In this document: piece by piece, positions 1 to 64,000 of the stretch
Numbering within the stretch: position 1 is the first letter of the stretch
Layout of the letters: every line of letters begins with the position of its first letter
Assembly: GCA_003427395.1 (NCBI GenBank)
Contig: BFEA01000001.1
Coordinates: forward strand, 7,977,639-8,041,638
From: Chara braunii
Taxonomy: Eukaryota; Plantae; Charophyceae
DNA: 64,000 nt
Direction: 5' to 3'
Position numbers and translations under genes: made by a program
The notes under the pieces: model-generated
Told to the model about the DNA's origin: nothing
What the model saw: only the letters and a program-made list of their open reading frames with translations
Databases searched by the model: none

Positions 1-35
1 CTCTCCCTCCCTCCCTCCCTCCCTCCCTCCCTCCC
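1..35. repeat. (CCCT)n microsatellite
   Basis: Read directly from the sequence. Confidence 0.95.
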
Positions 36-456
36 GCACGAAAGGACGCCGCCCCACCCGTCGCCTCACTGGTAGACAATTCGTGCTATGCCATTTCCCG
101 TTCCGCCCAGCCAGTCGCGTCGCTTCAGCCCCGCGAGCCGACATTTCTCCGGCCCTCACCCCATGTTCACAGCCTCTTTTGGGCTAGTCGGCCCTCGTAC
201 TCGTAGCGTCTGTCCCCACGGCCTTTTTTTTCCCTCCTCGCCGCGGCTGTCGCCAGTTCCCGCCGGTATTTCTCCGGCCCTCGCCCCGAGTGACACCGGT
301 TCCCCCTGGGCCACTGCCCGTTACCGGTCCCGCGCAGAGGCACCCGGTTTCTGTTGGGCCCCATGCGAGGACAGCTGTTTCCTTTAGTAGTATAGGGAAG
401 AAGATTGGAGGTGCTAGAGGGTCCCCTTGCCAAACTGACCTCCAAATCGGATAGCA

Positions 457-1450
457 TTCAGATAACAGACCGTTAATCTGGACACAGCCTGAAGCAGTGT
501 TGTAAAGGATTTTGACCCACTTCCTGAAATTGGGTCCTAAGTTCTCCTAATCCCAATTTTTCCCATTCTCACGTTAAGAAATGCCCAATTGACCTGATCA
601 TAAGCTTTTTCGAAGTCAATGAACATGATAGTTGTGTTAACCCTTTTTTCTCTGACTTTCCAGGCTGCTTCATTCAGAGTTAGGGCATTGTCTAAGACGT
701 ACCTACCTGGAATGAAGCCAGCTTGGTCTATGTGAAGCATTTATCGGTAAGGTCTAGAATTCGGTAGGCCAGGGCTTTGGCAAGTATATTGTAGGAGAGG
801 GTGAGCAGAGAAATGGGCCTGTAATTCCTGATATCTTCTCGGTCACCCTTTTTGTACAGGAGAGTTAACACACTGCTGCTCAGGAAATCTCCCATTCCAC
901 CCTTGGACCAGTTGTCCTTATCAACAGGCCTGCCCCCTGATATCTTCTTGGTCCCCCTGATGTATAACAGGTCTGCCCCCATCAAAGACCAGAATTTATC
1001 CCAGAACTCTTTGGTTAATCCATACATACCTGGTGTGTTGTCATTATTGATATTGTGGACTGCAGTCCTCTGAAGTAAGTGGTCTGTCGAGTATCTCCGC
1101 TTGTGGTGGAGAAATCGTTCTGTCTAGGTACTAAAGCACCTTGTCCTTGCGTCCCTAGTGATAGATGGAGTGAGGGAGAGAGTTTTGGATCGGTAGAACT
1201 CTTAGTAAAATTTATTTGGTACTTCTACCATTTCCTCACTGTCTGATCTTGTAACCTGGTCTCCTGCCAGTTCCTTCAGCCCTTCTATAGAGCTGCATCT
1301 GTTATTGGCTTTAGTCCCGGCAAAAACATACTTCGACATTGATTCACTTACCTCGTACTGTCATTCGGTCCCTGACTTGTAATCCTTTGAGTTCCGACAG
1401 CCTCCATACAATGAGTTCCTTTCGTGCTCTTTCAAATGTTACTGAATATA
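457..1450 (-). pseudogene. L1/Tx1-like LINE ORF2 fragment (RT N-terminal half)
   Basis: ORFs 728-1027 and 537-740 give 'GLTKEFWDKFW', 'LYKKGDREDIRNYRPISLL', 'QAGFIPGR' and 'IDFEKAYDQVNW'. Frameshifted. Confidence 0.9.
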
Positions 1451-3342
1451 GAGTAGACGAGCGGTCGTTTATCAGACTGACTTCTGCAGTCTTTGGGGCT
1501 ATTTCAACGGCCTGCTTTCTGTGTCTACGATCGATGGCTAGCTTCTGTGAGAGTTTTGCCACCGATTGGAACAGTGCTAGAAAGCTTCTTGAAACCATTC
1601 CCATATATCCTGGCCGGCAGTTGCATCCCTGCCGACCGCCGACCGTTTTGCAGCCGACCAGTTGGGCCGACCTGTTGGCGGTCTGCCAACCAGTCAGAAA
1701 GCAGCCATCCGAGAAACTTTCGGGGACGGGGGGGGTGTACTGCGCTTGCTGAGTACAGCCCAAATCTGAGTTGGGGGCTGTACTGCGCTTGCTGACAAGG
1801 TCGTCAGGCCTCCCCCGCCCGTGTCTTTTTCGGCCTGGGCCCGCCACCCGAGGTCCCAAACCTGGACACCGGGTCTCGCCGGCGTCAAGCGAGACCCGGC
1901 TTTTCCTTTAGTAGTATGTAGATGTAGAGATCCAGACTCAGGGTCGTAGGTTAGGTGAATAGAGCACCCCCACCTATTACCCCTCCGCTCGGTGCTCCAA
2001 TCAATTGGTGGGGAGCCGAACCCGCTGGGAACCGGGTCCAGCGTCTTAAAAGACATCTGTCTGATCAAATAGTTTGAAGCTGAAAATAACTGAAACTGAA
2101 AAAGCTGAAATCAAGAATTAAGAATTGAGGTGATAGTTGATTGACAGGAATTAACTGAATAGCTGAAAAAGCTTTAAAAAACTGAAAATTAAAGTTGAAA
2201 TCAAGAATTAAGAGTTGAGGTGAAAAAGTGTCTCAAAAGTCTCCTTATTGACAGGAAGCAGGTGAAGAGGCACATCTCAACCCAACTCTATGGTCCAGGC
2301 ATACCATTCTTTCATATCATGCATGTACTCAAGGGACGCTGGACCCGGTTTCCAGCAGGTGTTGCTCCCCACCAATAGATGGAGCGGTTTAAAATTAAAA
2401 ATAATAATAATAATAAAAAAAGAAAAGACATTCAAGAGAGATTGGCTGCTACAGGGCAAGGTGGCCAGTAGGCTACGATAGTGGATAACAGATTGAGATG
2501 GAAGAAATGGTACCAGGCACAACCACAATGACTATACGGCTCTACCGGGCTATCTGGCAGAAGAGCCGGATTGGCAATCAACAACAGCACTCAAAGGATA
2601 CTCAAAGAGATGGTGAAGGAGCACTTTTCTCGTTGTGCAAGGAACTATCTGACAGGCTCTGAATAGAAGCCTGAGAGGAACAAGTGGTCAGGGCAAGCTG
2701 ACAGTCAATCCTCCTTAGTAGGAGTAATCGATGCTGATCAGGGTTCCTTCGGGCAGACAGGAGGAAGCGTGAGTGTGTACTATGATGTATTCAATTTGAC
2801 TTGCCGGGGGAATAGGAATCAGACTGATGCTCCCCAGAATGGATATGGAGCCAGGACCATAAGGACCTGTTTTCTTCAACAACAAAAAAAAAGAATTAAG
2901 AATTGAGAGTTAAGGCAAGGCCTTAGCTATTATCTGCCTCTTCCCCGCATGATTATTGCCCGCCTCTCTCGCTGAAGCCGAGCGATTGACTGCTGTCTGC
3001 CTTTTCAGTTGGCCTGCTGCCAACCGCCAGACTTGACGTGATGCTTGAACAGAGAGCTGCCACGGAGCTTGGCAGTTCTATTCTGCAGGCACTGAGGCAG
3101 GGCAGAGTGCTGAGCATGCCCCTCTGGGGGGTACCAGGAGAGCTTGCCATTTTCTGCATAATGTGTAGCCACACCCCGTGGGTACCGGGGGCCTGCAATC
3201 TCACCAGCCTGAGCAGTTACGGATAACACTTCATATGAGGGTATTCAGTTAGGGACAGGGCATGGGGTGGGAAGGGTTCAGGAAAGTCCGAGGGGGGGCG
3301 CAGTGGGAATGAGGGATCAATGTGTAGCATTGTGTACCCCGT

Positions 3343-4738
3343 CTTTTTTTTCTTTTTTTCTTTTTTTTTTGAGCCCAGGTCTTAAAAAGTCAGATGATAG
3401 TCCCTCATTTGTTCTAGCTCCTGCTGGTTATCCAGCTTGTCCCCACTCCATCCTACTTCTACTACCCATTCCCCCCTTTCTCCTCCCAGCCAGTCTGAAG
3501 AGAATGCGGTAATTGCCTTTTTTATATCATTGATTTGTTTGTAGAGATCCAACTGGGGTTTCAGAGAGGCGCAGGTAGAGGGAGTGGAGGTTACGGAGCA
3601 GATAAAACAGCAGGTCCAACTGGAACTAACCTGAGCAAGGAGGCATCTCTGCCACCACAGTGCCCGCAATACCTCTCATCTCCCCACCCTGTACATGTTT
3701 TCCTCCAAGGTTGAGGTCTCTTGTGCTGGATGCCAGTGCCCCCTGAGTATTGACTGCAACAACCGAGGCCAGGGGTTCTGAGCTCCCATCCTCCTCCAGA
3801 CCCGGTCCCACCATCTCCAAGTTAACTGTGCAATCGGCCCTATCGGGCACTGCATGAAAATGTGCTCGATTGTTTCAACCCTTTTGTGTGAGGGCAACGT
3901 TTGCAAACACCTCAGACACCATGGCACCATCACCCCTTTCTGCTCCAGACAACAGGGTGCTATCTGCCACTGTAGTGAGTTCATATTGGCCGGTCTAGAT
4001 TTCCTTTCCTGAAACCACCGGATCGGTGTGAGGAGGCTACAGTCAACATTGAGGTGTTTTATCCATCACTCGTTTATTGTGTCCCTCAGACGATGTTTGG
4101 GCCTTAGCATTCTATACGTGGACTTAATGGATAGCTTATGCAAGTTGATTCACTGCGGGGAGGGGCCGGCTTGTCCATGTGGGAGCCTCCATCTCCACTC
4201 CAACGGATCAAGTGGCAGCTCCCGGATGTTCTTTTCTGGTTGGAAGGCTACCCATCTGCTCCCCTCGTCCAGAACTCTGACCCTATATATTTCTGGTTTG
4301 TCCCTCCATTCAAAGGGGTCCCTGCTGCCTTGGAGAGCACCTCCTCTGCCGACCGTATAATACTCGATCAGGGCTTTTTGCGGGTCTGTCATGTGCACCC
4401 AGCCGACCTGCCCTGGGCATCGTGTAAGAGCCACCCAGTCCCCCTCCCTCAAGGTGGGGCCTTGTTTTTGGACCTGGTACGAGGCCAGGGGGAGGATTTC
4501 AATTATTTCCTTAGTGTTGCACATAACTGATCTGTTTCCTTCCAGTCCCACCTCTCCCTGTCCCATAGGTCTCCTACCCGAAGCACTCCCCGTTTCACCC
4601 AACTTATCCATGGGGGGCAGAACTGGTCATGATATGACCATGCGAGTCTGTCAGCCACCTATGGTTGAAAAGCGGTTGGCGGAAAACTTCCTCCCATTGG
4701 TCCAGATACGCCTATCCAGGAGTGGAAGTTTGCGCCAG
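3343..4738 (-). mobile_element. L1-like LINE, 3' part (ORF2 C-terminus with zf-RVT, poly(A) tail); continues at 21289
   Basis: 'LQWQI...WCLRC...ETIEHIFMQCP' (3676-3984) is homologous to the L1 at 46300-47500. T-rich tail at 3343-3370. Interrupted by an LTR with TSD CCAG. Confidence 0.85.
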
Positions 4739-5361
4739 TGTGACATCCAACCTCACGCCCAGCGCAACTTCCTGTTTTCGGAGTGGGGGGGGGGGGGCCC
4801 GAAGTGCGTAGTAGGGGTGTGCCAAGGATTTTAGGAAAGTGGGGGTGGAGTCCTGGGTCGGAACTGAGATCTCCGGTGCCAAGTTCCAAGGGCAGAAATG
4901 CAAGTGGTTCTCTGTGGGGCTAGGTCTTGGGTATGGCCCCTCTCAGGGTTGGGCGGCTAATTTCATCGACCTTGTCGTCTGGGGCGGGTTCGCACTCGGT
5001 GCACGGATGGGACACAGTGGGTACCTCGTCGTTCGAACACCTGTTGCTGGCGAGTCTCACAGATCTCCAAATCCGACGTGGATGGCCTCGGCCGGAGACT
5101 GTGTTCTTGGTGCTCAGCTTCGGAGAGGGTCCGTGGAACGAATCCTGCAGCTCGGTAAGTGTTGTACTTTTGGCACTCAGAGCACGGCCTCCAGGGCCAG
5201 TAGGTGGCTATGGATTCCCAAGGCACAACCGTAAGGTGGTGGTAAGGGAGAAGGAGATAGAAGGGAGGGAAGTTAGTCTCGATGGCGATGAATCTCGGGG
5301 TGTTGTAGTAATCGGGGATTCGAGAATTTCGCCCAATGGCCCGGTGAAAATCCCACGCACA

Positions 5362-8048
5362 TGTGACGCGCAACCTCACGCCCTGTGTTGTCTTTCGTTC
5401 GGAGTGTTAGGCATGCGGAAAGAGGCCCCGAAAAACAGCAAGATGGGGTGTGCCAAGGATTTTTGGAAATTGAGTGTGGGGACACAGAAGGAGCTGAAAT
5501 CCCCCGTGTTGGCCCGATGAATCAAGTCGATTGCTTTCGCGCATCGCGGAAAGCGCGCGCGGGCATGGCGCGAAAAGAGAAAACTCCAAATTCAATCCAA
5601 AAAGTATTGTCGGGCTTCCCACCGGGCTACAGCCCGTCGTTTAGAGCGGAAAGGCTTTGGCACGCTTCGCGTGTCCCGTTTTCGTATCAAGTCTCGTCGT
5701 CGTTCGTCAGTCAGTTCCAAGTCTGACGTGGATGGTCTCAGTCGCGTGGTTCTTTCTTTGTGCTCATCTTCACTCCGCACACGGTAGTGGAAACCCCTGG
5801 ATTCATAGCGCTCAAAACGCTGGCATTCGGTGCATAGAGTGCGCGGCCAGTGGGGTTCTATTGTCGTCCACGAGATCACGATCAACTCGTTAAATGGCAA
5901 CAATATCGAGTAAGGTGGGAAGTGCGTATCGATAATGACAAATCCAGCCTCTACGAACCCTGAACAGTGGTTGGCCGGAGGGAAGTAGTATCGCCCGCCA
6001 ATCTGTGCGACAACTTCTCGTACGTCCCACTCGCATACACGTGTCCTTTCCTCGTTGTAGGGAAAAGGCCGTGTTGAGGCGGGAGGTGCAGGAGGTTGGC
6101 GCCCGATCAAAGGGTGTTTGTCAGTCCACATGTCAATCAATTGCAAAAACCTCGAGACGTCCTCATCAAAAGAAAAGAAAACACTCGCGCAACTCACAAT
6201 CAATCCCTTTCGACATCNGCTTGATCNTGCANATAACCNAGAGACCGATCCGCAGCTCAGGTTTAGTGAGCCAACGCGACGTTGATCNCAGNCGCCTTGT
6301 TTCTCCAGNCCGCCCCGTTGATCGGTGGCAGATGTCGTGCAGCATAAGGCAGATGGCATGCGCAGTGCATTCAGAACTACAGATCTAAACACTCTTGCAT
6401 TCTCGGACAAAATCCCGACGACCATCGTNTAATCAACNCAAAAGAAAGTCACTCATTTCCATACATACATTCACTGTGGAAGGTGCGAAAATGAGACATG
6501 CATATGAAAAGACGGGTTGCTTGAACAGTACGCACGCATCCACCGTTCACAAGACAAAAGGANCAATNCCTCGTCATCTGGGGATTACCCAGGAAACTAA
6601 TGGAAGAGTTTCGGAAGAAGTTCTTTCACGNTGAAGAGNACACAGATTCATTCAAAGGAGAGACAGACATCGAGACACATCATNATTCAAGGATAGAGGA
6701 GAGAGAGGNAGGTGAGGGAAGAGAGTTGAGATAGAAGATGGNACAATCCAAAAGATGGAAGTTCGGCGTTGNCGCCGTGCACTCACTCNAGAGATAAGGG
6801 TCCGCAACAACAAAGGCGCATTCGNCGTTAATTCCAATATGGCCCCAGGCCAATCACTCACTCCACTCCAATCATCGATCCTCATACCCGCACTGACGAT
6901 CCCGANCGTCGCGTGCTAACTTCCACCNCTGAGATCGTCACCCCGCTGTCGTAGACTCGACACGGCTCGCCCAGATCCCACAGTCCGTCGTNGCGATCAA
7001 GNGNGCAACCGGCCAGCCTATCGTCANCCCGACANGACTTTTCGACTCGCATCAAAACACTCTGCCTAGCCACTGCTTTCCGGAAGNTGGCTCAGGAGTC
7101 GAGAACGTAANNGAGCTTTGCGGACGCGCTTGCGGGTTTTATAGTTGCGACAANGGAGATAGAAGGNGGAGAAGGCGANGGGAAAGNTGGGGTGTAAGAG
7201 GGGAAGCAGGAGGAGAAGACTTTGAGAGGATTGCTCTGTGAATGCCATGTTGATCCCTCGGAACTCAAGGTTCAACCAATCAGATTNGTCNCGCAATAGG
7301 AAAGTCCTATTGATCGGCGTACCTGATTGGCGAGCGGGAGTTATCGACGGATCAACCGGGCNTCGTGCGTTGGACTCAGAGGGTGAGGAGAGAAAAGGCG
7401 CNAGAAGTAGNGCNANACGGGTCCAAGATTCAGATGATCAAGAAAGGGAATTGGNCNCGCAAAAAGNGAAGCGGGGGANAGAGAGAGNGAGGGAAAAACA
7501 GTTACGAGGAGAGAGAAAGAGGAGGGAGAANGGGGAGGGAGNGATGCGGGGGTCAGAGAGGAGAAAGCTTTTGCATGCGNGGCGCCGTCAACAAAAAGAA
7601 AGAAAAAGGCACCAAAACAGTTACAGCTTGCCTCTGTCATAATTCAAAAATTGAAATCACCATATNCGCGCGCNAAAAAGNGACGCGGGAAAAGAAGATC
7701 CTACGCCTATTNGTATTCGTGCAAAATTCCGAGAGTTTTCTCCAANGCGACCNAGAACATTCNCACACAAAAAGGAGGCGTCGAAGTTCCGCTTATCCCG
7801 GAATTCCCAACTGTCGGACCCAATTCCCAGTGCGCTCGCTAAGGCGCACGCAATTTNCTATGAATTTNCCGAATTGCAAGAAAAAGGAAAAGCAGAACCC
7901 GAGAATCGAAAAAGGCTTCTGAAAGATGGGGGCCAAAAATGCGGCATCCGAAATCAAGAAAACGAAACGGGGCTTTTATGGGGTCGGTATGGTACAAGCA
8001 AAAGAAGGGTACGAAAGATAGCACGGGTTCGGGAAGTGGTTCGTCACA
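5362..8048 (-). repeat. 3' LTR of family A element (includes terminal block 5362-5372)
   Basis: 5371-8048 is near-identical to 16771-19448. Confidence 0.93.
5592..6200 (-). CDS. LTR-embedded ORF of unknown function with CxxC motif (3' LTR copy; true start uncertain)
   Basis: Part of ORF 5592-6452. Its translation aligns with ORFs in solo LTRs B and C. Confidence 0.6.
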   Translation of the reverse strand: MVSCASVFFSFDEDVSRFLQLIDMWTDKHPLIGRQPPAPPASTRPFPYNEERTRVCEWDVREVVAQIGGRYYFPPANHCSGFVEAGFVIIDTHFPPYSILLPFNELIVISWTTIEPHWPRTLCTECQRFERYESRGFHYRVRSEDEHKERTTRLRPSTSDLELTDERRRDLIRKRDTRSVPKPFRSKRRAVARWEARQYFLD

Positions 8049-8600
8049 TATGTGACGCGCAGGGGGTTCCAAAATTATGCGATCTCCTGATTGCATGTCA
8101 TGGCGGAGAAGGAGAGAGAGAGAGAGAGAGAACAGAGTGATGCATGAGGAACCAAGCGTATCAACAAACGATCCAGCCAGAGTCCATGTTGACGCCAGTT
8201 TCAATTGCAATCTTCTGTCTGTTGCTGGAATCCTCGATGGTCATCCAGGTGATGCCATCATCGTCCGCTGGTTCTCCGTGTGCTCTGCACCCCAGCTGGT
8301 TGCTGCCTGTCGAATCAGAGTGTAAGTTGACGTCATCGTCGATGGCGTGATCTTTGCGAATGCTTACTGATTCGTGTCGTTTTCCCCCGCTGATTGGATG
8401 AAGANNNNNNNNNNNNNNNNNNNNNNNNNNNNNNNNNNNNNNNNNNNNNNNNNNNNNNNNNNNNNNNNNNNNNNNNNNNNNNNNNNNNNNNNNNNNNNNN
8501 NNNNNNNNNNNNNNNNNNNNNNNNNNNNNNNNNNNNNNNNNNNNNNNNNNNNNNNNNNNNNNNNNNNNNNNNNNNNNNNNNNNNNNNNNNNNNNNNNNNN

Positions 8601-9226
8601 CTCCTAGTTGGAATGGGCCAATAGAGGCGGTACATGGAGGGGATTTCACGGGGTCGACGGGGAGGGAGTGGGGGTAGGAAGCGATTCATTCCTTCCATCG
8701 TCACCGGAAGCTCCTCATATCGGATGATCCGGTGGAAGTGGGGGAAGTAATCGCCGCTGCAAGGGAGGGAAGCGAGGTAGTCGCGATAGAAGGAGGAGAG
8801 GGTGCGGAAAAGTGCCGCCCGAAAGAACTCATAGTGGTGGCAGGCGGGGATTGTCCCCGTGGCAACGCAGTAAACCTCTACCACGTTGCATCGCTCCCAT
8901 GCAGCGCTGAACAGCAGGAGATGCCAGCAGAACGTGGGGGCAGCGGATGGAAGGGAGGCGTGGGGGTGGACGGTAGCGAGTAGGCGGGTAGAGTAGAAGT
9001 CGCGGAAGAGATGGGGAAGGAAGGGATGGGAAGGGAAGGTGACGGGGGTACGGATCTGCTCGAGGGTGAGGAAATCAAGGGGTCGGCGGGACAGTGTCCG
9101 AGGACGAAGGCCTATCGCCCGCATCGGTACGTGGGCGAACTGGGGGACGGGTGGGGCTGGAGGAGGAGGAGGATCGGCTCCGTCTCCGTCGCGCGGTACT
9201 TGAGGTGGCGGCTGCAGGGTCGCCAT
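8601..9226 (-). CDS. Putative accessory ORF 3 between IN and 3' LTR (Pro-rich N-terminus; runs into a gap)
   Basis: From 'MATLQPPPQ' within ORF 8333-9460. More than 200 codons open with globular composition; no recognised motif. Confidence 0.4.
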
Positions 9227-9923
9227 CTTTGGGCTTTGGCGGGTCCGGGTCCCTGGTCGGGTCGTTGCCGATGCGCAGGCTGGCTCCGCTGGCGAACTCC
9301 AGTTGTCGCTTTCCGGTGGAAATTTCTTCGCGCCTTCGCGCCGCCTCCGGATCTTCCGCCTCTGTTCCCGTGCGCGCCGCTTCCTCCGGCAAAGCTTTCC
9401 ACTCGGACTCGGTTCCTTCTTCTCCTTCCTCTTCTTCTTCTTCACTCGGCTCGCCCTCACTATACTCGCTATAGCTTCCCTCCTCCGATGTTTCCTCGTC
9501 CTCGTCTTTTTCGTCGTCGTCGATCACCACTTCCTCCGCCCTTGGATAAAAGGTGTGAGGGATGATATCGTACGGCTTGAGATACTCCTGCCGCGATGGT
9601 AGCGTATCCTCGTCCCTGGGTTCCTCCAAGCACACAGTCCACTGAAGGTACGGATCCAATGATCGCTCAAAAATGTACGGAGCAGGACTGTCGTCACTCT
9701 GGGAATAAATGTCGGGTGAGAGATCGTCCGCCAATTGCACGGTCGGTGCGATGAGCTCCTGCGCAATTAGCTGGCGGTGCCCCGGCTGTATCGATCCAAA
9801 GAGAAAGCCAAGAAGATCGCCCTCCACGTTAGTCCTCCAAGCTTGGATGATTAGCAGCTCCGGATTTTCGATCCACGCAGGATGCTCGCTGGTCTGCGTC
9901 CACGTCACTTGTACTCTGGCCAA
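9075..9923 (-). CDS. Putative accessory ORF 2 (globular N-terminus, acidic tract, Arg/Ser tail)
   Basis: 282-aa ORF preceded by a polypyrimidine tract plus TTTCAG (~9988-10060, minus strand). Confidence 0.5.
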   Translation of the reverse strand: MARVQVTWTQTSEHPAWIENPELLIIQAWRTNVEGDLLGFLFGSIQPGHRQLIAQELIAPTVQLADDLSPDIYSQSDDSPAPYIFERSLDPYLQWTVCLEEPRDEDTLPSRQEYLKPYDIIPHTFYPRAEEVVIDDDEKDEDEETSEEGSYSEYSEGEPSEEEEEEGEEGTESEWKALPEEAARTGTEAEDPEAARRREEISTGKRQLEFASGASLRIGNDPTRDPDPPKPKDGDPAAATSSTARRRRSRSSSSSSPTRPPVRPRTDAGDRPSSSDTVPPTP

Positions 9924-10150
9924 GCAGAAAGACAGCTCCTCAAAAGTTTCGCGCCACAGCCGCCAATGTCCAGGATTGATAAGAGGGACTGAAAGAGGCT
10001 CGAACGAGAAGGAAAGAGAAGGATGGAGATCGGATTGCTAGAAGGTGGGGAAGAGAGAGGAGAGACCAAAGATAGAGAGAGGAGCGAGAAGATCGGCGTG
10101 GTGCATTGGGGATGTGGGAAGGGGACGAGGGTTGGGATCGCAACTGGCCG

Positions 10151-10615
10151 CTAGCGTGGTGATCGGCGAATATCGCCAAGATCCGGTGCAAAGATCGGGA
10201 TGAGGTTATACCCAGGTCGGGCGAGGACGTGCTGCCACACGTTGGACACTTGCTCCGTCCACTCGCACAGCAAGGTCAAGATCGTGGTATGCCACTGCGG
10301 ATTGACCGAGCTGATGTCGCCGCTGAACGCCGCAACCGTGGTAATGTGGCTCGTTCTGGGAGCCGCTCGCCGATGAACTGCGGTTACCTCTGCGAATACT
10401 ACTGCGTGAGAACTTCCTTCGATTCGAAACGCGGCGGCGGCACAGATACCCTCGTCGCAGAAGAATCGCATCAAAAGCTGAAGATCCGTATTGAGCCGAG
10501 GGTGACAAACTTGCCGAATCTCTAAGATGTGGCCACGTGGCTGCAACAGCTTTGCGTCAAGAACCCGCTCCGTGATGAAACTCATGGCGAGGTGGGGGAG
10601 GATGTCGAAGGACAA
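10151..10615 (-). CDS. Putative accessory ORF 1 immediately after integrase
   Basis: 154-aa ORF with protein-like composition. Its internal Met overlaps the IN stop region. Confidence 0.4.
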   Translation of the reverse strand: MSFDILPHLAMSFITERVLDAKLLQPRGHILEIRQVCHPRLNTDLQLLMRFFCDEGICAAAAFRIEGSSHAVVFAEVTAVHRRAAPRTSHITTVAAFSGDISSVNPQWHTTILTLLCEWTEQVSNVWQHVLARPGYNLIPIFAPDLGDIRRSPR

Positions 10616-12312
10616 GAGGGAGAGAGCGGAGAGAGAGTTAGATCGTCGTCGTTCTCCTCGCTTTCCGAGGAAGAAGAGGGAGGAAGATCGGAAGGAGGAA
10701 GGAGACGGAGGTAGGAGGTATGTCGAACGATGGGGACAGAGCTATGGCTGGTGCTAGCCTCAGGCGCGATGCGCACCGTGTTGGCGCCGTTAGGACCGAG
10801 CTCGACAACGCGAAAACAGCCAGAGAACTTGGGAGCGAGTTTTCGGTCGTGTGCACATTTACGTACCTGCACTAGGTCCCCTAATTTATATTGATGTTGG
10901 GGCCCAGCATTTCCGTTCCGAGCCTCGTAACTACGGACCTGTCTACCGTGGGTCAGTTCGGTCATCCTTTGCCTTTTTCGGGCTAGCTTCGGGACGGCCC
11001 GTTCCATTAATTCGGTATACCTTTTGGCCTTGGCCTTGAGGGCTGCACGCGTGTCTCTGCCCCCTGCTTCGGCAATTTCCGAGCTACACCGGTAGTCGGC
11101 ACAAGGGAGGCTATTAGTTCGAAGCTGGAAAGGGGTAAACCCCGTGGACTCGTGGGGGGTGGCCCGGTGGATTCCGACGATCTGATATACAATCTCAGGC
11201 CACGGACGCGTGTCATGTGCCGCTAAGTTCCTGCGAAGGGCGGTTTTAATCATACGGTTGGCATTTTCGGCCAACCCGTTCGACTGGGACACGTGGGGTG
11301 CCATATGTCGGAGCGTGACGCCCCTTCGCGCAAGCAGTTCTTCTACCTCACCTTTGAATTCAGACCCATCATCGGTTAGAATTTCTTCCGTATCTAGATG
11401 GGTATAGAGGAACCGATCGATGTGCTTGGCTATTTCTGCGGCTTTTCGAGTCTTACAGGGATAGACTTCGATGTATTTGGAAAAATGGTCTATTAATACT
11501 AACAGGATAGAATATTCACAGCAGTTTGGGCCAGGTGGCACGTCGATATCTGTCGTGTCCATACTGACTCGCTGAAAAGGACGCTCTACTTCCGTTGGTA
11601 CTATCGTGTTTGGTCCCCGAATTGGGGCGCGATCAGCGGCACAAACCAGACAGTTGGCAACAATGTATTTGACATCATCTCGTATATTGAACCAGAACCA
11701 TCGGTTCTGGTCTACAGTTGCCTCCGTGACACGTATCGCGAAATGAGCGGCCTGTTCTTCGTGAGCAGATCGGATCCAATCGTATCTTTGGAATGGATGG
11801 GGAACCGTCAACCACGCACCCGATCCATCAGTTTTATGCTTTTTCAAATGACCGTTGATCCATCGGTAGTCCCGAGATCTCTCGGTTGCCCTACGTCTGG
11901 CGTGTTTGGTGAGGTGACCCAATGATAATCCTGCTAATTTCGCCAGTAAAATTTTATCCGTCCAAACCTCCGCTCGTCAGTATTTTTTGTCGTATTCCGG
12001 GCCGTCCGTACGGGTGGCCTCGAATCGAAGCTCCGTGGGGAGTTTGTTCGTTCTACAGAGAGGACACCTCTATTCCTTGCTACTCGTCCGATATCGAACG
12101 CAGGCCCCGTGCGCACGATTGACACACGTGGCACATTCTACCCAATCGACAAACCCGGTTTTGAAAGGATGACAGTCGACCCCATAGACCCGTGCAATGC
12201 ACGTGCAAAAATAACAGAATTTATCGGGGAGGGTGGCAAAGAAAGCTGAGGACGTGAGAGGAGCAGAATTAGTAGGAGACGAAGGGGTTGCGGAGGCAGG
12301 TGGGGTAGTCAT
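10582..12312 (-). pseudogene. PHD finger-integrase fusion ORF (two in-frame stops at presumed Trp codons)
   Basis: 12312-12070 and 11922-10582 are the same frame. PHD: CYFC..WVECATC.4.H..C..(W)RCPLC. IN: HHCC (HEEQAAH..CLVC), 'VSMD', 'LTDDGSEF', 'SNGLAENANR', GPY/F-like 'KLAPKFSGCFRV'. Confidence 0.88.
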
Positions 12313-12337
12313 GATGGTAGAGGAGGAAGGGTTGGGA

Positions 12338-12373
12338 CTGTATTACAGAGAGGGTAGAACAAACAAATTAGTC
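12338..12373 (-). promoter_or_regulatory. Putative branch point, polypyrimidine tract and 3' splice acceptor upstream of PHD-IN
   Basis: Minus strand reads GACTAAT-ttgtttgttctaccctctctgtaata-CAG between the RNase H stop and the IN ATG. Confidence 0.55.
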
Positions 12374-12383
12374 CTCGTGTCGC

Positions 12384-13800
12384 TTACTGCTTCATCAGGA
12401 TCTCCACTTGGTCGTACCGAGGTCCGGTCTTCTGTTCGGGTTCATTCCACGGAATCACCTCCTCGTTCTTGGGAACTTTCTCGGGCCGGTGTAGTCGGGT
12501 CAGCCCGTCCGCATTCCCGTGTCTCTCGTGCTTCCGATGACGGATGTCAAAGTCCATGCTCTGCAGCACTGTTGGCCCATCGCCCGATCATGCTAGAGTA
12601 ATCCTTCGATTTCTTCAGAGCCAGCAGGGGCTCATGATCAGTTACCAGAGTGAACTTTCGCCCGTACAGGTAAGCGCGAAAGTGATTGATTCCCCAGAGA
12701 ACTGCGTAGCATTCTCCTGTTGGAGCGGCGTAGTTGCGCTTGCAGGCGGGCACTGATTTGGACGCATACTCCACCACGCTCTCGAGTCCACTTGGCCCCA
12801 CCTGGGCAAGGATCGCCGAAATTGCCTCGGGCTGCCAGTCGGTGATGAGAACAAAAGGCTTTTCGGGATCCGGTCTTATAAGGACCAGAGCCGAAATGAG
12901 AACGGCCTTGAGCTTGGAAAACGCTTGATCACACTCCGGCGTCCAGATCAACGAATGATCTTTACGTAGCAGATTTGTGAGGGGTCCTGCAATCGCCGCG
13001 AAGCCCTGGATAAATCTTCGGTAGTACGAGGCCAGGCCCAGAAAGGCGCAAACTTGCGTGATAGTCGTAGGCACCGACGCATCCCTAAGAGCGGCCACCT
13101 TCTGCGGCTCCGGTTGGAGCCCCTTATCACTCACCATATGTCCCAAGAAGGAAATGGTGGTCAGAAAAAACTGACTCTTCTCGAGCGCCACTTTGAAACC
13201 CGCATCCCGTAGCGTGTGCAGTGCCCATTCGATGTGCTGCACGTATCCCTCGTAGGAACTTGAGTACACCAAGATGTCATCCATGTACACAATTACGAAG
13301 TAGTTGATGATGCTCTGTGCCAAACGAGTCTTCCACACGAAATTATGAAAAGCCATGTTCATGGCTCGCTGAAAGGTCGCGGGGGCGTTGCAGATACCCA
13401 TCGGACATCGAATCCACTGCCACGTTCCCTCGAAAAGCACAAATGTTGTTTTCGGACGATCTTCTTCTCGAACAAGAAGATGATGGAACCCATGGCGAAC
13501 ATCAAACTTGCTGAAAAATCGAGCACTCCCAATCGCATCCAACAACTCATCAATCCGGGGGAGGGGGTACACATCTTTGATCGTGATATCATTCAACTTT
13601 CGATAATCAATGCAAATGTGAATCCCTCCGGTGTTTTTAGGCACGATCACTACGGGAAAAAACCAGGGACCTATTGCGGGTTCGATCCATCCATTAGCTT
13701 CGAATTCTTTAATCCGCTGAAAGCGGCTGCTCGTTGAGCTGGCGAGTATCGGTAAGGAACGCAGCTAATGGGTGGGTGGTCTCTCGTGAGAATAGCATGT
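12384..13800 (-). pseudogene. pol: Gypsy reverse transcriptase-RNase H (frameshifted)
   Basis: 'CIDYRKLN', 'YPLPRIDELL', 'PMGICNAPATFQ', 'YMDD', 'FLGLASYYRRFI', 'LVTDHEPL', 'GNADGLTR'. Confidence 0.95.
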
Positions 13801-13804
13801 TCAA

Positions 13805-15523
13805 TCACATAGTTAAGCCGATGTCATTATCTTCTATGCTCAATACTTCCGCGTAACTATTTAACACGCAGATTAACGATTTCCGAAGCTCCGCGGGGAC
13901 TTGACCTGGTAGGGTGATTGTTGGTCCCCCGAAAATCTCAAGGGGCATGTCGATCCAATCAATCGGCCATTCCCGCCGATCATGGATACTCGAGAAAACG
14001 GAACTACTGGTGCGAACAGAGAAGACAGTTGCTATCATCTGGGACTCAGCGGGGCTGATCATCTCCGTTTCCTTAGTTTCAGCATCAGTCTCTGAACCTA
14101 CCGAGGTTGGTTTCACAGTTAGCCCCGTCAGTTCCGTCATTTCTTGCATCAGATCAGGTACATCACTTACCGGTGCTTCCGCCTCCTGTTTAATCAAGGC
14201 GATGGTGGCTCCTGTCGTTAGTAATGATCTAGGCGGAAAAACAGAAACATCCAAATACTGTTTCGTTTGCTGATAACGCGTTCGTAAGGAGAGAGCTCCT
14301 TCGTACAGGGTGCGAGGGGGTTCCAGATCATCGGCCAGGTCGGATACTTGTAAAAGGGGTTCCCCGATCAGGACTGAAGGGCTAACTTGGGTCATCGGAG
14401 GCGTAAGTGCGCTGTCCGTTGAATCCATGTGGAAGCTTCGAGCAGTGTCCGGACGTACTTGGAATTCTTCGAGAATTTCGTGTTCGAAAAGTTCGACAAG
14501 GTGCCTCCATTCATCTTCGCTAGGCAGCTCTTGTTTGTATTCCTGTTCCGCGATTCTACTATCGATGTCGAAAGAAAAACATTCTTCGGGATTAGTGGAT
14601 CGAATCAGCCCTATTTGGGCCGGGTTAGGGGTTTGCTTTATCGTTCGGGTGGAAATTCGCAAGGGAATAGTTTGGGGCTTTCCCCCAGTTTGCGTGAGCA
14701 CCAGTTGTTTTGAATCGAAATGCAGTCGTGCGCCTACCGCCATCGCCCAAGGTAGTCCTAACAACACAGAATAGGAACGTACATCTATCACGAGCGCGTT
14801 GACAAGGACGTGTACTCGTCCGACTTTTACAGCCACATTCTCGATAATGCCCACGATGTTCATTGCTTCCTCGTCGGCAGAGACATAATGGTCTTTGCCA
14901 GATAGAGGAAGAATGGCTCCAAGTCGTCCTGTCTTTTTGACAGTGTCTAATGATATGGCCACTGCAGAAGATCATGTGTCGATAAGGGCGTCGAACGGCT
15001 TGCCCCACACCTCACAGTCACATTCCGCGCTTTTCCATAGTACCGACCGAGCTCGTACGAAGTGATCTTTTTCTGCTCGAGAGATCGTTGCTATACGTGC
15101 GGCTTCGGGTTCAGGTTTCCTTGTATCGGGAGATGCAACTTCCTCGTCTCCTTCCTTCCTTTTTAACATTCGCTGTATACGGTGGTACGTGAAGCGCGTT
15201 TGATTTTTTTGACAATGTTGTAAAAGTTTATCATTTGCATCTTCGGATATGGTGAGCAAATGTCCTACCGGGATAGGAACGCGAATATCTAGTTGCTTGA
15301 GTGTTTTCAATACATCAATGTCCCCTGTGCGAAACTGCGGACCAGGATTGGATTCGTGATCGACCCATTCGAGATCATCCGGGGCCGATCGGATCGCTCC
15401 GATCATGCCTGCGAGATGAAGATACTCAAGTGGATCGACCACGTCAGCGGCGTCGGAGGAAGAAGCTCCCGATGTCGACGCCGTTGCCAATGAGGGGAAC
15501 GGTTGTTCTGGGGCATATGCCAC
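13805..15523 (-). pseudogene. Aspartic protease region and long linkers (catalytic DTG mutated to DT*)
   Basis: 'ALIDT*SSA' and 'VLLGLPW'. Same frame as gag. Confidence 0.85.
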
Positions 15524-15589
15524 GTGTTCTCTTCACTGGTCCGTATCCATCAAAGCGCCCACTCGTCCTTGGTTCAGGGCGACAGGGGC

Positions 15590-16723
15590 CGCAGCAGGTG
15601 GAGGCTGATTACGCTTGGGCTGCGGACAGTCTCAAGCAAAATGCCCGGGCTGTTTGCAGTTAAAGCATTTGATTTTTCTTGTTGGATTAGGTAGATGAGG
15701 GAACTGAGGTGCGTACCTCGGAGCAGGCGGGGCAGGCAAGAGTGGAAATGGCGCAGGGGCGGGCCGAGCAGGGGCCGGGTTGGGCTTGATTAGCCTGCCC
15801 ATTATCTGTTTCATCCGCTCCATATGAGCGGCCTGCATTTGGATCAAGTTGCTCATCCATTCGGACTGCTTCGTAGTAGCCGTATGGATCGTCTGAGTAA
15901 GATGTAAGTTGGTTATGGCCGGCAAGGGGGGTTCGGGTGAGATTCCGCTTTTAACTGCCGCGATCGATTGATTCACCGGGGGAGAGGAAGAAGAAGCAGG
16001 CGGGATATCGGAAACGATCCCGCCGGAAAGGTCATGGTCGGGGCGGGGATAAAATCGTTTGACCGCCTGCAACCACGACCGCCTTTTAGTCGTTAGGTCC
16101 CGTATGGTATCTATAATATCTTCGTCTCCCTGACTGATATATTTTTTTGTATCAGCCAAGTCCAGTTCCAGTACTTTATCAATGATAGTCGATAACTGGT
16201 GTATTTTCGGTGGGACTTTTTTCTGCGGTTTCCCTTTCAATGTCGGACTTCGTAGGTGATCGATCAACAAATCTTGAGCGGATTTCTCGTCTCGCCCGGA
16301 TTTGTCCAACGTGGTTTGAAATCGATCCACAAAATCGGGCAACAATTCCCCTGGTCCTTGGGGCCAATTTTTTAGCACGTACCAGGCGGCATCTTCACTG
16401 ACCGTATCGAATCGAGCCAAGAAGGCTTGTTTGAAAGTATTCCAATCTACCCATGTATGTTTTCTAAACCAGTCATGCGACGTATTGCGGAGTAGCAATG
16501 TCAGAACGCGGGGAAGATCGGCGGCGCTGTAGTTTTGAGCTTCGACAGCTTCCAGCCAAGCCTCGGGATGGGTATGGTTAGGGAAGAAAGGGAAGGGGGC
16601 AGGGATGTTAACGATCACTCTAGTACCGTCCACCATTGGTATTGAGGGTGCAGCCGTACCAGATTGAGACCTGGTGACAGGGCGATCTCGATGAGCCACT
16701 TGAGGATCTCTCCTACCTCTCAC
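15590..16723 (-). pseudogene. gag: Gag (capsid plus CCHC zinc knuckle, stop inside the knuckle)
   Basis: 'WNTFKQAFLARF', 'QGPGELLPDFVDRF', 'CFNCKQPGHFA*DC'. Confidence 0.9.
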
Positions 16724-16759
16724 CAGTTCGACTTACTATCATCAGAACCGATACGTGTC

Positions 16760-16772
16760 GGCTCCGATACCA
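16760..16772 (-). promoter_or_regulatory. Primer-binding site (tRNA-iMet)
   Basis: Minus strand TGGTATCGGAGCC directly abuts the 5' LTR. Confidence 0.9.
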
Positions 16773-19448
16773 ACCTCAAGCCCTGTGTTGTCTTTTGTTC
16801 GGAGTGTTAGGCGTGCGGAAAGAGGGCCCGAAAAACAGCAAGATGGGGTGTGCCAAGGATTTTTGGAAATTGAGTGTGGGGACACAGACGGAGCTGAAAT
16901 CCCCCGTGTTGGTCCGATGAAGCAAGTCGATTGCTTTCGCGCATCGCGGAAAGCGCGCGCGGGCACGACGCGAAAAGAGAAAACTCCAAATTCAATCCAA
17001 AAAGTATTGTCGGGCTTCCCACCGGGCTACAGCCCGTCGTTTAGAACGGAAAGGCTTTGGCACGCTTCGCGTGTCCCGTTTTCGTATCAAGTCTGGTCGC
17101 CGTTCGTCGGTCAGTTCCGAGTCTGACGTGAATGGTCTCAGCCGCGTGGATCTTTCTTTGTGCTCGTCTTCATTCCGCACACGGTAGTGGAAACCCCTGG
17201 ATTCATAGCGCTCAAAACGCTGGCATTCGGTGCATAGAGTGCGCGGCCAGTGGGGTTCTANTGNCGTCCACGNGATNACGATCAACTCGTTAAATGGCAA
17301 CAATATCGAGTAAGGTGGGAAGTGCGTATCGATAATGACAAATCCAGCCTCTACGAACCNTGAACAGNGGTTGGCCGGAGGGAAGTAGTATCGCCCNNCN
17401 ATCTGTGCGACANCTTCTCGTACGTCCCACTNGCATACACGTGTCCTTTCCTCGTTGTAGGGAAAAGGCCGTGTTGAGGCGGGAGGTGCAGGAGGTTGGC
17501 GCCCGATCAAAGGGTGTTTGTCAGTCCACATGTCAATCAATTGCAAAAACCTCGAGACGTCCTCATCAAAAGAAAAGAAAACACTCGCGCAACTCACAAT
17601 CAATCCCTTTCGACATCNGCTTGATCNTGCANATAACCNAGAGACCGATCCGCAGCTCAGGTTTAGTGAGCCAACGCGACGTTGATCNCAGNCGCCTTGT
17701 TTCTCCAGNCCGCCCCGTTGATCGGTGGCAGATGTCGTGCAGCATAAGGCAGATGGCATGCGCAGTGCATTCAGAACTACAGATCTAAACACTCTTGCAT
17801 TCTCGGACAAAATCCCGACGACCATCGTNTAATCAACNCAAAAGAAAGTCACTCATTTCCATACATACATTCACTGTGGAAGGTGCGAAAATGAGACATG
17901 CATATGAAAAGACGGGTTGCTTGAACAGTACGCACGCATCCACCGTTCACAAGACAAAAGGANCAATNCCTCGTCATCTGGGGATTACCCAGGAAACTAA
18001 TGGAAGAGTTTCGGAAGAAGTTCTTTCACGNTGAAGAGNACACAGATTCATTCAAAGGAGAGACAGACATCGAGACACATCATNATTCAAGGATAGAGGA
18101 GAGAGAGGNAGGTGAGGGAAGAGAGTTGAGATAGAAGATGGNACAATCCAAAAGATGGAAGTTCGGCGTTGNCGCCGTGCACTCACTCNAGAGATAAGGG
18201 TCCGCAACAACAAAGGCGCATTCGNCGTTAATTCCAATATGGCCCCAGGCCAATCACTCACTCCACTCCAATCATCGATCCTCATACCCGCACTGACGAT
18301 CCCGANCGTCGCGTGCTAACTTCCACCNCTGAGATCGTCACCCCGCTGTCGTAGACTCGACACGGCTCGCCCAGATCCCACAGTCCGTCGTNGCGATCAA
18401 GNGNGCAACCGGCCAGCCTATCGTCANCCCGACANGACTTTTCGACTCGCATCAAAACACTCTGCCTAGCCACTGCTTTCCGGAAGCTGGCTCAGGAGTC
18501 GAGAACGTAANNGAGCTTTGCGGACGCGCTTGCGGGTTTTATAGTTGCGACAANGGAGATAGAAGGNGGAGAAGGCGANGGGAAAGNTGGGGTGTAAGAG
18601 GGGAAGCAGGAGGAGAAGACTTTGAGAGGATTGCTCTGTGAATGCCATGTTGATCCCTCGGAACTCAAGGTTCAACCAATCAGATTNGTCNCGCAATAGG
18701 AAAGTCCTATTGATCGGCGTACCTGATTGGCGAGCGGGAGTTATCGACGGATCAACCGGGCNTCGTGCGTTGGACTCAGAGGGTGAGGAGAGAAAAGGCG
18801 CNAGAAGTAGNGCNANACGGGTCCAAGATTCAGATGATCAAGAAAGGGAATTGGNCNCGCAAAAAGNGAAGCGGGGGANAGAGAGAGNGAGGGAAAAACA
18901 GTTACGAGGAGAGAGAAAGAGGAGGGAGAANGGGGAGGGAGNGATGCGGGGGTCAGAGAGGAGAAAGCTTTTGCATGCGNGGCGCCGTCAACAAAAAGAA
19001 AGAAAAAGGCACCAAAACAGTTACAGCTTGCCTCTGTCATAATTCAAAAATTGAAATCACCATATNCGCGCGCNAAAAAGNGACGCGGGAAAAGAAGATC
19101 CTACGCCTATTNGTATTCGTGCAAAATTCCGAGAGTTTTCTCCAANGCGACCNAGAACATTCNCACACAAAAAGGAGGCGTCGAAGTTCCGCTTATCCCG
19201 GAATTCCCAACTGTCGGACCCAATTCCCAGTGCGCTCGCTAAGGCGCACGCAATTTNCTATGAATTTNCCGAATTGCAAGAAAAAGGAAAAGCAGAACCC
19301 GAGAATCGAAAAAGGCTTCTGAAAGATGGGGGCCAAAAATGCGGCATCCGAAATCAAGAAAACGAAACGGGGTTTTTATGGGGTCGGTATGGTACAAGCA
19401 AAAGAAGGGTACGAAAGATAGCACGGGTTCGGGAAGTGGTTCGTCACA
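16773..19448 (-). repeat. 5' LTR of family A element (ends ...GAGGT, no terminal CA)
   Basis: Direct repeat of 5373-8048, adjacent to the PBS. Confidence 0.92.
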
Positions 19449-21288
19449 CACACAACCGGTCGTTCTCATTCTGGCAAGGATATGTCGGGAGCCTCGAATG
19501 TGATTGGCGAAAAAGTTGTTCGTTCTCCCAGTATCTTCGATACTCGAGATTCCTCAGACTGGCACGGTCAGTGATCCAGAATGGGACGCCAATATCCATA
19601 TTTGGCAGGAGGGACTTGACTCATACATTTGCCCGCGCAAGGAGGAAAGGTGTTAGGGACGGGTCATGCAGACACGCGTATACGTGATGACTGTTGTTAT
19701 GGTAGTCATTCGTATGCGTGTGTGCACATGATCTGTTTCCCGGATCCGAATCGACCTTATAAATCAAATGGTTGTCGACGGGCAAAAAGGAAAAAGGAGA
19801 GGAAATAACTTTCCCATGCGTCAGACGTCAATCACACGGGGATTATGTATGAGGAAGATCCAATTCATGCTAAGGCCTATACACAGATCGTATCCTACAG
19901 GTTACGCATGTATCTATTCCGACCCGGGTTTGTTGGGAGAGACAACTTCGACAGGGTTAACGCAAAACCACACTGTCGATCGCTTCCGCATATACAAAGG
20001 CATGATCATTCCAAAAGCGGGCGGGATTACATGCATGTCTCCATACATCCGTACTTCCACAATCGACAATCCTTCATGCAAGTCATTTGAGTGATCAATC
20101 AATTTTTAGAGATCGTCATACATTCTGCATAAAAAGAAAAGGGACGGAATGGGGAGGGAAAAAGGCTCCATACGTCAATCAAAGTAAAGGAAGGAAAGTC
20201 CAAAAGTGCCGCAAATGAGAATTGACAAAACCAAAGATCAAAATTACACAGAAGATGCGAAGAAATAACACCACTTCAACACACCGCACCCTCTCTCTCT
20301 CTCAAAGTTCCCATGATGCGGGCAGTCCGTCGCCTCGCACCCACCAAGAACCTGAATTTGTCATCCCGCTTAGTCTGACACACGCAAGTCAGATTCACCC
20401 GTGTGCCACAGTCCTTCGCAGCCACACGTCAACCCCGCATACCCAGCACGATAGCACCAGCTCGTCAGATCGCCCAACTTCCTACTCACCTTTTTGTCTC
20501 CGTCCGTTCGCCGATCCTCTCGACCACGCTAACTCCCAAGTGTGGATTAGAGAGCGAATTAGTCGCGTTTGCGAGCTTTATAGCAGTCGGTAGGTGCGCG
20601 AGGTAATCCCGGATTATGTTGAAGTGAGAAGTAGAAAGGAGGAGGGAGTGTCTACGGGTGCATGACGGGGCCGCGGCGTGGGGGACGTAGCCGCTCTCCA
20701 CGCATCGATCCAGTCATGCACCTGCAGGCCAATGAGATAGACGGGAAAGAGACGCAGAGAAACTTCGCGCAGCAAAAAAAAAAAAAAAAGGAGAAGAGAT
20801 CAAGAAGTGAGAGGATTACAGTTACATCTGCGCTCATCAAGAAGGAGCAAGAAGAGATTGCAGTTGCGATTAGAATTTAGGCGCGGCGGGGGCAGAGCCC
20901 AGGACAGGACGGAGTAATGCGTGCGCACGTAGGAAGCACCGTACGGTTACAGCGACAAAAGTCCGTGACAAATTACGACGCCCCTAATTCCTAAATCAAC
21001 CAAGGTCTTAATTCTCGTAATCCTTCGTATTTCGAATTAAAAAAAAAAAGGATTTCCCCGCGCAATGATCGTGCCAAAATTTCCCTCCCTCCAACAGAAC
21101 AAGAAAGAAGCTATGGCAACAATTATTTTCACGCTCGCTAAGGCGTAATCAATAACCAAATGTCGTGGGACCAGCCTTTTTCCAAAGGACGGGGGCATTC
21201 ATGTAGTTGGGCGGACCCTTCCCGATAACCCCCGAAATACAGTTGCGTAGAAAGTCGCGCGTTCATAGAAAGTAGTTCGTCACACCAG

Positions 21289-22122
21289 CTTTTTAACAGG
21301 TCTGGCCAGAAGCTGCCCTCTTGTTGTGCCCCCCCCTCCTCAACTTCTGTTGGTTTGCCGGTGTTCTGGAGAGTCTACTAGGGATTGACTAGAATCGGTC
21401 CATCCATATTAACGGGTCGGTCCCGGGGGGGGGCTGCTGGGGCTAGGCAGGCCAAATATTCGAAGGCCAGACTAGTCCATGGACAGTGGGGGGCAAAAAT
21501 GAAGTGTTTTAATCCACTGTAGGCAGAGTGCTTGTGTTTAGGTAGTTGGGTCAATGATCCCTAGTCCTCCCCCCACCTTGGGCTGTATTACTGTCTCCCA
21601 CGCTACCCAGCTCATCACGTGAGTGCAGTCGCAGTCCCCTTGTCAGAGGAATGCTGCCACTTTGGCCTCGAGTGTTCTCAATGCCATCCTACTCAGTGGC
21701 CAAAGGACACATTTATACCAAAGCGACGTGAATACTACGTTGTTATTGCCAAGGCCCGAACGAAGAGAGAGGTGTGTTTGTTCTTCCAATTTGCCAATTG
21801 CTCAACGTCGGGAGAGCTGGTTCACCCGTTGTTCGTGTCGGGTTTGCCTATCGCCATCATGAACACTACAAGGATCCTTAGAGGTGCTTTCAGTCGCAAC
21901 CACGTAACCTTTGGATCCTTCGAAGGCCGGCCCCCCTAATAGTGTATCTACCACCCTTATGTTTTACTCCCCCAGTTCACAATCATATCTGAGACATGTG
22001 CAAACTTCCCCAGCATGTGCTAAATTTCTTCCGAATTCTGGTGAGTGGCCTCTACCATGATTGTAAGGTCGTCGGCAAACAGGGAGCAAACAAGGACTGC
22101 CTCCTCAGGGATGTGGATAATC
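21289..22122 (-). pseudogene. L1-like ORF2 fragment (RT C-terminus), upstream continuation of 3343-4738
   Basis: 'SLFADDLTIMVE' at ~22052-22090 and a 'GGLGIIDP' motif. Follows TSD CCAG. Confidence 0.85.
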
Positions 22123-23430
22123 CTTTTTTTTTTCTTTTTTTTCTTTTTAAGACTCTTGAGGCCATACTAAGACGAGCGGTAAGAGCAGCCCCTCTTAGTA
22201 GTACCCAATTTGGTCACTCCATCTATCGGTGGGTAGCTACACCCCTGGAAACCGAGTCCAGTGTCCCTTTTTGAACAATTTGAAATGTAAGGAACAACCC
22301 AAGACGAAATTAATATGAGTGTGAGATGGACCTCTTCACCCTAACTTGGGTGCCAGAAGAAACCAATCAACCAAGCCCCTTTTAGCTACTCACCCGATGG
22401 TATCTATCTTCACAATCATTATGTGTCTCCCTGCCCAAACCATGAAACTGGGACCAAGACCTTTTCATGCAGCGGGAAGGGGTCTGGGAATTTCGTGAGC
22501 TGTCTCAAGGATATATTGTATGATCTATTGTGCACCAATCTACAAAGCAAATTCTGTAGAATTTGGTGATTTCCCCTTCAGTACCCTCTGCCTCCACTTT
22601 CCATACAACTTTCCCTATTTTGCCTCCCTATTTTCCTCCAAGTCAATTAGAGCTGAATTTTTGTATGTTAATCATGATTTCCTTCTTGTTGAATAAGTGT
22701 TGGATCCTCTCCTTCATAACCTCTCACTGCCTGATAATATCCAGCTGAATTTGTTCTTTGATGTTTTCCGTAAATTTTGGGCCATCTAGCCTGACTCCTT
22801 TCCATTCATAAGTGCACCTTCTTTGCCAGATGGCCAAAGTATGGCCCTTCTTGCTATTATGAAGATATTTTTTGTGAAATCGTTGCATGTATCGGCCTCC
22901 CATACTTCCAAGAGCAGGGGCTTCCATCCCCATGACCATCTTGCCTCTGTCTCTAGTTGGAAAAGTAAACAAACTTCAATTTTTGGAAGGACTTTAATCA
23001 TTAACAATGTCATACTTGCCTTTATTTGATACAAATCAGCTATATGGGTTTTGGGCAGAAAAACAACAAAGAATCTTCAACAACAACTTCGAGCATTCTT
23101 ATGGAGAGGAAATTATGAGCATCTCCATGTGATTAGCAGAGTAGTCTGATCTGCAATCACCCAACCCAAATCAAAAGGAGGACTGGGGATCATTGATCAT
23201 ATTACTCAAGTAATGACCCTTTCCATCCAATGGATCAAGAGACTCCTCTTTGGCCCTCAAACCCCCTAGAGCTCCCTAGCACTGGAACATATCAAGAGGT
23301 TAGCTCCCCCAACCACTGAGGAAGTTGACCCCCTTATATGGATAGAAAATCGGTCATGGACCCTCCCCAAGGGAAAAAACAGGTGACAGTAGGAAAGACT
23401 GCTCACCAAGAGAGAGGCCGCCAGAGTCGA
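22123..23430 (-). mobile_element. Truncated L1-like insertion with inverted 5' segment
   Basis: Poly(T) at 22123-22148, 3' structured motif at 22215-22267, minus-strand ORF2 remnants to ~22945, then plus-strand 'WKSKQTSIFGRTLIINNVIL..KGGLGIID'. Confidence 0.6.
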
Positions 23431-23471
23431 CCTGAACAAAAATTCATTTCGTATCTTGGAGGAGACTACCA

Positions 23472-24724
23472 TTACCGCCATAACTCGGAGCGGTACTCAA
23501 GGGGAAGGCTGGCCAAGAAACGGTCGATGAGGGCAGCCTCGGGGAGGAATGCTACATCATAAATGAGGCGGGCATCCTGAAAGACCTGGATGTGGCGGTC
23601 CAGGTCGGCAGCGCCACCAGAGTCGGACCAGCGTGTGCTGACAACGCGCTCGAAGGCGTCAGTGACGTCATGTCGGGCTCCGAAGTGGTCCTCGAGAAGC
23701 GCCTGAAAATCCATGAAGGTCGGGGTCCGACCCTCATGAAGGGAGTGCGCGTAGAATTCCTCCCAGGCGTCGAAAGGACCGCCAAGCAGGCACGTGGAGA
23801 GGTGAGTCACCCACGTGTAAGGTGGGGCGCCCATGAGCTGGAGCGTGCGGGTGGCAGACTGCAGCCACCGAGACACGCGTATCCCTGTACCATCGTACAA
23901 GGCAATGTCCGTCAAGCGGACGAGTGGTGCGCCACCGTTTTGGCGGCGAGGGGATCGAGGAGCAGAGGTCAGCGTTACGATTAAGTAAGTCGGCGCAGGT
24001 CCTGAAGAAAGGGGCGCAACTGACTGTACGTCCGGGCCGCACGGGGGAGCGGTGGGGCCAACAGCGACAGGCTACGAGGGAGCTGCGGTGGAAGAGGTCG
24101 CAGCAACCGAGGGAATAGGAAGAAGGTAGGATGGGGCTGGATAGGGTGCAGGGCGAGGGAAGCGAGCCTGCATGGAAGGAAGAGTAGAGGAAGAAGGGGG
24201 TGCGCCCGAAGGCGCGACCACCTGTGAGGGTGGGGTGGCTGAAGGCGTAAGAGGGCGAGGTCGGCCCGGTTCTGGGCAAGCTCGTCCTCGAGACGTCAAA
24301 CGTAGATCAAGCAATGAGTAGCAGGAGGAAGAGTGGGGGAAGTGGACGCACAAGCAGCGCGGGGCATCCCACAGGGGGGAGAGTCAGGTGACGCTGCGGT
24401 CGTGCGAAGGGGAGGGAGAAGCGGGGCACCCGAAAAAGTTGAGACCACGGCAGGGGGTTGTGGTCCCGTGGCCGTAGCGACCGGAATCTAGGCGGGTGTG
24501 CCCGTAGAGTGGGGGAAGGTCTGGCCCATGGCAGCTATCGCGCTAGGAGTGTGGACAGTCACTAGGATGGTCGGGTCGGGGGCGGCAGAGGAGGAAGCTC
24601 CGCCGTGGCCACCATGTCGAAGAACGGGGGACCCGGACTGGGAGCCAGGAGAAGAGAGAGAGGGGGGAGAGGAAGGACGGTCGGCGTCCTGGAGTTGCTG
24701 CAGGTCAGCGGCAAGAGTCGCCAT
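23472..24724 (-). pseudogene. Retrotransposon Gag-like fragment
   Basis: ORF 23472-23915 reads 'YDG..VSRWL..LLGGPFDAW..TFMDFQALLEDHF..LIDRFLASLP', a capsid-like pattern. GC-rich upstream ORF pieces. Confidence 0.7.
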
Positions 24725-25294
24725 TTGTGTTTGTAAGGGCGCAAAGAGGGGGTGATGAGGGTTTGCAGATCCCCCTGGGGCTGATGGCCCTAGTCCGTTG
24801 GCACGGGTGTGGAGCCCGATGTCGAGATCGTCGCCGCCTCGGCGGCTTGTGACACGCCGTCGGCCATGGGGATGTAACGGGCCGGACTAGAGAGGGTCGG
24901 GGGAGGTCCGCGTGAGCGGAGGGTGTAGGGGGAGGTCTGCGATAGAAGGCGACGGGCGGCGCTAGTAAATCGAGCGNNNNNNNNNNNNNNNNNNNNNNNN
25001 NNNNNNNNNNNNNNNNNNNNNNNNNNNNNNNNNNNNNNNNNNNNNNNNNNNNNNNNAAACCCTAGAAAAACCCTCAGAAAACCCTAACCGGGGTTCGAGT
25101 GGTTAGGGTAGGGTACCGGTGACCTAATTAAGAAAACAAAATAGCAAGCATAGGGGGGGAGGCCGGAGGAAAAATAAATAAACAGCGAAATTTTGAGAAA
25201 AAAATAAAACTAAATAAGAAAATAAATATATAATAAAAATAATTAAAGAAATAAGAAAACAAAATGTGAAGCGAGAAATAATATTTATTTTTTT

Positions 25295-25670
25295 AGAATA
25301 TTCGGCAGCGTTTCCCTAAACCCCATGGGGTCCAGAATGTGCTAAGGGAAAGGAGAGACCAAGATAAGCACACTAGGTTTCAAAATGCTGCAAATTAAAA
25401 TTTTCAGAAAATAAATAAAGAAATAAATAAGTAGATGAGGAGGTGAAGAAAAATTAAGCGTTGGATTTTTCAAAAATTTCGGAAGCATTTCGTTACCCCC
25501 ATGGGGCCGAAGTGTGTCGTCAAGAAGAAAAGCTAAGTAAAATGAGAAGATATTGCCAGCACCGTGCTACCCCCAAGGGTTCAAAATGTGTTAAAAAAGA
25601 CTAAGTGAAAAACAAACAGAAAATTTCGGCAGCACTTCGTTACTCCCACGGGGTCGGAATGTGTGCCGAA
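25295..25670 (+). repeat. Four dispersed ~45-bp subrepeats (TTCGGCAGC...CCCCATGGGGTC.GAATGTG) in AT-rich DNA
   Basis: Copies near 25300, 25480, 25555 and 25625. Confidence 0.6.
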
Positions 25671-26299
25671 AGCAAGAATGACTAACGCCTAATCAAATTT
25701 AAGGGTGCCGCAAAGAAATTTGAATTTCCAAAGTAAAATAAAAATAAAATGAAAGAAATCAGAAAATGAGAAAAGAAGGTGGGAAATAAGATAATTCGGA
25801 TTTTTGGAGAAAGGAGGAAATATAAATCAAAAGAAAGATAAAAAGAAGAAAAACAGAAAATTTCGAAGTTGGGGGAAAAGGGAATGGCAAGTTGAAGGAA
25901 AAAGGGGGAAATAGGTGGGAGAGAGAAAAAGAGTGAAGGGGGAGAAGGAGATGGGGTTGTAGTTGGGGGAGAAAAGGCCGAGAGAATGGGAGAGAAAGAG
26001 ATGGGAAAGGTAGAGGGGGATCAAGAAGCAAAGAGAAAAAATGAGAAAGAAAAGAAAATAAATGAATAAAAAATGGGGAGAGGGGTACAAGTAGTGAGGG
26101 TGAGTAGGAGGAAGGGAGTGAGGTAGGGAAAGTGGGTTAGTCGTGAGAGGGAAGAGAGAGGTGATACCTGGCCCTTGGTGTCTCCAAGGGTACAAGGTAT
26201 ACCAAGACCAGGAGGGTCTTGGCCTTCGCTGCCGCAAGCCAGCTGGAGGAGAGAGGGGCTCACAAGCGGTTATCGGATAGCTGAAAATTCAGGAATGAA

Positions 26300-26700
26300 A
26301 ATTCTGAAGTGAGAGTTTTTGGCAGTTTGAAAATCTTGAATAATCCTAAAGTGGTGAAAGGTCCGAAGACCCTGAAAACCACCTGTTTAGGCAGGCTGCA
26401 TCCTGCAGTGGTGAAGGGTGTCCTGAAGTGGTCAAGTGAGAGTTTTTGGCAATCTAAAAATCCTGAATGGTCCTGAAGTGGTGAAAGGTCCGAAGACTAT
26501 GAAAACCACCCTTCACCACTTGAGGATGCAACCTGCCTAAACATGTGGTTTTCAGGGTCTTCGGAGCTTTCACCACTTCAAGACCATTCAGGATTTTCAT
26601 ACCTGAATAGTCCTGAAGTGGTGAAAGGTCCGAAGACCCTGAAAACCACCTGTTTAGGCAGGCTGCATCCTGAAGTAGTGAAGGGTGTCCTGAAGTGGTG
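26300..26700. repeat. Direct and inverted ~88-bp repeat cluster (foldback)
   Basis: Direct copies at 26345-26431 and 26612-26699; inverted copy at 26509-26597. Confidence 0.85.
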
Positions 26701-26912
26701 ATGAAAAATACGACTGTTGTTAACCTTCTCTCGAGGGGCTGAGATCTTGATCAGCCCCTAGCAGCAGTACTGCAAATCTGCAGATCCAGGGTATGTTGTG
26801 TGAGCAGACCCTCACCAGTGTAGAGCAGCCCCCTGATCAGGTGGGTTTTCAATTCCACAGCCAGCTACCACGTGGCACTGCAGATGGCCACGTGCGCAGG
26901 CAGCAGCAGCCA

Positions 26913-26913
<1 letters not shown>

Positions 26914-26959
<46 letters not shown>
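26914..26959 (+). repeat. Poly(G) tract
   Basis: Read directly from the sequence. Confidence 0.9.
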
Positions 26960-26960
<1 letters not shown>

Positions 26961-28355
26961 GGGGGAGGCAAATAGCAGCCCGGCCGTTGCTGGCCGCTGC
27001 TCGTTGGGAAGGGGGGAAAATAGTTGGCATGCACCTCTTCAACAGCTGCGTGCTGCACTACAAAGCAATAAACATAGTGTGGCGAGTGTGTTATGGCAGC
27101 AGCTACGCACGCGCATAGTCAGCAGTTGTCCAAGTTTAAACCTTGGTGGCAACGTGCATCCTGGATTTTGATAATATAAAAGCGGGGGGAGGGGGGGCGA
27201 GGGCGGTGGAGCAGTGTGGCGTGTGTGCGTGTGCACGCGTCATTATGCTGCTTCTCTTTTCGCGCCACGTGCCGCTCCTTGCTGCTGCAGTTTTCTCAAA
27301 AATTCCCGTCGTTTTCCGCCACAAACAACGAAAAACCCCACTGTCAGGTTCTGCTGTTTTCCGTGCTGTGCGGTGTGGCGGGTGGGAGCGGGGAGCGTTC
27401 CCGCTCCGATACCACTGCGGCGGACCCACCAGGTGTGGTGCTCCGCCAGGGATAGAGATGGAGATGGAGGAAGAAGGGGGAGCGAGATGGCACAGTGCAA
27501 CTCCCACGCTAGACTTCAACGCACGTACTCCAAAGTGTGCGAATGTAGAATGATCCGGAAAACAGACAACAACTGGGGTATACCCCAGCGGACTGACGGG
27601 ACTAGACATGACTGGCTGGTACCAACAGAGGTACCGGCCCGGACTGGACTACCCCGAATACAACACAGGCCTGTGAGAACAGGCCAAGGGGCTGGTCTCA
27701 CAGGCCAACCAGAGGTCTGCTACAATCCCGGTCGGATAATTGAGGCCATTCTTATCACCCTTCACTCGCCCTCTTCTAAGCGTCTTCATCCATGTCCAAC
27801 CTTTTCCTTTCCATTTCCTCCTCTTTCGACCTCAAAATTTATTTTGCCCCTTTCTCCTCGCTTCCACCAGTTTCAATCCTTTGCGCTATCGGTGTCAAAA
27901 TTTGTGTCGCTCAGATTCCAAGGGACTCATTCTTCTCGTGTGACCCAAAGCTTGTCCTTTCGTTCATTTCGTAAGTGAGAATGTCACACATGGTCGGCTT
28001 TGACGAGATGGTGCAGAACGCCACTACGAACGAAGGAGCTGGCCAGTTCACCGCAGAGGTGATGTGTTCGGTCCGTAATTGGCAGTTTTCTCTCTTTCTT
28101 TCTCTCTCTCCCTCTCTCTCCCTCTTGCTCTCTCTCGCCTTTTCTCTCCCGTTCTATCTCTCTCTCCCATTCTTTCTCTCTCGCTATCTCTCGTTCTCTC
28201 CCTCTCTCCATCCCCCTTGCTCTCCCTCTTTTAATTGCCCCCCTCTCTCTGAAGCCCCTTTACTTCCTCGCACGATCTCGTATAATATGCATAGGGGACA
28301 ACCTCTTATCTCTTCCTCCATTGAATGACGCGGATGCTATGTGTGCTTATCTATT

Positions 28356-28405
28356 CCCTCTGATGAGCTTAATATTGTGGCTAGTAAGCGAAAAGTACTT
28401 CAGGG
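28356..28405 (+). ncRNA. Minimal type I hammerhead ribozyme
   Basis: CCCT-CTGATGA-GCTTA(13 nt)TAAGC-GAA-AAGTACTT-C-AGGG. Intact core, stems I and II, palindromic stem III. Confidence 0.85.
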
Positions 28406-29494
28406 TTGTGCCACCTTCCCCAACTATATAGCATCTCTCGAAAAAAAAAAAATCACCTACCCCGTTGTGTGGTATTATGGTGGATTTTTTTCATATCGTG
28501 GAGAGTCCTCTCTACCCTTTCCCTTTTTTTCTTCCATCGAACCTTCTTATACTTGAATGCATTGCTAATTTTTTGCTCACCGATATGCTGGATCATTTTG
28601 TTGTCATGTGATGGGTGGTTGTGTGTGCATGTATGAAGACATGGATCAAGGTTGGTCGTATTGGATAATTGAACGATTGTGAGAAGCGGGATGATGTTGT
28701 GAGAAGTGCGGATATTAAGCGGTTGAAGTATTCGTCACGAGTGTTGTCAAAATACGTCATTGGGTCTCCCTTGTACTAAGCATGTGTACAGACGGATAGT
28801 GCCATTAGTTTTTGTACTTAATCTTTTTGCGGCGTACTAAGCCCCGCTGTTTGATTGCATTCGTCGTATTTTGTTACAGAGTCAGCTCCTTATTATTGGT
28901 TGAAGCACACTTTCAATCATATATACATATATTTTGGGGGGTTTGCTTAGAGCATGTTGAATGCCTCCATTTTGGATGAATGACCGATGCCTTGCGATCG
29001 CTTAGTTCTATTATGGGCAGTCCTGCCCTTTGTTATTTGGTTATCCTTATCATTCGTAGAATATTGTAGACCCTGCTAATGCGCTAGATGGGGATGCATG
29101 GTAATCATACTCTGGGGATCTGGGGAAGCAAGCGTGGGTCGACTGAGTAACGACACCCTTCATTGGCGAAGCAGGAAAAGAGGTGGGGAGGATATTTAAT
29201 AAGGGGCTGGGAAGATAGAGGCAGTCTGACACATGTTGCAGGCCAATTGGGCTGGGAAGTGAGGGATTGTGATAGGGAGACTTTCAGAATTTACAGTTAA
29301 GGGAACGTAACACTAATAGAGAAGTTGCATCTTGTAGTATACGAGGAAGCAATCGAGTAAGCTTGCTGTTGAAGTTCTCTGATGGGAGGATGCGCAAATG
29401 GGTGATTGATCAAGCTTGGTCATGCTGGTGCCACGAAACCTGATCCATCATGGCGAATTTTCAAACTGTTATTTTTTTTGATGATTTTTTTACT

Positions 29495-29533
<39 letters not shown>

Positions 29534-30732
29534 TTATTAGTTCATTCGGTAATTGAGAGATTTGTTTTCCTTTGTATACGACGAGCATAAATATTCCCGA
29601 GTGACCTGGCACTTGGGTGTTGGAGACTTACAAGGGGTCGATACTGCAACTACACACGCTGCGTCGGTTTCCATGACCCTGTTAGTAATCTTCATCGTTT
29701 CAATAAAATAAACTAGTTTCACGTGGTCACAATTAGTGGTTATGCTACGGTTCGGCAGTTGAAGTTTTTTCATCATTTCGTCGAAGGAAGTGGAGTCGCA
29801 TTACGAGGTTCTAGTTAAGTATCGCTACTTCAAGCCAGGGACAAACGGGAGTTCGCAGGCAGAGGAGGAGGAGTCAGTCGCTGAGAAGTACAAACACACA
29901 TCGAGTTACCGATAGAAGTAGGGGTATACCAAGAGGGGGGTTGGGCTTTGGAGGAGAGTGGCTCAACGAAGGGAATCTACGGAGATTGAGAGCATGGTGA
30001 ACAATTAAAAAAATAAGGGGGGGTAGTGGATCGAAACATTGGAAATGGATCAGGGGGATATTCACTCGAGGTCTTCACTCGAACTGTATGATTTTACCTT
30101 ATCAGTAGGAGTCAGCGGAGGGCATGATGCAGGGGTGACTGATGCGGAACTGATTCTTTTACTAGGAACTGATAAGTATTACTGGACTCAATGGCAGTAT
30201 CCTGGAGGACCATCTGGCTGCTTGGAGCATATGAGCTACGAACTAATGAGAGATTAGCGGATAGACGTCTTGGTGATAAGCAATGGGGTTGATCATAATG
30301 AAGACTATCCTGTATCCCTATATGTCTAGCCATCATATGTGCAGAATAATCTTTCAGCTGTCATTGTGGAATTGATGGACATAGGCATTTACTCGTCTTC
30401 CTCGGAAGTTCTCCTCCTCAATTCCTCTTCCTCCAGCTTACATCCCTCTTCCTCACTCTTCCCTCTCTCTCTCTCTCTCACCCTCAGGCAGTCTCTGTGA
30501 ATGAAATTAGCCTGCTCAACGCTTCCATGGAATGCATGTGTGTGGTATCAAGGATTGAAGTATTCCTTGTTGCCTGTTCACAGTGTAGCAAGTCTTCGCA
30601 ATATAAGGAATCTATTGGGTTGCATGAGGTGCTCCGAGTTCACCGACAAACTTTCCTACGTTGTTATCCTTCTATGAGAGCACAGTATCTGTGTTGGAGA
30701 TGTTCGCCAAACGTGTATACACATATATCATC

Positions 30733-30757
30733 ACACACACACACACACGCACACACG

Positions 30758-30834
<77 letters not shown>

Positions 30835-32762
30835 GCATATAAAATAAGTTGAAATAAAAAAAGTTTAATAACAAATTAAAAACAAAAAATAAGAGTTAAA
30901 AATATAAATAAAAAATAAAAAGAAGATAATAATAATAAAATCATAAAATCATAAAAAAATAATAAAATAATAAAATAATAAAATAATAAAATAATAAAAT
31001 AATAAAGCTTAATAATAAATTAGAAATTAAAAATTATAATAAATAAATAATAATAATAAAATAATTTTCAAAAAATAATAATAAAATAATAAACTAATAA
31101 CCAGGGTTACCAGCCCATACGTACGGAGGTCCCCGGGCAGACCTCCGTACGTATGGGCGTTCGGGGTCCCGTACGGGGTCAGAACCCGACGGCGTTCGGC
31201 CCCGCCAAAAATTATTTCGGGGCCTAAAAATAATTATTTTTTTGGGAATTGTTTTTTGTGAGTTATCTATGACGTGAGGTACATGCCTGTAAACTTTCAA
31301 GTCATTTGGCTAAGCCCAATAAGAATTAAAAATCGCCAAAGATGGCAGTGTCAAAACGTGCTCGCTTACACATTTTTTTATTTTTTACTTTGTTTTCGCT
31401 TCAGTTCGGGGTCTAAACAATTTTATTATTTTTTTTAACTTTTTTAGTGGGTTTTATATTATGTGAAGTACACATCTGTAAATTTTCAGGGCATTTAGCT
31501 ATGCCAAAAAAAAAATGAAAAATCGCCAAAGATGGCGGTGTCGAAAATATGCTTGCGCACTCACTAAATTTAATTCTCTTTTTATTTTTATTTATTTTTA
31601 GTATTAGTATTTCTTTTTCGTATTTGATTTTTATTTCGAATTTAGTAAGGAAATCGGATGTTTAATTTATTATTCTCCATAACATATCGTTTTTTCAGAT
31701 TTTTTTGATCACTTTTGTTTTTTTTGTTTTTTTCTTTGGGGTCCGCGTTCGGCCCGAACGGCCGAACGCATCCCCAAGGGGTCCCATACGTTCGGGCGTT
31801 CGGGTTCAGGCATTCGGCCTGTCCCGAACGCCGGTTACCCTGCTAATAACATAATAAAATATGAAAATATGGCAAACATTTCTTTCAAGAAAAACTAAAG
31901 GACATGAATAATAATAAAAACCCGAAAACATGTATAAACAGGAAAATAAAGAAAAGGAAACAGATACGACAACAAAAAATGAAACGGCAAAGCAACACCC
32001 CGCAAAGAAAGACACACAAAAAAACAAAAACTCGTGAAGCATCNNNNNNNNNNNNNNNNNNNNNNNNNNNNNNNNNNNNNNNNNNNNNNNNNNNNNNNNN
32101 NNNNNNNNNNNNNNNNNNNNNNNNNNNNNNNNNNNNNNNNNNNNNNNNNNNNNNNNNNNNNNNNNNNNNNNNNNNNNNNNNNNNNNNNNNNNNNNNNNNN
32201 NNNNNNNNNNNNNNNNNNNNNNNNNNNNNNNNNNNNNNNNNNNNNNNNNNNNNNNNNNNNNNNNNNNNNNNNNNNNNNNNNNNNNNNNNNNNNNNNNNNN
32301 NNNNNNNNNNNNNNNNNNNNNNNNNNNNNNNNNNNNNNNNNNNNNNNNNNNNNNNNNNNNNNNNNNNNNNNNNNNNNNNNNNNNNNNNNNNNNNNNNNNN
32401 NNNCACCATACCCATTACAAACCTCACATAACAAGATATAATGAAGCCTGCATGCATTACTATCTACAGCAGCTTGCCTATGACTACACCGGCGCTACAG
32501 AGCATTCCGACTCATACTTGCTATGCATGTGAAAAACTTCCTCATCCCACCATCTTCTCCCAACTGCCTCTTCTCATCCCCCTCGTACTACGCAACCAGG
32601 CGAGCTAACCGTCTGTCTGCAGCGGGCAAGGCACCTTCTTGGGCCGGCCAATCTGTGCTTCGACCAACAGAGCTCCTGATCCATCGCTACGTCGAAGCTC
32701 GACAGCTATGGCAGCTACGGCAGCGACTGACTATGCCGCTTCTCCAGACATGACACCTCAGG
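30733..32762 (+). repeat. Segmental/tandem duplication copy 1 ((CA)n, AT-rich tract, ORF C-terminus)
   Basis: Matches 35608-36952 apart from the hAT MITE. Both copies have a gap at the same position. Confidence 0.85.
31102..31842. mobile_element. Non-autonomous hAT element (MITE)
   Basis: TIRs CAGGGTTACC/GGTTACCCTG. 8-bp TSD CTAATAAC at 31094-31101 and 31843-31850. Empty site at 35920-35927. Confidence 0.92.
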
Positions 32763-32875
32763 TACGGATCCTCTATACCCTTACCCCTAATCGTCCATGT
32801 TGTGTATTCCCACGACCCCCTGACTACAACTCCCTACCACCCTTTGTGCTAATTGGAGCCTTGCTAACGACTAAT

Positions 32876-32926
32876 CCCTCTGATGAGTTGCTATGGGTGC
32901 TAAGCGGCGAAACGCCCGCTTTAGGG
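32876..32926 (+). ncRNA. Degenerate type I hammerhead motif
   Basis: CCCT-CTGATGA-GTTGCT..AGCGGC-GAAA-cgcccgct-TT-AGGG. Stem III is mismatched. Confidence 0.6.
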
Positions 32927-35607
32927 CATGCACCCCCCCTACGGCTGGGCTTTGCCCTTTCCTAATTGCTAACACACTAACATTAGCATCTTAATCATTG
33001 CTCCTGCAATAACTTAAGACCCCTACCTTCACACCCTGTCTACCTCTGCAACATACTTCCTCCATAGCTAAATTGCTATCTAACAACATACTAATGGACG
33101 ATCTTGAGTTGAGTCTTGTTTCCCACATTCTGTGGGATAACTGTGTTACGTACACAACCCCCCACACACACACACCCGGATCTCTAATCTCGTCGCTATT
33201 TAGGGGTCGACTCCCCTACTGGCAGGACTACGCAAACTCAACTAACGGTCCTTCTCCTGAATCTAGTCAAGGATGTGTTGCACTAAACTTATTGCTAACT
33301 TACTCCCCCACCCCCCACCCCCCACCCCCCCCAACCCGGCTGCTACAGACAAATCACAGGCATCTGCACTGCTTATCGAACGGTATACCTGCTCTCCCCA
33401 ACTATACATGACATACAATCTATCCTACTAAACATTGTATACCCAATGTTCTTAACTCTGCCCTGTAAATCCCATTCCCCCGTACTACGTATAAACACTC
33501 ATCTGCCTACCCCGCCCCCCCGCACACCGCATGTTCCGCACCTCATAACCCTGCCCTCCTCTGTCCTCCTAGGAAACCCTAATCTGCTATGCCCCATCTC
33601 TAGCATGTTATCATATGCTCGCATGGGGATGAGAATGCCAGAACATCTGCACGCATAGTAGTAGTATAACTTGTGATTCTTAGTTAGTATGAGTTAGGGA
33701 ATGTTAGTGCAAATTTACAACGGTAGAACATTATTAAACCTTGAATGATCATGGTTTGATCCGTCATGAGATATATGCGCAGTCTGCATTGAAAATAGTT
33801 AAAATAACTATAAGATAACTTTACTACCTTTTTGCTATATCTGGAAGCTAACCGTGAACGCTTGTCAAACACAGATGATGACCTCTCCAAAGTGCCATGA
33901 ACTGTATCGCATAGATGCAAACTTCGATAGACGGTAAAAAACACCTATGGTTGTCTTGGGTACGGGTACGATGATGGAACACCAACCTGCGCCCCTGGTT
34001 CATTTCTAATACACTAGTAATTGAGTAGAAGGTTATCAGATGTTGCAGTATGCGTTTCATACATGTGATCTTCAATAGTTACAGCAATACAATAATGCTA
34101 AGTGATCTGGTATGATCGTGATTATAAGGAACTAGCATAACATAATCATAAATACTCATAATTTTGCAAACCATAATAGGTAACAGGTATGCTACTACAC
34201 GCTAAGATACGCGAAACACTAGTCATGCTCACATATTCTTCCACATAATTTTACCACATTCTATTGCACAAACTCTCCACACCTTCTTCACATGTTCTTT
34301 ACGCACTTTCGCACATACCCTCACGCAGTTGTTCACGAATTGTTGCACGTATGCTTTCACGTTTTTTTCACACTTCCCCCTTCTGTCTCCTCCTAAAACC
34401 GCGTTGATAATTTTTGTGCACTCGAAAAAAACATGTCAACCACCACACCCACTGATAAATGAAAAATGACCGCGCCAACTGCTCTATAAACCTTAGAGCA
34501 AGCCCCCACTCTAAGAAAACTTTTAGCAATTATTACTATTTGTTTACACACTACAATATTTTTTACGCATGTTGTCTCCACGTACTCCTTACGCATCTCC
34601 ACGCACTTTTCACACTTCCATCACAAATTTTCCACACACACTATGCACAGTCTTCACACATTTTTTTGCACACTTGTTTCACACACACGCTCATTGCCTC
34701 ACATGCTCATCACGCATCTTTTCATGCACTATTTTACACATTTGATTGGATTTGGCATTCTTTAATTACAGATTAAGAATAAGGAGCATAAAAAAGTTCA
34801 TAATAAGTGTGTACCTTAATAAACAATAGAGTGGTTACTTCCATTTACTTGTTGCGCATTCCCCACGAAGTTTCTGCACGAACCTCTTCGCAATTTCACG
34901 CAATCCTTCACGCTGGCCTCATAATTTTTCCACACGCCTTGTACGTAGTTTTTCATTTTTTTTCTCATTTTTTTCACGCATTCATCCACATAGTTTCACA
35001 AATCATCTCACGAACTCTTTCACGCATCCTTCACGTATGATTGGGTTTGATATTTCTGAATGACAGATTGATTAATAAGGAGATAGTATAGCTCACAATA
35101 GTGCAAACTGTAATAAGTAACAGGATGGTTATTTAAATCTTTCGAGATATGCGGGATTTAAATCTTTCACAAAGTGCATTTTTTCACGCTTTCTTAACGA
35201 ATTTTTCACACATTGTGTACGCAGTTTTCACGCATTTTTCACGCTCTTTTCACACATTCGTTCACACATTTTCACGTATTATTTCACGCATTCCTTCACG
35301 CATTGTTTCACACATTTTTCACGTACTGTTCCAGACAGCCTGAAAACTACCAACCCTTCTGCTGCTGCCCACATACAGTACTCCAATGGCTCAAAAACAA
35401 CCACACCCGACGCTAATCAGAACCCCACATCGCTTAAAAAAATAATAATAATAATTAAAATACACTCGTGTGTGTGCAAACCCAATAAAACTGCTGGCTT
35501 GGTTCGGATGGAGGACCTACCCCGGATAGGGTAGGTCCTAAAATCCTTCCAAAAGACATAGTGACCTACCCCATCCGGACCTCCATTACGAGGGAACGGG
35601 GAGGGAC

Positions 35608-35615
35608 ACATACAC

Positions 35616-35673
<58 letters not shown>

Positions 35674-36952
35674 GCATATAAAATAAGTTGAAATAAAAAA
35701 AGCTTAATAACAAATTAAAAACTAAAAATAAGAGTTAAAAATAAAAATAAAAAATAAAAATAAGATAATAATAATAAAATCATAAAATCATAAAATCATA
35801 AAAAAATAATAAAGCTTAATAATAAATTGGAAATTAAAAATTATAATAAATAAATAATAATAATAAAATATTTTTTTAATAATAATAATAAAATAATAAA
35901 ATAATAATAAAATAATAAACTAATAACATAATAAAATATAAAAATATGGCAAACATTTCTTTCAAGAAAAACTAAGGGACATGAATAATAATAAAAACCC
36001 GAACACATGTATAGACACGAAAATGAAGAAAAGGAAACAGATACGACAACAAAAAATGAAACGGCAAAGCAACACCCCGCAAAGAAAGACACACAAAAAA
36101 ACAAAAACTCGTGAAGCATCNNNNNNNNNNNNNNNNNNNNNNNNNNNNNNNNNNNNNNNNNNNNNNNNNNNNNNNNNNNNNNNNNNNNNNNNNNNNNNNN
36201 NNNNNNNNNNNNNNNNNNNNNNNNNNNNNNNNNNNNNNNNNNNNNNNNNNNNNNNNNNNNNNNNNNNNNNNNNNNNNNNNNNNNNNNNNNNNNNNNNNNN
36301 NNNNNNNNNNNNNNNNNNNNNNNNNNNNNNNNNNNNNNNNNNNNNNNNNNNNNNNNNNNNNNNNNNNNNNNNNNNNNNNNNNNNNNNNNNNNNNNNNNNN
36401 NNNNNNNNNNNNNNNNNNNNNNNNNNNNNNNNNNNNNNNNNNNNNNNNNNNNNNNNNNNNNNNNNNNNNNNNNNNNNNNNNNNNNNNNNNNNNNNNNNNN
36501 NNNNNNNNNNNNNNNNNNNNNNNNNNNNNNNNNNNNNNNNNNNNNNNNNNNNNNNNNNNNNNNNNNNNNNNNNNNNNNNNNNNNNNNNNNNNNNNCACCA
36601 TACCCATTACAAACCTCACATAACAAGATATAATGAAGCCTGCATGCATTACTATCTACAGCAGCTTGCCTATGACTACACCGGCGCTACGGAGCATTCC
36701 GACTCATACTTGCTATGTATGTGAAGAACTTCCTCATCCCACCATCTTCTCCCAACTGCCTCTTCTCAACCCCCTCATACTACGCAACCAGGCGAGCTAA
36801 CTGTCTGTCTGCAGCGGGCAAGGCACCTTCTTGGGCCGGCCAATCTGTGCTTCGACCAACGGAGATCCTGATCCATCGCTACACCGAAGCTCGACAGCTA
36901 TGGCAGCTACGGCAGCGACTGACTATGCCGCTTCTCCAGACATGACACCTCA
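35608..36952 (+). repeat. Segmental/tandem duplication copy 2
   Basis: ORF 36715-36945 is near-identical to 32523-32753. Confidence 0.85.
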
Positions 36953-37492
36953 NNNNNNNNNNNNNNNNNNNNNNNNNNNNNNNNNNNNNNNNNNNNNNNN
37001 NNNNNNNNNNNNNNNNNNNNNNNNNNNNNNNNNNNNNNNNNNNNNNNNNNNNNNNNNNNNNNNNNNNNNNNNNNNNNNNNNNNNNNNNNNNNNNNNNNNN
37101 NNNNNNNNNNNNNNNNNNNNNNNNNNNNNNNNNNNNNNNNNNNNNNNNNNNNNNNNNNNNNNNNNNNNNNNNNNNNNNNNNNNNNNNNNNNNNNNNNNNN
37201 NNNNNNNNNNNNNNNNNNNNNNNNNNNNNNNNNNNNNNNNNNNNNNNNNNNNNNNNNNNNNNNNNNNNNNNNNNNNNNNNNNNNNNNNNNNNNNNNNNNN
37301 NNNNNNNNNNNNNNNNNNNNNNNNNNNNNNNNNNNNNNNNNNNNNNNNNNNNNNNNNNNNNNNNNNNNNNNNNNNNNNNNNNNNNNNNNNNNNNNNNNNN
37401 NNNNNNNNNNNNNNNNNNNNNNNNNNNNNNNNNNNNNNNNNNNNNNNNNNNNNNNNNNNNNNNNNNNNNNNNNNNNNNNNNNNNNNNNNNNN

Positions 37493-37580
<88 letters not shown>
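37493..37580. repeat. (CT)n(CA)n compound microsatellite
   Basis: Read directly from the sequence. Confidence 0.95.
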
Positions 37581-37583
<3 letters not shown>

Positions 37584-38039
37584 CAAGGGGGCAAAACGCA
37601 AAGATGACCTGGGTCACTAGGGGTAAAACCAAAATATATAGGGCCTGGGAAACGTTGGTGAGTACCGGGACATTTTGCAAACATGGACAGTACCCGGTAG
37701 GGGTATTTTGCACAGATAACATGTCCAACCGTCACCAGGGGCATTTCGCAAAACAATTTTTGTGTCAGAGGGGTATTCCGCTCGACCTAGATCTTTAAGG
37801 GGCATTTTGGCATATATCTGAACTTATAGGCGTATTTCGCAAATTATCGCAAAAATATAATATGTCCGTTTTGACGAAAGCACTGTTGTTGTACTATTGT
37901 TATTCTGATTGGTGTTGGTTGTAAGCCATCTGGAGGTACCCTAGCCTGTCATTGGTGGTCCTATGGTCACCATCCGCTCGCTTACCTTCGTCATCAACTA
38001 GACCCTCCAGCTGCTCTATTGTCGGTTGTCATCACCCAG

Positions 38040-38454
38040 AATATATTACCAGTGGGGCCTACCCTTTGGGTACCTGTACAGCCTCCCAGCATGTTAGGAG
38101 TGAAGTTAACACTGGACTTAGGTCCAGGTTTTCAATGGGGAATGTGATCGTCACAATCCAATTGCAAAAGACTAAAAGTCAACTCTCCAGAACAGCAGTT
38201 GAATATCAACACATAGACATAGCCATGGCTTAGTGGGGCCTGGCCCTGAGCTCAGGCCCACTGTTGCTATGTTTATGCTTTCCCACTAAGCCATGCCTAC
38301 GTCTACGTGTTGACATTCAACAGCTGCCCTGGAGAGTTGACTTTTACCATTGGATTGGGAGGATCACATTCCCCAATGAATACCTGGGCCTAAGTCCAGT
38401 GTAACTTCACTCCTAACATGCTGGGAGGGTTGTAGGCCCCACTGGTAATATATT
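38040..38454. repeat. Long inverted repeat / foldback element
   Basis: Arms 38040-38237 and 38282-38454 are reverse complements with scattered mismatches and indels. Confidence 0.9.
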
Positions 38455-39389
38455 TTGTGGGAGGTGGCACACATCTAGCCATAACTGTGACCAGGTTCAT
38501 ACTTTTCTTAGCACAAACATAGCATGAATGGGACGTGGCGTGGACCTAACTCTTGAACCTATTTTGCTCTCACTGGATGTGAGCGCTTCACCATTTTTTC
38601 AGCCACTGAAGATATTAGCAGATGGGGTGGGACAGTTGCAGCGGATGGCTGACATCTTACATCAGCAATGTACTCTGAAGCTCTGAACATGATAGAAGCA
38701 CTGAAGAATGTTGTTCATGGGGCCCCTTGATGGCAGTGCAGGTTGGCACATAGAGAAAGGGATATATGATGGGTGAGATAGGCACACAGCTTTGGCTTTC
38801 CAGGTCCTGCCAAGGGAAGATCTTGATGCCGGTGCTGTAGCAGCTGTAACTGAACTGGTGTTAACAGATTACCACATAGCATGCTGGCACAACCTGGTGC
38901 TGCTGCAGCATCAGGGGCAGGTGGTAAACACTGCACGCCTTAGGAGTGTGATGGACCTTTAATTTACTCCACGTCGTTTCACACATGCCCATAATTGCAG
39001 AGCCCAACTCATCAACTCAGAGAGCCGAGTTTGCATAATGCTGGATTAGTGCACTTCTTTTTTAAACCATACGGCCCCAGCTCCATTCTAGTATGGGAGC
39101 CAACAGTCTGGTTCCTTTTCCACGGGCAAGTGGGTAGCATAGTGAACCCACACAAGTTCCCCCCCCGTTACTGCCAAGGGACCCCTGACAGCATAATGGA
39201 CTTGACATTGAAGTCTATGCGAATGCTGAAAAAAAAGGAGCGATTTCCAAGAAATGAAAGAACTTGGAAAGAGGAATAGATAACGAAAGAAGAAGGAATA
39301 AGAAAGAACAAGCGGATGTCCGTCGCATCCGCATCGGGGGCCAAGAGCAGGGGGGGGGGAAAGAAAAAAAAAAATTGACAATGACAACG

Positions 39390-39805
39390 AATCTTCCGCT
39401 AGAGCACGGAAAGGTACACCGCCATAGTTTTTGCCCTTTGTGGATGCCCAAAACTTCAACAGAGGGCTCCAACATCCGCCAGAGGGACTCGCTCCACTAG
39501 TCACCAAAAGCGCAAAATGAGAATGCATCTTCCCCTAGAGCACAGGGAGATACACCGACATATTTTTTGCCTTTTGTGCATGCGGTGAGTAGCAGAGCGA
39601 GGCCCAGAGTCCCAACGAAAGTTCCTTCCAGGTAAGAATGCATCTTCCCCTAGAGCACGGGGACATACACCGGCATATTTTTTGCCTTTTCTGCATGCTG
39701 TTAGTAGCAGAGCAAAGCCCAGAGTCCCAACGAAAGTTCCTTCCAGGTGAACCCAATTTTCTGCTAGAGCATGGAAAGATACAGCCCGATATTTTTTTCT
39801 TTTGT
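39390..39805 (+). repeat. Four ~115-135-bp degenerate tandem units (CTAGAGCACGG..ATACACCG..TTTTTGCC)
   Basis: Cores near 39399, 39535, 39650 and 39764. The same core lies inside the MITE at 63523-63621. Confidence 0.75.
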
Positions 39806-39949
39806 GCGAGGCCCGCTGACTGTGGCATCTTGTCCCCCCCTTGGAAAAAAGACAAAAATAAAAATCGAATCAACTGGAAACAACACAATGAATCTACTTA
39901 AACAAAGAAAACGGACGAATCTACATCTGGCATTGGGTCGGTGAATAAA

Positions 39950-40504
39950 TCACGCACATAAATTCGACAATGACCACAACTCAGCGTTAAAACCCTTTAT
40001 ATAGCTCTCTGCCATTCCACATATAAGGTCCTCTTCTTGTGCATGAACCTCCTCGAAACCTTCATTGTTCAAAAACAACTTCTTCAAGCCTAAGGGATAG
40101 AGTGTTGGACAACAAACAAGGGTATCTCCCGGGTTGTGGTCAATAGGAACACAAACCAAACCACGAAGCCTCTCCTTCCATCCCAACACCTCCTCTTCAA
40201 AGCACGTTCGATCAGGATTAATGCTGCTCCGATTAAGATAGTCAGCCACATCCATCTGTTCGAAATTCGGTACGGCAAAATCCAGAGTATTTAGTGAACT
40301 CTTCAACTCAACACACAAACGCCTCAAAACATCGCGTCCGTTCGGAACTGGTACATTCCTATTATTGCGAAACCACCACGGTGTGGCCATACATTCACTC
40401 AAACGACAACACACGTGTCCTTCAATTCTGACGAGATCGACATTATGTGACGAGCAAGTGCACCCGAATTCCGTCCCTTTCACATACATCCTAAAATTGA
40501 ACAT
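39950..40504 (-). pseudogene. Probable Penelope-like element fragment (region just N-terminal of RT)
   Basis: 'LVCVPIDHNPGDTLVCCPTLY' resembles the DKG/DKN pre-RT motif of Penelope-like elements. Confidence 0.45.
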
Positions 40505-40568
40505 GAGCTCGCCAATACTTTTATTCTTTAACCATACAACTCGAAGCCCTCTTGGAAAAAAACGAAAA

Positions 40569-40700
40569 GGGTGAAACGTCAGCAGGGCGCGCTCCTATGT
40601 ACTTGTATCCACGCCTCCCCTGGCTCCCGAAACTGGGTGAAACGTCAGCAGGGCGCGCTGCAACGTACTTGTATCCACGCCTCCCCTGGCTCCCGAAACT
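40569..40700 (+). repeat. 66-bp tandem duplication
   Basis: GGTGAAACGTCAGCAGGGCGCGCT...CTCCCGAAACT occurs twice. Confidence 0.9.
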
Positions 40701-41149
40701 TCGAGCTGTGATCCCCCTGCTTCGTGCCTCCCGACCGATGGCCCCTCCAGAAACTTCGAGCCATGCATCCAGTCGCTGGCAACTGAATTTTGTTTGGCCC
40801 CGCCCTTGGTCCCCAGCCTTCTTTCCCAACACTGGCCATCCTGGTCTTGCGTGGGGGCATCACGCGAGACCCGCTAGTCGCTTAAAGAGAGTGAGGGAAG
40901 AAGAAGAAGAGGATGTACACTAGCAAAGACCGATGACAAATCCCCCTTCACTCGCCAACTCACTTCATTCTCCGTATCTCCCCCAACCTCAGCTTTCAAC
41001 AAATAATAATAATAACAATGAATGGTTGAACCCGAACCAATGTCTGAATTTCCTCCTTACTACCAGCACTCAATGAGGTCCACCATAGCCACGACCTACA
41101 CCTTCTACCACTTTCAAATGGTGGTGGCTCTGGCAGACTAGTGGGGCCT

Positions 41150-41205
41150 TGCGTCTGAAGGTAGTGAGACTTGAGATCGATCTTTGAGAAGACCTTGCAC
41201 CCACC
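41150..41205 (-). pseudogene. Small Gypsy RT remnant
   Basis: 'GCKVFSKIDLKSHYLQ'. Confidence 0.6.
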
Positions 41206-44200
41206 TGCAGCATCTTCCCTTTTGGAGACCAGTTTTATCAACAGTCAATCCGGAGCTTTACCGGAGCAGCCAGCCATTGTTTGGAAGTTGGTGTCGATTG
41301 AAGTTGATGGCAGTAGACCATTTCAGGCTTGGGAAAGACTCCTAGGCTCAGAAGTTTTGCAGCCCTGCTGCACAGAATCTGGATTGGGCTACAGCAGGCT
41401 CTTGGCCAACTTGGTCCAGGTAAGAGTTAGTGAGGAGTGTGGTGAGGATAGAACCTGGACATTCGTAGTCTTGGGCTGAGGGAGCCCCGATCCAAACGTT
41501 GCGGCTGGACTCCAAGCTCAAGTCTTGGCGGGGCTCAAGAAAGTTTCCACATGAAGTCTGGCTTTCGGATTGGCAGAGTAGGACAAAGATAGCTTGAGGT
41601 AGGCTTTTGGGGGGAACAACCTCTTTTGAGGGGAGTAGGGTAGAGGGAGGCTTTCCTATTGTCGGGGCTGTGAGGAACCGCTCAACAACAGAGAGGTTCT
41701 GATTAGCGGAGGCAGCAAGGGAGAGGAGGAGTGGTAAGAGGGGAAAAGAGGAGGGGTGGACAGGGGAGGGTCAATCAACATCAAGTATCATCATCATCAA
41801 CATCATCATCATCAGCATCAGATTGGTTGTTTGCTCAGGATCCCACTATTATCAGATCCAAATTCTTAGGTTACATTCTAGTTTTTTTTTTCTTTTTTTT
41901 GAAACAAGCTTCATCTATTGGTGGGGAGCAGCACCTGCTGGAAACCGGGTCCAGCGTCCCATAGATACAACCATATCCTCACAAATTGGCACAAACTGGG
42001 AACCGGGCCCAGTGTCCCATAACAAGTACATTCATCCCAAATTTTCATTAATCATCAATGTATTCCAATTATAAGGGATGTTGGGCCCGGTTCCCAGCAC
42101 GTGCTGCTCCCCACGAATAGCTTGGAGCAATTGCTTTGGAAAAAAAAAAAAAACTAAGTAGGGGAGTATGAGTTGTTGCACTCCGGAAGAACACCAACCT
42201 TGGTTGTTGTAAGTAGGTGGCCGCAGGTCTGCCCCTCACATGCAGTAAGTATCAATCAAGATATTAGCACATGTTGGGTCAAAATTCAAGGGTCCAATTC
42301 TCATAGCAATCTCTTGTGGTGGTTGTCGCTATTGGCTACCCCGTTGGCAATGTGGCTCACCAAATGAGGAATGATCCCGATCCAGTGTTATAGGTGCAAG
42401 TGGTTGTTTGAATCAACCACTCACTTGTGGATATACTGTCCACTCTCACTAAGAATTTCGACATGGTGGAGAATCCAATGGGCTTGCATCAGCGTTTTCA
42501 ACTAGGATGGTCGATGGATTCTCTTTGGCAGTTTTCAAGAAGGTTTGGCTCTGGAAGGTTGGGGTTGCGGTGCTCAACCTCACACCCCACAATGCTTTAC
42601 TTTACGGAGCGGACTAAAATGCGAAAAGGACCCGAAAAGCATGCAATGGGGCGGTGTCAAGGATTCTAGGAAAAGGTGAGTGTGGAGTCCCACATCGGAA
42701 CTAAAATCTTCCTATGGTCGAAAACGACGACGAAAGGCGAAGTGGCGGGCAAGCAACGTCTATCTAAGTCAAAAAGTACCTTTGAACATCGTCTCGTGCT
42801 CTACAACGTTTTTTTCCAGCCGGAACGGTGGAGAGGTGTACGAAATATCTCGACTATGGATGAGTGCTCGACAACAGGTCCCAAAGAGCTCAAAATCGGA
42901 ATCAGAGGGGAGCAGACGTGTGCCTCTGTCCGCGACTTCTGAGTCTCCATGAGGCATGTAGTCGAACCCTCTCGCCCTCGATCGTTCCGCACAGCGACAG
43001 TCAAAACATAGTGTATGGAGCCAATGAGGCGCAACAGTTGTCCACATGATGTTATGTCAATAAACTCATTAAACGACAGTAGTATAGAGTGAGGAAAGAC
43101 AATGTCCATAATCACAAACTGAGAGTTGACAAAGGAAGCACTGCATCTCATAAGGGGACTAATATGGTCGTTCGATCCGTGCTACAGAGTCTTGCACGTC
43201 CCACTCACATACACATGGTCGTTCCTCGTTGTATGGAAACTCCAGACACGACATGGGATGTTCCAGCGACAATGAAGCAAATGACAGGGATGCTCAGGTA
43301 AACATTGTAGGAGGAAGAGTTAGCAAAAGACAAAGAGAACATCCATGACACACATCCAATGTTTACAAACACAACGAACCCTCATATTTAGGCAGGCGAG
43401 GCGGATGCGCATGTCACTTAGTCATCGTTGCTCTTTAGTGCAAGCAGAAGAGTATAAGGGGAGTGCTATACGCATTCGTCTTGCGAATCCTAAGGACTCC
43501 AAAAATGAATGACTACCACATACACTCATGTAAGCAGAAGAGTCTCCGTAGTGTTTTGCTCGCCACAGACTTGTGCGGATATGTAAAACAAGAGATGATC
43601 TACAAAGGAAAATTCCTTTAACTACCATTTGTCGGCGCATCTAATCCAGACTACCGATCATTCATACAACTTAACTAAATCACATCGATGAATAAACCAT
43701 GCATTCAAATGTGAAACCGTACATTTACCTATAAAAGATTCATTCCATTTCATGCAACGATGCATAATTGAACAAAATGACTTCAAAGAAAGTTAGCATA
43801 AATTTCAACCATGAAAAAAAATCGAGATGTTCTCACGCTTTCAAAAGTATCAGCACTCTACGCCTTTTTCTTGCAAGTGAAAGAATATAACGGGAAACAC
43901 TCAAAAGAGAGAAAAGCAAAGAAAACTCACTGGCACTCACTCAACGATTGTCATACATTTATTTATTCATGCGGACGAGATCGTGAGAATCATAAATAGG
44001 AGAACCATTCGAGAGCGAAATAGAGATAGAAGAAACTGGTGTTCCGCCATGCAATCACTTATTCATCATAAATTAAAATAACGAGAGAGAGAAAGAAAGA
44101 GAGAGGGAGAGAAGTAAGACATGGGTCCATTGGCTCTCATATCTATGGCGCCCTGGCTAGCCAACCAACCACCATCTCTTACCCTGCCTAAGTATCTGTG

Positions 44201-46384
44201 ATCCTCGTTGCCAGGCGCTTGACACTTATGTGAGCAATTGTCACCCTGTCAACTCAACTTTTGCATCGATCCGACTAGATACTACATTGCATCGTAACAA
44301 TTCAACATGCGATCCTGCAAACCCACAACGGACCTGTAAGGAATGTCTGTCTTGCTAATTAACACCGAAGTCCAGCCCCTACTCCAAGTGAGTTGGCAGA
44401 TAACGTGCGGAAGAGCGAAAATGATGCATTTACAAAATTTATAGTTGCGAAGGAAGTGGAGGATATATGACAAGGGGAGGTAGAGAGGGGGGAGAAAAGG
44501 AAAGGGAAGGTTGTTTAGGAGGGTCATGTTGATCCAACCAAAGTGCTTGTAACCAATCAGAATGCAGAATGAGGGGTTCATAACTTGTTGACACTCTGTC
44601 GTCCGACTTCTAGAACAACTTAGGATCAACGAGATCCTTCCGAGTGTTGACAGTGACAGGAAAAAAAGTTATGAGAGATGGTGTAAGGCGGGACCAAGAC
44701 CCGACAGGATCAAGAAGGAGGAGAGGGTGCAAAGAGAAGGAGAAGGAGACAATTACAGCTTGTCGTTGAAGGCATGAAGAAGGAGGACAACGAGCGTAAT
44801 GAAAGATTGCATGCAAGAGCACGTGCGAAGAGATGCATTCACAAAAAATGTATAGGTATCAAAACAGTTACGTGAAATGCAAGTGAAAGTTGCGTCAAAT
44901 TCTTACAAGTAATTTGAAATTAAAAATCCCGAAAAGAAATTTCGATCACGCTCACTAAGGCCAGTGAAAATTCCACGTCGATTACTATCTTCTTCTACTC
45001 AAAATGAAAATTCACACATGTTGCAAGGGCATTTCCGAGCTTATACAAAGGAACACGAACTCAAGCGGATTAATCAACACAATTGAACACAGGACACCCA
45101 TGGACATCCCACCAAAAACGAAGCTTGCAGAACGACGTCGGAACCCCGAAAGAAAAAACGGAAAAGTAGTAAAGAACCCCTTTAAAATAAAGAAAATCGA
45201 AAGGGGTACAATAACTAGCGTGATCATGTAAGTGTTTTTTTTTTTTTTTTTTTTTTTTTTTTNNNNNNNNNNNNNNNNNNNNNNNNNNNNNNNNNNNNNN
45301 NNNNNNNNNNNNNNNNNNNNNNNNNNNNNNNNNNNNNNNNNNNNNNNNNNNNNNNNNNNNNNNNNNNNNNNNNNNNNNNNNNNNNNNNNNNNNNNNNNNN
45401 NNNNNNNNNNNNNNNNNNNNNNNNNNNNNNNNNNNNNNNNNNNNNNNNNNNNNNNNNNNNNNNNNNNNNNNNNNNNNNNNNNNNNNNNNNNNNNNNNNNN
45501 NNNNNNNNNNNNNNNNNNNNNNNNNNNNNNNNNNNNNNNNNNNNNNNNNNNNNNNNNNNNNNNNNNNNNNNNNNNNNNNNNNNNNNNNNNNNNNNNNNNN
45601 NNNNNNNNNNNNNNNNNNNNNNNNNNNNNNNNNNNNNNNNNNNNNNNNNNNNNNNNNNNNNNNNNNNNNNNNNNNNNNNNNNNNNNNNNNNNNNNNNNNN
45701 NNNNNNNNNNNNNNNNNNNNNNNNNNNNNNNNNNNNNNNNNNNNNNNNNNNNNNNNNNNNNNNNNNNNNNNNNNNNNNNNNNNNNNNNNNNNTTTTTTTT
45801 TTTTTAAACCGGACCCCCCTAAAGTGTTAGTGATGCTGATAAGATCAGACACCGCTAACACATGGGGAGCGGCTCCTTTCCATTGGTGGGGAGCTGCACC
45901 TGCTGGAAACCGGGTCCAGCGTCCCTTGACATCATATCAGAAAAGGTACAACTCATGCTGGGAACCGGGCCCAGCATCCCTTCTGTTCGTAGGGAAAGCC
46001 TGCCACAAACATAGGAAAAAATGCAAAGAAAGCCTGCCACTAGTCCCCCCCTAGTCCCCCACATATACCTCCAGGGCCAGCGGGTGAGGGGGAAAGGGAT
46101 CAGGGAAGTCCTGGGCGGGTTTCAGCTGTTCCGTGGGATCCACTTTTATCCAGTCCTTGAAGTGAAGCTGATAGTCGCTATCCCTTCCCCTTTCTCGTTC
46201 CTCTTCATGTCCGTCATTCTGCGGCTGGTCCAATCTGTCTCATGTCCAGCTTACCCTCGCGACCCAGCCCTCCCTCCTCCCCCCAGCCAGTCCACACAAA
46301 ACCAGGAGATAATTTTATCGATGTCCGTCTTGCTGTGCACCTGCTTTTCCTTTACATTCTGCCATTGTGCCATAATTTCGTGCT

Positions 46385-49300
46385 AGAAAAGCAGTCGTAT
46401 CTGCTTTGTGACTTCCCCCTCTTCCACCCTGGCCCCCTCCACTTCCATGATGCACCTCCTCCACCATATGGTCGAGAGAACAGTACATCTACCCAGGGAG
46501 TACATGTTTGCTGCAAAGGTATTGTCCCGAAGCTAGGGGCATTGCCCCAGCAAGATTGCCCTCTAGTCCCAAGTCCATGGTAACCCTGGAACCATGTGTC
46601 GCCAGATCCTCTCCCACCATCGCCATAATAAGACGGCAGCCGGGCATTGCAGGAAGATGTGCTCGCCTTTTTTCGGGGAAATTTTGGCGGCAGCTCCGGC
46701 ACCAGGGGAGCACCCTTCCTTGTTGTTCAAGGTGCGTGTGGTCAACCAGCCAATTGTTTGTTGGCAGGCATCGATGGGTGATTTGCCATTGGAGAGCGGA
46801 GATTTTTGCCAGCCTTTTCTGATGCTCCTTGAACCATTGAATTGGTTTGAGCGTGCTTCTGTCTATATTGAGGTGGCGCTGCCATCTGTCTTCAACCACG
46901 TCTCGCAGCCCACGCTTAGGTCTGAGCATTCAGTAGACCGACTTTGTTTTAAGAGCAGCCAAAGACACTGTTTTTCCCTCACCCTGTCCCCGCCTTCCCC
47001 TGCCTCGCCATGACCACCTCCATTCCTGGGGATCAAAGGGAAGGTTCTCAATTGGGGCCATTGGGTGATACACTCTTCCACCTTTCTCTTCTTCTACCAC
47101 CCTAATGCGATAGACCTCGATTTTCTTTTCCAGGTAAAAGGAAGGCTACTCCCTCGTAGCTGCCCTGTTCCTGTGACATCGTATACTTCAACCAGGACTT
47201 GAGCTCGGTCCGCTATGTGCACACGGCCTGCTTGTGATTCATGACCAGGCAACCACACCCAATCATCCACTTCCAATGTTGGGCCTTTTTTCAGCGTGGT
47301 GTACCATTGGATGGGAAAGCTTTCAATAAGCCCCTTCATTGTTGAATCTAGTGAATGGCAGTAGCGCAGACATCTTTTCATGCTCTCAACACTTTTCCAA
47401 TCCCCACTTGCCCCATCCCAGAGGTCCCCCACCCTTAACACCCCATGTTTCACCCAAGTTCTCCATGGAGAGTCTCAGTTGTTCCTCACCTGGCCGAGGG
47501 AGTCTGTGATTAGTCTATTGCCAAACAAGGGTTGTCTGATTATCTCCTCCCATCTGTCCGGCGCACGGCGGTTGGGGTATGGGAGCCTCCTCCACGTATT
47601 CAGAAGGCGTATCCAATGCTCGTCAGCCGGGTCACCGTTCTTATATTTCCTGGGGAGTCTCCAATATATGTCCTCAAGCCAAGTGAGGGGGTCAATTTCA
47701 GGTGGGGCCTCCGGGGTCAGCGCCGCGATTTGCCTCAGGGTTAGGGGAACCCAGGGGGAGGAGGTCTCGAAGATGATATGTTGGATCCAGTGGAGGCTCA
47801 GGGCTTGGAACTGTGTAGAGGGGTCCACTATCCCAAGGCCCCCTCCAACCTTGGGCTGAATGACCGATTTCCCACGCTACCCGGCTAATGGCGTGGGTAT
47901 TGTTGCTATCCCCTCTCCAAAGGAAGGCCGCCAGTTGTTGCTTGAGCGTCCTGAGTCCCCCTTTACTTAAGGGTCATAGGATGGCTTTATACCAGAGAGT
48001 GGCGAGCACGACATTGTTAATGATCAGGGCTCGCCCGAAAACCGAAGTATGCTTGTGGTTCCACTTTGCTAGCTTGGCCTGAGCCGGTGTAGAGAGTCAC
48101 TCGTCGTTTGTGACGGGTTTCCCTTTTGTCGTGATTGACACACCCAGGATCGTGAGGGGATCGTCCGGGGGGAGCCAGGTAATACTTGGGCTTTCTGGCG
48201 GCCTGCCCCCCTGGTGGTGCAACCACCAACCCACCGTTTTCTGCCCCCAGTTGACAGTCATGTCAGAAACGTTGCCAAAACGGTTCATAAGCGTTTGGAT
48301 TTCTTCCATGTTTTGTGTGTTTGCTTCGACCATAATAGTAAGGTCATCCGCAAACAGGGACCAGATGGGAAACGCTTCCTCAGGGATATCAACGATCCGA
48401 ATACGAGTGAGGTCTTTGTTCTGTCTTAAATTAGCAGAGAGAGCCTCCATAATGATTAAGAAGAGATAAGGGTTAATGGGGTCTCCTTGACTAACCGACC
48501 GTTGGATCTCAAAGGGGGGTGTCACCCATCCATTTACTTGCACACACGTGGTGGCATTTTTATGCAGAATGCTCACCCATTGCCTGAAGGACGGCCCAAA
48601 ATTCATTTTTTCCAAACACTTGTCCAGAAAAACCCAGTCCACGTGGTCATATGCCTTTTCAAAATCAATGAAGACTATTGCAGCGTTTTCCCGGTGTCTT
48701 CGTGCCAAGCAGACGATTTCATTTACCAGCAGGATGTTTTCTTGTATGTTCCTGCCGGTCATGAACCCTGTCTGGGCCGGGTGGATCACATCTGCCAATA
48801 TATTGGTCATGCGGTTTGCCAAGGCTTTATAGAGGATTTTGTAGACTACTGTAAGGAGGGTAATTGGTCTGCAGTTCCTTATGTTCATTTTATCCCCTTT
48901 CTTATACAGCAGAGTCAACACCCCTTTCCCCACCACTTCCCCCATTTCCCCATCCTCCCAGATCTTTTGATAGAAATCCCACAGATCGGTGCTCAACTCT
49001 GGCCACATTGTTTCCCAGAATTCTTTGGGGAAGTCGTCATCTCGTCCTTTGTCAGGGGGCGCTCCAGTTGATCGCGCTGTGTCCGGGACAGATGCTTATC
49101 CATAGGGACCAGGAATTCCTCCAGCTCTCTCATCCATGCCCCTTCTCTCGGGGTCGGGATTTGGGATGTGTATAGTTGTTTGAACAATCTTCGTGTGATT
49201 AGTGTGCAGTGCGCGGTATTTGTTGCTATAGTTTCATCCCTGCTATCCTGATCATATAATGCCTCGATTATCGTGCATCTCGCCCGGGCTGTCGCCATAC

Positions 49301-49544
49301 TAAAGAAATGAGTGTTCATTGTGGCCCCCTAAGTAAATTTAGCCATTTTCCCTCGTATCCTGATGCCCTGGCATCTATGTTGTGCATATTGAAGAAGTTT
49401 GGCCTTCACTTCTTGAATGTGTGCGCTAAGAAGGTGTGAATCTTCCTGGTGTTCTAGACTCAGCAGTTCCTCGTGGGTGGCAAATTCTTGTTGTTGTCTC
49501 AGAGCCGCTTTAGCTTTCAAAAATTCTTTGCATTTTCTAGCCAA
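46385..49544 (-). pseudogene. L1 ORF2 RT and C-terminal zf-RVT region (fragmented)
   Basis: 'RPITLL', 'QTGFMTGR', 'DFEKAYD', 'QGDPINPYLF', 'LFADD', 'LQWQITHRCLPT..WCRSC..EHIFLQC'. Confidence 0.92.
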
Positions 49545-49574
49545 AAAAATGAGGTCATTGTTGAACCACGTAGA

Positions 49575-50525
49575 CTACGAATCAAAATGAGTTTTCTGTT
49601 GACGCCAAAACTGCCATTCATGTTGAATCATTGATCTAAATTGTTGGTCTTTGAGGAGTGAGGTAAAAAATCCCGGACCTTGATCCGGTCTTTTCCTCAT
49701 GGTGAGTATTATTCCGCATGTTTTATGGTCCAGTCCAGGGTGCGGGCTTTGTGGGAGAATGGCAGCCCATCGGAGAGCACCTTCCAGGTCATTGGAGACC
49801 AGAATGAGATCAATCCGTGACTTTGACAGCCTAGCCGGATCGTTGTCCCTAACACAAGAAAAGGTCCGGTCCGTGGGATGCAGGCGGCGGAAGGTGTCAA
49901 AGAGGGCGATGTTTTTGCATAGGTCGGCAATCATTTGCTCATCTTCTTTTGCCGCAAAGGCGGGGGATCCCTGAGGGTTCCATCTGTCGCACCTTCTTTC
50001 AAGGGCGGCATTGAAATCCCCTGCAATGATCAGCGGGATGCCCTCCGGTACACGCGCCCCTAAGTTAGCCAAAAAGGTTCTTCTTTCACTGACTGTATTA
50101 GGGGAGTATATGCACAAGATACATAGCAGTTCAAGTTCTAACATCCCCAACACTGATACCCACCGTCCCTCCTCCTCGTCTATCGCCCAATGGACCATCT
50201 CGAACCTGGAGTCCGGGGGTATCCAAATTGCTACCCCCGCTGATCCAGGCCTAGGGGCGTGGGCCTTCACCGCCAGATGAGGCCAGACCTTCTTGTGAGC
50301 TCTGTCGTGTTCTGGTTTATCCTGCAGGTGAGTTTCTTGCACGCATATTACATCTGGCCAACGTCTCCCTCCTACCCCCCTAAGTTGGTCCCAAATGGCC
50401 TGGCATTTTTCTGGGTTGTTGGTTGTCAGGCCGTTCACGTTAATAGAACGGAGGTCTAGGTCGGCCGTTCTGGCACATTGTTTCCAAGCCGAGTTTCTAC
50501 AGTATAGTGTTTCCAAGTCGGTCAT
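49575..50525 (-). pseudogene. L1 ORF2 apurinic-like endonuclease domain
   Basis: 'SINVNGL', 'CVQETH', 'IYSPN', 'GDFNA', 'SRIDLILVS', 'LDH'. Confidence 0.95.
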
Positions 50526-51275
50526 GTGTCAGTCGTGTGTGCTTTCTGAGGAGAATCACTCACAAGGGGTGTCATTGCTTGATGTCCCATATGTCAATCA
50601 ACAGGGCTTTCTTTCGCAGGATCCTGCACAGACATCTGCACACATCGTCCTCAGACCAGTAGTCGCTAGGTTTGACCTTTGCGCACTGTAGTTCAAGCAG
50701 CGCGTTGTGGCTAAACCAGCGCAAGCCGGCAGTTTTGTTTGGTTCAAACAACAAGTACAGATCATTCCTTGCCATCTGCAGGTCGCTACCCGCAAATCTC
50801 GTTGCCGCCCTCGCCCCGGGTGCATAGTGTGCGGGCACAAAGACCTTCATTTGGCTAGTGAAGGCTTTGTCCCTTTCCCTTGCGTTCGTGATATGGGCCG
50901 GGAAGTCCCATCCTTGCAGTGTTACCCCGCCATGCTCCCCTACCGGGGAAAGCCCAATCTCCCATTGCCATCCGTTTTCCTCATAGGGATTACTACTATA
51001 CTTTCTGTAATGGTAAGGGGCAACTCAAAGAGGCCCCGCTCCACGAGTTGCCGCAGCTTGAGGCGTTTGGATGTCATCCCTTCCTCTCCGTGTTCCCCTT
51101 GTGAGGCAACCTGCATACCATCTGTGGGGGCATAGGGTGGTTGGGGGTTCTGTTGATCCGGTGCAGGCGGCGGATGAAACCGACTGCGGGCAATGGCCAG
51201 GATTCTCTGAAAGCTCTCCGCCCATGTCAAGTGTGTGGGCGGGCCGTGATCATGTAAGCTTATGCATCACAAGGT

Positions 51276-51900
51276 TACATTGTGCAGGCCCTCAGAGCTT
51301 GCTTATTTCTTGTGATGTGGGAGATCAGGAACAAAAATGTCTTTGAGGGGTGGTTCATCTTTGACAAGACCATCAAAGCATCTGTAAAAATGCGCATTCG
51401 GCGAGCCATCAAGGTGGATTTGAGACGGAACATTTTATGTGGAAGTCAAAGGGTTGGCGGTCTGGTTTGGTTTTCGGAAACTTGGGTCATCCAGGGACGG
51501 TTGGGCGAGGTTGAAAATATGAAGTGTTCGTTCGATCATTGGCTGGTGAGTGAGATGTAAAAACATGTGTGCTCCGTTCTACCTCCGCGGTAGAAGGGCA
51601 AAAGGGGGTAAGAGGTGGGAGTGTTGTTTGACCAATTGGACATTGCTCTTATGCCTTGAGTTAGGTGCATTGCTAACCGGAGTCTAGCCTGTGGGTGTGC
51701 AACCCATAGTTTGTTTGTTGATTGATGTGGTTGGGGAAGTTTAAGGTAGTGATTATATTGTGTGTACGTTTTGCCATGTTTGCTATACACAGCTCGACGA
51801 GTGTGTGTGGGGGGGGGGGTCCCGACTGGTGCTTTATTCACGATGTTCATGGGACGCTGAACCCAGTCAGTAGGTGTCACTCCCCACCAATAGACAAGAG
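51276..51900 (+). mobile_element. 3' end of a plus-strand L1-like element (its upstream part at ~42170-42565 is split off by solo LTR C)
   Basis: 'MWEIRNKNVFEG' C-terminal motif, degenerate 3' structured motif at 51851, then (TG)n. Confidence 0.6.
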
Positions 51901-51902
51901 AA

Positions 51903-51947
51903 TGTGTGTGTACGTGTGTATGTGAGAGCGAGTGAGTGCGTGTGTGT

Positions 51948-51992
<45 letters not shown>

Positions 51993-51997
51993 TGTGT

Positions 51998-52052
<55 letters not shown>

Positions 52053-52078
52053 AGAGAGAGAGAGAGTGAGAGAGAGAG
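51903..52078. repeat. (TG)n(AG)n microsatellite
   Basis: Read directly from the sequence. Confidence 0.95.
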
Positions 52079-52811
52079 TCCTGCGGCATGCAGCATGTCA
52101 ATGGCGGGGAACACAAGGGCAGGTGCTGACCTCAACAAAAAAAAAGTGAAGGTAATGTTCTATTGGAGTACAATAGTTTTTTTTTTTAATTCGAATAGAA
52201 AGGGCACACATTGTATTAGAATACAACCCGCACGTGTTCTATTTGAAGTGTTCTTCTACTTGAGAAAAATGGACCCACACCGTTTCGAGTTCGAAATGTA
52301 AAAATTGAAGGACCGCGGCCTCCTCGGCCTCCCACGCAGTTTCGATTTTGAAATGTCAAACTCAAGGACCTCGGCCTCCTCAGTCTCCTAGGGGCAATTG
52401 CCGGTCCTTCGCATGCCCCGCTGCTTGCTAAGCCCTCACCTCAACATTGCCCACCCTCCTGTTGATTTTTTTTGGTTTTTTGAAAACTTCATGTGTGGGG
52501 AAACTCACTTAAACCACCAGTACTTGGCCCAGCTATCGGCCACGGAAAAAAATAGAGTAGAAACGTTTTTAGTTGGATGAATTCGGGCGCTCCTGTAGTG
52601 GCCCATATGTTTCCTAAAATCACGTAGCGTTAACGCTACGTGACTTTAGGAAGTACTGGTGGTTTAACAAGGTGATAAGGGCAGCCTCGTTACGTGGGCC
52701 CCATCATTAAAGGCTCCATTTATTGGTGGGGAGCAGCACCTGTTGGAAATCGGGTTCATCGTCCCAATATAATGATATGATGAGTGTCAGTTGGAAATCG
52801 GGTCCAACATC

Positions 52812-53528
52812 CCTATTCGCAGCCCTAAGGCTGGGGTACAGTGGGCTTCGGTGTCTGTGTCAAGGTGTCACATTTTTGGCGATGGGCGACAACGATGCAA
52901 GTGGGTTCTTAGGGCGGGGGGAAATTTGGGGGATCGGTGCTTCAAGATATTGCAGACTACCTACAAATAGCTCTTATAGAACCGGGACTTTTGGGAAAAG
53001 GAAGGACCAGTCCTCCGGTGGAAGCGGACCCCCAAAAGAAGTGGGGGCATGTGAACTGCAAAAGGGCCCTCAGACCCAGGCGTCGAGGCCCGTCTTCTCA
53101 AAACAGGGAGGTCAGGCGCAACGAAACAGACGTTTTGCAATAGGCAACTTTGGCAATTTTTTGTGCTCGAAGGAATCTGCAGAAAAATCTGAAATTTTGA
53201 GCATCCATAGATGAGGTTGTATTTTTTCTAGGAAAAATATCAGAACATTTTCAAAAAATCATTTAGACGGAATAATGTTCATCGCGCCGATTTGGCACAT
53301 GTTCCATTTTTGCCACTCAGCCATGTGTGGGCCAATAGAAAAAGTACTCCAAATTCGGTGAGGTTTCGCGCTCAGGAGAATGCGTGAAAAAACCTGAAAA
53401 TTGGAGTACTTGTAAATTTTGTTGTGATCTTTCCAGGAAAAATGCTAAATAAAAAAAATAAAAATAATTCCAACTGTGAAATAGATCGCGGACCCAATTT
53501 GACTCATATTTCAATTTTGTCATTCAGC

Positions 53529-53529
<1 letters not shown>
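52812..53529 (+). mobile_element. Unclassified ~700-bp interspersed repeat, copy 1, followed by (CT)n
   Basis: Colinear similarity with 60131-60832. Confidence 0.8.
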
Positions 53530-53584
<55 letters not shown>

Positions 53585-55662
53585 CTCTCTCTTTGGTAGT
53601 CCCAGTCCCTCACTCTCTCTCCATCCGCTTCCGCTTCCATCAGGGCTGGGAGGTTGGCCCAGCCTTGATGCTTGTCACTGCTGTCTGGTCCAAGTTGCCC
53701 TCGATACTGGTAGGGTGATGGTCCTGAGTGCTGGTCACACTGAGGTAGGATAGTAGGGACAGGGGGTGCGCTAGGAGTATTACTGGGGATGGGTAGGGTA
53801 GGTGGCCTATCCTGTCAGGACAACCATTGGCTGCTGCTACCAGCAATCACCGCGGGTCTGGTCCTTGGCCTCTACAACACCCTGGGCTTTATGATAATAA
53901 TAAAAAATAAAAAATAAAAAAGAGAGAAACGGGACACTGGCCCNGGTTTCCAGTTTTCTGCAGAATGAGGTACAGCCCCAACAGTTCATCCNGGTAGAAT
54001 TGTGAGGTCCCCGACCTCGATGATTTCTCTATTTTTGTAATAATAAAAGATTATCTTCTCAAAAAAAAAACATGTGCAGAAGAAGTCCAACCAACTGGTA
54101 GTGTGATCGAGGCCAAGATAAATCTAACCGCTACCAATTATCACCGATAATCTCCGTTTGTATGGGGTAAATGTAAAAATGTAACAGTACAATAGCAAAA
54201 TTGGACGATTGGATCTGCCCCCCCCCAAAAAAAAAATCAGCAGCACAATGTGTAACAAATACAAGTTAGAAGTTAGAACCAGGTCTTTTTTTTTTTTTTT
54301 TTTTAAGACGTGCTCCAATCTATTCGTGGGGAGCAGCACGTGCTGGGAATCGGGGCCAGCGTCCCATATGAAGACGTGTAAAAAACAATCCTAGGCGCTG
54401 TCGGGTACAGGTATTCTTAAAAATCCAAGTTGCCAACTCCCATATGCCCGACAATTACTTTTTTGGCGTAAGTTACTTTTGACTGTTCGGTCTTCACTTA
54501 GGGTCGGGTCCCCTTTTTTTATCGGGCAGCCCCTGCTGGGCGCCACAAAGGCCTGGAGCCACGCATATCCGACAAAGGAAGCAATCAATACCGCTGTCTC
54601 AGGATCCTTTGACCATACCGAAATGAAGAGTGGCATCACTGGTATGAGTAACTTACGTAAGGGATGCTGGACTCATTTTCCAGCCAAATTTACAATGCCT
54701 TAAAAAAATTCAAAAACTGAAGCTACATGAAAGTCAGNCGTCCTGCGCTTCAGTGCCCAGCCCCTTTCTTGTTTTTGTTCCCTGTGTGCTACCGTCTTCA
54801 CCCGAATAAAATGCCCGTTCATTATTGCTGCATCTGCTGTGAAAGTTGCCCCGAATACAGCTATAATGACCGGGTGTTCTATTCGAGTGAAGACGGTAGG
54901 GCCCATGTTCCTTTGTTTAGCCTGCCACTTGTGATTTGTCCGTCAAGTCTCTCACACTTTTCCAGATGCATGGAATGTGGTCTATGGATGCAGCATGGAG
55001 GATAAAGGGAAAGCAGCAGCTGTAAAGCGAGGAGCAGTCAAAATTGTCTTGCGGGTCCTCAAGCAGACTNAGGATATCAATTTGCTAGTAGCAAGTTCAT
55101 NAGCCTTGATGAGGTGAGAANTCGAGGAGCGATTGGCAATATGTCACTTANCCACTGTTGGCGTTTCNNCATAACGTCATAAGAAGGAACCACTGTGCAA
55201 AGAAATTCTAGAATTGCNGATGGCAAAAGAAAAGCATATAAGGCTATAAGNTGTAATGCTTCAGTCTTCCTACACTAAATTGTTTTCCGAAATGTATNGT
55301 GCTTGCTTGTCCAGTACTCCCTATTTTGACATTACATCAGTGTTGCATACCCCGACGGTCGGCACCCCTTGACTGGTCGGCACCTACCAGTCGGGGGTTG
55401 TCGGCACAATGCAAAAAATAATAANNNNNNNNNNNNNNNNNNNNNNNNNNNNNNNNNNNNNNNNNNNNNNNNNNNNNNNNNNNNNNNNNNNNNNNNNNNN
55501 NNNNNNNNNNNNNNNNNNNNNNNNNNNNNNNNNNNNNNNNNNNNNNNNNNNNNNNNNNNNNNNNNNNNNNNNNNNNNNNNNNNNNNNNNNNNNNNNNNNN
55601 NNNNNNNNNNNNNNNNNNNNNNNNNNNNNNNNNNGAGAGGGAGAAGAGGACAACAAACGAGG

Positions 55663-55726
55663 GGCTGTGACAAACTGTTTCGTCGGAGTTTCACCGACTC
55701 ATCAGGAGGCTGAACCCTCAACAGCC
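55663..55726 (-). ncRNA. Type I hammerhead ribozyme with an extra hairpin 5' of the core
   Basis: GGCTGT-[T GAGG gttcag CCTC]-CTGATGA-GTCGG tgaaact CCGAC-GAA-ACA gtt TGT-C-ACAGCC. Confidence 0.8.
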
Positions 55727-55849
55727 TGTAGAATCCCCTAACTGATTACACTGTAAGTGATAATCCACCTTAACCCCAGTTGTGGCGCGCACATGCAGCC
55801 GTACGACTCAACTAGCGTTAAAGTTTTGCACCCTAATGGTCCTCTCATT

Positions 55850-58235
55850 TGGCAACTTGTGTAATCACCTTCCTATCCCAATCAAACTGAGGCTTAGCAA
55901 CCTCGAGGTAGTACATGCCTAGCAACATATCGAATGGTAGCTCGTCACTAAACATGAATGAGATCTTCCATAGAGTGTTTGTTTGCTAAGGTAGATGCTA
56001 CAGACCTGCAACCCCGTTGCACTTGGTCCTTTAAGTCCAGCCTTTCCATACAAGCACGACTGGTGAAATTCCGTGTAGAACCTATGTCTACGAAGGCTCC
56101 ATCTTTACGGCCACCTACATCAACTTCTACCACTAAATGTTCACCCTTTGGACCTTCAGTTAACATCGCTAGGATCCTTCTCTAACCACTCAGTTTCTAA
56201 CTCCTCCAAGGACTCAAATACATCCATCGAACAGAGTATCGATTGGTCAGGATCTGTCTGCGGGGCGATATAGGGGTCAATAGGTTCGGCCAACATCTGA
56301 AGTGAAGAGTGTGAGGCCACGACTTCAGAATGGGTAGGAGCAGCTATAACTCCTACTCACCCGATGTGTTTCCCTGGTAAGTGCTCGCAGAGGCATCACC
56401 CAAGGTAAAAGGTCCAACAACCACAACAAAGGATGCTACCTTCACAGTGACTTGCTTACTTTTGCATCGACTTATTGTGTGCCCATACTGACCACAATTA
56501 AGACGTGTGCCACAAGCAACGTGGTCACGCCACACATCGAACTCTGATCCAAGTTTCACCCATATGGGTGGTCCTTGTTCCACTTGACCCTTGGGCCGGC
56601 TGCCCTTCTGTTTCCCGGACCCCTTAGCTTTTTCTTTTATGGAAGCTACTTCTCCACCCTGTCTACCGCTGTTTCATTCTCACGATCAAATCTCAACTGC
56701 ACTGCCATCATGACCAACAAACATGAGATTGCCTTTCTTCTTCCAATCCTAGTGGATCTTCTTCTTGCCCCTATCACCAACCACTTGCTACGCCTTCCCG
56801 AGTCTGGCCTCTATGTCTAGGGTCTTTTTACTGAAAGAAGGAAAATTGTGTACATCGATGGAGGCCTTCTGTAGGCAGACATTTCAAGTGAGTGGTCATG
56901 AGGACCTGCGGATTGTATTGCACACCTGGGACAACGATCAGCCTCTCCACAGCGTCAGTCCCCTCACGTATAGACCTGTATTGTCTAGATCACAGGTTCC
57001 TATAATCCTGGTCTAGTCTTTCAACCTCTGTGTCATCTTTACTCATGGGCTGTGCGTGGCATGCAATCTACACTANTGTCCTCATTGGNACCTACAGCAG
57101 CATGGCATCCAACCGATTCTTAAAATAAATAAAAAATAAAATAATTATTCGATCCATATATGTCAAAAAGTTGTCAAGCGGTAACANGAGATAATTTCAG
57201 ACCCCTACAAACAATTCTACTCCTATTTATGACTAGTCTTGGACAGATTGCAATGCAGCACAAAATAGAATACCACTCCACCTGCAACAGTCTGTCAGTT
57301 GTCAGCAATGTCCATAGCAACTAACTAATCAAAAGTAAAAATAAAATCATTTGCTGGAAAGTATGCTGAATGGAAATATTGCAGAAAATTACAATTGAGA
57401 AGTTAATTGGAACCCACCCTCCCCAACAATCTTTCTTGAGTTGTCACTTTGTGTCGACGTCCTGAAATCTCTGGTTGAGCAGCGTGTGTAAAGGTGTGCA
57501 TATGGCCCACCCTCTGTGCCCCAGGTCAATGCAAGACCAGCCAGCCCTGTCTGTACTAATTTTAATCTCTCGTACAGCGCGAGCAGATTATCCCCACTGG
57601 AGTCTCTTTAAAGACGGTCCGGTACTCGTTTATCCCCCATAGGGCTGGCCTGCCCGACACCACCTCTACAGCGAAGCAAAGCAGACTAAAGGACAAAGCG
57701 GCAAAGCATGCATGCTCTACTCCCGGTGGGTTGGAATGGTGACCGTGACCCAAGTGCTTCATCCAGGGCCCTTCAGAGGCAATGCCTGACTCCCACCAGC
57801 ATGCTCCCCAGGAATTAACGTCGAATCTCAAGGTTGAGCCCACACGACACCTCAGAATGAGAGGACTCTCAAGAACAAGACTCACTTCCNCATGGTAAGA
57901 AGGAACAAAGAGGGTAGATAAGGTAAGGAGCAACGTACCTCATNATGCTGCCCCCAACCACANATTTCTCACCAGTTGATCTGACGTGCATTTATGATGA
58001 CCANTCAGTACCTCGGCACAACCCACAATACAATGCAGTCCCACCTCGGCTTAAATGCCACGTCAGCAAGCTCTCATCCAGCATACACCCCAATGTCACC
58101 ACATAGCCTTTGAGGCGCGCCCACTCGACACAGGGNCGCCTATACAACCATCGCACAAGCCTTATCACTGNANCTCATACCACAAATNAGCCCNGAACAG
58201 CTNTTGCGCTGGAGCCAGCGGAGCGGCTTGCGCCA
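55850..58235 (-). pseudogene. Degenerate Gypsy gag-protease region
   Basis: 'AFVDIGSTRNFTS' (protease), 'NCGQYGHTISRC' (zinc knuckle), adjacent PBS. Confidence 0.75.
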
Positions 58236-58247
58236 GCTCTGATACCA
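58236..58247 (-). promoter_or_regulatory. PBS (tRNA-iMet) with canonical LTR end (CA) 3 nt upstream
   Basis: Minus strand reads ...TTGCA-ATT-TGGTATCAGAGC. LTR remnant starts at 58251. Confidence 0.85.
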
Positions 58248-59839
58248 AATTGCAAGGAAAATGAGCAATAGTGAAATGATGATAGAATTCCAGATTGCAA
58301 NATCACATTGAATGCCAGATAGTCATTAGCTGTCCNGAAAGCAAAAATGCACTGAAATCACGNTGAAGGAGANCCAAAGCAGCGAACTCAATTGTCAATG
58401 AGAGCCCTATCTCACCGCCACCAACAAACTACTAGAAGCTCTTCCTCCCTACTGGTGCTCAGNGCCCAGAATACAATCCTACAGCTACGAAGCTAGCCTA
58501 CGAAATGACACGGCAATCAGTTGACGTCTGCAGCAGCAACCGAAGTNCATGCAGATGTCGACCATGCCGACCTCCGCCAANACCAGGTATGTGCTCTCAC
58601 ATCACTCCCAACTCNCCCTCAACATGCTCACCCTCGTCTTCTCCACCCACATGCTTCCCCTACCGTAGGACCACCACCATACCCTGCCAGCTATCAAGCC
58701 CCAGGGCCGGCTATGGCACTGCTTCCATGCAGCACCCATCGTCCTCTTGTTCCCGCGAACGCCCGGTGTCGGAGGGCGCGGTGTCCCGGCCCTCCATCGT
58801 GTGCTGAATGCCTACTCACGTATCTCCGCTGCGGGTCAAGTACCTGCTCACATACCTCCGCCGTGTGACCAACCCAGTAGACGCTACCACCGGCAAAATG
58901 GTGGGTGCGCCACTGGACTTTCCTTTGGTCCACGCAGGCTCAGCGCTCTGCTGTACAGCAGAGCAGGCCGGTACAGCAGAGCAGGACCGGCCTGTGGCCG
59001 TGGTAGCCGCCGGGTTCGCCCAGGGACACAGAGGTAGAGGGACCGGTGCGGTCTTTTCTATTGCGCGTCGAGCACCCCCTAGTCGAGTTATGAGATGAGT
59101 GCAAAAGGGTGCGGTCATGATCAAAGCAAGAAGAAGCGAAAGAAAAGGAAAGGAAAGGGAAATAGNAAAATGGGAGAAGCCGCACGTCAAACCTGCGCCC
59201 CAACTCGGATCGTCGTTTTGTCTGGAGCAAGCTAGTGGTCTTGAGCTGCTTTCCCTTTTTACTTTGATTATTATTATTATTATTACTGGTATNATTATAA
59301 CAAGTGGACCTGCCGCAGCAACACTGCGGCGAACGACGATGACAAAACATTTTGCAAAACTCCCGAGCCAGCGGTTGGACCGCATCTTTGCAATGTGCCC
59401 CTACAGGACGCTGCCCAACTTTGCAAAATGCCCCGACAGTTGCTAAGTTTTCGCACACAGACCAAAAAAAAAAAAAAAAAAAAAAGAACAGTGTATATTT
59501 CCATGTTCNNNNNNNNNNNNNNNNNNNNNNNNNNNNNNNNNNNNNNNNNNNNNNNNNNNNNNNNNNNNNNNNNNNNNNNNNNNNNNNNNNNNNNNNNNNN
59601 NNNNNNNNNNNNNNNNNNNNNNNNNNNNNNNNNNNNNNNNNNNNNNNNNNNNNNNNNNNNNNNNNNNNNNNNNNNNNNNNNNNNNNNNNNNNNNNNNNNN
59701 NNNNNNNNNNNNNNNNNNNNNNNNNNNNNNNNNNNNNNNNNNNNNNNNNNNNNNNNNNNNNNNNNNNNNNNNNNNNNNNNNNNNNNNNNNNNNNNNNNNN
59801 NNNNNNNNNNNNNNNNNNNNNNNNNNNNNNNNNNNNNNN

Positions 59840-59914
<75 letters not shown>

Positions 59915-59930
59915 ATATCAACAAATGGAG

Positions 59931-60011
<81 letters not shown>

Positions 60012-60130
60012 CGCGCGCGCGCTGTGGTTACTTTAGGGCTGCTTTCCCTGCGCCCACGCAGTAGACAATTGAATGATTTGTGGAGATGTCATCAGAGTGG
60101 ATCCAATATTACGTGATTGTGTTCATTCGG

Positions 60131-60832
60131 TCTGTTCGCCGCTCTAATGCTGCGGTATAGTAGGCTTCAACGTCTGTGTCAAGGTGTCTCATTTTTGGCG
60201 GCAGGCAACCAAGACGCAAAGTGGGTTATTAGGGGGCAAAAAAAATTGGGGGACCGGTCCTTGGCAAAATTGCGGACTACCTACAGCTAGTTCTCGTAGA
60301 ACCGAGACTTTTGAAAAAACGAAGGACCGGTCCTCAGGTGGAAGTGAACCCCAAAACGAAGTGAGGGCATGTGAACTGCAAAAGGGCCATCAGGCTCAGG
60401 CGTTGAGGCCTGTCTTCTCAAAACAGGGAGGTCAGGCGCAACGAAACAGACGTTTTGCAAAAGGCAACTTCGACGATTTTCTATGCTCGGAGGAACCCAC
60501 AAAAAAATCTGAAATTTTGAGAATCCATAGATGAGGGCGTGTTTTTTCCAGGAATAATATTAGAACGTTTTCAAATAATCATGTAGACTGCAAAATAATC
60601 GTCAAACCGATTCGGCACATTTTCCATTTTTGCCACTCAGCCATGTGTAGGCCAACTGAAAAAGTACTCCACATTCAGTAAGTTTTCGCGCTCAGAAGAA
60701 TGCGTGAAAAAACCTGAAAATTGGAGTACTCGTAGATTTTGTTGCGATCTTTCCAGGAAAAATGCTCAATAAATTAAACAAAAATAATTCCAGCTGTGAA
60801 ATTTGACCTATATTTCAATTTTGACATTCAAC
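60131..60832 (+). mobile_element. Unclassified ~700-bp interspersed repeat, copy 2, followed by (CT)n
   Basis: Homologous to 52812-53529. Confidence 0.8.
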
Positions 60833-60909
<77 letters not shown>

Positions 60910-61059
60910 GTAAGCCTCCGCCTCTTCCTCTCTCTCTATCTCTCTTTCTTTCTTTCTTTCTCTCTCTCACTCTCTGTCTCTCTCTTACTCATATCNNNNN
61001 NNNNNNNNNNNNNNNNNNNNNNNNNNNNNNNNNNNNNCACTCATAACAATAAATGGAAC

Positions 61060-61119
<60 letters not shown>

Positions 61120-62352
61120 CGTGCTCTTAGCCTCATTGCTTTGGCTACCTACCTTAGCAGGGCTGCGTTCCCTGCTCCCAAGGGGTAGACAATTTGACGT
61201 TGAAGGTCTCAAGGGCATAAAATGCAACCCTGACGGGCTGCGAACAGGGGGCGTCCCTGGAAGGGGGCTCTGTTCCTGTCTACCCAAATAACCTCGCACA
61301 GCAAGCCTCTTACCACATGAGCTACATATCCCCACCCCCTCTTGCTTTTCACACCGTCTGGGACCAATCCGCTTTTGCAGTGGGACCTCCGCCCCGGGGT
61401 GAGTAGTGCAGCGAGGTCCATAGTCAGCCCCTTGCCTTCAACGATTCACGATAGTCTTAGGACCATGGCCGCCGTTTTTGTTGCTTTTCCCCCCCCTCAA
61501 GACCGTCGTTTGGCTTCCAGTAGCGCGAGTAGCGCCGGAGGCCCCGCGCTCCTACGGTAGGACCTCTCTGCCGTCCCCCTCCCCCCTCTTTCATTCATGG
61601 CTCTGTTCAGAGCTTAGCGTTGGCCGCGCGTTCTTTTTTTTTTTGTTTTTTTTTTTTTTGAAGCCGCGCGTTCTTTCTTTGTTCTTTCTGCTTATTTCAG
61701 GTTTCCCTCGAATAGACGACGTAGCAGTTGTTTTAAAAAAAAAAGAAAAAAAAGACGGAGCAGTTGGCTTCGTGGTTTACGAGGGCATATACAAACACCA
61801 GGAGTTTCCTGGATGCATCTGACTTCATTTACAGCCGGAACAGGACGCATCTGACGGCAATTACGTCCAGAGCTCAGTCTCCTCGTGTGCGTATATGCCC
61901 TCAGACTGAATACTACGTTCTGGACGTAATCGCGGTTTAGTTAATCCTCATGAGGCCGTAATTGTGGTCATATACATTCAGGAAAGTGCCAGTGCGGCGA
62001 GTACTATACGCTGTCAATCTCATTCTCATGGCGTTGTTAGCAGTCAATGGAACGCCAGGGGCCAAGTCCCACGAGTTTCCTCAAACGCCCGAATGTGGAC
62101 GTGTTTGGGGAGATGTGCGGTTGAGGAAACTCAACACTATATCCTGTACATCTCCACAAACACGTCCAGATTCGGGAGTTGAGGAAACTCAACTCCCCTA
62201 CCGGTAGTGGGACTTGGCCCCCGGCCAGGCCAGGCCAGACCAGACCAGACCAGACCAGCATCGCGCGCAAAAGAAATCAAACATGTGCGATGACTTCGGA
62301 GAATTGCTGATGCTAATTTCATTCTCAAACGCGAAGCTGTTGGGACTTCTGC

Positions 62353-62600
62353 TATTGCCTATCGCCTATCTTTCCCGCCCACGGTAACATTCAGGAATTG
62401 CCTATCGCCTATCTTTCCCCCCCACGGTGATATTCACGGATTGCCTATTGCCTATCTTTCCCGCCCACGGTAACAGTCAGGAATTGCCTGTCGCCTATCT
62501 TCCCGCCCACGGTAACATTCAGGGATTGCCTATTGCCTATCTTTCCCGCCCACGGTAACATTAAGGGATTGCCTATTGCCAATTGCCTATCTTTCCCGCC
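62353..62600 (+). repeat. ~44-bp minisatellite (ATTGCCTATCGCCTATCTTTCCCGCCCACGGTAACATTCAGG), 5-6 units
   Basis: Read directly; head-to-tail units without unique spacers. Confidence 0.92.
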
Positions 62601-62986
62601 TAATACTTAGAACTTCCTGCCACCACTGGGAGGACTTTTTGGGACGAGCTTTGGGCATGATTGCGGTCAGATGCATGCAGGACAGCTCCTAATTGTGGTT
62701 ACGGTGACATTGAGCCCCGCGGGGTAGGGAGTGAGCGGCAGGCGAGTGACGGAACGCGGCGGGGACTCCATATTTCTCATTTGCGCGGGGGCTGGGAGAT
62801 AGGGAGAAGACGCTCTCGCGCGCTTACGTGGCAATGCCAGACGCGGTCCGCAATCGATCGGAGACCGTATCGCTTCTGTCGTTATGATTGCTGCGCACGT
62901 TGGCGCGGACTGCGGGGGTCGCAGGCGGAAAGGAAGGGAAGCGGACGGAGCGAAGAGGTAAGCGAGGGAGGGAACCCCCCCAGGGA

Positions 62987-63087
62987 GTCCTTCGGGACAT
63001 CTGTTAAAATTGGAACGATACGGAGAAGATCAGCATGGCCCTTGCGCAAGGATGACACGCATGAATCGAGAAATGGTCCAAATTATT
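62987..63087 (+). ncRNA. U6: U6 snRNA copy (variant; probably retroposed pseudogene)
   Basis: GTCCTTCGGGACATC..AAAATTGGAACGATACGGAGAAGATCAGCATGGCCCTTGCGCAAGGATGACACGCATGAATCGAGAAATGGTCCAAATT matches plant U6 full length. A-rich tail follows. Confidence 0.93.
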
Positions 63088-63366
63088 AAAAAAGAAACAA
63101 AAAACAAACAAACACCAGGGTCTACGCTGCGCGTTATAGCGCGCGCCCTGCGTGGAGGGAGGGTTGACCATGTAAATTTTGGGCCCTACTGGGAGGGCTT
63201 AACTACCATCAAGATAAAAGAAGCCGTAAGTATATTCAGCGTCTAAGTTACCGGGACGAGGGTGGGGAGATAGGCGTGGGCAATACAGGAAGGTGGAAAG
63301 CACAGGGGAGGGCCCCGCGGGGTTGAATGTCCGTGGGTTTGTGTTTCTGCGTGTTTGCTTTTGGTT

Positions 63367-63367
<1 letters not shown>

Positions 63368-63447
<80 letters not shown>

Positions 63448-63448
63448 N

Positions 63449-63492
<44 letters not shown>

Positions 63493-63515
63493 GTAGGTAG
63501 GTAGATAGGTAGGTG
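63368..63515. repeat. (TG)n(AG)n(TAGG)n compound microsatellite
   Basis: Read directly from the sequence. Confidence 0.95.
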
Positions 63516-63522
63516 AGAGTAG

Positions 63523-63621
63523 GGGCCTCGCTGCACTACTCTCAAGGGGGTGTATGTTTCCATATTCTAGCGGAAGATTCACTCTCCTTTTGCACATTTC
63601 GAGAGTAGTGCAGCGAGGCCC
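63523..63621. mobile_element. 99-bp PIF/Harbinger-type MITE
   Basis: 21-bp perfect TIR GGGCCTCGCTGCACTACTCTC; 3-bp TSD TAG. Confidence 0.8.
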
Positions 63622-64000
63622 TAGGTTGATAGGTAGGTGCATATGACCTACAATGTGGTGGCAGCAGACATCAATCCCGGCGAACATCTACGGTGGAATG
63701 TAGAGCGAGGAGTGGAAATTTATCGCAATGGGAGTAGAAACTGTAGGGACGCAGTGACACGCGTCACTAGCACAGATGTTAAGCGATAAAGGAGACTCGT
63801 CAAAGGCTGTTTGACTTCTTATGTTTAACTAATGAGTCAGTCTTCTGTCCATCGACTGCCGGGGATCGTTTTGGCGGGCGCCACCTGCAGCGGGGTCTTG
63901 GGGCTAAGTAGAGAGAGAAAGGAAAATTGCCGACTTGGTATCGGTGCATGGGGCACATAGAGTGAGGAGGCAAGAGAGCGAGAAACCGGGAACTGAGTCA

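What the first reader, a model, noticed from the sequence alone, without database searches (positions are those of the whole stretch)
5362..19448. DDE-integrase Gypsy element with split-repeat termini: the right att end is encoded where the PPT should be, implying integration from a circle
Seen: on the sense (minus) strand the 5' LTR ends ...GAGGT and runs straight into the PBS (TGGTATCGGAGCC) with no terminal CA. The 3' LTR ends ...GAGGT-TGCGCGTCACA (5372-5362). That same 11-mer lies immediately upstream of the 3' LTR (8061-8051), followed by TA and the LTR start, giving a perfect 16-bp palindrome CGTCACATATGTGACG (8042-8057). No polypurine tract is present there (the sense strand reads GGAACCCCC). 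The 11-mer belongs to the element: removing 5362-19452 restores the host ORF in frame (QNENDRLCAWD) and the TSD is CACA. Known: canonical LTR replication gives two identical LTRs and needs a PPT. The A..B-A-B layout is the split-direct-repeat design of tyrosine-recombinase PAT/Ngaro elements, not of DDE-integrase elements. Inference: plus-strand DNA starts ~13 nt upstream of U3, the cDNA ends are joined (the TG shared by the PBS and the 11-mer offers microhomology), and integrase opens the pre-encoded CA-TA-TG att-att junction. I do not know of a described Gypsy lineage with this design.
Basis: partly seen in the sequence, partly recalled or inferred. Interest (0 to 1): 0.92.

Follow-up and report, generated by a model that had tools for sequence, protein, structure and literature searches.

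The report
Gypsy retrotransposon with split integrase end
A very abundant group of Gypsy-type retrotransposons in the alga Chara braunii keeps the last 11 bases of its right-hand end outside the repeated LTR, in a single internal copy just before the 3' LTR. Ordinary reverse transcription therefore cannot rebuild that end, and each new copy needs an extra end-joining step that has not been shown.

Summary
On the minus strand, a gag-RT-RNaseH-IN Gypsy element with an intact DDE triad spans 5362-19448.

- **5' LTR:** ends ...GAGGT and abuts a tRNA-iMet primer-binding site, with no terminal CA.
- **3' LTR:** ends ...GAGGT plus TGCGCGTCACA.
- **Internal copy:** the same 11-mer, followed by TA, lies just upstream of the 3' LTR. 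This makes a perfect 16-bp CA-TA-TG palindrome.
- **Target-site duplication (TSD):** TGTG. Removing the element restores an ORF of an older solo LTR.

Seven other C. braunii copies show the same layout at all three junctions. They include a family with only 52% IN identity, whose 11-mer co-varies with its own LTR start. A more distant Chara Gypsy family is canonical.

There is no purine tract. That slot instead holds a covarying hairpin plus the invariant motif GGAACCCCC, which recurs centrally in every element.

Assembled contigs from two DNA runs show many copies ending at the 11-mer's CA.

Integration from an end-to-end (circle-type) junction fits all the anatomy but is not shown; no junction molecule was seen, and rival routes remain.

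This scan had already noted the same design on other DNA of this genome (s1-529343 and others). I found no published description.

The parts
5358..5361 (-). Right-hand copy of the 4-bp target-site duplication (TGTG on the sense strand)
   Evidence: The same TGTG lies at 19449-19452, and the empty site restores an open frame.
5362..5372 (-). Terminal 11-mer TGCGCGTCACA. This is the right-hand integrase attachment end, and it is not part of the repeated LTR.
   Evidence: In one search, 29 and 25 contigs from two runs end their match exactly at 5362 and continue into unrelated flanks.
5373..8048 (-). 3' LTR (2676 bp, TGTGACG...GGCGTGAGGT)
8049..8050 (-). Two-base spacer TA between the internal 11-mer and the LTR start. 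It is the centre of the 16-bp palindrome at 8042-8057.
   Evidence: In other copies the spacer is TA, TT, GA or CA.
8051..8061 (-). Internal copy of the 11-mer, the only copy that can be present in the genomic RNA
8062..8070 (-). GGAACCCCC, a conserved non-purine motif in the PPT slot and a candidate 3' end of the plus-strand primer
   Evidence: The first eight bases are invariant in 9 aligned elements of two families; the ninth base is T in L007. It ends exactly where the 11-mer starts.
8078..8095 (-). Conserved hairpin (7-bp stem, AGGA loop) 7 nt upstream of GGAACCCCC
   Evidence: 93% of cells paired, 3 of 7 pairs with compensatory changes, and slid controls at 19-48% paired.
8405..8600 (.). 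Assembly gap. The real missing stretch is about 40 nt of homopolymer-rich sequence.
   Evidence: collinear with L003.
10582..11922 (-). Integrase ORF (zinc-binding domain plus rve core, D-D-E present)
   Evidence: Pfam. In one search the best solved match is PFV integrase at E=6e-11, with the catalytic D, D and E aligned.
12547..13650 (-). Reverse transcriptase-RNase H ORF
   Evidence: RVT_1 8e-30, RT_RNaseH_2 2e-26.
14316..14324 (-). Central copy of GGAACCCCC inside the coding sequence (..EPPRTLYEG..), a possible central plus-strand primer
   Evidence: It sits at the homologous place in 7 elements, with 4 synonymous sites invariant while neighbouring codons vary.
15632..16723 (-). gag ORF with CCHC knuckle
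16760..16772 (-). Primer-binding site TGGTATCGGAGCC, one base away from the standard plant PBS TGGTATCAGAGC. It starts directly after the 5' LTR.
   Evidence: PMC7215508. RNA reads run from U5 into it.
16773..19448 (-). 5' LTR. It ends ..CTTGAGGT, without the 11-mer and without a terminal CA.
19449..19452 (-). Left-hand copy of the TSD (TGTG)
4739..21284 (-). Older solo LTR of a related family, which hosts the insertion. It starts TGTGACGAACTAC, ends GAGGT-TGGATGTCACA, and has TSD CTGG on both sides.
   Evidence: It shows that the form LTR + 11-mer survives as the solo LTR.

Best explanation
This is one copy of a very high-copy clade of Ty3/Gypsy LTR retrotransposons of Chara braunii. In this clade the right-hand integrase attachment end (11 nt, TG-N7-CA) has been moved out of the LTR.

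Shown:
- The integrated form is LTR-PBS-internal-hairpin-GGAACCCCC-11mer-NA-LTR-11mer, flanked by a 4-bp TSD.
- The last 7 nt of the 11-mer are the inverted repeat of the LTR start.
- The internal and terminal 11-mers agree within each element, apart from one or two point differences in old copies.

Inferred:
1. The genomic RNA (R to R) contains only the internal 11-mer.
2. tRNA-iMet primes minus-strand DNA, so the cDNA right end is ...GAGGT.
3. Plus-strand DNA is primed by the RNA ending in GGAACCCCC. The cDNA LTR is therefore 11mer-TA-LTR, and the left end of the cDNA starts with the 11-mer.
4. The U5 end is then brought next to that left end, either by ligation into a 2-LTR-type circle or by a further RT template switch helped by the TG/TGG shared by the PBS start and the 11-mer start. 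This creates ...GAGGT-11mer-TA-TGTGACG....
5. Integrase cuts both strands of this CA-TA-TG palindrome after the CA. This frees two recessed CA-3'OH ends, which it inserts with a 4-bp stagger.

The conserved GGCGTGAGGT before the terminal 11-mer would mark the joined palindrome as the one to cut, as opposed to the internal one, which is preceded by GGAACCCCC.
For: The layout is repeated in independent loci.
- L001, L002, L003, L005, L007 and L009 show all three junctions. L004, L006 and L010 show part of them.
- Every 5' LTR seen runs GAGGT|TGGTATC (GAGCT in L001).
- TSDs are ACGC, GGGC and GCAC; in L005 they are AGCC and AACC.

Co-variation:
- The main family has CGTCACA-TA-TGTGACG.
- The family with 52% IN identity has TATCACA-NA-TGTGATA. 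In L009 its internal and terminal 11-mers are identical, TGCGTATCACA.
- Internal and terminal 11-mers are of the same type (TGC.. or TGG..) in 7 of 7 elements where both are readable.

Other support:
- The solo LTR in the window keeps LTR + 11-mer + TSD.
- The control family L011 (43% RT identity) is canonical: CA at both LTR ends, a purine tract next to TG, and a PBS 2 nt after the CA.
- GGAACCCCC abuts the 11-mer in all copies and recurs centrally. The hairpin upstream covaries.
- Contigs from two DNA runs show the LTR to be highly repeated. Matches end at 5362 with mixed flanks, or branch at 5371 into the PBS. RNA reads cross from U5 into the PBS.
- There is precedent for integrase cutting a palindromic LTR-LTR junction: PFV (PMC1180852, where the junction also has only 2 nt between CA and TG) and HIV-1 (PMC1905944).
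Against: - No junction molecule was seen. No LTR-11mer-NA-LTR sequence occurs in the window or in loci L001-L011, and none stands out among the loose ends listed. That call showed only 20 of about 450 loose ends, and contigs drop rare forms.
- A circle would carry two nearly identical palindromes. Cutting the internal one predicts permuted insertions (LTR-11mer-TA-LTR-PBS...11mer|flank), and I did not find any. The proposed discrimination by flanking sequence is an assumption.
- A GGAACCCCC primer has no purine-tract precedent known to me.
- R, the transcription start and the poly(A) site were not mapped.
- For retroviruses, the accepted integration substrate is linear DNA. The PFV circle route is itself contested (my own knowledge).
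Confidence: 0.55

Rival explanations
1. No circle is needed. The intasome assembles on the palindrome at the left end of the linear cDNA (11mer-TA-LTR...) and cuts both strands. It then inserts two ends in one concerted reaction: the long body (left end TGTGACG...) and the released 11-bp duplex (right end ...CGTCACA). Host end joining then seals the free U5 end (...GAGGT) to the free end of the 11-bp piece.
For: It gives exactly the observed product, TSD included. It needs only the left-end palindrome, which the inferred plus-strand start provides. Extra T residues at the GAGGT|11-mer join in two of eight 3' ends (L003 +TT, L009 +T) would fit a repair join.
Against: An 11-bp duplex is a very short integrase substrate, and every insertion would leave a chromosome break to be repaired. 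The join shows no insertion or deletion reaching the 10% listing threshold at 5372/5373, which is tidier than expected for end joining. The extra T residues lie in old copies with many indels, so they may be later mutations. This route does not explain why GGCGTGAGGT is conserved.
Confidence: 0.15
2. Primer translocation, as in hepadnaviruses. A short minus-strand copy of the internal 11-mer (ending ..CA or ..CCA) is made first. It is then moved to the U5/PBS border, where it pairs with UG/UGG and is extended. The minus strand then starts with the complement of the 11-mer, and the linear cDNA already ends GAGGT-11mer.
For: The complement of the 11-mer ends in CA in all copies, and in CCA, like a tRNA, in the TGG subfamilies. 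It could pair with the first 2-3 nt of the PBS. An 11-nt direct repeat used for strand transfer has a precedent in the hepadnavirus DR1/DR2 repeats (my own knowledge).
Against: A 12-13-nt match to the standard plant PBS (TGGTATCAGAGC, taken as the tRNA-iMet site) is conserved in every copy (PMC7215508), which argues that the tRNA is the primer. Nothing is known that would prime synthesis on the internal 11-mer. The route also leaves the 13 extra bases at the left end to be removed.
Confidence: 0.05
3. One-off rearrangement or misassembly of an otherwise canonical element.
For: The first 2 kb of both LTRs carry identical N positions, so the assembler collapsed them. An assembly gap lies nearby.
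Against: The same three junctions occur at independent loci on other scaffolds, with different TSDs and diverged sequence. Run contigs cover flank, 11-mer and LTR end. The gap is collinear with a gap-free copy.
Confidence: 0.01

Closest known systems
Canonical Ty3/Gypsy (Metaviridae) LTR retrotransposons, including the Chara family at L011
   Same: gag with a CCHC knuckle; domain order RT-RNaseH-IN; a DDE integrase; a tRNA-iMet PBS; long LTRs starting with TG; a short TSD; an element that ends in CA.
   Different: The 5' LTR has no terminal CA and lacks the last 11 nt of the element. The right-end att site is encoded once, between the plus-strand primer slot and U3. There is no purine tract. 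The two LTRs of a provirus cannot both be made by the textbook two-jump scheme.
Prototype foamy virus (spumaretrovirus) end processing and 2-LTR junction cleavage (PMC1180852)
   Same: Only 2 nt lie between CA and TG at the LTR-LTR junction (CA-AT-TG there, CA-TA-TG here). Integrase cuts that palindrome in vitro to give two processed ends. PFV IN is the best solved sequence match of this integrase.
   Different: In PFV both LTRs are complete and the junction arises only in circles. Here half of the junction is hard-wired in the provirus and the RNA, and the right end cannot exist without a joining step.
PAT/Ngaro/DIRS tyrosine-recombinase retroelements with split direct repeats (A1...B1-A2-B2)
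   Same: The A..B-A-B layout. The logic is also shared: an internal B-A junction encodes the joined ends.
   Different: No tyrosine recombinase is present (Pfam on nine internal ORFs). A DDE integrase with an intact triad is present. TSDs of 4 bp are present. B is only 11 nt. PBS and LTR use are otherwise retrovirus-like.
Hepadnavirus DR1/DR2 repeats, and the lentiviral or Ty1 central PPT (my own knowledge)
   Same: A short (11-nt) direct repeat that must mediate a strand or end transfer. A second, central copy of the plus-strand primer motif.
   Different: These are different enzymes and genome types. The resemblance is only an analogy of logic.

Membership tests
Ty3/Gypsy (Metaviridae) LTR retrotransposon | gag, then pol with the order RT - RNase H - integrase | tested here: met
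   Retrotrans_gag and zf-CCHC (15632-16723), RVT_1 with RT_RNaseH (12547-13650), Integrase_H2C2 with rve (10582-11922), in that order on the minus strand. The frames are broken between ORFs in this copy.
Ty3/Gypsy (Metaviridae) LTR retrotransposon | DDE (retroviral-type) integrase | tested here: met
   alignment to PFV integrase (E=6e-11) and Ty3 IN (2e-9). The D, D and E of the catalytic core are aligned and present.
Ty3/Gypsy (Metaviridae) LTR retrotransposon | PBS complementary to a tRNA 3' end next to the 5' LTR | tested here: met
   Copies carry TGGTATC(A/G)GAGCC. The A form equals the standard plant PBS (PMC7215508). The host tRNA gene itself was not found in the sequence I hold.
Ty3/Gypsy (Metaviridae) LTR retrotransposon | Two equivalent LTRs, each TG...CA | tested here: not met
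   The 5' LTR ends GAGGT|PBS. The CA end lies in an 11-mer found only after the 3' LTR and before it. Every 5' LTR-PBS junction seen lacks it.
Ty3/Gypsy (Metaviridae) LTR retrotransposon | Polypurine tract abutting the 3' LTR | tested here: not met
   The sense strand reads TTTTGGAACCCCC, then 11-mer-TA, before the LTR. The control family L011 does have AAGGGGGATGGAA|TG.
Ty3/Gypsy (Metaviridae) LTR retrotransposon | Short target-site duplication | tested here: met
   4 bp: TGTG here; ACGC, GGGC and GCAC at other loci; CTGG for the solo LTR.
DIRS/Ngaro/PAT tyrosine-recombinase retroelements | Tyrosine recombinase instead of a DDE integrase | tested here: not met
   No Phage_integrase-type hit in nine internal ORFs; rve is present.
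DIRS/Ngaro/PAT tyrosine-recombinase retroelements | Split direct repeats A...B-A-B | tested here: met
   A is the 2.68-kb LTR and B is the 11-mer.
DIRS/Ngaro/PAT tyrosine-recombinase retroelements | No target-site duplication | tested here: not met
   4-bp TSDs at five insertions.
Elements that integrate from a circular or end-joined cDNA | Existence of the joined form (U5 end - 11mer - TA - U3 start) as DNA | tested here: inconclusive
   Not present in about 250 kb of loci and not prominent among the loose ends listed. Contigs drop rare forms, and no eccDNA library was available.

The most novel reading that the evidence does not exclude
A whole clade of DDE-integrase LTR retrotransposons would replicate through an obligatory end-joined (circular or concatemeric) cDNA. 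Its integrase would act like a site-specific nuclease on a palindromic att-att junction that is half pre-encoded in the genome. Its plus strand would be primed by a structured, non-purine signal (hairpin plus GGAACCCCC) with a central copy. That would make the long-discarded 'circle as integration precursor' route the normal route for one lineage.
Probability: 0.4. Interest if true: 0.9.

Novelty: new variant of a known kind. Interest (0 to 1): 0.8.

Why it matters
The two-jump reverse-transcription scheme, with two identical LTRs, is taken as universal for LTR retroelements that use DDE integrases. Here a highly successful lineage has a provirus that this scheme cannot produce.

The sequences make the missing step directly testable. 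They predict the left and right cDNA ends, the exact junction sequence, and the integrase substrate.

It also bears on three wider matters:
- the old question of whether LTR-LTR junctions can serve as integration substrates;
- what can replace a polypurine tract;
- annotation, because LTR-finding tools that require TG..CA ends, a PPT and equal LTRs will misplace the ends of these elements in a genome where they are a major component.

Tried and rejected
- **Reads across the whole 3' LTR.** Only 5100-6217 could be laid, so the internal junction at 8050 and the 5' LTR-PBS junction at 16772 of this copy were not checked with reads. They rest on the other copies.
- **Transcript mapping.** No transcript start or poly(A) site was detected in the LTR part that was laid, so R was not mapped.
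- **Metagenome scan.** A 15-mer from the possible relative L008 returned 120 loci. None matched beyond the 15-mer. These were chance hits and were not used further.
- **P0240.** No DNA was returned because the gene model spans 170 kb.
- **tRNA genes.** None was found in the window or the loci, so PBS complementarity to the Chara tRNA was not checked directly.
- **Complement of GGAACCCCC.** I looked inside the elements for a pairing partner and found nothing consistent.
- **Third related LTR end in the window.** A candidate at 42577 (GAGGT-TGAGCACCGCA) could not be tied to an LTR start.
- **Extra T residues at the GAGGT|11-mer join as proof of a de novo join.** Rejected as proof, because those copies are old and rich in indels.
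- **1-LTR circle as precursor.** Rejected. It predicts insertions that end in the 11-mer without a 3' LTR, and all 9 internal 11-mers seen are followed by an LTR.
- **Literature.** Searches found no description of this design. The library lacks most subscription journals and Repbase reports.

Full report
**What is in the window.**
On the minus strand lies a 14.1-kb LTR retrotransposon, 5362-19448.
- The internal ORFs give gag with a CCHC knuckle, then RT-RNase H, then integrase, in Gypsy order.
- The integrase aligns to PFV and Ty3 integrases with the catalytic D, D and E in place.
- No tyrosine recombinase was found.
- All close protein relatives are Chara braunii proteins, and the related loci come from assembly GCA_003427395.1. 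The window is therefore almost certainly C. braunii.

**The observation.**
- The two 2.68-kb repeats run TGTGACG...GGC(G/T)TGAGGT.
- After the 5' repeat comes TGGTATCGGAGCC. This is one base away from the standard plant PBS TGGTATCAGAGC, which several other copies carry exactly.
- After the 3' repeat comes TGCGCGTCACA, then the flank.
- The same 11-mer, followed by TA, precedes the 3' repeat and forms a perfect 16-bp palindrome.
- The exact 11-mer occurs only at these two places in 64 kb.
- The TSD is TGTG.
- With the element and one TSD copy removed, a 99-codon frame is open across the site. It aligns across the junction to the ORF that the element carries in its own LTR (E=5e-10).
- The "host" is an older solo LTR of a related family (21284..4739). 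It starts TGTGACGAACTAC, ends GAGGT-TGGATGTCACA and has CTGG on both sides.

**Assembly questions.**
- Gap 8405-8600: its flanks are collinear with the gap-free copy L003. About 40 nt of C- and T-homopolymer-rich sequence are missing, not 196. The frame across it is unknown. It lies 340 nt from the 11-mer.
- LTR collapse: the first 2 kb of both LTRs share 56 N positions and differ once, whereas the last 400 nt differ at 19 places. That part is a collapsed consensus, so LTR identity says nothing about age.
- Reads: they could be laid only on 5100-6217, because of the N density elsewhere.
  - Contigs from two DNA runs cover flank, 11-mer and 14 nt of LTR without a difference.
  - The LTR is enormously more abundant than the flank.
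  - 29 and 25 contigs stop matching exactly at 5362 and go on into unrelated flanks.
  - Others branch at 5371 into the PBS. The branch is at 5371 because the TG is shared by the PBS and the 11-mer.
  - RNA reads also run from U5 into the PBS, so genomic-type transcripts exist.

**Is it a one-off?** No.
I fetched loci around integrase homologues and read their junctions.
- Every 5' LTR runs GAGGT|TGGTATC (GAGCT in L001).
- Every 3' LTR is preceded by GGAACCCC(C/T)-11mer-NA.
- Every readable 3' end is GAGGT-11mer, followed by a TSD (ACGC, GGGC, GCAC; AGCC/AACC in L005).

The 11-mers, given as internal / terminal:

| Copy | Internal | Terminal |
|---|---|---|
| window | TGCGCGTCACA | TGCGCGTCACA |
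| L002 | TGCGCGTCACA | TGCACGTCACA |
| L003 | TGCGCGTCACA | TGCGCGTCACA |
| L007 | TGGGCGTCACA | TGGGCGTCACA |
| L005 | TGGGCGTTACA | TGGGCGTCACA |
| L001 | TGGCCGTCACA | TGGGTGTCACA |

- The family with only 52% integrase identity (L004, L009, L010) has TGCGTATCACA before an LTR that starts TGTGATA. In L009 the same TGCGTATCACA stands after the 3' LTR.
- So the last 7 nt of the 11-mer co-vary with the LTR start (CGTCACA/TGTGACG versus TATCACA/TGTGATA). This is what an integrase attachment end should do.
- As a control, a Chara Gypsy family with 43% RT identity (L011) is canonical. It has ...CCTTGCA at both LTR ends, TT, then the PBS, and AAGGGGGATGGAA directly before TGTGAGG.
- The nearest non-Chara RT relatives are only about 40% identical.

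**What replaces the PPT.**
- Nine aligned elements share GGAACCCC(C/T) immediately before the 11-mer.
- 7-9 nt further upstream lies a hairpin with an (A/G)GGA loop. Its stem changes by compensatory substitutions between the three lineages: 3 of 7 pairs, 93% of cells paired, and 19-48% in slid controls.
- GGAACCCCCT also occurs once in the middle of every element, inside the codons for ..EPP... Four synonymous positions there are invariant while neighbouring codons vary.
- In L001 and L007 a second central copy is even followed by the first 7 nt of the 11-mer.
- This is the pattern of a plus-strand primer with a central copy, as in lentiviruses and Ty1 (my own knowledge), although the sequence is not a purine tract.
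- Its 3' end fixes the first base of plus-strand DNA at the first base of the 11-mer. This is inference.

**How it most likely works.**
- With R-to-R transcription, tRNA priming and a plus-strand start at the 11-mer, standard reverse transcription gives 11mer-TA-LTR-PBS...11mer-TA-LTR. Its right end is ...GAGGT.
- The integrated form differs from this by moving the 11-mer from the left end to the right end and losing TA. That is exactly what results if the two ends are joined and both strands of the CA-TA-TG palindrome are then cut after CA.
- The join could be made by ligation into a 2-LTR-type circle. It could also be made by a further template switch of RT, using the TG (TGG in most subfamilies) shared by the start of the PBS copy and the start of the 11-mer.
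- Integrase cutting such a palindrome has precedent in PFV, whose junction also has only 2 nt between CA and TG, and in HIV-1.
- The strongly conserved GGCGTGAGGT at the U5 end would then be part of the right-hand att site. It would distinguish the joined palindrome from the internal one.

I put this route at about 0.55.

**What argues against it, and the rivals.**
- I saw no junction molecule and no permuted insertion.
- A circle would offer two palindromes.
- A pyrimidine-ending primer is unprecedented to my knowledge.
- Rival 1 (0.15): the intasome cuts the palindrome at the left end of the linear cDNA. It inserts the body and the freed 11-bp piece as the two ends, and host repair then seals U5 to the 11-bp piece.
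- Rival 2 (0.05): a hepadnavirus-like translocation of a short minus-strand copy of the 11-mer to the U5/PBS border.
- Extra T residues at the GAGGT|11-mer join in L003 (+TT) and L009 (+T) hint that the join is made anew each cycle. These copies are old and rich in indels, and one search lists no insertion or deletion at that join, so I do not lean on this.
- A 1-LTR circle is excluded as the main precursor, because every internal 11-mer seen is followed by an LTR.

**Novelty.**
- The layout is that of the split direct repeats of PAT/Ngaro elements. However, the enzyme is a DDE integrase and TSDs are present, so it is not a member of that group.
- It is a Gypsy element that fails two of the structural hallmarks of the group (equal TG..CA LTRs and a PPT).
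- Full-text searches found no description. The library is incomplete.
- Within this scan, the same design had already been noted on other pieces of this genome and followed up once (s1-529343; also s1-554919, s1-543735, s1-527532, s1-528008). My checks agree with that follow-up. They add:
  - the co-variation in a distant family;
  - the canonical control family;
  - the hairpin, GGAACCCCC and its central copy;
  - the solo LTR;
  - the read evidence;
  - the PFV parallel.

**Verdict.**
- The structural reading is supported.
- The circle mechanism is plausible but unproven.

Noticed in passing
window 6218-8050 and 17618-19450: The first ~2 kb of both LTRs carry N at 56 identical positions and differ at a single base, while the last 400 nt differ at 19 positions. 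The assembler evidently wrote one collapsed consensus into both places, so LTR identity (98.8%) cannot be used to date the insertion.
   Followed up: yes
window 5592-6200 (also 16992-17600) and the flank 5200-5361 + 19453-19600: The LTR carries a ~200-codon ORF. The older solo LTR into which the element inserted carries a homologous ORF (30% identity, E=5e-10), and the insertion sits inside it.
   Followed up: partly
L008:6800-8175 (JGI metagenome 3300071516, contig Ga0620986_24075): A relative with a PHD-integrase fusion (39% identity to the Chara pol protein P0002) has a normal purine tract AGGGGGGAGGAAGGA followed by TGCTACA-TA-TGTGACG. About 1.3 kb later comes ...GTTAAGGA-TGCTACA-TA. The 14-mer AAGGATGCTACATA is repeated. 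This could be the same split design outside the C. braunii assembly, or a canonical LTR with a 7-nt terminal direct repeat. The 5' LTR is off the contig.
   Followed up: partly
L003:15728-15755 and L009:15580-15605: Two 3' ends have extra T residues between GAGGT and the 11-mer (GAGGT-TT-TGCGCGTCACA and GAGGT-T-TGCGTATCACA).
   Followed up: partly
L009:2430-2495 and 15600-15650: This copy has no matching TSD. Its two flanks are instead similar to each other over about 30 nt, which suggests insertion into a repeat or a later recombination between copies.
   Followed up: no
L011:10311-25800: Two diverged internal regions (79% identity) of a canonical Gypsy family share a middle LTR, forming a tandem LTR-internal-LTR-internal-LTR array with other elements nested around it.
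   Followed up: no
window 5372 (RNA run X9): Seven RNA reads leave the LTR end into a variant end (sense ...GAGGT-TAGTGCGTCACA-TGCGACC...). This is read-through from another copy with a different 11-mer region.
   Followed up: no
window 8405-8600; L002:12751-12935: Two family copies have an assembly gap at the same place. In L003 this place is a C11 / T9 homopolymer-rich stretch, so it is a systematic sequencing or assembly problem.
   Followed up: yes
window 8601-9923: About 2.5 kb between the integrase and the 3' LTR holds ORFs of 280-375 codons with no Pfam match.
   Followed up: no
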